This document shows, piece by piece, positions 1 through 64,000 of a stretch of 64,000 bases of DNA (position 1 is the stretch's first letter; each line of letters begins with the position of its first letter). The DNA comes from Yuukianura sp. NJ FZ-2021 (lineage: Eukaryota): positions 6,634,001 through 6,698,000 of the forward strand of contig CM102283.1 in assembly GCA_046563655.1 (NCBI GenBank). Direction: 5' to 3'. The notes under the pieces were generated by a model. It had not been told where the DNA came from. It searched no databases and saw only the letters and a list, made by a program, of their open reading frames with translations. Made by a program: the position numbers and the translations under genes.

Positions 1-141
1 CATCCAATGGGAGAGCATAATGAGCCTAACATTGTTAGCCTAACAATGCCTCCCTTTGTCCCTTATAAGGGAATCCTCTGTTCCCCTCAACCTCCATTGT
101 TGCCTCCATTGTTGAGCCAATTCTGTCCCTTTACTGCAGTG
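1..141. repeat. Probable terminal fragment of a small repeat/MITE-like element cut by the window edge
   Basis: Short internal duplications (cctccattgttg x2, gcctaaca x2) ending in a ...tttactgcagtg terminus-like sequence; the other end is not visible. Confidence 0.25.
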
Positions 142-649
142 TCACTGAAAATTATATAAATAGAATACGTACAATGTCCAAATTCAACAATTGTATTGTA
201 AAGTGCAGTATTCATATGTTATTGTGCTTTCAAAATTTTGATACATCGGATGTGTTTCATTTTATAATATTGTTCAGAAATAGAATTTTTGTGTGTTTCT
301 AACACCTAATAAATCTAACTTTATATTTAATATCAAGGCCCATTCTAACAAGGCAGCCCTGAGCCCTTAGTCAGATCACAGCTTTTGTAATTAACACAAA
401 ATTTTGGTCAAAACGTCCAAATTTTAAAAATCTGTTTGTTAAATCTACAAGTAAATTTTATGTAAATGAAATATTATACCAGTTATGTACCAAGTTTCCC
501 GGAATGCTACGACAGCTACCAAAGAAGTTGTTGAATAGTACTAAAATTGGAACTATTCAATTAAACCCATAGTTAAAGTTTAAATTTTAGGTTCTAGGTT
601 AGGGTTTTTACTTTTTAAGTGAGATTTTCTATAAGGCAGCGGTTACTGT

Positions 650-3600
650 TTAGTTGAGAAATTTTCGACATTTTTTGGTTCCACAAGAACAGGGAAGCTT
701 GACTCCCTCTTCTTCAAATTTATAGTCGTAAGTCAATTCTTCGCCAGCGATTATCTTCCGAAGAGCCATTATCAAAATGTGCTTCTTTCCCAATATTTCA
801 AGCGTCTTTGATCGACAGTTTGGCTACAAGGAAAAAATTAGAAAAAAAATAGTTAGTAATTTTGAAGTTATTCCAACAAGAGGAATGTTGAAGTTGATCG
901 TCAAAATCAAAATTCACTTACATCACAAGAGTGATTGATGAATCGAGCAGCATTTCCTTTGAGAGTTGCATCAACCACCACACGGTCATCAATTCGAAAC
1001 ATGTAGCATCCAATACCTTTCGATTCGTAGTACTTCTCGCGTAAGTCACATAAAACAGGACGGATAACCTAAAACATCAAACAGATTTCCAAAAAATTGT
1101 ATTAGTTTTAAACTATTTTACGAGTTGGGTGTGAACTTCACCTCTCCAGCATATTCGATGATGACATCTCCAGCTTCAATCTCTTTCGTTGTAAACAGTC
1201 CGCGTCCATGAATGCTTGACCAAAACACGTTCAAGTGCTTCGTTCCAAACTTGATCATGTTTCGATACTTCATGGCCATCGGCAGGCTCCCGCCCTTCTT
1301 CTCAGAGCTGTTTAACATAAGAACAATTCGATAATTAGAAGTGAAATTAAGGTTTCACCAGAGTTTTCATTTTGAAATTTAAAAATAGTTTAAACTTACA
1401 TTCTAGAAGACACTGCTGGAACTTCCGGCTGACGATGTTTAGAAGCCAACCATCCAAACATATCAAAAGGCTTTCTGCCACTAAATCCTTCACTTCGAGC
1501 TGCTCCAGTAGGATTCTCAACTACTGGTGAATCTTCAATAGATGCCTTGGGTGGTTCTTGAAATTTAAAAACATGGCCTTCCTTTGCGGCATTTTTCACA
1601 CCAGGGAGTTGCTCCAGAAGAAACTGAACTGCACGATGAGTTAGCCCAAGTTTATTGAAACTTGCAGCAGCTTCTCTTTTGTTTTCTAAAAAAAAAAACA
1701 CAAATTTCGTAAACTCAAATTCAGGTATAGATTAAAATCCAACGTTTTATATACCTGGAAGAGAAATGTTAGTTGCCGGATAAGACAGTGGTGGCAAATT
1801 ATGATTTCGTCTAGTTCCTTGGACACGTTCCAAAATGTATCCCCATACGGCTCTCACGTCGCATGATTTGTACTGTACTTTGTCATCAATTTTGACTTCA
1901 TAGACAATAACTGCACGATGAGTCTGCAAAAATAAACAAAATTATAATTTTAGTTGTAATAACACTTTAAAACGTTTTTTAAATCTTTACCAGCCGCAGA
2001 GGTGTTTGGTTCGGTTGCCCTTTCTCGTCCAATTCTAAACTGGACGGTACCGGTAGAATCACTGAAGTTTCTAAACACGTTCTACTTTCGTTTCCTTCAG
2101 CACTGTCGTCTTCTGCTATCGTTCGATTAGAATCTTCATCATCTCCATCTGCATTTGGATCTGGAATTGGAATTGTGTACACAACTGGTTGTACAACTAC
2201 ATCAGTCGAAGTACCCGCCTGGTCACCCGTTGTAATCTTCCCCTTAATTTTCAAAGTTTTGAACATTCCGGGGAATTGATTGTTGGGAGTAGCCGTCGAA
2301 CCGCTGATTTTATTAATCGAATAAGAATCACCACCAGCCTGCCTTTTCAACCGGATTTTTATACTTGTTTTGTCTGCATTTGGCAGTGTCGGTTTTTCTG
2401 GAGTCGGATTGCTTGGTTTTTCTGGAGTCACAGACGGTGACTTCTTAATGTCACCAACTTCTTTATTTGCTGTGTCCGGGGGAAGAATAGGTTCAACTGG
2501 CATGTCATGTTGTTCTGGAAGTGTCACTTGGTCCATTGTAGTTTCAGTTGGCGACGGCGACGGTGCAGTAGGAATTGGAAAATGAGTGACATTCGGAGTC
2601 ACGCTGTGATCAGTCGTAATTGGTCGTTCTGGTGTCGTAGGAGCTACCAGATTGAGATTAACTTCTAACTGGCTATTGGTATTCATGGAAGACGGGAATG
2701 TAAATGAAGATCCGAGTTGTTGTATTTGATCAGAAATTTTCTGGAGCGGATGTTGTTCCATGGGTCGAACTACAGCTATATTTGGAGATGGTGTTGGTGC
2801 TTTGAGAAGTGTTGGAGCAGTTGAGGCCGAGACGATTGGAGCTGCCAAGGAATTTAAAGTGACGGTGGCTGCTGGTGTGAGAGGATGAGTTAGAACAGTC
2901 GGGGGTTGCGGTGGCTTAAAGCTATCAGTGGAATCACCTATCTGCGCCTGTCCTTCAGTGACATTCATGAACGACGGGCCTTGTCTGACAGTGGTAGTTG
3001 TGGAAGTAGTAGCGGCAGTAGCTGGAAGTAACTTCGGAAGTGTCGAATTCGGTGAGGTCATTGACCGGAACAGTTGGAGACCCTGACCTTGCCGCTCCGA
3101 GACAATACTTGCCAGACGAGCACGCACTCTACCAGTTTTTTGTTTTCGGACGTTCGCAACTGCTGGGGGCTTTTGGATCGTCCAGAAAGGCGGATTCATT
3201 TGCAGAACGGTATTGAAAGATGTTGGAAGGCGAAGACAATCTGCACATGAACAATTCGAAACTTTGTGATTGGTGGGCTGTCTTGTACACTCGTGACTCG
3301 TTCCAGGTATTTGTTCGGACTGAAAACTTTGTAAATTTTCTGGTGAAGTTGTGACGATAGGAGGATGGTTGAGTGACTGTTGACTTTCTTCTGGATATGG
3401 ATTCGCTGGAAGATATGTACGTTGATGCTGGTGAGCATACATTGTTGGATCAGCTGACACAAGAGTTTGAGTATTTCCTTGCTGGACAACCATGTAAGTA
3501 GCTAAACCGTCAGATGTTTGATGTATTTGCTGGTGTCGTGGGGCTCCAGTAGCCGTCAGTCCATGTTGCTGATGTTGGTGCAGAACAGGATTCACGGCAT

Positions 3601-6600
3601 TCATCAACATTGACGTCGATGTTGAAGATGCTTGAGCAGTACTTTGGTAGTATACTTGATTTTCACATTGACCTGCATGGTGGCTCACAGCCCTTGGAAT
3701 ATGTTGTTGTTGTTGTAGAATTTCTCGTTGATGTTGTTCATTTTGATAACTTGTTGAATGCTGACTGTGTTGAAGTAGCGTATTTCGATGGAGGTGAGCT
3801 GCCGTCTGAATTTGGTGTTTATATTGTTCATACTGGGCTTCAGTAGGTTGATGGGGAGTTGGCAGTGGTGGTGGCGCTTGAGAAATATTGTTGTAGACTG
3901 AATGCTGGTGCAAGAACGTAGGATGGTGAGGTGCTGCGGGGTTTCCTTGCTGTTGTTGCGGCACAACAGGAACTTGCTGCTGCTGCTGGGTCATAACAGG
4001 AACTTGAATTGTTATCAGCTGACCCGTAGCTGCATCTTGGAAAGTCATTGTTTGTAGCTGCTGATGTGAATTTGGATATTGAAAAAATGGTGACTGAAAT
4101 TGCTGCTGGAATGGCGCTGCTCCAAACGCAGGAGGTTGTACGGTTTGAAAATTTTGAAAATTCTGTACGGGCAGTGACGGTACATTGAGTTCTTGTTGTA
4201 GAGGTGGCCTTGGATACTGATTTGGAAAACCTTGTAATTCGTTCATATTTGTAACAGGGTAACTAGGAGGTTCCGAGACTGGATTCCAACTGGTTTCACC
4301 AACATAGTCATTGGAGGACGACGTTCCAGTAGGTGGTAGGTTCACATTATGTTCTGTATATGGAATTGGAGTTCTTGGCTCTTGTGACTTTGCGTCAGGA
4401 AATTGACCCAAAGTATCGACAGACTCAGATTCCGGTGCATTTCCCTCTTCTTGTGACCCAAACATGCTCATTGCCTCAGCAATTTGGTCAACTTCGTTCT
4501 CACAATGTTCTTCTTCAGCATCAGCTGGAGGTGGTAGTACTTGTTCCTTGACGTCCACTAAAATATTTCCTTGGACTTCAGCACCAGTGTTATAGTCAAC
4601 GTTATTCTCGTCATCAATTACAGGAATTCCTGCCTCAGAGAGCATTTCTTCCTCTGGAACGGAATCAGCAGCATCGGAGAGTCCAGTGATGTCACAAGGA
4701 AGTACTTTAACTTCTTCATCTTCATGTACTTCCACAATTGTGCTGGAACAAGATGTTGAAATTTGGTTGATAGGGTGATTTTGAACGATAGCAGCAGACA
4801 TTGATGTCATTTCGTCACACATGGATTCAGACGAGTCAGATGTTTCTGTATCGCTGTCATCAGATGCGATACTGGCTGGATAATTCCCCAAGGGTAGAAA
4901 TGTTGACGGCCTTGGAAGTACTGCTTCATCTGTTCTGTTAACTTCATCATCCAAGTCCTCCTCTTCATCATCACTTTCGCTACTAATTCCTAAAACGACG
5001 CAGTTCCCCAGATGATTCTTGTAGCTCTGACTAGTTCTGTACGTATTCTTACACCTAACGCAATACACTCTTCCAGCATCATCCGCAACTGGAGATTCCT
5101 TGGGTACCGGAATTTCAGTGGTGTCGAAACTTGTATCCCCGTCATGCGACATTTCACTATCCTCTTCGTCACTTCTATGTTTCAAATGTCTGACGGTACC
5201 ATGATATGAATCAAAAGAGTTTCCCGGATATCGAGAAGTGCTTGGTCCAGGCAAGGAACTTGAGGTACTGGATGATTCCAGCATGTCGACGACTGGAACA
5301 ATATTGGCAGTTGGAGATTTCTTCTTAGCAGCCTTCGGCTTCCTTCCGCGTTTCTTTGGACTTTCAGATGTTGCTTTTGGTACTGGAGTATCCGTTACAG
5401 TTGATTGGTTACTTTTGTTCGATTTCTTCCGGGAGTTCTTGTGTTTACAAAACTTCAAATGACGTGTGAGTGACGCTTGACTGGAAAAATCTTTTTTACA
5501 TCCCGAACATTTGAATTCTTGTTTCTTCTGTGATGCTAGTTTCGCTTCTTGCAATTTCTTCCTACTTCGCAAAGCTCGTCCACCGTAGACAGAGTCCCTC
5601 CTCGACGTATCTGCTTTATGGCTTGACGAGTTGACATCTTTAGACTTCTTGGAAAGTTTGTCCTGTGGGTGCTTGCTTAAAACTTTCTTGGCAGTATTTG
5701 TCCCTCCTTTGGTTCTAGTACTTGAAAGTTTTGCTTGTTTTTGCTTCTTGTCCATTTTGGCAGCACTGGAACCCTTAAAAAAAATTAATTCAATAATGTT
5801 AAAATTATTAAAACGTTATTTATCCTTTTTGCTGAATTACTTGTCTCTGATCTCCCTCGCTGTCACTGTCACTGCTGACACTGGAAAGCGATTGAGAATC
5901 TTCATCATCGTCGCTCGAATCAGAGTCACCAGCACCATCCACTTGAGGAATGAGAAACTGACGGTAATGGTAATTTCGTATCTTATTGGCGGGAGTGACA
6001 TCCAGGAAATCATCTTCGTCACCATAAACAGTTTCAGCATCGGTGTCAGCAATACTGACTTCTGAGGAAGAACCTTTTCGTTTGAAATAAGTGCCTTCGT
6101 CGGAGTAGTTGTACACAGCACAATATGGATGTTCAATGTGAACATGTACGGTGGCGTTGACACGTCGCGTCGAGGTCTGCTCAATCATATCTGCATAGTC
6201 GAAGGCGTCAATCACAGTTTCAGCGTCAGTGTCAGCAATACTTTCTTCCGATACAGAGCCGTTTCTTGTCAAATAAGCTTCTTCTTCAGTGTACTTGTAC
6301 ACGGCACAATATGGATGCTCGATGTGAACTTGCCTAGTGGCTTTCTTTTCCAAAATATCGGCGTAGTCGAAGTCGTCAGTCACAGTTTCAGCGTCGGAGT
6401 CCACCACTGTTTCGTCCGTTTCGCTTCGGATTTCAACCTCGCTGTTGGCGTCGTCAATCACAGTTTCCGCGTCGGTGTCGACCAGAGTTTCGTCCGATTC
6501 GGTTCGGATTTCAACCTTGTCAGAGTAGCCAGTTTCCGCTTCAGCGTCGGTATCCACCACTGTTTCGTCCGATTCGGTTCGAATTTCAACGTCCTGATCC

Positions 6601-9600
6601 TTATCGGAGTCATCAATCGTTGTTTCAGCGTCGGTGACCACCAGAGTTTCGTCTGATTCGGTTCGGATTTCGGCTTCCTTCTTAGACTCACTGGCAATGT
6701 GTTCGCTCACATTGTCTAATTCGTCCCAGTCTTCATTTCCACCAATCAAATCGTCGAAACAGGCATCAAAGTCTTCTTTCTCGGCTTCAACGACACACGT
6801 TCTGAACAAATCGTCTTCAAGTGACATTGCTGAACTAATGCTTCTTTGGTCGTCGTCTTCCCCATCCATGTCAGCATCGCTGCCACTTGAATCTAGCGTG
6901 TCTTCGAACAAGAGTCCACATGGATACAGCCACTCGTTGTAATATTCGTCAATGTACTTCGGTGTTGTGTCTACCCAGTCATGGAAAGCTTTCACTTGTT
7001 TCAACTTTTGGGCAATTTTAGGCTGGGATTTTGTATGGTCCACTCGGATGTTTATGTCGCGTAACTTTCTGCAGTACTTTGATCTTCTAGCTTCTTGCTT
7101 CTTAACGACAGTGTTGACACTATACGTCAGTTTCTTAGGAAACTTTGACGTTGAGGAGGAAGAAGTATCAAACGACCAGAATACTCGCGATGCTTCGTAG
7201 TTCAATGGTATTAGGGAAGATTCGTCGAAGTCTTTCTCCACAGATAGCGGAGCCAAGTGACCAAGAGACTCGATCTTCAGAGAGCCAATGTAGACGGCGA
7301 CGTTGTCGGACCAGAGGACTTTGTCTTTCTTCCTTATCCAGTCCGTGTCGACATGAACTTGACGAAGTACCTACAAATTCGGTTTTTTAGGATTAGCACG
7401 TAGTAGTAGTATGTACGTAGTTAAATTTTTTTTTCAAGTTTCCGGTGGTTGTTATTGAGAAGGACTTAAGGACTAATGGTAATTTGTTTTCTGGGAGACT
7501 GAAACGTACCCTCATGTCTAGTTGCCTTGGACCCTTGGATCTACTGACATGTTCAGAGCAAAACATCCCTTTGTCCTCGAGAAGAATACAGGAACTCCGT
7601 AAGGCACAGGGAAAGTGGAATGATTTTGGGCAGGATTGAACACAGCATGAGACGCTCGCCCCCCTTTCCCCGCAAATCATACAATTGAGACCCTTGCTCC
7701 GTCCAAGGGCTACTCCAACCTATAAATTAAACCAAATGAAAAGAAGAATTATGATCTTTCATCCCAAACTTTAAAATTCTAAAGCCAAATTCAAAAAATT
7801 CAAAAACCAAAACAAAAAAAAAAGTTCCACCAACCTGTTTCAAAGCTCCATCTTCGTCTTCCCATACCTCGGAAGACCATAGGGCGCAGTTGACATGAAC
7901 CCATTCAGACAAACCGGCCCACAATAGTCGTCCACAGAAATCGGGCGGAGAATCTCCCGCTTTTTGACAGAATGAGCACAAACGTGGATCAGTTTCCAGT
8001 CCTTTGTCCCATCTAAAGTCTTCAAATGGATTCCATAAGCGAAGTTCTGCATTGCTAATTTCTTGTAGTTTAAAGCTCTCTTCCTCTTCAACTTCTTGCT
8101 TAAAAGATGTCGTCGATTCTGCTTCTTGCGCAGAGTTGACATCTTCGAAGTCATGAGAGTTGAACCATGGAAATACTTTGGTAAAAGCAGACTCAAAATG
8201 GGATTTTAGCTGGCACTGGGGAGCGCTTTCTTCAAGATTTGTAATAAACTTCAATGCCTTTTCGTAGATAGATTTGACGGATAAGGCAGGGAAGTTGAGT
8301 TGGTCAATGATGGAATCCCTGACAGAACTGGCAAGTTTTGAAGGACTGGCAATTGTCGCCACTGGTTGAAATTTTACCGGTGTCATGTATACTTCTAGCT
8401 CAACTTTGGGTTCAATTGTTGTGGATGGTAAGGGGATGGACTTTTGGTTTTGTTTCGGCAGCAGCGGTGGTGATGTGGACAATTTCTGGCAATCTTGCAG
8501 CAGTATAAAGCATTCCTTGTCTACCAATTTTGACTTTGTCGAATTCAGCGACGATTCACGTATTTTTTCATTGAGCTTTTCGTTTGGAGCGCCAACACTA
8601 CTGGAACTGTGATTTGAAAATAGTTGCCTCACGACTGTTGTGTTTTCTTTGCTGGATGGCGATGGTGCTTTGGCGGGAAAAAGTAAATCAGGAACCACTG
8701 TGATATGTGACATGTTGTTAGGTTTCACTGGTGTATTTTCACGACTCGGTTGAAGTATGCGAAGTTTGCGGGAGGAAACGCTAACCCTATTCTGAAATAA
8801 GTCCAGTACTTCTTTCCAGTCAGACTCGATTTGGGACAAAACTGCTTTCCGCCAGTACACACTTCGCGGATCTTCACATTCCCTGGAAATATTTACGACA
8901 AAAAAAAACGTATAAGCAAAATTGAACTAACGTGAATGACATCATCGTCGCTATCTGCTAGAAACTCTACTAAAAAAAAAAGACAACGAAGATAAAAATG
9001 CAAATGACCTGCAAATAAACTCCACAGATTCTGGAAGATTACTAAGAATTTGATACTGCTCCGCTGTTACGTTTTCACAGTCAGCATGAATCCAGTGTTC
9101 ACATCTTGCACATTCCATCATCTAAAATTTCAATTAAAAATCATTAGTTGGAAAGGAATTAAGTCATAAGAAAATTGTTAGGTACACTTTTACCTTTGTG
9201 TCGAAGTCATCGTCATCATAGCATACAGAGCAGAGTGGACAGTACGACCCTTTCTTCTTTTGCCGGATACAAACTTGGCACAATTGCTTTTGATCAGTAT
9301 CGTTTTTGTTCCCTCGACGCTCAATTCGTTTCCCACAACTGCTGCACTTGTAACACTGTTCACAGAGTCGAATTTTCTGACTTCCTTTCTTGACTCCTTG
9401 GGGACAACAATTGGCATGGACAACACGAGGACAAGACGGACATTTAAGAAACGTCGGATCTTTGGTACAGCTTTTGGAATTACTGGAAGGCAAATCGTGG
9501 CTCTTGCAAACATAACAAACGTAACATCTTTCACAGTTCCAAGTCCGCAACATCTTTTTCAATTCTAAAACTTTAGTTTGTTCCATGTCCTGGTCTGGAC

Positions 9601-11593
9601 TGTAGTAAGTGCTTGAGGAACTTGGCGTAAACGTTGGCGATAGAACTGAGATTTCATGTTTCATTTCAGACACTGAATTTAATTGATGCTCAAGCGACAA
9701 GGATTCACCGGTTGGTTTGGTTTCTAGTTCGGAATGAGTAATGGAGATGGATGGAATACAGGCGACATATGCAGATAGAACTGATTCGTGTCCGGTACAG
9801 TAGGGATGGTAAGGCTCACAACAACTCGAACAAAATATCAACTGCAATTTTCAAAAACAGTTAACACTTGTAAACTACTATAATCTAAAGGCAATACTAA
9901 AAGTGCATTCTCGCTGTTCAGCGAGCAAGCATTTATGAAGGTTAGGTTTAGGATAATGGCAGGAAACGTTTAGCGACCATTGACCATTTTTAATAGTTCC
10001 GCGCCAATTCAAAAACTTGAAACCATTTTGAAACTTGAAAGGTTTTCAACTTAAACAAAAACGAAAGAAAATTCAAAAAATAACGATTAACGATAAGAAG
10101 CAAAAATAATTAGGGGTGGTTAGGCTTTAGAAGCAAAGGAAAAACGTAAGAATAGTGTAAGTGCTAAATGCGTGTTCCAGAATATTAGTTCGAGAGGCAA
10201 TAATGTACTTGTCCGATTCCAGCGGAGCCACAACGGAAGCACAGTGGTCCTGGAGGGGCCACTTTCTGCGACTTATCAATGATCACCGGGAAGCCATACT
10301 CGAGACTGTCTTGCAAACCAACTGGACACTGGTTGAGTCGGACCAACGTTTTCTCGGATTCAGTTCCGTGTGGTTCCTGTACAGCCAATTACAAATTTCG
10401 TATGTCAGGACAACGATCAGTGAATTCAGAATAATGTGAGAGCTTTTTATGATAAAGTCAAAGTGCTGTGAATCTTTGAAGTATGAAAAAGGCTTAAAAC
10501 AGTGATAAAAAACAGAATCAAAAACAGTATTTTGAAGTATGGTAACTCACATCTTGATTTCGGAGGTCTGAGACAGGGGGGAATTTATTCTCGACGTTCT
10601 CGTCATCGGACTCATCAGAATCAGAGTCACTTTCCATTTCAACAATAAACTTTCCCGATCTATAACCTGAATCTGGAATAAGTTATATTTGTTATCAATC
10701 AACAATAAACATTGTGTGATAATAAATAAGGTTGAGCAAGAACTCAAAGTTCCGTAAACAGCAGGCACAAATCATAAATAAAGCAAAGTAAAATAGTAAA
10801 AATTATGAAGTAACTCAGTAAGTTGCCCATACTTGTTGGAATGTCCCGAGCGTATCTGACAATTGGAATGCCGCTGATGGGAATATTGCACATGGCGCCG
10901 GAGACTAGTCGCAAAGGCAGTGGAGACAGAGGTGTCGTAAACGTTGCGGATGCTGCCAACGTTTGTCGAGCTACAGAAAGTACAAAGTCAATTATCAACT
11001 CCGGAGTTAATAAAGCAAAACCAATTACACAAATTCGTTACCTGTCGTGTTTTCTGCTGCTTGTAGAGTTCGAGTAGTAGATTTTGTAACCGATGCGTGA
11101 CTATTCGTCGAAAACCGGGCTACAGCTGATGACGAGACATTCACACCGGAACTTCGTACGTCTGGCTTGTAAAACGAAGGTTGGACACCCAATTCCTGGA
11201 GCTTGACCTCAAGAGAGTAAATCTCGCTTTGAATTCGTCCGTGGTTCATCTTCAGTCGATTGGCAAACTCTTGGTCAAATCCAAGACATCCATCCTATAA
11301 ATGATGCAACGTCAAAATTAACATTTGAATAAAAGTTAAAATCAAGTTGAAGTTAAAATTAAACTTTGTACATTGCTGACCTCATTATCATCATCTTCCT
11401 GACCGAATAGATCACGGAAAATCTTTGATCGGCTCACGATTTCAGCCTCAATGGCAACCATTTCCGCCGGAAGAACTTTCTCATCGATGCTCCTGTCTTT
11501 GTAAGACACAGATACATGGTCCTCCATGGTCCTGGTTCCATTTAGAAATCGCTTCACAGGCTTCCCCGGAAACTTGGCTCTTTGGCTGGACAT
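650..11593 (-). CDS. trx: Trithorax/MLL1-2 family histone H3K4 methyltransferase, multi-exon
   Basis: N-terminal RAKFPGKP (menin-binding-like); PHD1-3 ([39 protein letters not shown]); extended PHD ([21 protein letters not shown]); Taspase1-type QVDGAGD; WIN motif [20 protein letters not shown] ([28 protein letters not shown]); post-SET ending KCRKFLN* at 650-652. The introns I checked join in phase. Confidence 0.95.
6030..6670 (-). repeat. Coding tandem repeats in trx: four EIR(T/S)E(S/T)DET..(T/S)DAE units plus a duplicated ~50-aa block containing [10 protein letters not shown]
   Basis: Visible directly in ORF 5820..7256 and at DNA level (repeated gtttcgtccgattcggttcg.atttc). Confidence 0.9.
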
Positions 11594-13961
11594 CCTTGCA
11601 TATGCTTACTGCAGTTAACCTTTACGATTAAGGTCAGATTAGAATCTATCTCTGACAATCAATTGAAAGCCAAAGTGTGATGATAGTAAGGCTTACTATA
11701 AGTAAGCCCGACGTTGTAAGACTTTAATCAAGCAGACATTAAGTAAAGTGGCGATTAATTACATCACCACAACTTAACAAAGGGAATTAGTAATTAAATT
11801 CTCCCCTGCAATTGCAAATCACTAGGATTTACTAAACTAAAACACTGGTTGCTTTTGTACACGAACAGGTGAGCCCATTGTTCCCATTTTTTCATCACCA
11901 CAATTGGGCAAAGGTTGGTATTTTAAAAAATCATCCAAACTTTCGTAATCTTTGAAAGCAAAATTTTGATTATAACAAAAAAAAATTAGCAACCGAGCAA
12001 AAGCACATTACCACAACAAGCTAAGTAACACAGTCATTGGAGGTTTCGAACCATAAATAGGCAATAATAAATTAATTATACTAAAATAACTAGTAATGGC
12101 GAAGAGTAGTAATTATGGAACTCTTGGAGTGACCTAAAAATTCCTGGAATCAAAAAACAGTGGCACCGAAATTTCCCGCTCTTGTTTGGAGGGAAGAAAT
12201 TTGTACTAATTTGGGGCATGCTAAGAATATAGTTTTACCCAGGGTATTATATGGGTTTTACCCCCTTATGCACATGAATTAATATATTATTGTTTCAATG
12301 AAGTAATCAAATGAATATTTGAATAAATTCTGACATTGTAATATATCATTTTCATTACTCATTCATGTGTGTCATAGTCATAGGTATAATTTAAAATTTT
12401 GCTGAGCACTAGCACAATAGCATGAGCACATGAAAGATGCTGCGTTATATTATTACTATTAAAGTTAACTCCAAGTTCGGTTTTGCATTGGTGTTCGGTC
12501 TAAGATTTGTCATCGACGGAATTAAAATAAGAACTAAATCATAAAATATTTTCAAAATATAATTTGTCATAACTTATTCTTATGATACACGTGCCAATGG
12601 CGTCAGTAAGTTAGGAAAGGAAAGAGCGTATGAAGTTCAATAAATTCTGTCGCCTTCGCAGAACCATAAGTACACAGTGTTACTGTACACTGCGACGTTA
12701 AATATTTTTTAGGCCGAATGCCAACTGGAGCTGAAATTTGTGTCACTGTCATTTGTGTTTTGACACTTTCGATGAACTTGACCAATGTACATAAGAAGCC
12801 AAGCGAAGATGGAAGTTTTGAAGGTAACGATCCCGTTGGGAAATGAACTGAAATTTTTACTACTTAAGTAACCGTGAAACTCCATTAGTACTTTGGAATT
12901 TTTAGATACTCTTTCCAATTGAAAACGTCAAATTTTAAATTTTATTTCCCATTACGACTTTTAAGCAGGAGCTAACGGAAGTGAGGCGCTTAAATTTTTA
13001 TGATTATTGGAACAGTTGACCTTAAATCCATCTGGTTTCCATTACACAGTCCTTCAAAAGAATTCCAAGGAAGTTGGCCATTCGCCTACAAATAAATCCG
13101 TCCCGAATTAAATTTTAAATAAACATGTTATGTTTATTTCAATGCTCATGACTTCAATCTGGAAGTTCATAAAATTATACGCCCAAGATCAAAACTTAGC
13201 GCGACGCCTACAATACAGAGTACAAAGCAGTCCAGTAGGTTTTTAGTTTAATTCTTCCAAAAGTATGAAAATAATAAAATTTCAATTTTATGTTCTGTTT
13301 TTCTGAGCAAACGATCTGATTGGCTAAACATTTTGCTAATTGTGTTGTGTTTGATTTGATATTTGGAATTCAATTCAGCGGATTTCTCAGAAACATGAAA
13401 TGACTCGAAAAATTGATCTTCGCAGAAACGCGTCTGCCTTTTATTGGATAAAAATTCGAAATGTGTGAACAAGATTGGACTGAAGTTGTCAAAGATCAAG
13501 TTGCAAAAAGTAGCCATGGCTCCAACACCTACGTAGCATGCTAATATTTCTCGTCTTCCTGTCGCAAAAATCCGCGCCATGCAAAATAATGTCTTTTCAT
13601 GAAAACCGAAAACAGAAATTGCGTATGGGGAGTTTAGCTGCTAAGGAAAAGAAGAGATTTTCTAAAAACAGTTCACTGAATCACGTCAAATAAAAATAGA
13701 ATTTTGAATGAAAATGCAGAGCTCAAAACGAGACGCCTCCACTTTGAAAAGGTTTTTCGAATGTGTTCAAACAAAATTTGCAAGAGCTCTGAAAGAGACG
13801 CTTTACTGAAAAAGTTCTGAACAGTTAACATTTTTCAAGTGTTTCGTGCTTGCGTTCCACTTTCTGATCCTTGGACTAAACATTTTGAATTGAGTTTTTG
13901 AAATTTTCAAAAAACAGAGAAAAAAGGAAACTGTAACTTTCACAGTGCAAAAACGGGACAA

Positions 13962-14714
13962 ATGGAAAAAATGTCATCCGATTCAGGGCGTTTCCGATGT
14001 CTTTCTACTAAATCAGTGTTTCAAACCACAAAAGTTATTGCAATTGTGGATTTGGTGAGTAATGGACTTTTTTTTTTGCCAAATTATCATTTTGTCAAAA
14101 TTTGTTTTTTGACTGAAAATTTTGAATTCCCAGATTTTGTTTGCGTTTTGCTTCTTGTCCGTGTCAATCCTTTCGATCTTGTACGTTAGTAGCGTCGGTG
14201 GCCTCCGATTTGTACTGCATCCTCTGCAAGCCGATTTGCAAAAATTTCTGAAATTGCGAGGTAAAACGAAATCAAATTTTGAAAAAAAAAAATTCTGAAA
14301 AATGTATTTTTTAATTTAGGGCTGATCAAAATTTGGATTATTGTGAGTCTGCTACTTTGGTGCTTAGCAGAAATTGGATTTGCTTGTCTTCTGTACTTCG
14401 GAACGAAAAAGGTTTACGAATTTTTTGGATTTAATTTTTTAAGTCCAATTCCGTGTAGTGAGAATACTAAAATTTAATTTTTTTTAACTTTGAAATTGTT
14501 GCAGCGATCTTATGGCATGCTGCGGACGTGGATATTTCTAGTGATCGTTGACTCTCTATTTGCAATGATGGTTTTCATTCAATTGATTGCATCCACTACG
14601 CATTTCGTTCTGTACATCGTCATTGCTATCGTGTACTACACGTACAGGATACTTGCCCTCTGGGTTGTCCATTTGGTACTACGTGAAATAATGCAACAGG
14701 TTGAATGGGTATAA
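13962..14714 (+). CDS. Uncharacterised four-transmembrane protein, 4 exons (13962-14054, 14134-14260, 14321-14411, 14505-14714)
   Basis: GT-AG introns join in frame; four hydrophobic segments (VIAIVDLILFAFCFLSVSILSILYV; IWIIVSLLLWCLAEIGFACLLYFG; TWIFLVIVDSLFAMMVFIQLI; FVLYIVIAIVYY). Confidence 0.75.
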
Positions 14715-14923
14715 GCTGTTGGAAGCAGGTCAAAGGTCAAATAACTCTCACCGCACAACTTTTCACTGTAAACTCAGATAATTTAATTGTAAATATCTTA
14801 ACTTTCACTCGTTAAGTTTTGAATGCAAAAAAGTGTGTCTGTATATTAAATATTAGGTTAATTTTTAGATGTAGTATTTGAATTGATATGCATTCATTCT
14901 AGTAACTTATTATTCCGGATCTG

Positions 14924-16349
14924 TTATTTCTCATTATTTTTCTGAACGCAATTTTCGCCCTTCCATTCCACCCTCACAAGATTTCCTTCTGTTTCGGAAT
15001 CAGTATCACATTTGCCTTGTGGAATCCGTTCCCGGAGAGTTCTAAGCTTGTCCTTATATAAACGTTGCAACACGCCGAGTTTGTAGGCATCAATTTCAGA
15101 GAACTTTAGAAGAAATTGCTGACGGGCTTCATCTGAAACCACAAATCAAACATCTCATCTGTATTTAACAAAATTGGGATAGTTATCTCCAACAGTTCCA
15201 TGCCAAAACCTTTCTTACCTTGATGCATTGGACAGAAGTAACACAAACCGTTTTGATCTTCGTCCATTTTTAATGCCCCTCTAATCCACCTCGCAAACTT
15301 GGGGCCTGTATGTATTTTCACATAGAACTTGTTCCGCTTCGAATAAGAATCGAGGGTCAAAATTTGACTGGTTGGGATCCCAATTTTCTTAGTTTCACCT
15401 GGAAAGCACAAAATCTAAAGTTGTAATGCTGTTAGCCTTGTCCTGGCGGGGCTTAATAATACGCAAATTGGCAAGCTACTAATACAAACCCTAGTGGTTA
15501 AAACGTAGCGTAAGAGGCACAATACTTGCAGTAAAAAGAGAACATTGTACTTTGACATACCAGTTTGATAAGCAGGAAGTTGCAAATATAGTCCAACTTC
15601 TCCTATAGTTACACGAATACACAAACTTTCAGTTGAGAAGACGACATAGGTACCGATCCGGACGTAGCTGCAAGCTGCAAGGGCAAATGCGGAGCCATTA
15701 CTCTTATTTGCCACATCACAAAGTTTTCCAATCACTGCAAAATATGAAATTTTATGGATTAGAACCTTATCAAGGATTTAGACAAGCTTACAAACTTTAG
15801 TCACAACTCACCACCTTCTGGTGTTAATTTTTCAGTAGCTGTCGTTGTTGTGACCTTTTCCAACGATTGTGCTGGTACTGGTTTTGATGAAGCTGGCGAC
15901 GAAAGAACGGAAGACGGAAATGCAACTGCTGTTGCTGTTGTTTCGTTATTTGTTTCTTCATTGCTATTCCGAGAGGCCAAGGCCCTCATCTAAAATTATT
16001 ACAACACCAATTGAATTTAAGCTCAGTTTATGTTATCAAATGAAACTCACTTTCTCATGTGCAATGTTCGCATGCCTCAGAATGGCAATGATATCTCCCA
16101 AGGCAGTGATCCCCATAGCGCGGAGATTCTCTTGCGTAAGATCCAACAGCATGTCCGGCTTAATCCTGTTATCTTCAAACAGCAACGCATATTTGGTGTC
16201 GAAAATGTGAGGAATTCCAGCATTCCTAAAGAAGTCCAACCAGAAGGCTACAAAAACCCAGATTACACGTTAAAACAAATTGAATTCCCAAATTAATACC
16301 TAAATTAGTGTAAATTCTTACCGTATAACTTACCCGTTTCAGCAGACAT
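14924..16349 (-). CDS. C19orf47-like N-terminal SAM-like domain protein with a C-terminal SENP6/7-type PH-like domain, 6 exons
   Basis: Spliced MSAETAFWLDFFRNAGIP..KYALLFEDNRIKPDMLLDLTQENLRAMGITALGDIIAILRHA matches the C19orf47 N-terminus as I recall it. Later exons give CSYVRIGTY..WIRGALKM..YFCPMHQDEARQQFLLKF. Confidence 0.75.
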
Positions 16350-16952
16350 GTTGAGGCATCTACACAGGTACAGGCCGTTCGTTCAGTGGTTTTTAAACTA
16401 AGAAATTTAACTTTTAACTTTTAATTTAATTTGACACCTTAATTTAATTTAATGTTTTTTAACAAGAAATTTGTAAACAACGTGGTGAGAGTGAGGGATG
16501 CCATCACACAGAAGTTCACCGGAGTGAAAATCATAACTCAGAGTTGGACAAATGTAGTAATTAAAAAAAACTTTATTTTCTTATTGAGGAAACAATTTGT
16601 TTGGTTTGCTTGCCATGAAATTGCTTCAAAAATTTAAAACTATCCAATTTCTGCAGCAACTGGAATGAATTTGCTTAATTTTCAGGGTTAATTTGAAGTG
16701 TCAAGCATCTTATCTAGTCAGGCATTTAATCAGCAGTACAAGAAAGGTACCAGATCGCAACTAACTAAAGGCACGACCACGAGTGGCTGGGATGGGACTG
16801 AGAGACGAAGAAAGCAAGCCAAAAAATTTTCGCATTTGTTTGCGAATGAATGATGAGTATCACTGGCGATACTGATTAGTGATTACAATTAGTAATTAGC
16901 AAGAAACTCGAATAGTTGCTGCTACTCGGGCTAAGGAATTTGCTGATCAGTC

Positions 16953-19900
16953 ATGAGTTCAACAAGCAGCAAGCCAACAACTGCTTCGTCAGCTGATCAA
17001 AAGAAACCTAGGCAGGATATCACTAAAAACGTAAGATCCTCGTAAAAGTGTTGAAAATGCTGTTAATTTGACATTCTACCTATACTAATTTTGTTCAATT
17101 TCTGCAGAAAGGGAAAGTTGGCGACTGGGTGAGGCACACAAGTTCGTCAGGCAAAGAATATTACTACAATGTCATTACACATGCTTCACAATGGGAGAAG
17201 CCTAAAGAATGGCTGGACCATGAGCAGCGACATGGACCGGTTCCCAACGTCCCTGCAGTAAGTAGCAGCCGAGTCCAGCCAAGCGGAAGCAAACCGCAGC
17301 AGCATTCTTCTGGCAGTACGTCCAGCAACGTTTCTCAGCAACATATCGACCGAGAACGGGACCGTGAACATCACCAGCAACTGCACCAACAACAACAACG
17401 AGAACGTGAGGCAGCACAGCGAGACAGATATCACCAGCAACACCAGTATCGTGGTAATAGTAGCAGTTTTCAGCAGCCATCAACTTCATCAGCTTCTGGG
17501 AGCAACACTTCAACACATGTCCATCCCGGGACAAGTACTTCCACATCATACAATAATTCCTGGAATACCTCAGCAAATGCACATCACCATCACCAGCAAC
17601 AGCATCATCATGGGTCAATGTCTGGCGAGCGACAAACTCCCGCTCCATATAGCCATTCTCATAGTAGTGCTACCTCCAGCAGCAGCAGTATTGCAATTCC
17701 CTCTACAAGTTCTTCAATATATTCTCAGGGGTCAAGTCGCAGTCATTACATGGATAATCGTCCTTCCTCATCGATGTCCGCTATGCATCAATCTATTCGT
17801 GAGCGTGACCCTAGAAAACAGAATGATGGCAAAGGTAATTAATTATATTTCATAAATGTGACAATGTGAGTACCTTATATGCTTACTTCAATTTCTCTTT
17901 AGATGGACAAGGAGATGATATGGACATTTCACCTTTGGATGAAGAGACTGGGGCAGGGTCAATAGACGCACCAAATCGAGCAGTCGCTTCGTCACATTCC
18001 CAATCTGGCACGAACGTTCCTGGAACGTCAGCCTCCAGTTATGGAAGTAGGAACCTCGAGCGGGAACGTGACAGAGAACGAGAACGGGAAAGAGAGCGAG
18101 ATGATCGAGAGTCATACAGTAAGTGCTGAGGACATTTTAATTATATATTAATAATTAATTACTATATTCTTCCTAAACTTATTAATCTCGATACTGATCA
18201 TACCAAGGAAAGCTTCAGGAGATTCTTTTGAAATTTTGTTATGTTATTTCCTTGGTTGCATTAGTATTCCCTCCTTCCCTTTCCTAGGACTGTCCCAGTT
18301 GAATGGTGGAGGTGAAGACACATACTCTCAAAGTCCAATGTCATCGCAATCAACTTCGTTATTATCCAAAGTGGTCCGGGCCAGTGAACTAGTTCAAGAG
18401 TATCTGACAACAGGCAGCCCTGGAATTGACAAATTCCTGCTAGGTGGAATACCGACGTTTGGAATAACCGAAATCTCTGGCGACAGTGGAACAGGCAAAA
18501 CTCAACTGTCTCTTCAGTTGTGTATCATGGTCCACCTACCAGTAGTTTCCGGAGGCCTCAATTCAGGCGCCATGTTTATCAGTACTGAAAAAGTTTTTCC
18601 TGCCGAGCGACTTGCAGAATTAGTACAGCACTTTCTTCCTCGACTTGGAACTGCAAGGAGTGAAGACATCATGGATGCAATTTACGTTGAGCGAATTGGA
18701 ACTGTCGAAGGATTGATTGACTGTTTGGAGACTCGTGTGCCAGTGCTGCTGCTGTCGAAGAAAATTCGGTTGATTGTGATTGACTCCCTTGCGGCGTTAG
18801 TACGAGCAGAATACGAATCACACAAAGTGTCAAAACGGACATCAGATCTCCGGAAAATCTCCAGTATTCTGCACGATCTGTCACGCCGTGCGCATCCAGC
18901 AAGTATTTCAATCATTGTTGTGAATCAAATGACTGCATCACTTTCAGCAGGAGTTAACATTCCAGCATTGGGTTTGACCTGGACCAATTGTGTTACAACG
19001 AGACTCCAAATCCTGAGGAATGACAACCAAAGACTGCTAGGAGTCATCCATGCTTTTCATATTCCACTGTCTTGTATTCCTATTGTACTGGACGAATCTG
19101 GAATTCGAGCTACTTCTGATTCCCAAGCAGTCGTAGCGTCAACTACTATAATTAAAGTGTGCCTAATTCTTACTAATTTAAATTGCAATTTGCATACTAT
19201 CAAAGAACCTTGGAGGAAATTTTTTTTAAACTTATGTTTTTTTTTTCAGGAAACTATCAAGCTCGAGAACGCAGCAGGGATCCGCGGGAAAACGCAAGAA
19301 AGGAAAGAGAACGAACGGATAACCGCGGTCAACGGCGTGACCAAGAACTGACCAGTAGAGATCCGCGTGACAAAGATCGTGACCAACGGACTTCGAGAAC
19401 CAACAATTCTAGGGAAGATCGGTCGAGAAGTCCTGTCTGGGACAAGGATCGCACTCCAGAACGTCGTACGTCAATTCAGTCCAATATTAATCAATTAACT
19501 CCAATGTTGTTAACATTTACTTAAGTAACTTTTTAACGTTTATGTGTCATTCCACTTGTGTTACAGAAGGTGACGCAACGCTGAGCCTCGGACTTAGCTC
19601 GCTGGAAACGGCCAGTGAAAAGGAAATTCCAGATTTTCTGCCACAATCTTTAGCTGTTTACTTTCGGGAAGATCTCATCGCGCATGTGAAAAATTTGCCT
19701 GGAGAAGGTTTAGAACGAACGGTTAGTAAATCATAAGCTGTTAAAAGACCGTAGATTTCCAAATAGTACCCCAGGGGTACTCATTGTTTCGTTGTACTCG
19801 GGGGAGTGGTACTGATGGGGGTACTATTTGGAAGTTTACGGTAACTTTCTGATAAGTTCTATTTCTAAATCTGGATGATCCAGGATTATTCTCGGAATTG

Positions 19901-20142
19901 ATGACTTAAAACCTTCATTATCTTTTTGACAGGCCAATAAATTAATGGACGAACTTCTGACTACAAATTCCATTTCACTGTCCAAGGTTTCCAGTGAACT
20001 GAAGATGGCGCGGAGTTTGGTTCGCCTAACAGACATACAAGCTACGCTCCAGGAACAGAAGATTCTGTTCCTTCGACAACAAATTAAGGACCTTGAGGAG
20101 AGCGATGCCACTTCTGGGCTTGGCATTGAAGCTTCGATGTAA
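16953..20142 (+). CDS. WAC: WW domain-containing adapter with coiled-coil (WAC/wacky); exons 16953-17030, 17108-17834, 17903-18118, 19250-19465, 19567-19721, 19933-20142
   Basis: WW domain ([27 protein letters not shown]), DMDISP motif, C-terminal [34 protein letters not shown] coiled coil; splice phases consistent. Confidence 0.92.
18288..19351 (+). CDS. XRCC3: XRCC3/spindle-B-like RAD51 paralogue, intronless core nested in WAC intron 3 on the same strand (first in-exon ATG 18338)
   Basis: [33 protein letters not shown] (Walker A), [20 protein letters not shown] (Walker B), VVNQM, PALGLTW. Confidence 0.88.
19748..19843. mobile_element. Small MITE-like element (~95 bp) in the last WAC intron
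   Basis: 25-bp terminal inverted repeats accgtagatttccaaatagtacccc / ggggtactatttggaagtttacggt with 2 mismatches; right end followed by TA. Confidence 0.7.
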
Positions 20143-20673
20143 CTCTATACTTTCCCTGGTTTATGCATAGGCAAGTGGCATGTTGAAATTTTTGTTTTGT
20201 TATTTTCTGGCCTACAAAAGCAGAGTTCAAGGTTCAAATCATGCCCTTTGACTTGTCTGCAAAAACTCATTTTTTTAAAAACTTTTTTTTTCTAAGTTCT
20301 AGAAAAGTAAAAAAAAAGCACTAAAAGCATGAAGTTCATAAGTTTTTTTTCGGTTTCGAATGATGCTTGGCATTTGGCCATGACATGAACCGGTTGCATG
20401 GGTGGGTAATTTACACGCATTGCAAAGTTTTGTGGCTTTTGCACCGTAAATGAAGATCAAGTGGTGTTCTTCCTAAACACTAAAAGTCTATCTGTTTCTA
20501 TAGGCTTTTGTTAATCCTATCTCAAACATGATGACTTACCCGTCATTATCACCCACCCGAACTCCACCGACCCCACAAAAGCCTATAAATGACTGGAAAT
20601 CAATAAACGAAAGTTCCTTTTTGCTCGAGAACCGCTCGCCAGCAGTTGCATTTAAAATTTTACGTTAAAGTGA

Positions 20674-22605
<1,932 letters not shown>

Positions 22606-23760
22606 ACGACAGTCGTAATGTCACTCTTCCAATTGAGTACATGACGACATTCGTCATTGTGACTTGAATCGACACTTTGATTCCACAGAGTTATACCACT
22701 GTTGCAAGATTTTGAACATTTATGTAAATTTTATTTTTTGGTGCGTTTAAATTTTATGAAAGAGACACTAGCGCATGCGCTTTTTAATCGGGAGGGGAGA
22801 GATGCCTTTTATTAAATTATTTTGGAGTGGATAACCTTGAAAAGGGCTCAAATCTGTGTACTTTTTAAGGGCTAGGAAAACAGCATAGGGATGAAAAGTT
22901 ATAGGGGGATGAAAATTTGAAATCTGAACGGTAAACAAAGATCATCTTCCTCTGGATCCAAATGTTGCACACAAAAGTACATAAGATGAAATAGAAGTTG
23001 GTTCAAATGACAAGATTTTGTTTTTCGACTTTTGTTGACGTTAGCAGTTAGCATATTTTTTGTGTGAGCGTCGAGTTAGCATCTTCATTTGTGTCAACTT
23101 CGAGTTCAGATTTCACAGCTAGAAAAAGACTTTGAGAATTGTCAAATGTTGGTTAGCCTCTAGAAGCTTGAGGATTTGGTGAGTCAAGTTACAGCTTGTG
23201 TTTTTAAGTCTATTTAACTTTCGTCATCATAACTAATCAAGTGGGGTGTTAAAGTTCAACTGGAAGCTTAAAGTCAAGGATTAAACTTTTCTTGATTCAA
23301 GAGTCCATTTGTCATAGTATGTCCTGGATGTGTCCCCTCTTCCAGAACGGAAAGACTTAATCACTTTATGCAAGTACAAACAACGCCTCCCAACTTCATG
23401 TCACATGAACGTTGATAAAGAAGTCAACTTTCATGAACAAGATTAATTTCTTCACTCAAACCTCAATTGTCAATTGAGTTCTTGTGTCAACCACATCCTT
23501 CCAGAACTCCCACATCCAAGTACAGAAAAAAACAGGATCTTAAGGTCACTATTGAAACGGAAATGGTCTAAAACTGCATTGCAACTGCACCGTTACTAAG
23601 AATTTTGATACCGTCAAAAGTGCAACGTACTTGAAAACTGAAAAGGTAAGTGACCTCTACAAATTATTTCCAATTTGGAAATTAGTATTGTTATTTCAAA
23701 ATGAATTTTCAAATTTCAGGATTCGTTGAACAAACGTTTTGTTTTTGGTTTCAGTAAACA

Positions 23761-24837
23761 ATGGCCTGGGAAAGACTGGAGGAAGGTCCGGAAGATCCGC
23801 TGACGGATGACCTTGACGCTGACGTTTTGCTGTCGGATAGAGCCAGTGCACACCGCTGGAGAGAGCACTGTTGTGGCCAAGGATTCTTCACCAACTGCGC
23901 AGCCTCCAAACAACGCTACTGGATTGTCGCTTTTGTGTCTACACTGCTCCTGGTATCACTCATTCCTGTTATACTGGTTATCCATACGCACGGTGCTGGC
24001 AGTGGAGGAACAGTTATAAAGAATGCTGGCCTTCCAGAACCAACTCCGACGCCATTTCTGGAACCATTTGACTTTGACAATAACTCATCATCATCCTTCT
24101 CTCCACCAGAATACTATCCAATGGTTGACTTCGTCTTCGACTATATCCGTCTCCTCGAGTACTCAGACAATTCCAGCATCACTGCTGGAGTCAACTCATC
24201 TTCACCTCTGGAAGTGACAATCTTCTATGAATCACTGGACATTCCATCCCGGGAGTTCCTGGCTCACAAGTTTTTTCCGACTTACTTTGGACAAGCAAAT
24301 GGAACCAGGCCAAGAATCAGCCCAAAATTGGTGCCATTTGGACATGCGGAGTTTGAAGCTGGACAGGAAAATGGAACAGAGAAAGTAATATGTGAGCATT
24401 TCCAAGATGAATGCCAAGGGAACCTGGTCCAGGCATGCGCAATTCGTCACACGAAATGGAACGATACACAGAGTGTGGACAAGGTTATGAGGTTCATCAG
24501 ATGCTTGATGGCGGATACTGGCAAGGGAGGCGAGATACTGGAACTCAGATCAGATCCTATTGGAGTTAAATGTGCTGCGACAACTGGCTTCAACTGGGAT
24601 TCAGTTTACAATTGTACAAGATCTTCAGAAGGAATTGCAATTCTAAGGATGTTTCAGCGGAAGACGGTTGCAGTGCTCAATCAGAGTCGAAACAGTACTG
24701 CCAGTACTGCCGCAGCATCATCCTTCCTCCTTCCGATTGTCCAGGTCAAAGGTTATGGAATACTGACTGAAGCGGAGAAAAATGACTTTCCACACTTTAT
24801 TCAATCAAGACTAGAGTCATCAACTGGACAACGTTAA
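23761..24837 (+). CDS. GILT (IFI30)-like thiol reductase family protein with N-terminal type II membrane anchor; catalytic Cys absent
   Basis: LEVTIFYESL, LVPFGHA, CEHFQDECQGNLVQAC (GILT signature), FIRCLM, CA..NWDSVYNC; TM segment YWIVAFVSTLLLVSLIPVILVI; single coding exon. Confidence 0.85.
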   Translation: MAWERLEEGPEDPLTDDLDADVLLSDRASAHRWREHCCGQGFFTNCAASKQRYWIVAFVSTLLLVSLIPVILVIHTHGAGSGGTVIKNAGLPEPTPTPFLEPFDFDNNSSSSFSPPEYYPMVDFVFDYIRLLEYSDNSSITAGVNSSSPLEVTIFYESLDIPSREFLAHKFFPTYFGQANGTRPRISPKLVPFGHAEFEAGQENGTEKVICEHFQDECQGNLVQACAIRHTKWNDTQSVDKVMRFIRCLMADTGKGGEILELRSDPIGVKCAATTGFNWDSVYNCTRSSEGIAILRMFQRKTVAVLNQSRNSTASTAAASSFLLPIVQVKGYGILTEAEKNDFPHFIQSRLESSTGQR

Positions 24838-25020
24838 AGAGCACACGATGTCCAGATCTGGTAATCAGGTTCTGGAAGTTTGTTTTAGAAAACTAGAAAA
24901 CTGTTTTGGAGAGATTCTGGTCGGAATTTTTCTTGCTCAGTCCGGATACTAGAGTTATGAAATCAGAGGCTAAATTATTATCAACTCGGTCCAGTTTCAA
25001 GTTGAAAGATTCAACTGTGT

Positions 25021-26480
25021 TTATGTAACTTTATGACTTACTTGTTTTGGGAAAAGCCCTACTTTGATAAATATATGACACAACTCTTCGTAGAGTGTAA
25101 AGGTTAGACCAGTCGTAATCATGGCCTTGAGAATACTTGGAGCAAGTCCTTTGTAAAGTCCTCTTATCCCTTCCTCAATTACAGTCCTTTTTAAGCAGTC
25201 GAATAAGCCAGAGTAATGTGTAATCTGAGTAAAAGAAAAAAAAACTGTGAGTTAAACATGAAATTACAAATAATAAATATATTTACTTTAATATTATAAA
25301 TATATGAGACATTTACTCTTGTAAAATGTTCTCTGGCTACGTCAAAACCTTGAACTTGAAGTCGTTTTTTGCTCAAGTCGAGCGGATAAACGACTACTTT
25401 GGCAATGATGCCAGCAAGACCTCCACAGATAAGGTTTCCAGCCAATGGCAGTTTATCACCGTTTTCTAAATAAAAAATGAATATAAAAACTCTAGCACAG
25501 TTTCTTCCTATTGGTGCTTGCCTCACCAAAACTGCCAATTGGTTCAACGAATTTTAATTTAACTCCTGGCAATAACTTCCAGTATGCTCGGGTGAGAAAC
25601 CGAAATGATGCGAATTGTACTCCAACTTGCGGAATAATTTGAAGTAGACACGGAAACAGTCCTTTGTAGAGCGACAAGAATCCTTCAGTTCTAATCATGG
25701 TAATTGTAGCATGAGTTAAGCCTCTATAAATCTGTGGGATAGAAACATGTAAAACGTTGAGAATACTTTAGCTTGATCCAGTTAATTTTACCTTAGGTTC
25801 ACCTTGACCGACTAGCCGGGTTCTCAGTGTATCCCAGGGCATTGAGGCTAATGTAGCTACGGATCCGCTCACCCCACCACAAACAAAATCAGTAATAGGT
25901 TTTCCATGCACGGTCACATTAAGGTGAACGTATTTCGTACAACACTCGAACGTCAGGAACTACAAAGTAAACGTCCGAAAGTCAATGTGTAGTAATCATG
26001 TCGTTGGTAAAATTCGACAGTAGAAAAAGTATGGAACCTGAGCAAGTCCGTAAGACATGGACAGAAGCTGTGCCGGAACGTGCCCCTTCCACAAGGCCCA
26101 TAACCCTGGAATTCATGACAGTATTTAGCGAATACAAAGTTTCAATTTAAAGAAAAATGCAATTTCGAAAAACTAACGTTCTTCTTGAAAAATTCGGAGG
26201 GATGCCTGGCGCATGCTCCAGTAGTAGTTGCCAGTACTTGGTTTTATCGGCTCATGTTGTAACTGTAAAAAAAAAGTTCACGAATTGCTGTGAATCAATT
26301 AGTACGCGGAGATGTTTTGCCATAAATTATCATAATCAAGCATTAGCATACCTGAAAACGTATTTTGAGAACATCTAAAGGTTGTGACAAGTATCGCGTC
26401 AAAGCGCCGCTGAGAATCCCGGCAGCTCCATATCCTGTATGTGACAGTCGTTGTTTCTCATTGCTGTGAAATCCAACCAT
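25021..26480 (-). CDS. SLC25A19: Mitochondrial thiamine pyrophosphate carrier
   Basis: MVGF..AGILSGALTRYLSQPLDVLKIRFQLQHEP, WKGHVPAQLLSMSYG, MPWDTLRTRLVGQGEP, YPLDLSKKRLQVQGF, GLYKGLAPSILKA. The 3' end is uncertain (possible extra mini-exon near 24956). Confidence 0.9.
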
Positions 26481-27763
26481 TAAACTCCGAGCTGCTGGTG
26501 ATCAGCAAAATGCTGGATCTGGAATCCAGGTTCTGGATGCCGAGGAACCTGAAATCAAAAAACTTCGATCAATTCTTTGCATTTTGTGCACATTTCCGTT
26601 GAAGTTTTTCCTTTTCCTATGTTTACTACCATAAATCCCGGCTCATACCCCGTAAAATACTTTTAAAATCTTTGCCTTTGGGCCTATTGTAAAATTGTAA
26701 ATTGTTCGCATAACACGGACCGGAAAAGATGCTCATCTTATTGCCAAAAGAATTCATTCAACTTCTCAACAAAAACAATGCTTGAGGCCGCTAATTTGCA
26801 AGACAAGCCCCCTTTTAAAATACTTTTGTTGTATACTGCTTGAAATCCGATTCCAAACAACTTATTGATTGCGAAGTAAAAGGTATTGACCAGAAGAGCC
26901 ATTCATGATGATCAGAAAAAACGGGTTTTTCAAGATGCAGCAACACAGCATGATCTTCAAGAGTTTGAATTATGCAAAGGGTAAAAAGAAAACTTAAGTA
27001 CTTCCAATTATCCATTTCTATTGTTTTCTTCCTGGCGTGCTAAAACGACCACCACCGGATTCCACTACAGTCAGTCACGCTCCGTATCAATTTTAACTCC
27101 ACCATTTCCAATTTACAAAGAAATAACGTACTGAAAAAACTGACGTTGTTCATTTCCAATTCCTGTCCCTCCCATTTTGAAACTAAAACAATCATTTTCA
27201 CGACCTCTCAAGAGTTTTAAAGATAAGTTTATAAACGGGTAGTATTGGAAAAACTGCTGCGCCAAACAAGAAAGATCCATATTCGCTACTTGGTAAGCCA
27301 ATTTTAACTTGATAAGTTTTCAACATACTGCAAATACAAATTTGTAACAAATTTTTAACAACGAAACGATGACCCTAAAGAAACGATTTTTTTTAACTTT
27401 CTACAACCACTTACCGTCTCCCGTGTCACTGCCTGTGCCTTCACTCCAGACTCAGAATACGAGAAAAAGGAGATTACTAAAAAGCAATTAACTTAAGTAA
27501 TTAATGCAACTTGATTACTAATTAAGATATTTACCACGTGCTAACTTCAACCACAAAATGTCAAATGTTGTTTTGTTGACAAAGTTTTGCGGCGAGGAAA
27601 CCAGATGACAGTCTATTGGATTTGACATTGGCGCCAAATGTACACAGCGTTTTATGCTTCTTATCCTGATGAAAAAAATACAGTTCAGAAATCACTAACT
27701 TAACTTCATTTCGTTTAATTATTAACTTATTTTAATTACAGATTAACTAATTCAAATCGTACT

Positions 27764-29505
27764 ATGAAATTCATTGGTTGGAATTGGCATCGACTACTGG
27801 TCTTTACAGGGCTCTACTTGAGTCTTTGCATGAACTGCACAGCTCGTGTTGAAATTCCACAAAAAGCTCTCGACGAACTTATTTCAAAAGCGTGTAAGTT
27901 TTATAATAATTAATTATACTTTAGATTTTCAAATTATTTTAATTCCTTTTCTGAAGTGTTCTCAAACGAACATTTATATGTAATGTTCAATGTTACAGTA
28001 GTTGAAACGATAGCTCAGCGTCAGAGAGATCTCATAGATGCCGAAGAATTTGACGACGTCATGGCTGACCAAGATCCGGAAGTGTATCCGGGATTTTACG
28101 AGGTCAGCCAGCACTAGATTTGCCTTATTTTCCAAATAACTACTGTAAAAAAAAACTTTTAACTTTTCAAAAAGTATTTCAACTTTACAGGGTGACATGG
28201 CTGGAGTAGGAACGGATGAGGTAAGTAAAATGAACTGTTAAGTACTAAACTTCAATTTCCACTGGAAATTGTCCAATATGTAAAAAAAACGTCAATTTTT
28301 CGTTCTTTCAGAGTTACCGTCTAGGCATAAACTTTGATACGTTTCCAGAACGAAAATGGCCGAACAGAACTGTAAACTATATCATCAGTCCCTTATATCG
28401 TAAGTTGTTACTTTTCTCCAATTACTAACACAATGAGAGTTAGCAATAGCAATTAAGGTTAAGGCTAATTAATTGAGTTTAATTTTTTGTTTTAGTTCCA
28501 CAGGAATTTGTAATAATAGAAACAGCACTGAAGGTGCTTGGATTCTATACTTGTATCAAATTCACAAAATGGGATGGAAAAGCAAACGATTATTTGGTGA
28601 TTTGGCCAGTTGAAAAACCAGCCGGGTATGAAAATGAATATTTCAAAAATCTGAAAACTATCAAAAAATTTTTTGGTTTTTATTAAAAAGTTTTTTGAAC
28701 TTTTTTGTTCAAGTTGCTGGTCTTATGTCGGACGACTCGGTGGACCTCAAATTGTGTCACTTCAAGCTCCGGATTTTAAATCTGCACAATGTTTTTCCGG
28801 AATCGGAAGACCACTGCATGAAATCATGCATGCACTTGGAATATTTCATGAGCAGTCACGACCAGATAGGTGAGAAAGTATTTAACTAAAAACCAAAAAA
28901 ATTGATAAACTGTTGTTAATGTTAACCTGAATTTTAAAGGGACAAGTATGTTGACATTGTCAAAGGAAATGTACTCAAAGGTTTGTCAGAAATGTCACAA
29001 CCTCTGAAATTTTCCCCATTTTTCGCCTTTTTTTTTTCAAATTTCATGAATTTTCTTGTTTACCCCAGGGTTTTTAAACAATTTTGACAAGCTGCATCCA
29101 ACAAATGTATCCGCAGCATACGAATACGACTACAACTCCATCATGCACTATGGTGTGAACTTCTTCAGGTTAGAAAACCAGTGAAATTCACGAAGTTAGT
29201 GAATTGGATTTCGTATGAATAGATGAATTATGGAATTTGAATTTGAATTGGATTTTGAAATTCATTGAATTTTTATGTTGTATAAAAATGTTATGAATTT
29301 TTATTTATTTTTTTATAGTAAAAACAGAAGAAATTCTACAGTAGTGCCGAAAGTTCGTGTGAGAGGCAAACCAGTACCGATTGGACAACGCATCAATCTG
29401 AGTCGTCTGGATTGTATGAAGCTAAACGCACTTTATGGCTGTTACGACATTTCAATGTTTCATAAGCGACAGTACACCACTTTCTGTAATTTTCTCGGCC
29501 TTTGA
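27764..29505 (+). CDS. Astacin-family (M12A) zinc metalloprotease, secreted, multi-exon
   Basis: Signal-like N-terminus; GCWSYVGR; HEIMHALGIFHEQSRPDRD; YDYNSIMHYG Met-turn; IGQRINLSRLDCMKLNALYGC. Confidence 0.92.
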
Positions 29506-29705
29506 ATGTGATGACTCTAAATTAAAGTTAAATTAACACTCAATCCCACTCAATTAACTGTTTCACCAAAAACGTTAAAAATCATAGTTAACCACATTTA
29601 AAGTTCAATTGATCGGTGAGTATTTTAGCAAATTCTCCATTTTCACTTTTCATTTTCTAAACTCCGCATTTGAGCAAAACTATTTTCACAAATTGGCAAA
29701 ACATC

Positions 29706-30270
29706 ATGCTTCTTCAGCATCTTTTCAGAAATGTGTTGGTGATGCTGGCAGTGCTTGCGAAAGGTAAAGTTATTTACCTACATTCAGATTCTCAGATGAA
29801 ATTAAGTACAAGTTAGGTTTAATTTAACTAAAATTATTATGAAATTTATAAAATTATAGAATTATAAAAGTTATAAACATTTTTGTTTCATATTCATAGG
29901 TACTACGGCCGGTTCGTACACTAACAATGGGAACAAAATGGACTACTTGGAGCCGAAATGCCTGTCGCTACTTTCCAATGAAGTTGGTGGCAACACTGCA
30001 ATGCTCGTGGACGGTTGGATACCGATTGAAAAGGACCGAATTATTGATACATCCGTGGCCTATGCTCTTAGTAGTCTGTCGATAGTTGAAGCTGATGGGC
30101 CATTGACAATAGACAATCAGAAGATGGATGACATCATTGAAGCTGTTGTACAAGGTTTTAACATTACTGCAACCCACGTAGCATATGAGTTAGGTAAAAG
30201 GTCAAAGCTGATGACTACGGCTTCACTTGCGTACATTTGCAACGCGAAGGATTGCTGTTACTTAAAGTAA
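29706..30270 (+). CDS. Small putative secreted orphan protein (~142 aa; exons 29706-29763, 29900-30270)
   Basis: Signal-like MLLQHLFRNVLVMLAVLAKG splices in phase 1 onto ORF 29938..30270; Cys-rich C-terminus YICNAKDCCYLK. Confidence 0.6.
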
Positions 30271-31311
30271 TCATAAAATTTGAGAAAATGCCGATGTTAA
30301 GTGTCACTTGAAACAAAAATGTTTTGTAGCGCACGCAAAGGCATACTAAGCAAGTTTTAAACAAAAGAGCTCTCTTGTCATCAAATTTTTTGTTGTAAAG
30401 AGCCTAATAAAATTGTCCTTTTGGTTTTTAAAAGTGACGATTTTCTGTTTCAATGTGGGTACTACAAGCGTCCCGGAGTCCCGGTTAAAAGTTAAGGTTT
30501 AATAGAGTAGACTGTGTAAGATGATCTGTCGAAGTGTTAATGTTTCACGCCCTTTCTGACCCCCGCAAGCATAAATTTCTCCAACCACTTCTAAGACAAA
30601 GACAAGTGATTGTTTGTACTATTTTGAACTGGTTTTTGAAAATTCCGATTGGCTATGGCTCATAAAAACTAAAAACAAAACGGTAAAGATTCACATACAA
30701 CAACGCCACGTCACTTTTAGGATTTTCAGTCATCCGAAATGACTTTGAGAAAAAGTGTCGTTACATACTCCGCCGGTGTGTTTATCTACGGATATTTGTG
30801 TACCGCAGCGTTATCATAATACTTCATACAAGATTAATTGTATTGGCGACATTCCTGGAATCACTCAGTGTACATAACGTAAAATACCCATCTAATAAAA
30901 GTCGTTTTTTTTAAGTTTTAAGTATTGGGATTGGGATTAGAAGAGAAAGGGACGGACAGACCGACAGATGAGGTAATTCCGTTATGTGGCTATTACCAAA
31001 TACATTTTTGGAGTTCATCTCAAACTGCCCCCACAAAATCCTAACTTTGATTCTCCTCCTCCCCATCCCGCCTCAACTTTGCTTCTCTTTTCCCTGTGAT
31101 CTCTTGGTTCTGTTTTTTCTTGCATCTTGTTAACATTCGTCGTACTACTCCTTCAGAGTAAACTAAATAATAAGTTGAATGGAGTGGAAGGCTGATTTAG
31201 TAGGATAGCACGATAGGTAGTTAACTAAGATTTATTTCGAAACTCCAGTTTCGTCAGTCGGAAATCAACAGTGCTTCAGCAGTTTTGGTTGACAACAAAC
31301 GTAACGGAACC

Positions 31312-33849
31312 ATGAATGCCGCTGTGCTTTGCGTAGCGTCCAATCCGTCTCCGTCTCCGTCGTCGTCGTCGTCGTCGCCAAATTCGACAATGTTGAAGGG
31401 AAGGCCAAAGCAAAGTGTTACTGCACAGTAAGCATATTTATTATCAGTTGAATAGATGTTATATTAGTATTGGTCGTTCAAATTACTGATGCTGTAATAC
31501 TGTGGACTGTGAGAAGTATGATGAACAACGTAAAGGGGTAAATATTTCATCGTTTTGATTTTTTTTGGTTTTGCAGAATTCGACAGTCAAATATATTGCA
31601 TCGACCACACTCAACATCTACACACGGCGCTAACCCTAAGGAGATGCTTGAAACGTTAATGCCGAAATTGAAGCTTCGAAGACCCCAATCGTCAATGATC
31701 TCACAACGGAACCCCAATCCCATTCCAATTTATGGGGGCTTTCTTCCCCACATAGTTGAACAGATCGACAAAGCCAAGCCGAAATCAAAACGTTTGGGCA
31801 CGAGAGGTCAGAGTAGTTCGAAGATGAGGGTCAAGAAATGTTCCGTCATTGTTGAAAGACTGGAAGAGACTCCGCTCATGAATCCGAAAACTGAGTCACA
31901 ACTACTTGCGGCTTCCCATACAGCTTCACAAGTATCATCAACATCTACAACTGATACCATGGACTTGGAATTTAAAGATCATGTTCCTTGCTCGCCAATT
32001 CCAGAAGCTGGCCATGACCAAGATTTTCCTATGCCCAGAATTCGGAAATCCCCGGAAAAGCATCCAACGTATATGCCGAAGAGACGTAGAATCGTTAACG
32101 CATTTGGGTCGGAAGAGGAAAAGGACGAGTTTGCATTTGATTCTGACGAAGAACTGCCGGACATATCTTCGTGTTCTGTTGCCAAAAAGAATCCTGATAA
32201 TGAAAATGGATCAACAGGAAGAAATAATTCTCACAATTGGGATTCAGACTACAAATGTCCAGTACCGATTGAGAGAAAATCTGCTATCGTTCGTCCTCGC
32301 CGAATCAACCCGGAACGAACTGTTCGGTCTCAAGCAGCAAGCGAAAAGGAAAACCAATATAACATTTCTAAAGATACAGAAAGTGATGACGAAGAGTTCC
32401 AGAGGGCGATCCAGGAGTCAAGGCGAAGTAAGTAGCTTTCGGTACACCTAGATTTGATTTTCATTAATCATCAATCATTCAATCATAATCATTGATCATC
32501 AATTTTTAGATTTTCTGTTGATTTTTTTTTCAGTGTCGGAGAAGCAAAAGAGGATTGAGTCGGAGGCTTCTAAACTTCCAGTACCGCTATCAGGAGTTCC
32601 CCTGACTGAGGAAATGCGTGAGTTGGTCAAAGACAAGCTTGAACTGCCACGCGACACCAAAATTGTTTCCAAATTCCGGCTGACAATCAAACAGAACCAT
32701 TTGGCTCTGTTCAATGAGCGCGAGTGGTTAGAAGATCCAGTGAGTGCCGTATTATAGCCTATGGTTGGGGCATTGGAATTTGTACTTAAATTGTCAATTT
32801 TATTCATGTGTTATTAGGTAATCGATTTCTATCTGGAGATGATCAAGGAACGCAATGACCAAATGCGATCGCTGGGATTCGACTACCCGAACATCTACGT
32901 ATTTCACGGGTATTTCTTCAAACTCTGTTCCAAAAACGAATTTGAGGCTGTAAAGGAGTTCACAAATGTAAGCTCAGAAATCACTTGTGGTAGCCAAATC
33001 AAATTCTCACCAATTGACTTGGAATTTTAGGAAAACATCTTCCATTATGATCTGGCATTCTTTCCTATTATCATTCGGGACCACTGGAGACTCGTGGTGG
33101 CTGACTTCAAGAAGAAAACTCTGTTCTGTTACGACTCTTTGTTTCGAGTTAACGACCTCAGTCTAAAGGTTAGTGTTGCACAAAGCTTTGTATATTTAAC
33201 ACTTACTACAAAATACTTGGCACTGACTTCGCAATTCTTACTACACTTCTAGACAATCTCCAAGTACTTGGAACAGGAGTACAAGTTGAAAGTGGAGAGG
33301 AAACCCCGGGCTTCCCTGAACAAGACTGAACCTGATGTACCGGACAATTCTACTACGATGTCTCCGGAATCAGAACAAGATGAGATAAATGATAACACTT
33401 CCGACGTTTCTACGGTTATCTGTGAAAACGACGGAGAAGAGGATCTAGTACCTCCGCAACTAAATACTTCCACAACAGTTCCAAGCATCCCATCCTGGGA
33501 ACAATACTTCGAAGAATGGACCGTTGACACGCCAGATCCAATCCTAACGGTAATTATCGTTCGGCATCGTCAAATTCTATGCTTTTGTCGGATATTGAAT
33601 ACTGTTGCATTCATTTTTTCTGACTAGCCTCTGCCACAGCAAAACAATGGACATGACTGCGGGATCTTTCTATGTCAGTATGCCGAAGCGTTGGCACGCG
33701 GTGTCCAGCCTCCTTTCGATTTCAGTCAAGTGAATATGCTGTACTTTCGGTATCTCATGGCATATGAAACGATCCAAGGAAGACTCGTTGATCGAGGTGC
33801 TCCAGTTCCTGTCATTTCTACTCCTGATTCAGATTCACCTTCTACTTAA
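31312..33849 (+). CDS. Ulp1/SENP (peptidase C48) SUMO-protease-like protein with UIM-like motif
   Basis: WLEDPVIDFYLEMIKERN, FPIIIRDHWRLVVADF..YDSL, PQQNNGHDCGIFLCQYAE (His-Asp-Cys triad and oxyanion Gln intact), FSQVNMLYFRYLMAYE. Start codon uncertain because the frame stays open upstream. Confidence 0.88.
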
Positions 33850-34479
33850 AGTCAACTTACCATTAATCTAAATGTAATTAATGTTCCGGAACAAAGTTAA
33901 TTAGTTTCGCGTCGAAAGAGGTAAGCGATCAACCAATATTTTACCTATTAAGGTAACTCGCGTAGGCTACTCTAGTAAATTCCACTCGATAAAGGTTACA
34001 CAGGTTACTCACTGCCTTATTAACCTAATCATTGTTTAAGTTAAGTCATTTCATAACTCGCTTTTTAGGATTTTAAAGGATCTTCTCCTTTGCGTTCCAT
34101 TTTTTTTTACTGAAACAAGCCTTAATCCTCCATGTCGTTGGCGTTATACTCGGCAATTTGAAAACTAATTTAATGCCAAGAAAATTATAGTTGTAACGGA
34201 GGCTAAAGGTAAACTACTTGACTAATTCAAGGATGAAATAAATTCCCAGTCACTGAATCATCTGAAACTCAAACTGAATACAATTCGGCTTTTAATATAA
34301 AAATTAGAAATCAGGTTGCAATTTTACTAAATAGTTAAATAATTAACAAGCGAAGGCTATAAGGCTACCGTTTAGTTAATTTTCGATTTCTAAATCTTAT
34401 AGAAAAGTTCATATCTGAAAAACTTGCGACTGGTCCTAAAGTTTTTTTTTGTGGTTGGGGTAAACTTAAGTGGCAACGG

Positions 34480-34655
34480 CTGTAACCATCATGGTAACCA
34501 CCGGCGCCATATTTGTATCCACTCGGTGGTTGCACTAGGTGGTTACATGTAGCCACGCGTTTTTTAAGCCAAAACAGCTGTTGCATCGTAACCACCCAGT
34601 GTATCGACAAACTGGTTACAAATATGGTAGCGGTGGTTACATTATATTGTTACAA
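34480..34655. mobile_element. Foldback/MITE-like imperfect palindrome built from ggttac/gtaacc units
   Basis: ~60-bp arms 34494-34555 and 34580-34640 are reverse complements; the ORF track gives GYKYGAGGY and GYKYGSGGY on opposite strands. Confidence 0.7.
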
Positions 34656-34733
34656 CAGATACCATGTAGATTTACCGTAACCGTTTTTTTAAAAAAAACA
34701 ATTCATGCATACGAGTCATTAATTAGTCTTTGA

Positions 34734-36141
34734 TTATCCCGACGGAACGGAAGTACTGTAGAGCTGTCTGCTGTCCTCTGTCAACAGAGGTAATTTGACC
34801 TTGGTCAATTGAGGTACTGATATTCCGTTTTGATTTTTAGGTGAAATAACATGGACTTGCTGGGTTTTGCCGAAGTTGAGTTTTCTGTCGTACTGCTGAA
34901 GGTCATCACGACAATCACGAATTGGTATGCTACATTGACGCAGTTTGTATTTGGATACGTAGTCTGAATATTGTAGTGGTTGAGGAAGTACTGGAACTGG
35001 AAGTACTGGAGCTGCTACGGAGGAGTCTGATTGGTCAATCATTGGTTCTCCTTCTTCAGAAGTATTTGAGATTGTTTGGGACTGGAATTCAGAAGTAGAG
35101 ATTCGCTGTAACGAGACTGACGCAGAAGGCAAACGGTATTCTACCGCAGACGAAGCAGAACCAATTGCAGATGAAGGTTTTTGCGAAACTGTGCTTTTCA
35201 ACTTGACCACCTTCTGATGCTGATGCTGAATGCTGCCCCGATCCTCATTTCCGTGTTGCTTTTGTAGTTGTGATTTGCTCAGGTGTCCTCTTTGTTTGCC
35301 AGAAAGTGACTTATTTAGACTGTCAGTACCAGCTCTAGGACGTCGTCTTACTAGTTTCTTCCAAGATGGGCCGCTGTCCTCTGTCTTCGTATCAGAGCTG
35401 AATGTTACATGCTTTCGTTGAGAGTTGCCAGACGTGCCTTTCGTTGAAGGTCGTTTTGTCACATCGCTGGATTTGTCGGAGCGCGGTTTCACTACTGTAA
35501 CTATTTTCCTGACTTGGTCAGTCGTATGAGATGGAGACGGAATAGAAGTTGTAGCTATCGGTGGAGTGCGTCGAATGAGTGAATAGATCATTTTCGGCGA
35601 CAGACCAAATCGGACCAAAAAGTCGTACACGAAACCATAGTCTGCAGTATACAGCGCCCGTGGATAAATGCGTATAAAATGAGCCAGTTCTGCCACTGCT
35701 TCTTTGACCGTTGTACATAGTTGGTAGCTTCGTATTATAATTTCCGAGTCTTGGATGTCGAAGTCTGTAATTTCTCCGAAAATCACTTGTATAGCTGCAT
35801 TTGGAAAGGGGAGTTTCGGTCGTAATGAATGTGATGCGTCCTCAGATGCCTAAAATAAATCAGTGAATTGGTCTTTGCTTTCATACATTTATCGAAACCT
35901 CTAAGTTTACTAAAGTTTAGACTTGGAATCTTACCGGAAGTGGTATAATGATTTCTGGTGCAGCATGTTCATGAATGACATTGTTTTCGATGAAGATAGA
36001 GCGGAGTTCAGCCAAGTCTGGATGGACGAGTACTGCGGGATGCATGTAGATTGTACTAAGGACGTTTCTCCATAACGTAATCACCAACGAATCCGGAACC
36101 ACAATCAGCTGACCGTCTTCAGTAACGACAGTTTCTAACAT
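34734..36141 (-). CDS. Uncharacterised protein (~440 aa; exons 36141-35935, 35849-34734) with basic/Ser-rich C-terminal half
   Basis: Long ORF and a phase-0 GT-AG intron; RKHVTF RVxF-type motif; no family recognised. Confidence 0.65.
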
Positions 36142-39100
36142 TGTAATTCAATTAGATTAGACTTCCAGAAATCATTTAGCTTTTATCGTAGGGTAATTCT
36201 AATATCCTTTGTGAGTAATCCTGGAGTGTTTTGGAGGTTGATGCCCTTCCGTTCTTCCGGAATTTGCAGAGATATGATATGATAAACTGGATCTGGATGA
36301 TGAAAACGAAATCAAGAGTTTCAGCAGGGTCATGAACTCCCCGATTGTAAACATTCGAATTTCCTTCCCGCGTTTTTTGTTCTAATAATCGGAGGCAAAA
36401 ATAGATTGAGTTTTGGATGGGATAATGTGAGACACGATCCACGAAAAATCTTAGAACAATAATGATTTTTCTTACTATTTTTATTACGTCTTTATTTATT
36501 TAATTATTACCAAATTGATCATTAATTAACTTTTATCAATTTACAATTAGCATTCCTACAGAGGTATTGTTACTTATAGTTAAAGTCTAAACCACGTTCA
36601 ATGAAATAATTCAAGAGTTGAATCTGCATGTTCGAAGCTCTATTGTTCTAGAAAAGTTCAGCGCCCTATTGACCTATCGGAATTTCCCGGGTATTTTCTG
36701 TAAACCTAACCTGGATGCAAAGGAAAAGAAACCTTGGATTTTGGAATTGGATTGTAGTATTCTTTGACCCCGTTAATCAAACTAATTCAATAAGTGCACT
36801 TGAAAATACCGATAATTGTCCAGTACTTTCCAAAACTAAAAATATCTCTCAAAAGATTACAACTCCAAAGGTCAGTTTACAAGATTCTTGACCTTTGACC
36901 CAAATATTAAGCAGCTGAACACGCACTTAACTGAATCGTTCACTTCTTCAGCAATATTATGCTTGTTCGAGTTTCATATTTCATAAACATGCAACATTTT
37001 TTTTAATTTTCGAATTTTTTTACTGATTAGGTTCGATTTTTCGAAAAGGAAAAGCTTGGAAGAAAGCGAATGTTCCTGACCTACATTTAGAAAAATTGTG
37101 CAAAAGTCGTGACTTGGACTCTCCAATCTACAGTAGAAGTTACTAATAGCAAGCAAGATTTTAAGTGTTAATTAAACTTTTTAGAAATCGAATTAATTTT
37201 TTTTGATGAGTCATCTAAATTGATATTAACTTTTTATGTAATACAAGGACAACTGTACACACGAGCGCTTAATCATAATTTGAAGTTGTCATTTTATTTG
37301 ACTTTGGTTGAATTCGGAACAATAAACAAAAGAATTGATTAATTTATGTTTGTTTTAGACTAATCCCTGCTGTAGTCCATGTCCAACGCTTACCATCTAA
37401 AAAAAATTCGGATGAAAGTGTTACACCAAAAAGCCACAAGAAAGTTCGGGGTTTAAAAAAATTGCAAGAGGGCAAGAGACAAGGAAAGGAATTGTTTATT
37501 TCACAAAGTTTATCCTTGTCCAACATCTTTTTTGTGTCTGTGACGGATGACGCCATGACTTGACAAGGAAAAGATGCTAATCACAATTCTCCGTAAAAAG
37601 TAGACCGAAATGTATGAAAATGAAAGAGTTAACGTTAATTTTTAAAGTTAAAAAGGATGTCAACATCCTTTTTCCGATGAAAGCACAAAGCACTTCTGAA
37701 ATTCAATTTCAGACTAAAAAGTTTGCAGTATTCTTAGAATCTGATTTGTATCTTTGACATCTTCCTGTCACCTATAAGATCAATGACGTTAGTATTTCAT
37801 TAAAAAAGTCAAATGCTGAAATGTGAGCGACCTTACGTAACCTACTTTCAGAGACAAACATGACATTTCCGACAGAAAGAAAAAAAAATTGTGATTTTTT
37901 TAGTAGTTAGTACATATTTGAAGCACATGGTTTGATGCACTGTGTGCCATTTTTCAAACTTTATCGCACGCGTTTCCTTGAATCTAAGATTTATTATCCA
38001 GGACACACTTTTGGCTGTTTCCGAAAATTCTGACTGTGTTGTAATAAAAACACACAACTTTTTCTCTGAACTTTTGTCTTTCGTGGAACTAGAGCAAAGT
38101 TCCGCAGTCCAGTTGCTCCCACCATGCCTAATTGAAGCTTTCTAGAACAAGAAAGCACAAACTTTCCTCAAACCTAAACAAAAAATTGGCAAACGAAACG
38201 AATTTAGTCAGAAGTTGGACTTTGGCCAAACATCCTACACCTAAATTTCGGGAAAAGCCCGTGTCACTTTTCGCCGACACACTTATTTGCACAGCTACAC
38301 AGTAAAGTGCTAAATGGAAAATTCCGTGAAATATGGTTGATGATCGATGGGAATGACGAGATGAGATAAGTTGACGCAATATCAATCGATGGATCTTCCT
38401 GGAAACAATCAAACGGGAATTACACTGAAAGCGAAAGGTCGTAAAGTGAAATGATGGAAGTTTTACATCTACACACCACACTCCATTGTGGTTTTGGACA
38501 TGATATGAATTTTATTTGCAAATGAATTGCAAACTTATATTCACCTGCCATCGTCAACATCCCTGTTAACAAACAACTTTATTACACTATTAATGGAGAT
38601 GCTTACGCACTACTGCTGGGTTTTATAACTTTTATGGCTGTTTTGTGTTGTTTATGACGCAGTTTATTAAAATACCGTATTTTCTCGCACTTAATACGGA
38701 CGTGGCCTATCCTGTTCGGACTGGATCATGAGAACAATGTTATGTAATTTTGATTTTATGTTGTGTAATTATGTAATTTAAAGGTAATTCTGCTTTTGTT
38801 TTCTAATTCGTTAACAATTCGAACAAACGAGTTGGCAAATGTTTTGAAACAGACACAAAATTGTGGAGGAGAAAGTCGTTCGAGAAAGTGAAGCGCATTT
38901 GAGTTTTTTTCTTGAGCTGATTGATTACAAAGTTCGGAAATTTGTAGAATCAAAACAAGTCTAGAAAAAAATTCATCAAGGATACAAAAGTTGACAGGTC
39001 ATTGGAGTTCATCGGTTCTTCTCCATAGCTTCTAATACTGTTTACTTGCTCTCAGAATCGGAAAAGTGCAAATTGCCAAGAAAAGCAGTGTTATCATCCT

Positions 39101-39308
39101 TGTTTCTGCTTCAATTGAACCAAAGTCCACTGAACAAAGTGATTAGTTTGTACATAAACAATACCAGCAAAATTGCACGAGATGTTCGAGTTTGGAATTG
39201 GATGTTGTACAGCCTATCATCACTGATGATAGGCCTGTACAACATCCAACATCAGGACAGTCCATGGGTATCATCCTTCAAACGCAACTCAAGTACTGAA
39301 GAAGAGGC

Positions 39309-39345
39309 TATAAAACTGTGTCGTCAACACGTGGAACACAGTCAG
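39309..39345 (+). promoter_or_regulatory. Candidate TATA box + Inr core promoter for the PH-like gene
   Basis: TATAAAA at 39309 with ACAGTC/TCAGTT about 31-35 bp downstream, followed by a putative non-coding exon ending cag|gtaatt near 39506 and an acceptor near 40020. Confidence 0.45.
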
Positions 39346-40215
39346 TTTCAAACCAAACTCGAGAGAGGAAGGAACTTACGCCACTCACTAAATACTAAAA
39401 GTCAAGTGCCAACATTCAATTGACACTTTTGAAGTGTGAGAACAATTTCTAAAGAAAAAACGAAGTCAACCAACCATTGTCATTTTTACTACAGTAATCT
39501 CATCAGGTAATTCCCAAACTGTCACTACTTACTTGCATGTCAACTATTTATACAGTAAATCCTCTCAAATTGTAACTCGTTGTGATTGGTTGATGATGCG
39601 ATTGGTGCCTACCTTAAACTTTTTAATTAGTAGCATCAGAGGTGCTAAACACCCAAAAGTTTGGGTTTTTGGGGTCAAAACGTCAATAGTTTCTTTGTTT
39701 CAAAAAGTTAACGTTTCGCTACCCTCCACCCAAAAAAGTGTTCCAATTTGAGAGTTTCTACTGTATTTCCATTTAAGGTTGTATACTGTAAAAAGTAAAG
39801 TAGTATGTACGCAAAAAACGTTTTTTATTGTCACTGTGCAATAAAAGGCAACTCAAGCGAAAAAGTGAACACTTTTTCAATTGTATGTTGTCACTTTGTA
39901 AAATGGTGTCTCACCGCATGCAAAAATTTTCTATTGTTTGCTATTCTTTAGCGACAGTGATTCACTCAAGCGAATTCATCCTGTATATAAAACTTACCAT
40001 TTTGCGATATATTTTTCAGGGAAGAACGAGGAGACTTGCTATTGCTAAACATTACAGTCATCGTCAGCATTGGTAAAAACCTTTGTATAAACCACCCACC
40101 AGGGACACGGACTGAAGGCAGACAAAAGCCTAGGAATTAATCATCAAGTCACCTGCTGCCAAGCGTATCGTCTACTTGCTACTTGGATTCTACCGTCATA
40201 CTTGCTAGTATCATC

Positions 40216-43200
40216 ATGAGCTCTACTTGTGTCTTATCCCCAAACGCATTCAACGCACAGTCCATCACTGTCGACTCATCGGGCAACATCAACAAAGGGC
40301 CAATCATTGGCAAAGGAAGAACCATGCCCATGGAGCATCAATTCGCACAGCACCCAGCTCTCCGTGGCTGGTCAACTACTCCACCATCACCACTGGCTAG
40401 TCCACTGAACAACGTTAGCAGTGAAAACTTCAATCTGGCTACAGCAAACGAGGTCATGAGGGGGACCGTGACCCTGCTCAGTTCAAAACAACCTCAGAGG
40501 ATACTCCTATCAGTCATCAGAACGACAGTGGATCACTTGGCCCTTGTTTATCTGGACAACAGGTAACTTACTAATGCTTTTAGCTAATTACTTTAGGTTA
40601 GGTAACAGTCTAAGTTAGCTTAGCAATCTCAACAAACCTGCAGCATCTCTCCAACATTCTTTTTACTTACCATAAAAAGCTGTTCTGCGGTGAGTCATAA
40701 CGTGGAAGAGGTCAAGTACCTCTGAGGTGTTTAAGTGTCCCAGGAATTTTTTTATGGCAAGAATACACAATGCCAAATGCAGAGGAATGCTTTGTTGAGT
40801 GTGAAAGTGTGACACTGATGCTGTAATTCTTGTCCATTTTTGTCCATACTGCCCATCATGTGCTGCTGACAGCATAACTCCTTTCAATCATGTGAGCTTA
40901 GCATGGATTAGTTTTAAGTGCTCGTCTAAAAAGATCATTAGCAGTTCAATTTTGTGGTGAGAAAAAAGTTCAATTGGGAGGTTTGGGGTTACAGCAAACT
41001 GCTGGCAGCATTCTGCTCATAGCTTTTTAGAAAATTGTTTCCACTCAAATTATGATGAGCTGTGATTAGTAAGTTAAGAGAAAGCTTGATTTAATTACTT
41101 TGGATATGCCTGGGAGTGATGCGAATTCATGAGATCATTGCATCTTTTCACGAGTATGAAGATGAGTCAGCGGAGATTTTGTAGCCAAGCGGACTCTTGC
41201 TAAAAAAAAACAAAAGATGAGGTTTTAGGAACAAAGGAAAAGACAATTTTTTGCATAACGTTTTTTGCAACAAAAGAAAAGACGTTTTCTGCAAAACATT
41301 TCCTGGGAAGTTGGGCGAGTGGGCGGAGCTTGCAGTAATACAGCAAGTTCAGTTTGCAAAAAAACGAATTTCCTACGTCGTATCCATCGTGTGTCCCTGG
41401 TGGTTTTTCTTCCGTCCTGTTTTTAGTACTAAAAAATTTAAACACAAAAAAGTTTAAAGTTGAAAGCAAAAAGTGAGTGACCTTCCCTTGATTTTCGTCG
41501 TGGTGGTTGACTTTGACCGTCTGGGTTCGATGATTTGTTTTAAACATGCAAAAAATATTTTTATGTACATTGGTTCTCAGAAGTTATAAAGTTGGTTGCT
41601 TTTTAGTGCAGAAGAAAATGGCAAACAACTTTGAATTTTTGCACTTTGGTGAACCTCTAACTACTATCTCCATTTCTCATTTCATTTCTAAATGTTTGGC
41701 TTTTTGTCCTATTTCTTCCTTTATGTAGCCCACTGCCATGCAATAATCATACAGGAATTCATAATTCACAAATGCTAAATAACTACACAGTGTCCTGAAT
41801 TCTCACATTTTTGCATTTTTGTTGGAAATGGAACATTACAGTCCATGGACACACAGTCATTCATTAGTCATTCAGTACTAAAGTTTAGGTTGAATCAAGG
41901 TCATGTCGCGGTAAAACCGGGCAAACAACATTCCAAAAGATGCAATTTTTGCAATTTTTGTTATTCGACAGAATCCCGTTGACTTTTTTGTTATTTTGCA
42001 ATGATTCAATTCCAGTTTGTGGAATTTTCCTTTGAAAGTCACAATAGATTTGTTTACTTTGAGTTTATTACGTAAATGTTTGTTACATTGGACGTGGTCA
42101 AACGACAATTTGCGCATTTCAGTTGTGGATGACGACATTTGCCAATTCATGATCCCCTTTATTACAACTCCTGATTTTTTTTTCAAAGTTTCACATTCTG
42201 GCAAACTTTCATCGATTTTCGATTTCTTTAGAAGCCACATCGATTCCTCTCTGCCAATGACATAAAACTGTTACATGTTTTTCGCAATGACTAAAAGTTG
42301 TTTGATAGCAACTTGGCCGTTTTGGTGAAACGGAATGCCAAGAAGGAAGTTTCAACAACCACTTCCTAGCATTCAATGTAACTGCTATTCCCATACATTA
42401 GGAAATTGACTTTGCAAAAAAGTTCAAGAGCAGTCTGCAAAAATTGGAATAATCCCTGAGAAATAAAATTCCAAAGAGAGTTGGCTGAAAAGGAGGTTTA
42501 ATAACAGTTATTTCCTTCTGGCAGTTTGAGATGAGAGAATGCTGGCAGTTTGTGCTGAGAGAGAAATGTTGAACATGATTTAGAAAGTATTTCATTGTCA
42601 GGATAACTTTGATTGGCATGTTTCATTCTATCATGAAGACAGATTTTTGCACACAGCGAAGATTTTTGCACAAGTGATGAAAGATTTTCGCACAGGCCGA
42701 GTTTTCATTGTTGGGTTTGGTCCAAGGAGAGTAAAACAAAGAATTTTTTTTATGGTTTAAGCAAGTGTTGATTAAAGTGCACTTTGCACTTTGTTCCCAC
42801 TGCACTTGAGCTAACTAAAGTTAAAGTTATGGTTAGTGTTAGTAATGATTAGTGGAGCCTCTTAATTGAAGTTAGGTTTCTGTGCCAAGTTAATCAACTC
42901 GTCATAAAGCACAGCACGCTTCTTGCATGAGGATGTTCTTTCTCATACTAAAAAGTAACAATTTCCATTTGCGCAAGACTCTAACCGCAATTCGACCTTT
43001 TGAGTGAAGTCAGCTTCACACTTAAGTTAATAAACACCTTTTAAGTGTAGTTTGATAGATTGTTAATTTAGAGTTGTGTCACTTTCTATTTTTAGTTTAT
43101 GTGGTTTTATTGCGGACACTGCGGTGTTTTTTAATCTAAAAGTTAAGAGTAAGGTTAAATCAATTTTCTCCAGAAGTGGAAATTTTTTGGAAAATTTTCC

Positions 43201-45439
43201 TTAATTGTGTATGTTTTTTGATTGTTTCCAGGCGGAACTTGAAATGCGTCAAACCAGCAGGATGCATCAATTTGCGTGGAGTTACCTGTGAAGAAATCGT
43301 CCTTGGAGATGGAATTACTGGAATTACTCTACGACCCAAGGTAAATTTAAACTTTAACACTAACATCAATTTCACTTCAGTTTCAAATTATCAATTGAAA
43401 TCCCCGTCTATTGTTAAGCCTTATGAAAGGACGTGTTGGGAAATTAATGGCACATGATTCTTGCATGAGGTTGTACATGAACATGATGGACAGTTGTACA
43501 TGTATTGTCCATTTCTCATGGGATTTCCGACCTCTCTAATAGTTAGATAGACTTTTAGCTTGAAATTAATTCCATTGTACATATTTAGTTAGGACTCAAG
43601 TACTTTGGATCCTGGATGTTGCTATGATGCAATTTTCAATGTCATTTTTTCAATTGGATGGGCGATAAATCGTGGTTCCTGGTAATATATGCCCACTCGA
43701 TGCTTGAGTAATTGCAAGTGGTGAGCAGCTGAAAGTAAATTTAGTTGTAACTGCTTAGGCAGAATGAATTGGAGAGGCACTAATGCTGAGCATATGCAAA
43801 ATATTAATCATCGGAATTTTTAAAAGTTAAATTTTTAAGTTTTTTTAACATTTGAAACTAGAACATTTAGAAAATTTTAAGTCGCATAGACTAGGGGTGA
43901 CATTAAATTTACATGAGTCTGTGTTATTACAACTTTTAATTGCCGCTAAACAATGCAAATATTAACATTGAACTTACTATATAAGGATACTGACCAAGTA
44001 CAAGTATTGACCCACGTTACCAAGTTAGGATTGTTTTAAGTGCTGGTCATCAAGTAGGTGGGACTGCATAATTTTTTACGTCGCGTAAATTCCTAAGAAG
44101 ATGTTGACAAAAACGGAATTTAAATGGCAAATTTCTTTAGCCTATAGCATTTTTTTCTAAAGTCGTCTTAACGCCTTCATACGAAATGTTGACGACTAAA
44201 TGTCTTTGCGTTGCAGTTGATCTCATCGTGGTTTCAGTTTCTACGAGTCGTAAACAAGTTAATCTTCATTTCGTGTGAAGATGTAGTTCACGTGAGAAAA
44301 TACAAAAACAAATTACACCATCGCATCATTCCCCAACAATTGTATCTTGTTTTGAACTTTGGAAATTAACACTTTAATATAAACCAAAAGTGTAACAACG
44401 CAGCTTCTCCAAGTGACAAATTTCCCGGAAGAATGATGACGAATTTCAAAAAGTTATGTAACGCAACATCATGATTTTGCGAATCTTTCCATCAGTTGAA
44501 CATTTTGCAATTTGCAAACACCACAAACAGAAATTTTCTTTGCAAATTGAAAGATGAATAGCGTCGTCAGGTTGGCGTTTTTCATCAATTTTTTTAAAGC
44601 TTGGATTTTCCGCTTGTCTTTTGTGATTTACCTGAGCACAAGTATTGCACCATAATTTGGAATCTTTACAATTTTTTGTTAGTGTTTTCGTGGTTATTAA
44701 GAATTTTGCAATCCAGTTTATACTGAATAGTCCTGACCTACTTAAACTTTAGTTTCTTGTTCCTAAAAAGATTTGGGAGAGTAACTAATCTGCCGCTCTA
44801 TTTAAGAAGCCGATGATGAAAGTTGCGTAAACTGAAGAAAATTGGCAAAGTGATGGCAAAAAATTAGGTCACTTAGGTTTTTGTTACTTCTTTGTTCTTA
44901 ATACTTGAGAATTGAGCAGTATCAATGAGATTAGTAAGTTGACTTTGGTCGTTCGCGAGGAACACGAACATTACACGGGGACGTTGTTAACCTCTTAAGG
45001 TCACAAATTCAATTCAAAAACGAAAAGACTCAAATGATAACCCCGTGACCTCTCCAAGGAATCGCAAAAGTTAGAGTAGAAACTAATGTTTCGCCGAGCT
45101 TATTATGATGCGATAAGGATTATGTTTTATGATAGGATTTTGCTGAAATAATGTCCTCCAAGGCTTAACAAATGAGACAAACTAGTAACCTCTAAAAAAG
45201 CTAAAAGTTAGATTAGTTAACGGAACTATAAGTTGTTGTTGTTGATTTGTTAACTAATTTTTGAATTTTTTTTCTTTTTGCAGAAAAGTGACACAGCCTC
45301 TACCAACTTGACCTTTGTTTGCCAAGAGCAGCATCACTTGCCCAAGTGGATTGAAGCACTTTCCCAGATCAATTCAGAAAACAAGCGCAACATTCCTAAG
45401 AAATCTGCACTCCCGTGTCTCGAAGAAGAAGAAGAATAG
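40216..45439 (+). CDS. Small PH-like domain protein (203 aa; exons 40216-40562, 43232-43340, 45284-45439)
   Basis: Phase-2 and phase-0 introns join three exons in frame. PH-like features: MRGTVTLL, LALVY, KPAGCINLRG..C, GITLRP, LTFVC..HHLPKWIEAL. Ends LPCLEEEEE*. Confidence 0.8.
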
Positions 45440-47647
45440 AAAGTTGACTAGAAAATTAGAAAAGCTGCTGAGAATCTGCTGGAATCCGGAATTAGTTTCT
45501 GGAATGGACTCATAAATGCTACGGATGCAGCTTGAATATAGGTCAACTTCTTCTTCAATCGACTTCAGAGACTCATCAATTGCTTCCTCCACGTGTAACC
45601 TCCTGGAGTACAGGACATGACTCCATCTTGGACATTTTCCAACTAACTACTACTGTTTTTGTTCAACTTGATTCAACTAGCAGCTCCAGTTTCAAAGTTC
45701 ATACTTGTTTTTGTCGCCAACACGCCGTGGTCGGGGTGACCTCTTTTCGTCTTGTCTTCTAATCGCTAAAACTTATTGATACTACTGGGAATGTAAACAA
45801 GAACTTAAGTGTGGGAAGGAAATGGAGTGTAATGTCAAAGGTTACCGCAAGAACCAATCTCTTATGCGACTGGAAATAACTTATCCTTGGTCGATTCTTA
45901 TCATAATTCTATTTATTACTCCAAAAACTACAACTTATACTGTACTGTTTTTTTTTTGTATGAAAACAGCAATTTTTTGGACTTTTGGACCCCCACGGTC
46001 AATTTTTTTTAGACTTTTCATTTTTCTTTTAGCTTAACTTTTTGTTTAGGTTAGCTAGTTTATGCTTTTGACTTATTTTTAGTTCCTTTTTGTCCTGTTT
46101 TGTAAATTTTTACATCCATTTCTCTTTTTTAGGAACACTTTGTAATTTAGCTTAATTTTAAGGTTCTTAATGTCACTTGCATCAGAGCTAACCAGCACTA
46201 ATACTGCTGCAGTATGCAAGGATGAACATGAACAATGGGGAATTATTACGATTCTGAGGGCGGATTGAGAACACTGAGCAGGAAATTTTGTAAAGTTTCG
46301 ACACAAATTGAATTCGTAACGAATAACGCAAAAAAATTTTTGTTGCTGAAAGATGCTATTTTGAGCAAAACGCGTTTCGTTTTTGCTGAAAACCTAACGA
46401 AACTGGTGCTGGGTGTGTCTATACTTGGAATTTTCTAAACAGTGAATTCAACTTGAATCAGTCCGTCCCGTTTTTTAATTTAAGTGTCGACAAACCTAAC
46501 ATAGGTTTTGAGTCAGCGTTTAATTAAGTTAGTTTTTAATTAAATTGAGCCAACGTATGTTAACTATTGTAAGACGAGTATTTTTACTGTACTGGAACAG
46601 CACATTTCCGTGTGTTCCCATCAGAAAAGCTACAGTGTGTTACTAATGCTAAGGACTTTACAAAGTGCTAATTCCGTAACTGGAACACTTTCAGTCAATT
46701 CTAACTCGTAAGTGCTCAAATGACCTATTTTGTACAGAAGGCACAGACTGTTGATGCCGAAAACAAACTTGGATGGTTTTGTTACTAGTTTATGGTAGTC
46801 ACTGTTTTTTTATTTGCACTCTGTCTTATTAAGTTTTACTTTAACTTAATTAATTAAGTCGGTCAGTCATTTTTAGAAACATTATGTGGTGGGAACTGGA
46901 ACCTGTGGGAAAACGTTTTGTGGCTAAAAATAAAACAAAATAATTCTTGTCTTCAAAATGTATCTGGAGATCTGTTTATTTACATGAGTGAAAGTATAGA
47001 AACCGGCCAATCACAGCGTGTTGCAATTTGAGAGGATGATCTGTACTCGACTCTCTTTTTTTTAGTAGAGTTGTATTTGTTTTTTTAGAATAGCAATTTG
47101 GTTTTTACTATGTTTAAGTATAGTTCATGGGAAGTTAGAATGAAAGAGGTCATTGACCTACTTACTTTTTTTAATCCTAACCTGGAAATGGGGATTTAGA
47201 AAACAAAACTAGACGTTTCTGGATGAAGCAAATCCTAGTTTTTAGTAAGTTGGAGAAATACATTGTGGATATTATTGCAACGCATCTGTTTCTAGACGAA
47301 ACAGTTTACTTAATGCTAAATTAGACGCAGATTTTTATATTTACAGCAAAAAAGTCAAAACTGTGTTTTACGGGTCAAGATTTTTTTTTGTACAAGTTCA
47401 TTTGAGGAATGATTTGGACCAAAAATATCTTCCAGTTGAGCTGTTTATTGTTTGTCCAGACCTGAAAATCTAAAAGCTAAACTTTCCTCTACGTTATGTT
47501 TACAGTTTTTACCGACAATGACGTACCTAACACCTTAAAACTTTCATAGACTTGCTCACGTAACGCCTAACCTAACAAAATATGCTTGTGCCTAAACAAC
47601 ATCAGGAAACGGTGTCACGTAACGCTGACGTCGGAACTAAAAGCCAA

Positions 47648-49121
47648 TCAATGATCCCCGCTTTGCTGTTTGCGGTAATTCATGTCTTCTATGATCTTAG
47701 ATCTTAGACGATCAACCGGCGGCTCCAGGAATCGGCCATCGTCGGCTGGATTTGTCAGTTTGCTGTCTAACTTGATAACGTCCTTGCCTATTTTGGTCTC
47801 GACGTATCGTTTACAGAAGTCCAGGTTGTAATGCGTAGGTTTCTTGGGCCATATCTTTTCAAAACTGTCTGTTCCAGAGGGAATGAAAAGACATTCTCCG
47901 TTTTCATGACAAAGATCTTTCCTAACAGAAGAAACAAAAATGAATAAGTTAAGTTAAGTTTAATTAAAAGTTAAGCGGAGATCTTACGGAGGCTTGCTGT
48001 GAAACGCAAAGTGTGAAAAAAGTTCACGGATTCGTCGTTTGACCTTGAAGTCTTCCCGGGTGAAGAAGACTAACCAAGCACCAATGATATGAGCCGTTAG
48101 CCGCAGAACTCGGCACACTACTTTCACGGTTTCCGGTTCTAAATTCTGGAACAAATTAATCGATTAACTTAACTTCGTTTATGGTACGTAAAAAAAGAAG
48201 TGATTGGACAGTTACCTTAAAAAGATCAAACTTTGTTCCAATAAAGACAACGGGGAGGTGAAACGGTTTTATAAATTCACGATCTTTCTGCATAAAAAGT
48301 AAAAAAAAAATACATTCACTGAACATTTTAAATTCAATGATTTTATTTCAAAGTTGAAAATTTCCACAGACGGTACTCACTTCTGGAATTTTTTCTAGAC
48401 GTTTTCTCATTTCTTCTTCCATTTCCTGCGTTACAGCGACAGCAGTAGCTTTGTCCATCTGATGAATAGCTTCATTGAACCCACTGGAAACAATTTTCAA
48501 AAATTGAAAGTTTTCTACTTTTAGGTTGAAAATTGTAAAATTTTGAAATTGAGATTACCTTTGCAGTCCACTCATGACTTTTTCTAGAACAGGCCAAATG
48601 GAAATGGGACGAGACAGGTCAAGGACAATGACGGCAGTGAACTGATTCAGTCCTGGACATCCAATCACAGGAATGTCGATGAGGTTGGGCCACTTTCTGG
48701 GATCACCGCCCAGCTCCCAGAAGTTAACAAGTTCCTTATTCTATCAAAAAAAAAATCGAAAACTAACGATGCTTGATCAACTATTTTCCAATTTCATTAA
48801 AAAAAAAGTCACCAGCATTGTGTTGATTCTCCTTGCATAACTGAAATCCAGTGCTACTGTTTTCTTTATGGCCGATTCCTTCCGTTCCAGAAATATACTC
48901 AGCAAAGTCGTTTTTCCCTGCAACACACAATCAGTATTTCATTAGCTAAAAACTATGAGAATCAATTTACTAAAAATAGAAGCACTTAGTATTAAAGTTG
49001 ATTAAGGTTATACCCCGCCTTCACTACCAGAAATGTACACCGTTGTCACTCCGTCAACGACTTGCGGCTTCGTCTTACACTGTTCCGTCGCCAGTTCCCA
49101 AATGTCCGCTGGTCTTCCCAT
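47648..49121 (-). CDS. DYNC2LI1: Cytoplasmic dynein-2 light intermediate chain 1 (possible upstream start at 49353)
   Basis: Manually spliced exons give DIWELA, GSEGGGKTTLL, TVALDFSYARR, NFWELGG, IVLDLSRP..W, PFHLPVVFIGTKFD, CRVLRLTAH, LFIPSGTDSF, NPADDGRFLEPPVD. Confidence 0.9.
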
Positions 49122-49480
49122 TGGTGGATCATGTAACCTTTACAGTATAAAATGTTTATCGACGATATTGGTGAAACTGAATCGATATGATGACGTTTTT
49201 AGTATAATTTCATACCTACTTTATCCTACTGCTGACCCCCACTAGTCTTTCCAGTGACACCATCATGTCCTGTGTACTGGGATTCTTGTGCAAGTCAGCC
49301 TTGTCCTGCTCATCCAAAACACGCCTCCTCATGTCCTCCGTTAGGTCAGACATCTTGAAATCACTTTGCAATGAAACACATCTACTACACAGTTTTAAGA
49401 CAGATTTGTTTTTGTAAATGAAAGAAAAAGTCCAAGGAAAGTCTTGTTTAGTTAGAAAGTTTTAGATTTGTTGTGTTTTG

Positions 49481-49495
49481 GTTGCTAATAGTTAC
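49481..49495. promoter_or_regulatory. Candidate RFX X-box upstream of DYNC2LI1
   Basis: GTTGCT-AAT-AGTTAC imperfect palindrome about 130 bp upstream of the first ATG of a ciliary IFT-dynein gene. Confidence 0.55.
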
Positions 49496-49692
49496 GAAAC
49501 TCAAAATGAAATTAACTTATTGGCCGGACGCAAGTCAAGTGCTGTTGTAAAGTCCAGTTTACAAAAAATCAATGGTTTCTTTTGAATTTATTCATCTATA
49601 TCGATTCAGAAATTAAATGGAAAATGTTGGAACGGGAGAACGCGGAGGATGTATCTGTAAGTGTGAGAGTTGACAGTAGAGAGTGACGATAA

Positions 49693-50172
<480 letters not shown>

Positions 50173-50621
50173 TTAAATTTTTACACTAGGATTTTACGTT
50201 TGGCCAAGTTTTAAAACAAATACTTTTCCGCTCAATCGAAAAATAGAATGACTTACTCTGATTGATGATTTTTCCGAGAGTTAATTACTGAATAGGTTTT
50301 AGTAGCCGACTAAATTGTAAATGACAAACAGATCACCGCGGCGTTGAAATTTGCACTACCAAGACAGACTTGCAAAGAAGAAGTACGCAATCCACGAATA
50401 CATATGACATATGAAATCTCCGTGTATAAAACTCCACGTCACTTTCGACTATTTCCAACTGTACATTTTAAGATTCAACTCAACCAACCCCTGTCTGTCC
50501 CACCGCCCACGGGGGTGGTGCTGTTACCCAGCAACCATGTCTCCCACATGCCTTTTTGGTCAAATTAAGCAAGAATCAACTTACTGTACCTTATATACTA
50601 TACATCCTAGAATCTTCTACA

Positions 50622-50663
50622 CCCTAGGTAGATTATCTACGTCGTTAGATAATCTACCTAGGG
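50622..50663. repeat. Perfect 18-bp inverted repeat with 6-nt loop
   Basis: ccctaggtagattatcta-cgtcgt-tagataatctacctaggg. Confidence 0.9.
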
Positions 50664-51086
50664 CGGAAAAACCGTTGTTACATTGTTGGCCATAATTTGT
50701 GAGTCACAAATTGTGACTGTGCTATGTATCGTGGTATAACGCGATGCTGATGCATTGACCTTTAATTATGTAATAATGGTCATCTCCAAGTTGGAGATGA
50801 ACTTCATTATTTATTGTAAAGTATCGCCGGTTGGACGTTCACAACGAAATGGGAACGGCCTTACTGCAATCCCGCCTCTCGTGTTTTTATGAAACTGAAC
50901 CATGTGCTTTTTGCACTGCTTCCGAATTTTGTCATTTGTTGGTTACGTCGTAAAATTAGAATTTGCTAAATTTCAGTAAATTAAATTTGAGTCTGTTTTG
51001 TTTTAATTAGGTATCATAAACATTACAAGTATCCAACTGAATCCAGAATAATTCCATTTTGTCCCGTATTAAACGTACAGAACAAC

Positions 51087-52913
51087 ATGGGAAAAGTTAC
51101 CCCCAAAAAATTACCAAAGATGATTGCTTTGGATTCCAAAAAACAATCGACTTTAACAAAAGCAGTACGGAAAATTGGGAAGTCAATGAAGGTAATGAAT
51201 GTTGGCACAGTCTTTGCAGTTGAATTTTATAAATTTTTTCGTAATAATTTTGAAATTAACCGATTTTTAGGCTGAGAAGCTAGAGCAGGAAGAGAAGAAC
51301 AATCGCGGAATTATTCTTGTCAGTCACCTTCCGTACGGCTTCTTCGAGGAAGGGGTCAAGGGCTTCTTCTCCCAGTTTGGTCACATCAGAAGAATTCGAG
51401 TTGCACGATCCAAAAAGGTATGTCAAAGGTCAAACGGACATATCCACATATTCAAATGGCTTATGGCAATAATTTATTTACAATTTACAGACCGGCAGAG
51501 CCAAAGGTTATGCGTTCATTGAGTTCGAATACCCCGAAGTTGCGAAGATTGCCGCCGAAAGCATGAACAATTATCTGATGTACGAACGTATTATCAAATG
51601 TAAGATTCTACAAATTCACGAAGTACTTTTCTTTTAATCAGCGGACTCTTTAACATCAATAGTTGAATTTTTCAGGCCGAGTTCTCGATGAAGACAACCT
51701 TGACGCCAAGAAGATGTTTGCTGCCAGATACGTCAAGAAGAACAGTTATCCAACGCTCCATCGTCGCAGAAAAATAATCAAGGAATTAGCAGCACCAATG
51801 GAGGAAGAAGCTCTTCAAAAAGAAGTTGACGCTAGAGCTAAATGTATTGCCCGGAACAACAAGAAGCTGGAGGCGTTTGGGATCAACTACAAGTATGAAG
51901 ATGTACCTGAAAGTGTACTAAATCAGACTCGCGTGGACGAGGAATCAGAAGCGACAACACCGTCTGCAAGGAAAGTCACAGCTAACCTTTCTCTAGAACT
52001 AAATGTTAAAGTGAATAACAGTACTGGCAACTTTGACTTAATCAGTGGTCATGCTCATGTAATACCCAATACCCCCAAAAAACGCCAGAGTCTAGAAATC
52101 AGCGAAAAACCGGTTAGAGATCCTACATCGAAGAAATCCCCGAAGGTACGTCGCAGTATGGAAGTTGCAACCATACAGGAAGATGAGGCTAAAGATCCTT
52201 TGCCGAAGAAATCTCCAAAGGCACGTCGCAGTATGGAAATTGGAAATGTTGAGGAAGACCAGATTAAAAATCCTACACCGAGGAAATCCCCAAAGATTCG
52301 TCGCAGTATGGAAGTCGGAACCATCCAGGAAGATGAGGTTAGAGATCCTACTCCGAAAAAATCTCCAAAAATGCGTCGCACCATGGAAGTTGCAAACATT
52401 GAGGATGAGGAAGTCCAGGTTAAAAATCCCACACCGAGGAAATCTCCGAAGGTTCGTCGCAGTATGGAAGTCGGAACTATCCAGGAAAATGAGGTTAGAG
52501 ATCCTACGCCGAAGAAATCTCCAAAGATGCGTCGTAGTAGCGAAGGGAAGCACAATGATGAAACTGTTGCAGAAATTAAACCCGACTCTGCCAAGAAGAA
52601 GCCAAAGTTTTCGCCAAAATTACTCCGCAGTCGCGCCAGGAGTAGCATTGCACCAACACAAGCTCAGTCTGAAGTAAACGAAGCTAAGCAGCCTATTGCA
52701 GACTTGAAGTCCAAGTTTTCTCCGAAAGTACTTCGAAGTCAAGCCAGGAAGAGCACTGCGGCGGGGCAAATTGAGACTCCAGTAGTTGACAAGAAACCCA
52801 AGTTTTCTCCAAAACTGCTTCGGAGTCGTGCCAGGCAGAGTGAAGCTCCAGCTCCTTCCGGAACTGCAAAAACTCCTACGCAGAAAACAGCAAGGCGGAA
52901 GTCTATGAAATAA
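51087..52913 (+). CDS. NIFK: NIFK/Nop15-like nucleolar RRM protein with repetitive basic C-terminus (4 exons)
   Basis: [84 protein letters not shown]. Confidence 0.9.
52119..52540 (+). repeat. Coding tandem repeat, 75-nt/25-aa unit, 5 full copies plus 1 partial
   Basis: (D/N)PTP(K/R)KSPK.RRSME(V/I)..I/V.E.E.. repeated; first two units start at 52119 and 52194. Confidence 0.95.
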
Positions 52914-53269
52914 CAACAATTCGAGTTTTTGTCGTTCATTGTTGACTTAAATCTGGTTTCTTTTTTATTGTCCAATAAAAATTATATGCCTTTTCTTCTT
53001 ACTTAATTTATTTAAACTTTTGGATACTTAGACTCATTGGATTTTTTTAAATTGAATTAATGTTTCGTTTTTGCATAGTCGTGGTTAATTTTACGTTAAG
53101 TAGCATCGCGTGACCTCGCCTATTTACACACGTTCGTGTTAGTTTTTTTTTAAAGAAAAAACAGTAAAGTTTGTGACAAGTTCAGTTTCTGCCCATTTCT
53201 TTCTTGAATGTTTTGTATTTTGTTCCATTTGTTTTCAATAGTCGTATTTCAACTGTAGTGGTCAGATAC

Positions 53270-53342
53270 GCCCGGCTAGCTCAATCGGTAGAGCGCAAGA
53301 CTCTTAATCTTGAGGTTGCCGGTTCGATCCCGGCGTTGGGCG
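53270..53342 (+). tRNA. tRNA-Lys (anticodon CTT)
   Basis: Full cloverleaf GCCCGGC..GTTGGGCG, D-arm GCTC/GAGC, anticodon arm CAAGA-CTCTTAA-TCTTG, T-arm GCCGG-TTCGATC-CCGGC; oligo-T Pol III terminator right after. Confidence 0.95.
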
Positions 53343-54442
53343 AGAATTTTTTTGCAATTTGCTATTCAGTTCAAGGCATAGCAAAATATGACGCCCATTT
53401 GCTTATTTTTGTGGCAAAACTTGGAGTAGAAGTGCAGCAAAGCTAAAATTTTCTAAATCAAACTTAAAAGTGAAAGTTAGGTGGAGAAAGTGTAGAAAAT
53501 TCTTCATTTCCTCCTTCATCCACTCTTCATTTCCATTTCATTCTTTAGAAATTGCATTTTTGGAACAGTTTTTCATTCTGAAGGAGAGAAACTTTGTATA
53601 TCCACCAAAAAATATTCGTTTTCAAGTAGGTATGACTAATTTAATTTGGAAACGAGATCTTATTACGGCATCACTTTAGCAAATGTTTAGAAAAACGCCT
53701 GCATATTTAGATGTAAAATCCAAGTCTTAATTAAAATTAAAAATAAAAGTTAATTAAAAGACTTAGCATTTCAATTGAAAGTGGAGCATCTGCCTTCTGA
53801 AGATGTCAACGGATTGAGCGGTGACTAACAACTTTTTTTTAATAGTATAAATGACAATGGGAAGTCTAATTAACATAACACCTGTGGTAGCATAGGTGAC
53901 CAAAGTGAGGGGGAGGAGCTACACAGATCAACATCTCCTATTGGTCCAGAATAGCATCTAAAAATTTATACAGTCAATTTACAAATACAACTGCCGCTGA
54001 TCACACTTCCCCAGCGTTCTTTACCGTGTGCCTCCCGGTACTGCTCCAATACTCACCCCACTTCAATTTCGAGCCTGCTTGTTCCAGCCTTAAAATACCA
54101 GAGAAGCCTCACTTTGGTTCCGTTTTCAATTGCAAATTGGAAATTTACCTTAGTAGGATCCAGAAATGCTGCCTCCCAGTCTTTATGTACTTCTAAAACC
54201 ACAATCGGACAAATAGAAGCCTCTCCAATTAGAAATTCACCCCTCCTAATAAACTTCTAATAAAACTTCTATTTAAAATGAAATGTTGTTGAGGCAGTAT
54301 GATGATCCGGAGCACAAGCTAAAAATGCTTCCAGTCCTGTAAAAACAACTTCGGAAGCAGCAGTCGCGTTAGATTCTAGTCTTTAGTTCTAGTCAGAAGC
54401 CAGCAATACCGATCGTCTAGTCTTGTTAGGTCACATTGCATC

Positions 54443-56132
54443 ATGGCGGAATCATTGTCACGCCCATGTTCTCAACCAGATTTGTCAGATCACGACCCCT
54501 CCAGCACATTTTCCGTGGCCTTTGAAGAAAATGCTGGAGAAATTAACACCAACCTAGCTAAAACTTCAAGTTTCGACAGAACTCAAATTCTGCCGACGAT
54601 TGGTCCGGATGGATCGTTTGACCCCGGTGACCTCTCTGTTTCTCCACAGCAACTTCCGATCTCCTTTCCCTCTTCAGTGATTTGTCAGAATGGATCAGTA
54701 CGTCGTAGGACTTTTGGCAGCAGAAATCCAAGTTTGTGTCCAGACGAAGACTACAGCAGTGGAGAAATTGATGTCGAAGGGGATGAAGAACGAAGTGGCA
54801 ATACGACTACAAATAGCAGCGTCTACGCTTCCAGAAACAATTCAATTGAAGTCTTGTCCGTCAAACAGGAAGTGGCCGATGGCCTGGAACAGACTGAAAT
54901 TGAAAATGGCGCCATTCCGAATGACCATTGTGACACAAGTCAAGTTGGGTTTAATGAGTATGGGTTACTGGAACCTATTCCAAGCACGGCTCTGATTCAG
55001 GATCGAAATCTCTTTGAAGCCGAATCGGGTGACACTGACTCACAACATCACCATCCTGGACTCCATGACCATGATGCTGAGCACCAATTTCAAATGGGCA
55101 TGCATCTTCAGCAATATGGAATGGGCACGGTGATTCGGACTCCGCCGGCGCAGTACTTGTACAATGACCCAAGTCAGGGAATGCCCATGACCCACAGTAC
55201 AATTGTTGATCCGAATACGGGACAACAAATTTTTATTTCGGCTCATAACTCGCTAGATGAAATGTCGCTTCCAATGCATCTTGCTTACTCTCACCAAGTG
55301 ACGATTGAGCGACATCCGAATCCAAGACACTGGAAATCTGCAACTCAGAGTGAAAAAGGTAAAGCTTTCGCTTTCAATTTTTTGAAAACGAGTAAACTTT
55401 TTTTCAAAGTACTCGTCAAATTGTTTAAAAAACGCTGGATATGGGTTCTTAGAAGCTGAACTGCTGAAGATGCGTTACTCGTTTATCAACTCAGAAGGTG
55501 CGAAAAAAGTTAAAATTAAGTTTCTTTTTATTTTTAACGAGGTTTGTCCTATAACACGAACGCGTCTTTGTTTAGATTTCTAAAAACCGTTCTCGCGTTT
55601 ACAAAATTTGAAAAAAAGAACAACAGTAATCACAGTTTTTTGATTTCCAGATTACAAGAAATCAGCGTGCGACCGCGAGCGTACGAGAATGAGAGACATG
55701 AACCGTGCGTTTGACGCTTTGCGACAACGTTTGCCCTCAACAAAACCTCCAGGAAAAAAACTATCCAAAATTGAGTCCCTTCGACTCGCCATCCGACATA
55801 TCCGAAATCTCCAAGATCTTCTGGAGTATCCTCCTGGTCCAGGTCGAGACGATGACCCGGCACTGAACTTAATTCACCATGACTTACCACCACATGGATA
55901 TCCACCACAAGCTCATCTTCAACAGTCCCCTCTCATCCACTTTGTTAGTCACCCAAATATACCGCCAGCACACTTTCATCATGAACATGACCATTTGCTT
56001 CCGGATCACCCCGGAACTCCACATATTCAATACTTTGCTCAACCTCATCAGTTTCCACCACCAAATGACCTCATGAATCCATCTCTTGACCAATCTGAGG
56101 GAGGAGACTATAGGGAAGAAGGAGACTTTTAG
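54443..56132 (+). CDS. sage: Mesp-family bHLH transcription factor, sage-like (exons 54443-55358, 55651-56132)
   Basis: [50 protein letters not shown] closely matches the sage bHLH as I recall it. Confidence 0.88.
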
Positions 56133-56169
56133 TTCTTGTTTGGATAGGAATAGGAATGCTCAAGTTCCG

Positions 56170-56560
56170 ATGGTGCCAGAAACGAAACGAAACTAGTTTC
56201 CGATTCCATTCGCACATTTTTCCACGAAATAAAAGTTAGTTTCCGTTTCGTTTCCAGTTCCATGGTGTGGTGGAGGGAACCCTCTACGTCACTACATGGA
56301 ACTGGAAACGAAACGTTCCGGGAATTTTTAAATTTGAGATTTTCTGAGTCAATTTTTTATGGAAAATGAATCAAAAATACAGAATATTGAAATTTTGTGC
56401 TTACATGCTCTTGGTGTTTATTTCTCGCTAATGCCGGACAGTAGTAAAAGATAGGGATACCGCCGCCGTTTCCGTGTAAAACGGAAAGTCGTTTTTTGAA
56501 TTTTCGAAACGGTGCCTTTTCGTTTTGTTTCCGTTTTCGCCATAAAATGGAGAAAACGGA
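56170..56560. repeat. AAACG/CGTTT-rich foldback repeat, including a 72-nt hairpin at 56244-56315
   Basis: Perfect 21-bp arms cgtttcgtttccagttccatg / catggaactggaaacgaaacg, plus scattered aaacgg/ccgttt units. Confidence 0.7.
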
Positions 56561-57071
56561 AATCAGAAAAACCAGGGCAAATGCCCACGTTTGCTCCTCC
56601 CGTACGGAAATTTTAAAAAATTAAAAATTAAACGTCAAAATTATCGTCCACTCTAACAATTTTGACCACATTTGGAATGATATGAAGTGGATTTTCGAAG
56701 GGCAGAAAATATACTTCGTTTGTTGATTTCGAATTCAAAACCAGGGACATCAGCTAAATTTTAGAATTCAGTGTGATTTAACACCAGGAACATCAGCTGA
56801 AAAATTAGAATTCATTTTTAAATGGTTACAACGGCGTCGACTTTTCGGTGAATAAGACTGTAGTTGCAAACTAATTTTTAAAACTAAAAACACCATAATC
56901 AAAATAAAATGTACTTGTTTTTTTTTGGTCATACATTAAAATATTTTAATTCACTCCGAAGTATTTTTAAAATACTGAAGCTGTAGAAAACGTTTCCATA
57001 TCTAGTGAATTAAGGGTGCTCATCTGTGTCACCCATTCCGCTAACTTTTATTTGCCTATCGGTAGGTAATG

Positions 57072-57798
57072 CTACACTGCTTGGACCACTTCGTACTAAA
57101 AAGGAACATAAAGTATTAAGCTCAAGATAATGAACTGCTAATTGACAATTGGTAATTTAGCACCTACTTTATAGATGTCCAGAGAAGTTTCTATGAAGTT
57201 TTTCAGTTGGACGTAGGCTTCTGTGAAGTCGTCTGGAGTTTGGTCACTTTGACATAAGGCGAAATGTCACTCTGTACCTCCCCATCCGGAATGTTTTCCC
57301 GCATCTCTTCTTCAGAATTCTGAGCTTCCTTTTTCAGTAACTCAGCTGTCCCCTGTTTAAATAAATTTCATGAAAACAGGACATCAAAAATGCTATTCAA
57401 AACGATTTGAAACAAACCTCCAGTTTCACTTTTTTGAGGAAGTCGTGCACAACGAGCAGCACGTCCTCGTCGACATGTGCGTCAGACGCCTGATGATGAT
57501 GCGTTTCTCCGTTCACGTAGACATTCGTGCTTGGATCTTGGTTTGGATGCTGTTGGTGAGGTTGGTTGTACTCCGTCATGACGTGTTCAGTAGAATTGGC
57601 TAAGTGATGATGGTGTTGATGCTGGGATATCATGTCAGAATGTACATGGTCTGGAACCACGTCTTGCTGCTGATGCGGAGGGTGCTGATGGATTGGGACG
57701 GCCATGTCTACTCCAATTTGTTGGTGGACATTAACCTTAGCAGTATCGTGGTCATAGTTGTCGTCCTCCTCAGAATTCTGCTGATATCCACCGTCCAT
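57072..57798 (-). pseudogene. TAF5-like 5' fragment (LisH + start of NTD2), frameshifted and truncated
   Basis: DVLLVVHDFLKKVKLE|GTAELLKKEA (LisH); after a 1-nt frameshift near 57248-57250, FTEAYVQLKNFIETSLDIYK|YEVVQAV*; no WD40 repeats follow. Confidence 0.7.
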
Positions 57799-57937
57799 CT
57801 TCGAAAAACTGCAAAAAACAATACAATTAGTCAGGTCTCTTGTCCCTTTTAATTTAAACGTAAACTTACTTGAAATATTTGCTCAAACGTAAGGCTAATA
57901 AGGTAATTGGTTAATCGATCTTTCTTTCTTTCTTTCT

Positions 57938-58195
57938 AACAATTTGGCTTTAGAAACAAATTTTTTCGAAGCAATTCGGCTTTTGAAACAATTCTTTTAG
58001 AAACAATTTTGTTCGAAGCAATCTGCCATTAGAAGCAAATGACCTTTAGAATTAGAAGCAATGTTTTTAGAAACAAATCCGTTTGAAACAATTTTGCGTT
58101 AGAAACAATTTGTCTTTAGAAGGAATTCGATTTGAAACAATTCCTTCGAAACAAAGTGCTTAGAAGCAATTTATTTGAAACAATGGCGTGCTCCC
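57938..58195. repeat. Minisatellite-like array of ~15-17-bp units (GAARCAAT..TT core), about 16 copies, ending ggcgtgctccc
   Basis: Repeated agaaacaatt / cgaagcaat / tgaaacaat with variable T-rich spacers. Confidence 0.8.
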
Positions 58196-58331
58196 GTAGC
58201 GGTTTGGCAGAATATACGCCCGGCTACTATTAGAGACCGGCGTTTATTTCTAAATCTTGGTCGAACCTCATGGCGTTTAATGGTGACCCGGCGCTTGCTA
58301 GAGACCGTCGCTTACTAGAAGTTTTACGGTA
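58196..58331. mobile_element. Truncated TA-flanked MITE-like element (CCGTA-type end) in the last USP exon
   Basis: Ends ..gaagttttacgg-TA like the 19748-19843 element (..gaagtttacgg-TA); internal sub-repeats cccggc...tagagaccg.cg. Confidence 0.65.
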
Positions 58332-60846
58332 GGTTTCCAAAACGAGTTTACACTCTTGGCAAAACTCGGCTATTTCCAAGTCAGGTCCTCCGCCACACCT
58401 TCAAAAAGTTTTCAAATAAGTAGCCAATGTCAGTGAATATTTGTAGATGTTAATATTTGTTACGAACCTAATGGCGTCCCAAACAACATCCGGTACCCAA
58501 GTAGCACTCATTTGCAAATTATCAACTGGAGCCAGACGACCATGAGGACAAACGACATCAGTATTGTCCAATGGAATCTTCTCCGCTGCCCACATGTACT
58601 GCGTAAGCCATTTACGTGAGATGAGATGGAACTTTTTAGTTGCCGCGGGATAACTATCACATTTTGCCCAAGTGGCGAGTAGTTGACGCTTTGAATCACT
58701 TTCATGCTGGTCTGTGTCCCATTTGCTACAAAGAAAACCCAATGCAAGGTCATTTTTCAACAGCTTCAACATAAAAAAAAGACTTTAAAAATAAACAATT
58801 ACTGGTAGAATAGGATGTAGGCTTCACAGTTTTCGACTACTTCAGGGCTCACTTCTACGACCCGGCAGTCGTCAGTTATGTACCATCTATCTTGCTTTCG
58901 GATATAGGCAATGTAATGACCCACCCCAATCGAGCCGTGATGACAGATCACACCCATCAATCGATAATTTGTAACTCGATCTGGACAATCTAAAAGTAAT
59001 GGTAATCATCAAAATCACACAAAGTTAGAGTGGTGCAAGTAAAGTAAAAGTACGAAAAGTATGAAATGGAAGTAAAAGTACCTGGGTGAAGGAAAGGTCG
59101 AACATCCAATCCATCCAAGGGGAATTTGACGAACTTGCTGATTTTACGTGGAACAGCGCCAGGCGTAGATTCCACAATGCGAAATCGTTTTAAGTGAACA
59201 CAGAGAACTTCCGGCAAATGGTACAGGGAGCAACGCTTGAGCCCATTCCTTAGCGTCTTGCATTTCTCACAAGAGTACATGTTCTTGTCTAAAAATGAAA
59301 ATTACAATTTCAATCCTTACAAAACGTTCACCAAACGAAGTAGTAATATTTGACATGAATAATCCAAATTACCTTTTAGTTCATCCGAGGAGAAGAAAGC
59401 AGCGAGGCAGTCGTTGAGAGAAGGAGATGGGCCCCAAATCAACCATTTCAACCATTCCATGGCCCAATCGTACCAACCAAGGGGCTCTTCACCGTCTTCC
59501 AGATACATTTCGTCTCGCTGTTGCAAAGCTGTAAACTCTTCCTGCGTCGGAATTGGCAGGCTCAGGTCTTGGAACAATTCCAAGCGACGAGACGTTCTGA
59601 GTAAATGAAAACTTAGGTTATGTTGAGCGATTAGCAAGTGTAAGGTTATATTTTCAGTTATTTTACTAACTCATGGCAGGAGAGGCATTGGACAGAGGAC
59701 TCCAGTTGTCCGTTGCAGACGTCGTCCAAAATGGACTTCATGGTAACTTTCACTGGTGGAATGGTTGAAGCTAAAGAATACACAGCACTGTCCACGGTAT
59801 CAGTAAAGGCAGCATGGATGAGGTTTGACTTGTTTGTTCCATCATCGTTGGACACTGTTTCTTCAGATCCGTTCCCTGAGTCTGCGGTTTCAAAAGACTC
59901 TGTGTCAGACTCTAAAAAAAGTGAAAGATTTAAAACGGCAACATATACAAGTTTTGTGAATCCAGTTATGCTTGTACCATGTTCACGGTCTTCATTCCCT
60001 TTCGAATGTTCTTCAAAAGTAAAATGTGGCACTTCAGTTCCCATAGCCAGAGTTCCCATGATGAGACGGAGAAACTCCTGCGAGTCATGCTGTTCCAGTC
60101 CACGAAACATGGGATGAGCCAACCAAATGTCCCGAAACAGATGGGACGGCTTCACAGGGCTTTGGTTTGAATGACTGAAAAATTCTTTCAAAAACTCCCG
60201 GTAGCTGTGACATATACGGGAGCTTCTTGTTTCATCTACAAAAATCAAATACAAACGGTTAAATTCAATCAAAAGCAGTAAGTTACGTTTTTAGTAGCGT
60301 GAGAACCTGCAGGATTAGAATCATGTAACGGCCCTTTCGTCAAGTACGACGTCAGCTGAGAAATGGAGGCGAGGTTTTGTAAGACTGCATTCATGTAGCA
60401 AGTATTCCCCAGATTTTGTATTCCGTTTGGAGGGGAATTCCAGTGATCATCTCGTGAGAACGAAATTGCAGGAGTCAGTCGCGGATTACGACTATCTCCG
60501 ACAACTTCCCGATTGCACAAGTGACACCACAACCTCCCACTGCTAACATTTTCCTGGATGACGTGACCCGGACTTTCCTATTTCAGATAAATGAAAACTT
60601 AAGTCAACTTCTCTTCAACAACTGGACATGACCACTCAACATGATCGTGTAGCAACTTACTTGATAATGTACTTGGGCATGATCCCTCACACGACCACCG
60701 CAAAAGACAAGGCCACAGTCGATCGTATGGCATCTCCACAAGTTTCTTTTAGTTTTACATTGACTGCACCTTGGTTGTCTAGACGTCCTTGGTGGCCCTA
60801 TTCCTACAACATGCGGACAGAAGGAAAAGTTGATGAAGTTTTCCAT
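58230..60846 (-). CDS. USP20/USP33-like ubiquitin carboxyl-terminal hydrolase (zf-UBP + USP + one DUSP)
   Basis: CPH..CSQC..NLWRC..CGLVFCG..DHAQVH..WCHLC zf-[92 protein letters not shown]. Confidence 0.9.
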
Positions 60847-61652
60847 CTTGTTGTATTCAGCTCCCTTGAAGGCTTTCTCAGATGTTTGTGATACTGAAAC
60901 AGAGAGACCAAAATGATTTGGTTAAGATTTGTCACTATTACCGTAATTTAGTACTCGTGTCAAGAATTCTGATATGCACAGCCAAACTTGCGGAATTTGG
61001 CTGATGTTAAGGACAATTCTTCACGCCGTCCCGTCCTCGTCAGCCATTATCCGTACTTACGTTACGAGTAGCAAGTTAGCAACTAACTCACGAGACAAGG
61101 ATACAAGAACAAATAGTAATCATTCCAACACGTCTGTAAACAATGAAATAACAGAGTGTCTTACTTACCCATTGCCGTTTATGTTTCGAACTGACTTTGA
61201 AGCTAATGGTGTTGCGAGTCAGCTGATTGACACTGACAGTGTCGGTGTCTCCCGGTTTTTTCTACAACTGGACCCCGGCTGTTAACGATCTCAGTTACAT
61301 AGACTTAATCGAACTAATTAGTAATTGATGACACTTGAGCTTACGAAGTTCGACACTTCCTATTAGGAAGTTCCTAAAAGATGACCAGCAAATGGATAAA
61401 TGGAACTTGACAGTGCGAAAATGTGAATGTGAGTGAGATGAATTTGCATTTTGTCTGACTTTTTCCCTGTCTGTCACTTCAGAGAATTAGAGTGATTGCG
61501 CAGTAGCAGTAGCAGAAGTGACCTAATGTTGACACAGTAACTACAAATGAAGCTTAAAATAATATTAAGTTAGTTAGATTAATTACTAATCTAACTTCCC
61601 ATAAAGTCCAGTTTAATTGCCGCCTACGAATTTATGAAGATTCAATTAAAAT

Positions 61653-63638
61653 TTATGGGGAAATAACGCCGTTAATAAAATCCAAGTACGCCGTCACGCG
61701 ACTAAAAGTGATGGGCTTTCCATTTCCACAATTTTCTGAACCAAAAGACAGGACACCTAACTGAACAAACCAATCCATCATTCTAGACGAATCTGGTCGG
61801 ATCTTTTCCTGATGAAATCGATCTCGATGAGACTTGGTAAAGTAGCACTGGTTGACCTGATTATCGTCATTAACAACAGCTGGAACTTCTTCAGCAATAT
61901 TTGGAGTACGACTGAATCGGGCAATAAGAGGAGCACCAGAGTCACCACGACAAGGAGATCCATCCCCAGTTACCGTATCAGTACATAACATATTTCCAGT
62001 TATCAAGTTTCGGTAAGTTTTACGGCATTCCTCGTTTGAAATGACAGGCATTGTGGCTTTTCTCAAGACAGGAGTCACTGGATGTTCATCGATTCCGTGC
62101 GAAGCTAGAAAAGACAAAAAATGAGTAGTTAACGAAGGTTAAAGGCTCAAGAAAGTATTGAAAATGTGCTGCACTTGCCTAAAATGTCATCGCCCCATCC
62201 CATTGTGGTCAAATTCCAGCCGACGAAGCTATTTCCCATTGAATGGGCAGTTGGCAAGTACACCGGCTGAACGAAAGCGTCAGTACGAATTTGTCGATGG
62301 AATTTGATAACAGCAATATCATTGACGGTAGTAACTGGATCATAATTTGGATGCTTCACAACGCTTTTCTCTGCCTGTACAACACGATACTGTCTTGTGT
62401 CTTCGTCCTTGCGCATGTCATGAACTCCAAAGTATAACTCAATCTTCTTTGTTCTAAAAGTGTCCAATTTTCAAAATTAACCAAGCATTACTGCCAAGAT
62501 TTTTATTTGAATGTTAACTCACCCTTCTGGAATGCAATGAGCTGCAGTAAGGACATGCAGATTGTCAATTAAGGATCCGCTACAAAGTTTTTCGTCGTCA
62601 ATGATCATGGCTACCACAAATGGAAATTCATGCGGAACGGCTCCTTGTCCTCCGACGATTCGTTGACGTTGTGGAATTTCTCCAGTTGAATCTGGTGGTA
62701 ACGTGATAGGAAGGTAATCACAAATGGCCGTAACGTCAGTGCTGTTTCCATAGTTGACTGGAGGTGGATTTGCACTTCCAGTAGTAGATTCGTCAGCCAC
62801 AAGGCGCCGTGTTACAACATAGGCCATTTTGAATCCACGGTAACTAAAGATGTCAAAGCCTGACGTAAATCTTATGCCAACCTTGTTGCCAACGCTGTCC
62901 AAGGAAATCGGGGCAAGACGGTTCATGTCTCCAGTTAACCTTTAGAAGTAAAACAAAACTTAGAGTTCCCAAAACAAGGAAAAATTTTTGGAAAAAATAC
63001 CGATAGAAGTCGTTCCATTTTCCGTTTAAAGATACAGCAAGGTAATCATGGAAAAACAGAAACCAAGGCTGAGTCACGACGTCAAAAAATGTTAATCGAA
63101 TGACAGTTCCAGGTTCACTCTAATTGGACAAAAAAAATTTAATATTAATTAAAATTATTACTTTGATGTTGTAAATAGTCCAGATAAACCTGTATGGTCC
63201 ATTGACATCTAAGTCCTGCCGCATAATTCTTGGGATACTTCGGAGAAGTGATGACACCGGATGAACCAATCGTCAAGTTTTCAAACTCTTGTGAGCACTC
63301 TTTAAAAAAAATGGAAATATTTACATTTTAGAAAAAATTTTCAGGTTTCAGAAAAGTTGGTTACCTTTTTGTGGTCGAAATGCATCTTCGCCTTCATTCC
63401 GTTTTTCAAAACCAATGTGGGATGGATTTGGCAAATATTGGAACAATCTGAACGGATAGTTCCAGTCAAAAGCGTATGAAGGCGTCAACCCGGTAAGTTT
63501 ACTCGACAGTTTGATTTGATTCTAAAGAAATACAATGCATTAATTTTTTACTCTTAACCAGAATAAAGATTTTTGATTCTTTACCCCGCAGGAATACGAA
63601 ATTAAAAGCAGGAAACAGCAGAACTGAAAATACGCCAT
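61653..63638 (-). CDS. Secreted CUB-domain S1 serine protease, chymotrypsin/brachyurin-like
   Basis: Signal exon MAYFQFCCFLLLISYSCG (63638-63585); CUB (GVITSPKYPKNY..CQWTI..HDYL..RFTS..RGF); RIVGG; TAAHC; NDIA; SPCRGDSGAP. Confidence 0.92.
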
Positions 63639-64000
63639 TTTGGAAGGAAGCACGACGACAAATTGTCAGATTGCAAAAAAAAACCCTGTACGTCTGAATC
63701 CAAATGTCTCGTTTCAATTTGAATCGCTTTTGCCAATTGTTTTAAAAGTGTTCATTAATTCAGGTAGTTGAAGTTATTAATTAATCAATTAGTATTCAAA
63801 AATATTTCGCCACTTGCGAATTCATGATTTATTACGGACTAACCCAACACGAAAATGTGATAGTGGTCCGAGACTTCTAATTTGATTTTGTTGCTTTGTT
63901 GCTTGCGAGGTAGCTAAAATCCTGGAGAGGTGCTTGACACTTAAATTGTTGAATTATTCCGGTAATGGTTCTAATGATGAGCTGGTTTGTGTCCATCGAC

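Follow-up and report, generated by a model that had tools for sequence, protein, structure and literature searches.

Is the XRCC3-like open reading frame (ORF) located in an intron of a WAC homolog, from an animal that is probably a springtail or closely related to springtails, a gene of its own, or is it an alternative part of its host? A preliminary description of the window, i.e., the whole 64,000-nt stretch of DNA analyzed here, had pointed to the latter and proposed that the ORF acts as an in-frame cassette exon of WAC. According to our analysis, the locus is best explained by an ordinary, conserved and autonomously translated XRCC3 gene nested in WAC intron 3, a reading in which we place roughly even confidence, and several other explanations were weighed against it.

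The WAC Host Gene

The WAC homolog was modeled as six exons (Table 1), which together form an ORF of 533 aa with zero internal stops. The translation of exon 2 matched the Pfam WW domain (PF00397, 2e-9) near the N-terminus of WAC and was 62% identical to the Allacma fusca WAC (P0201) over 86 aa. Exon 6 was 70% identical to the C-terminus of the Allacma protein over 69 aa and 85% identical over 66 aa to L001, a related metagenome contig of 7.8 kb, which also carries a counterpart of exon 3 (4066-4317). Apart from a "WW domain-containing protein" of Allacma fusca, the best named matches were the WAC proteins of fly, shark and starfish. Hence, the host resembles known WAC in its N-terminal WW domain and its conserved C-terminal coiled-coil region, the latter being assigned from homology and not from computed coiled-coil propensity, but differs by its shorter length (692-899 aa in fly) and by hosting a repair gene in intron 3. 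The remaining WAC introns are 76, 68, 101, and 211 nt long. Both reading and script agreed with the preliminary description that exon 3 ends in phase 1 with TAC A followed by gtaagt.

Table 1. Coordinates in the window of the WAC and XRCC3 features discussed in the text.
Feature	Position	Strand	Description
WAC exon 1	16953..17030	+	Start ATG at 16953; ends in phase 0; tblastx conservation with L001
WAC exon 2	17108..17834	+	WW domain and Q/H/S-rich stretch; ends in phase 1
WAC exon 3	17903..18118	+	216 nt; begins and ends in phase 1; followed by the donor gtaagt (18119)
WAC intron 3	18119..19249	+	1131 nt; contains the XRCC3 ORF
Acceptor-like site	18267..18287	+	18/18 pyrimidines, TAG, then GA; AG at 18286-18287
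Upstream ATG, out of frame	18303..18305	+	29-codon ORF overlapping the XRCC3 ATG
XRCC3-like ORF	18338..19351	+	First ATG to first in-frame stop
Walker A GDSGTGKT	18479..18502	+	By reading; G..GKTQ columns invariant in alignment A1 of the relatives
Walker B strand LIVIDS	18770..18787	+	By reading; D and S invariant in alignment A1
TAG, +1 frame	19134..19136	+	Where the proteins of the relatives end; by reading
ATTAAA hexamer	19151..19156	+	Possible poly(A) signal, suggested by reading only
WAC exon 4	19250..19465	+	tblastn with Allacma WAC
WAC exon 5	19567..19721	+	tblastx with L001; tblastn with Allacma WAC; script gene model
WAC exon 6	19933..20142	+	Conserved C-terminal coiled-coil region; stop TAA

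An Intronless XRCC3 Homolog in WAC Intron 3

The XRCC3 homology spans approximately 18356-19123 and thus falls wholly within WAC intron 3. When the ORF was compared with solved structures by phmmer, two chains deposited under the name XRCC3 (8gja chain B and 9omy chain X) ranked first, with 4.2e-44 and 3.3e-37, followed by RadA (7e-27), RAD51B (1.1e-25), RAD51C (7e-20) and RAD51D (7.5e-11), and RAD51 and DMC1 structures also scored well behind XRCC3. Judged by this ranking, the window ORF appears to resemble XRCC3 more than any other RAD51 paralogue, and its named relatives carry an XRCC3 annotation. The Pfam Rad51 domain (PF08423) was matched with 1.2e-28 at profile positions 7-241 of 244, and like XRCC3 the ORF encodes a RecA/Rad51-fold ATPase core with Walker A and B motifs. 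It differs from XRCC3 by an unmatched tail of 71 codons, discussed below, and by the absence of the N-terminal helical domain, as the alignment begins at about XRCC3 residue 72. PF26169, listed for the domain-bearing relatives P0005, P0006, and P0008, had no match in the 354-aa ORF, and tblastn with four domain-bearing relatives found no exon for the N-terminal domain in the 64 kb (best stray E 0.28). The same 64 kb held no second XRCC3-like match better than E 0.079.

The N-terminal domain is present in the relatives from Amphiura, Owenia and Bemisia, whereas the closest relatives are also short and do not have it. The protein of the springtail Orchesella is without the domain too, but is a longer prediction of 663 aa. 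Since the domain is absent in the closest relatives as well, its loss can be regarded as a trait of the lineage and gives no ground to exclude orthology; the window ORF would accordingly belong to a lineage-specific short form of XRCC3 without the canonical N-terminal domain. As regards the retro-insertion proposed in the preliminary description, the ORF is uninterrupted by introns in the window, in L001 and in another related contig, L002, and no poly(A) remnant, A-run or flanking repeat was seen around it on reading. The description of the ORF as an intronless XRCC3 core without an N-terminal domain was confirmed. Over 266 codons aligned with L001, pN was 0.27 and pS 0.74, the latter saturated, giving a dN/dS of about 0.11, and the XRCC3 core is thus under purifying selection. 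Taken from these comparisons, the window appears to carry an intact intronless XRCC3 orthologue on the same strand as, and within intron 3 of, a WAC orthologue.

Conservation of the Nest and Search for Fusion Proteins

The preliminary description had suggested asking whether the nest is conserved in relatives, and L001 does contain XRCC3 nested in a WAC intron. The two XRCC3 sequences are just 60% identical with saturated synonymous sites, and the arrangement they share is hence old. A further locus, L003, was rejected as an independent third species, as it is a broken, uniformly diverged copy of an L001-like locus (83-93% identical) from the same metagenome. The L002 contig breaks off some 150 nt before the ORF region and hence does not bear on the nest; its flanks showed no WAC similarity. 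The only in-frame ATG of L002 (position 100) is preceded by an in-frame TAG 24 nt upstream.

All eight closest relatives inspected (P0001-P0004, P0048, P0196, P0049, and P0051) start with a Met that precedes the core, as called from their ORFs, and have no WAC-like sequence before the core. The sequence around the Met, SP(E)M, is also similar in the window and L001. Among longer matches, a WW domain was found in none of 17 XRCC3 proteins and a Rad51 domain in none of 12 WAC proteins, and a WW domain was likewise missing from all 10 representatives with N-terminal extensions that were chosen among the best 150. In the annotated WAC of Allacma fusca (494 aa), the matches to exons 3 and 4 follow one another without an XRCC3 segment in between; in this species WAC was among the matches found and XRCC3 was not. 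Our literature searches found no study joining XRCC3 with a nested gene in an intron or with a WW domain-containing adaptor, and the one publication retrieved for Collembola together with XRCC3 was, in the part available, a study of a snail.

Splice Compatibility of XRCC3 and WAC

None of the nine GT sites in 19050-19249 restored an open WAC frame, as seven lose the frame of WAC and two keep it but create a TGA at the junction. The proposal of an in-frame cassette exon consequently fails for want of a usable donor. Position 19351, the end coordinate in the preliminary description, is no exon end but the first in-frame stop of the XRCC3 frame, inside WAC exon 4. What holds of the proposed splice compatibility is its 5' side, where phase 1 and an open frame are kept.

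On this side, an exon beginning at 18288 would read in the XRCC3 frame with phase 1, and sequence and script confirmed that the AG described earlier opens XRCC3 in the phase of WAC. The acceptor-like site is the only YAG with at least 17/18 pyrimidines in the 64 kb on either strand (one on the + strand, none on the - strand), with the nested ATG following 51 nt downstream. The conceptual product of exons 1-3 joined to 18288 is open for 694 codons, with the junction peptide as written in the preliminary description, and the donor of exon 2 (17835), also in phase 1, would lead in frame into the same site (622 codons). In L001, the corresponding AG (4501-4502) follows 17/18 pyrimidines, a value that no other site of that contig reaches on either strand; its phase is again 1, and the frame stays open for 669 codons. 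The pyrimidine-rich element is hence conserved together with the nest. The intron from the exon 3 donor to this AG measures 169 nt in the window and 184 nt in L001. For the segment from AG to ATG, the difference between the window and L001 amounts to 12 nt, a multiple of three. The roughly 170 bp of intron said to lie upstream of XRCC3 are thus correct up to the AG, while the first ATG is 219 nt away.

If this site is used, it would be an alternative 3' splice site of WAC intron 3, joined to the donor of exon 3 or exon 2. The resulting mRNA would encode WAC residues 1-340, comprising the WW domain and the Q/S/H-rich and RE/RD-rich parts, fused to the XRCC3 ATPase core, whereas use of the distal acceptor at 19249 would give normal WAC. 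Such an exon is no cassette, as in L001 it continues until it reaches a stop of its own, and in the window it enters exon 4. We consider this explanation doubtful, but it has several points in its favor. The tract of 18 pyrimidines followed by TAG and GA is without equal in the window, as is its counterpart in L001, and phase and open frame were retained while pS reached 0.74, the 12-nt difference included. Moreover, introns of 169 and 184 nt are typical of WAC, the regular exon 4 acceptor of L001 looks weak with purines just before its AG, a short XRCC3 without the usual N-terminal domain would suit a fusion, and the missing stop of the window ORF would do no harm to a transcript that goes on into exon 4.

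On the other hand, no yTnAy branch motif was found at -13 to -52 of the acceptor-like site in the window and only a single one, at -48, in L001, whereas such a motif was present at -13 to -32 in all 10 WAC acceptors and one GALE acceptor (11/11); as a baseline, 51% of random 40-nt windows have one. A pyrimidine-rich YAG alone is also unreliable, since about 6/16 of the sites with at least 16/18 pyrimidines lead into an open frame of at least 40 codons in a crude test, and conservation of the frame in a second species is a 1-in-3 event. The 58 nt upstream of the AG gave a local alignment score of 24 between the window and L001, compared to 16.2 +/- 2.7 for shuffles (34/2000 reaching 24), but one non-homologous pair of introns scored 24 as well, and the conservation is therefore only modest. 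Finally, the relatives are autonomous and a protein combining WW and Rad51 domains appeared in none of the searches. An extension of the same explanation, in which XRCC3 lost its N-terminal domain in a springtail lineage and came to be partly expressed as a long alternative exon of WAC via the proximal acceptor, appears to us slightly less probable still. The preliminary description went on to a functional switch between WAC and a Pol II-tethered recombination factor, which is purely conjectural.

Three other uses of the acceptor-like site were rejected. Splicing of exon 1 to 18288 as a shared non-coding leader would create an upstream ORF of 30 codons in the window and, by reading, a long ORF overlapping the XRCC3 ATG in L001. 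For a small XRCC3-specific 5' exon within the 169 nt, no plausible donor was seen by reading in the window or L001. Spliced leader trans-splicing was dropped because it is, to our knowledge, unsupported in hexapods, and the single publication retrieved for this process together with Collembola was, in the portion accessible, a nematode study.

The 3' End of the XRCC3 Frame

The XRCC3 frame of the window has no in-frame stop before 19351 and reads, in a frame different from that of WAC, the first 102 nt of WAC exon 4 up to the TGA at 19349-19351. Its last 71 codons run through intron sequence and are without counterpart in the relatives. In contrast, the XRCC3 ORF of L001 lies wholly inside the intron, including its stop. 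On the nested-gene reading, the tail would have arisen from a recent one-base frameshift or from an assembly indel, and the TAG in the +1 frame followed by the ATTAAA hexamer (Table 1) would provide a compact normal 3' end. Removal of one base from the run of C at 19122-24 would bring this TAG into frame. Poly(A) signals at the locus generally seem non-canonical, and no AATAAA was seen by reading within 200 nt 3' of the WAC stop.

The reach of the XRCC3 frame into exon 4 could also mean that the acceptor is used without a functional fusion, as a decoy or unproductive branch tuning WAC output, or that XRCC3 transcripts begin in the intron but share exons 4-6 and the poly(A) site of WAC, either of which would make the locus a partly merged transcription unit with no chimeric protein of consequence. 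The strength and conservation of the element agree with this, as does the absence on reading of AATAAA and ATTAAA between the XRCC3 stop and exon 4 in L001. However, a decoy needs no open frame in two species, a shift of a single base explains the missing stop, and the lack of a canonical poly(A) signal is general here and extends to WAC itself, so that we find this explanation improbable. That the window XRCC3 is an incipient pseudogene, its stop lost by a real frameshift and its protein damaged or absent, is very improbable, because in spite of the 71 extra codons and the broken duplicate of the whole locus (L003) in a relative, all 267 codons before homology ends are undamaged, the catalytic motifs are kept and dN/dS is about 0.11, and a lesion, if real, is confined to the extreme C-terminus.

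XRCC3 as a Probable Nested Gene

Compared to these alternatives, the nested-gene reading accounts for an intact and constrained core with both Walker motifs, for the autonomous relatives with their own Met, and for the in-frame stop upstream of the L002 ORF. It also agrees with an acceptor-like site that does not have the usual branch motif, with the failure to find any WW-Rad51 protein, and with an Allacma WAC in which no XRCC3 segment separates the matches to exons 3 and 4. Accordingly, we infer that XRCC3 is transcribed and translated autonomously. The transcription start would lie in the approximately 200 nt of intron that precede the gene, and translation would begin from the ATG at 18338; the pyrimidine tract may then be an element close to the promoter or in the 5' leader, or a cryptic acceptor that is tolerated.

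Several observations speak against a nested gene. The strongest pyrimidine-tract YAG of both the window and L001 was conserved despite saturated synonymous divergence, and in both species it opens XRCC3 in phase 1 without an intervening stop. Only 169-219 nt are left for a promoter, the ATG of the window has a C at -3, and an out-of-frame ATG 35 nt upstream overlaps it with its ORF. Given the weak exon 4 acceptor of L001, the proximal site should compete well, and the XRCC3 frame of the window, which as sequenced has no stop ahead of exon 4, is easier to reconcile with a transcript in common with WAC than with a self-contained gene.

Relation to Known Loci and Significance

Pairs of host and nested genes are a recognized class, as described in the accessible part of a publication (PMC11694760). 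The present locus is similar in that the XRCC3 homology region lies in one WAC intron and the arrangement was kept in a second species, and it differs in that both genes are on the same strand and a strong, phase-compatible acceptor-like site precedes the nested ATG. Another locus with a gene inside a gene is the cholinergic locus, where the VAChT ORF lies in the first ChAT intron. According to the available text of a preprint, this one locus encodes two proteins with mRNAs that share sequence, and the structure of the locus is conserved from invertebrates to mammals (bioRxiv 10.1101/2021.03.29.437568). By analogy, the WAC/XRCC3 locus would work in this way if the acceptor is real; however, the cholinergic genes use a common 5' exon and produce separate proteins, whereas the nearest donors here are coding and in phase 1, so that sharing would fuse the proteins.

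In human cells, WAC partners with the RNF20/RNF40 dimer via coiled-coil motifs and links the dimer to RNA polymerase II (PMC8045150). If the fusion is real after all, a single transcription unit would produce, as alternatives, WAC as an H2B-ubiquitination adaptor and a fusion of a WW domain with XRCC3, through which a RAD51 paralogue could be recruited to RNA polymerase II during elongation. This would be a natural chimera of a WW domain and a RAD51 paralogue made by alternative splicing, and a route to study transcription-coupled recombination factors.

If, as we prefer, XRCC3 is a nested gene, the locus adds a conserved example of a host and a nested gene on one strand, found in an arthropod with a compact genome, and is not surprising beyond that. 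It nevertheless records a short form of XRCC3 without the N-terminal domain usually present in this paralogue, and since gene predictors tend to miss nested genes on the same strand, as illustrated by Allacma, it should be useful for annotation.

WAC and the Reading Frame in Its Third Intron

The six-exon model on the forward strand is a 533-aa ORF with no internal stops, and its WW domain is recognized by Pfam (PF00397, 2e-9). The top named match is a 494-aa 'WW domain-containing protein' of the springtail Allacma fusca, followed by proteins called WAC from flies, shark and starfish. In a tblastn comparison with the window, parts of the Allacma protein mapped collinearly to e2, e3, e4, e5 and e6, and no segment of it matched the XRCC3 stretch that separates e3 from e4. 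Since the best named relatives are WAC-like and the Allacma parts lie collinearly on the exons, the host gene is, by homology, a WAC orthologue, and the animal itself is probably a springtail or closely related to one. Its intron 3 spans 1131 nt vs. 68-211 nt for the remaining four introns.

Coordinates of WAC exons and of XRCC3 motifs in the window
Feature	Position	Strand	Remark
WAC e1	16953-17030	+	six-exon model
WAC e2	17108-17834	+	contains WW domain
WAC e3	17903-18118	+	ends ...TAC A/gtaagt, phase 1
WAC e4	19250-19465	+	six-exon model
WAC e5	19567-19721	+	six-exon model
WAC e6	19933-20142	+	six-exon model
Walker A	18479-18502	+	intact
Walker B	18770-18787	+	intact

An open frame (18155-19351; first ATG at 18338) lies within intron 3 and runs on into exon 4. 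Compared with solved structures, the translation of 18338-19138 matched two XRCC3 entries best (4.2e-44 and 3.3e-37), ahead of RadA (7e-27), RAD51B (1e-25) and RAD51C (7e-20), and Pfam Rad51 was found at 1.2e-28. Because the alignment begins around XRCC3 residue 72, the ORF lacks the N-terminal domain, and tblastn with four domain-bearing relatives found no exon for this domain in the 64 kb (best stray match E 0.28). Judged by similarity, the nested ORF is an XRCC3 orthologue in a short, lineage-specific form. Its closest relatives are metagenome or run-assembly ORFs (P0001, 60%; P0002, 56%; P0003 and P0004, 48%; P0048 and P0049, 47%), all without the N-terminal domain and starting at a Met that precedes the core, as ORF calls rather than mapped starts. 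An XRCC3-like protein of Bemisia (45%) has the domain; the Orchesella dallaii relative (41%) does not, and is a predicted fusion to an EF-hand protein. Three springtail-like relatives (P0031, P0049 and P0051) carry a 50-90-residue S/Q/acidic-rich leader in place of the canonical domain, and an acidic patch just before the core recurs in two metagenome loci, upstream of the first ATG in L001 and inside the ORF in L002.

Conservation of the Locus

Whether the nesting is conserved had been left to be checked in the preliminary description, and it does recur in a relative: the 7842-nt contig L001, from the same metagenome scan as L002 and L003, holds WAC e1-e3, XRCC3, WAC e4-e6 and a GALE-like neighbour, collinear with the window. 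WAC can be modelled there without a break (568 aa), with the same e3 end. The gene 3' of WAC, which begins about 560 nt past the WAC stop and which we take to be UDP-glucose 4-epimerase-like (GALE) from its N-terminal Rossmann motif, is 72-80% identical between the two (window 20708-21253, L001 7077-7623), and an upstream gene (14010-14717 and 1670-2386, respectively) reaches up to 80%. With conserved neighbours on both sides, synteny therefore covers at least four genes. Elsewhere in the window, exon starts at 62104 (-) and 25224 (-) lie behind strong pyrimidine-tract acceptors, and by eye the frames opened there resemble a trypsin-type serine protease (GDSGAPL) and a mitochondrial carrier.

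The gene call P0001 reads through the TGA of the L001 XRCC3 (5405-5407) with W at that position, hence gene calling on its source contig apparently used a TGA=W code; under the standard code its last 6 residues are an artefact. The ORF of L002 (47%) is unbroken, and a TAG in its frame precedes the ATG by 24 nt; no WAC similarity was found in this contig, which ends too soon to reach the nest position. L003 was rejected as a third independent witness, as its whole WAC and XRCC3 locus (1390-4620) is a dead duplicate of an L001-like locus from the same metagenome (83-93% nt identical) that carries frameshifts and stop codons and has lost both Walker A, by deletion, and the acceptor AG. Its divergence is alike in exons and introns, and it resembles either a pseudogene left by segmental duplication or a second haplotype that has decayed.

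Splice Compatibility of the Nested Frame

According to the preliminary description, XRCC3 could be spliced into WAC as an in-frame cassette exon. On the 5' side the phases agree. At 169 nt past exon 3, 18 of 18 pyrimidines are followed by TAG/GA (AG at 18286-18287), and a conceptual join of e3 to 18288 enters the XRCC3 frame directly and stays open for 694 codons. The exon 2 donor is likewise phase 1 and therefore also gives an open product with 18288 (622 codons); the exon 1 donor leads to a stop after 30 codons. L001 has 17/18 pyrimidines and TAG/GA 184 nt past e3, in the same phase, and its conceptual e1-e3 plus XRCC3 product is open for 669 codons, terminating at the ORF's own TGA. The 3' side fails: seven of the nine GT dinucleotides in 19050-19249 abandon the WAC frame, and the other two end in T before the first bases of exon 4 and thus create TGA at the junction, so that no cassette with an open WAC frame results.

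The acceptor-like site is not a chance feature: no other YAG on either window strand reaches 17/18 pyrimidines (+ 1, - 0); the same holds for its counterpart on both strands of L001. The ORF and the pyrimidine element both look constrained, because XRCC3 synonymous sites are saturated between window and L001 (pS 0.74) with dN/dS of about 0.11. Still, a pyrimidine-rich YAG by itself is not a reliable acceptor predictor: 16 window sites have at least 16/18 pyrimidines, and in a crude test an open frame of at least 40 codons follows only about six of them. A yTnAy motif, present in half of random 40-nt windows, places its A between -13 and -32 at 10/10 WAC acceptors (five each in window and L001) and one GALE acceptor; none occurs at -13 to -52 of the 18287 site, and the L001 counterpart has a single one, at -48. 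Short conserved blocks farther upstream of the tract (a modest signal, with the observed score reached by 34 of 2000 shuffles) would suit a promoter equally well as a splice site.

The first in-frame stop of the XRCC3 frame is TGA 19349-19351, inside WAC exon 4 in a different frame. The relatives' proteins terminate 7-12 residues past the G-I/F-R motif, and the window frame (19118-19351) continues 71 codons beyond their end, 37 intronic and 34 in exon 4. Since a +1-frame TAG (19134-19136) lies exactly at the relatives' stop position, preceded by a CCC run (19122-19124) and followed by ATTAAA (19151-19156), this tail may be due to a frameshift of one base that occurred recently, or to an indel in the assembly. 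As sequenced, an XRCC3-coding transcript must extend into exon 4.

Autonomous Gene or Fusion

We give about an even chance that XRCC3 is an autonomous gene nested in WAC intron 3, a reading supported by the base rate, the branch-point (yTnAy) result, the autonomous relatives and the lack of fused architectures. Its own translation is favoured by these relatives and by a similar SP(E)M context of the start Met in window and L001; against it, position -3 of the window's start codon is C, and a 29-codon ORF from another ATG out of frame (18303) overlaps the start, an ATG that would count only for transcripts beginning upstream of 18303.

A WAC-XRCC3 fusion through an alternative 3' splice site appears rather unlikely. 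The site is the strongest in the locus, conserved and phase-compatible, the 169-nt intron would be of normal length, the ORF runs into exon 4, and the regular L001 exon 4 acceptor, with purines immediately before its AG, is by its sequence a weak competitor. Against the fusion speak the missing yTnAy, the unreliability of such YAG sites and the autonomous ORF calls in relatives. Moreover, WW was absent from the longer XRCC3 matches (0/17), Rad51 from the longer WAC matches (0/12), and WW from those XRCC3 representatives that were chosen, out of the best 150 of 5121, because their N-terminal overhang or overall length was greatest (0/10); this is weak evidence, since to our knowledge few springtail genomes have RNA-supported annotation. 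Use of the 18287 site with no meaningful fusion, or sharing of the 3' end only, is improbable, and a decaying XRCC3 copy in the window is very improbable.

The literature searched yielded no paper that connects XRCC3 to WAC or to a nested location. Human WAC is described as connecting RNF20/RNF40 to RNA polymerase II, binding through coiled-coil motifs (PMC8045150). As an autonomous gene, XRCC3 in WAC would form a host/nested pair, a class described in PMC11694760. Should the 18287 acceptor be real, the working system that comes closest is the cholinergic locus, for which sequence common to ChAT and VAChT mRNAs is described (bioRxiv 10.1101/2021.03.29.437568); unlike there, sharing in WAC/XRCC3 would fuse two coding sequences.
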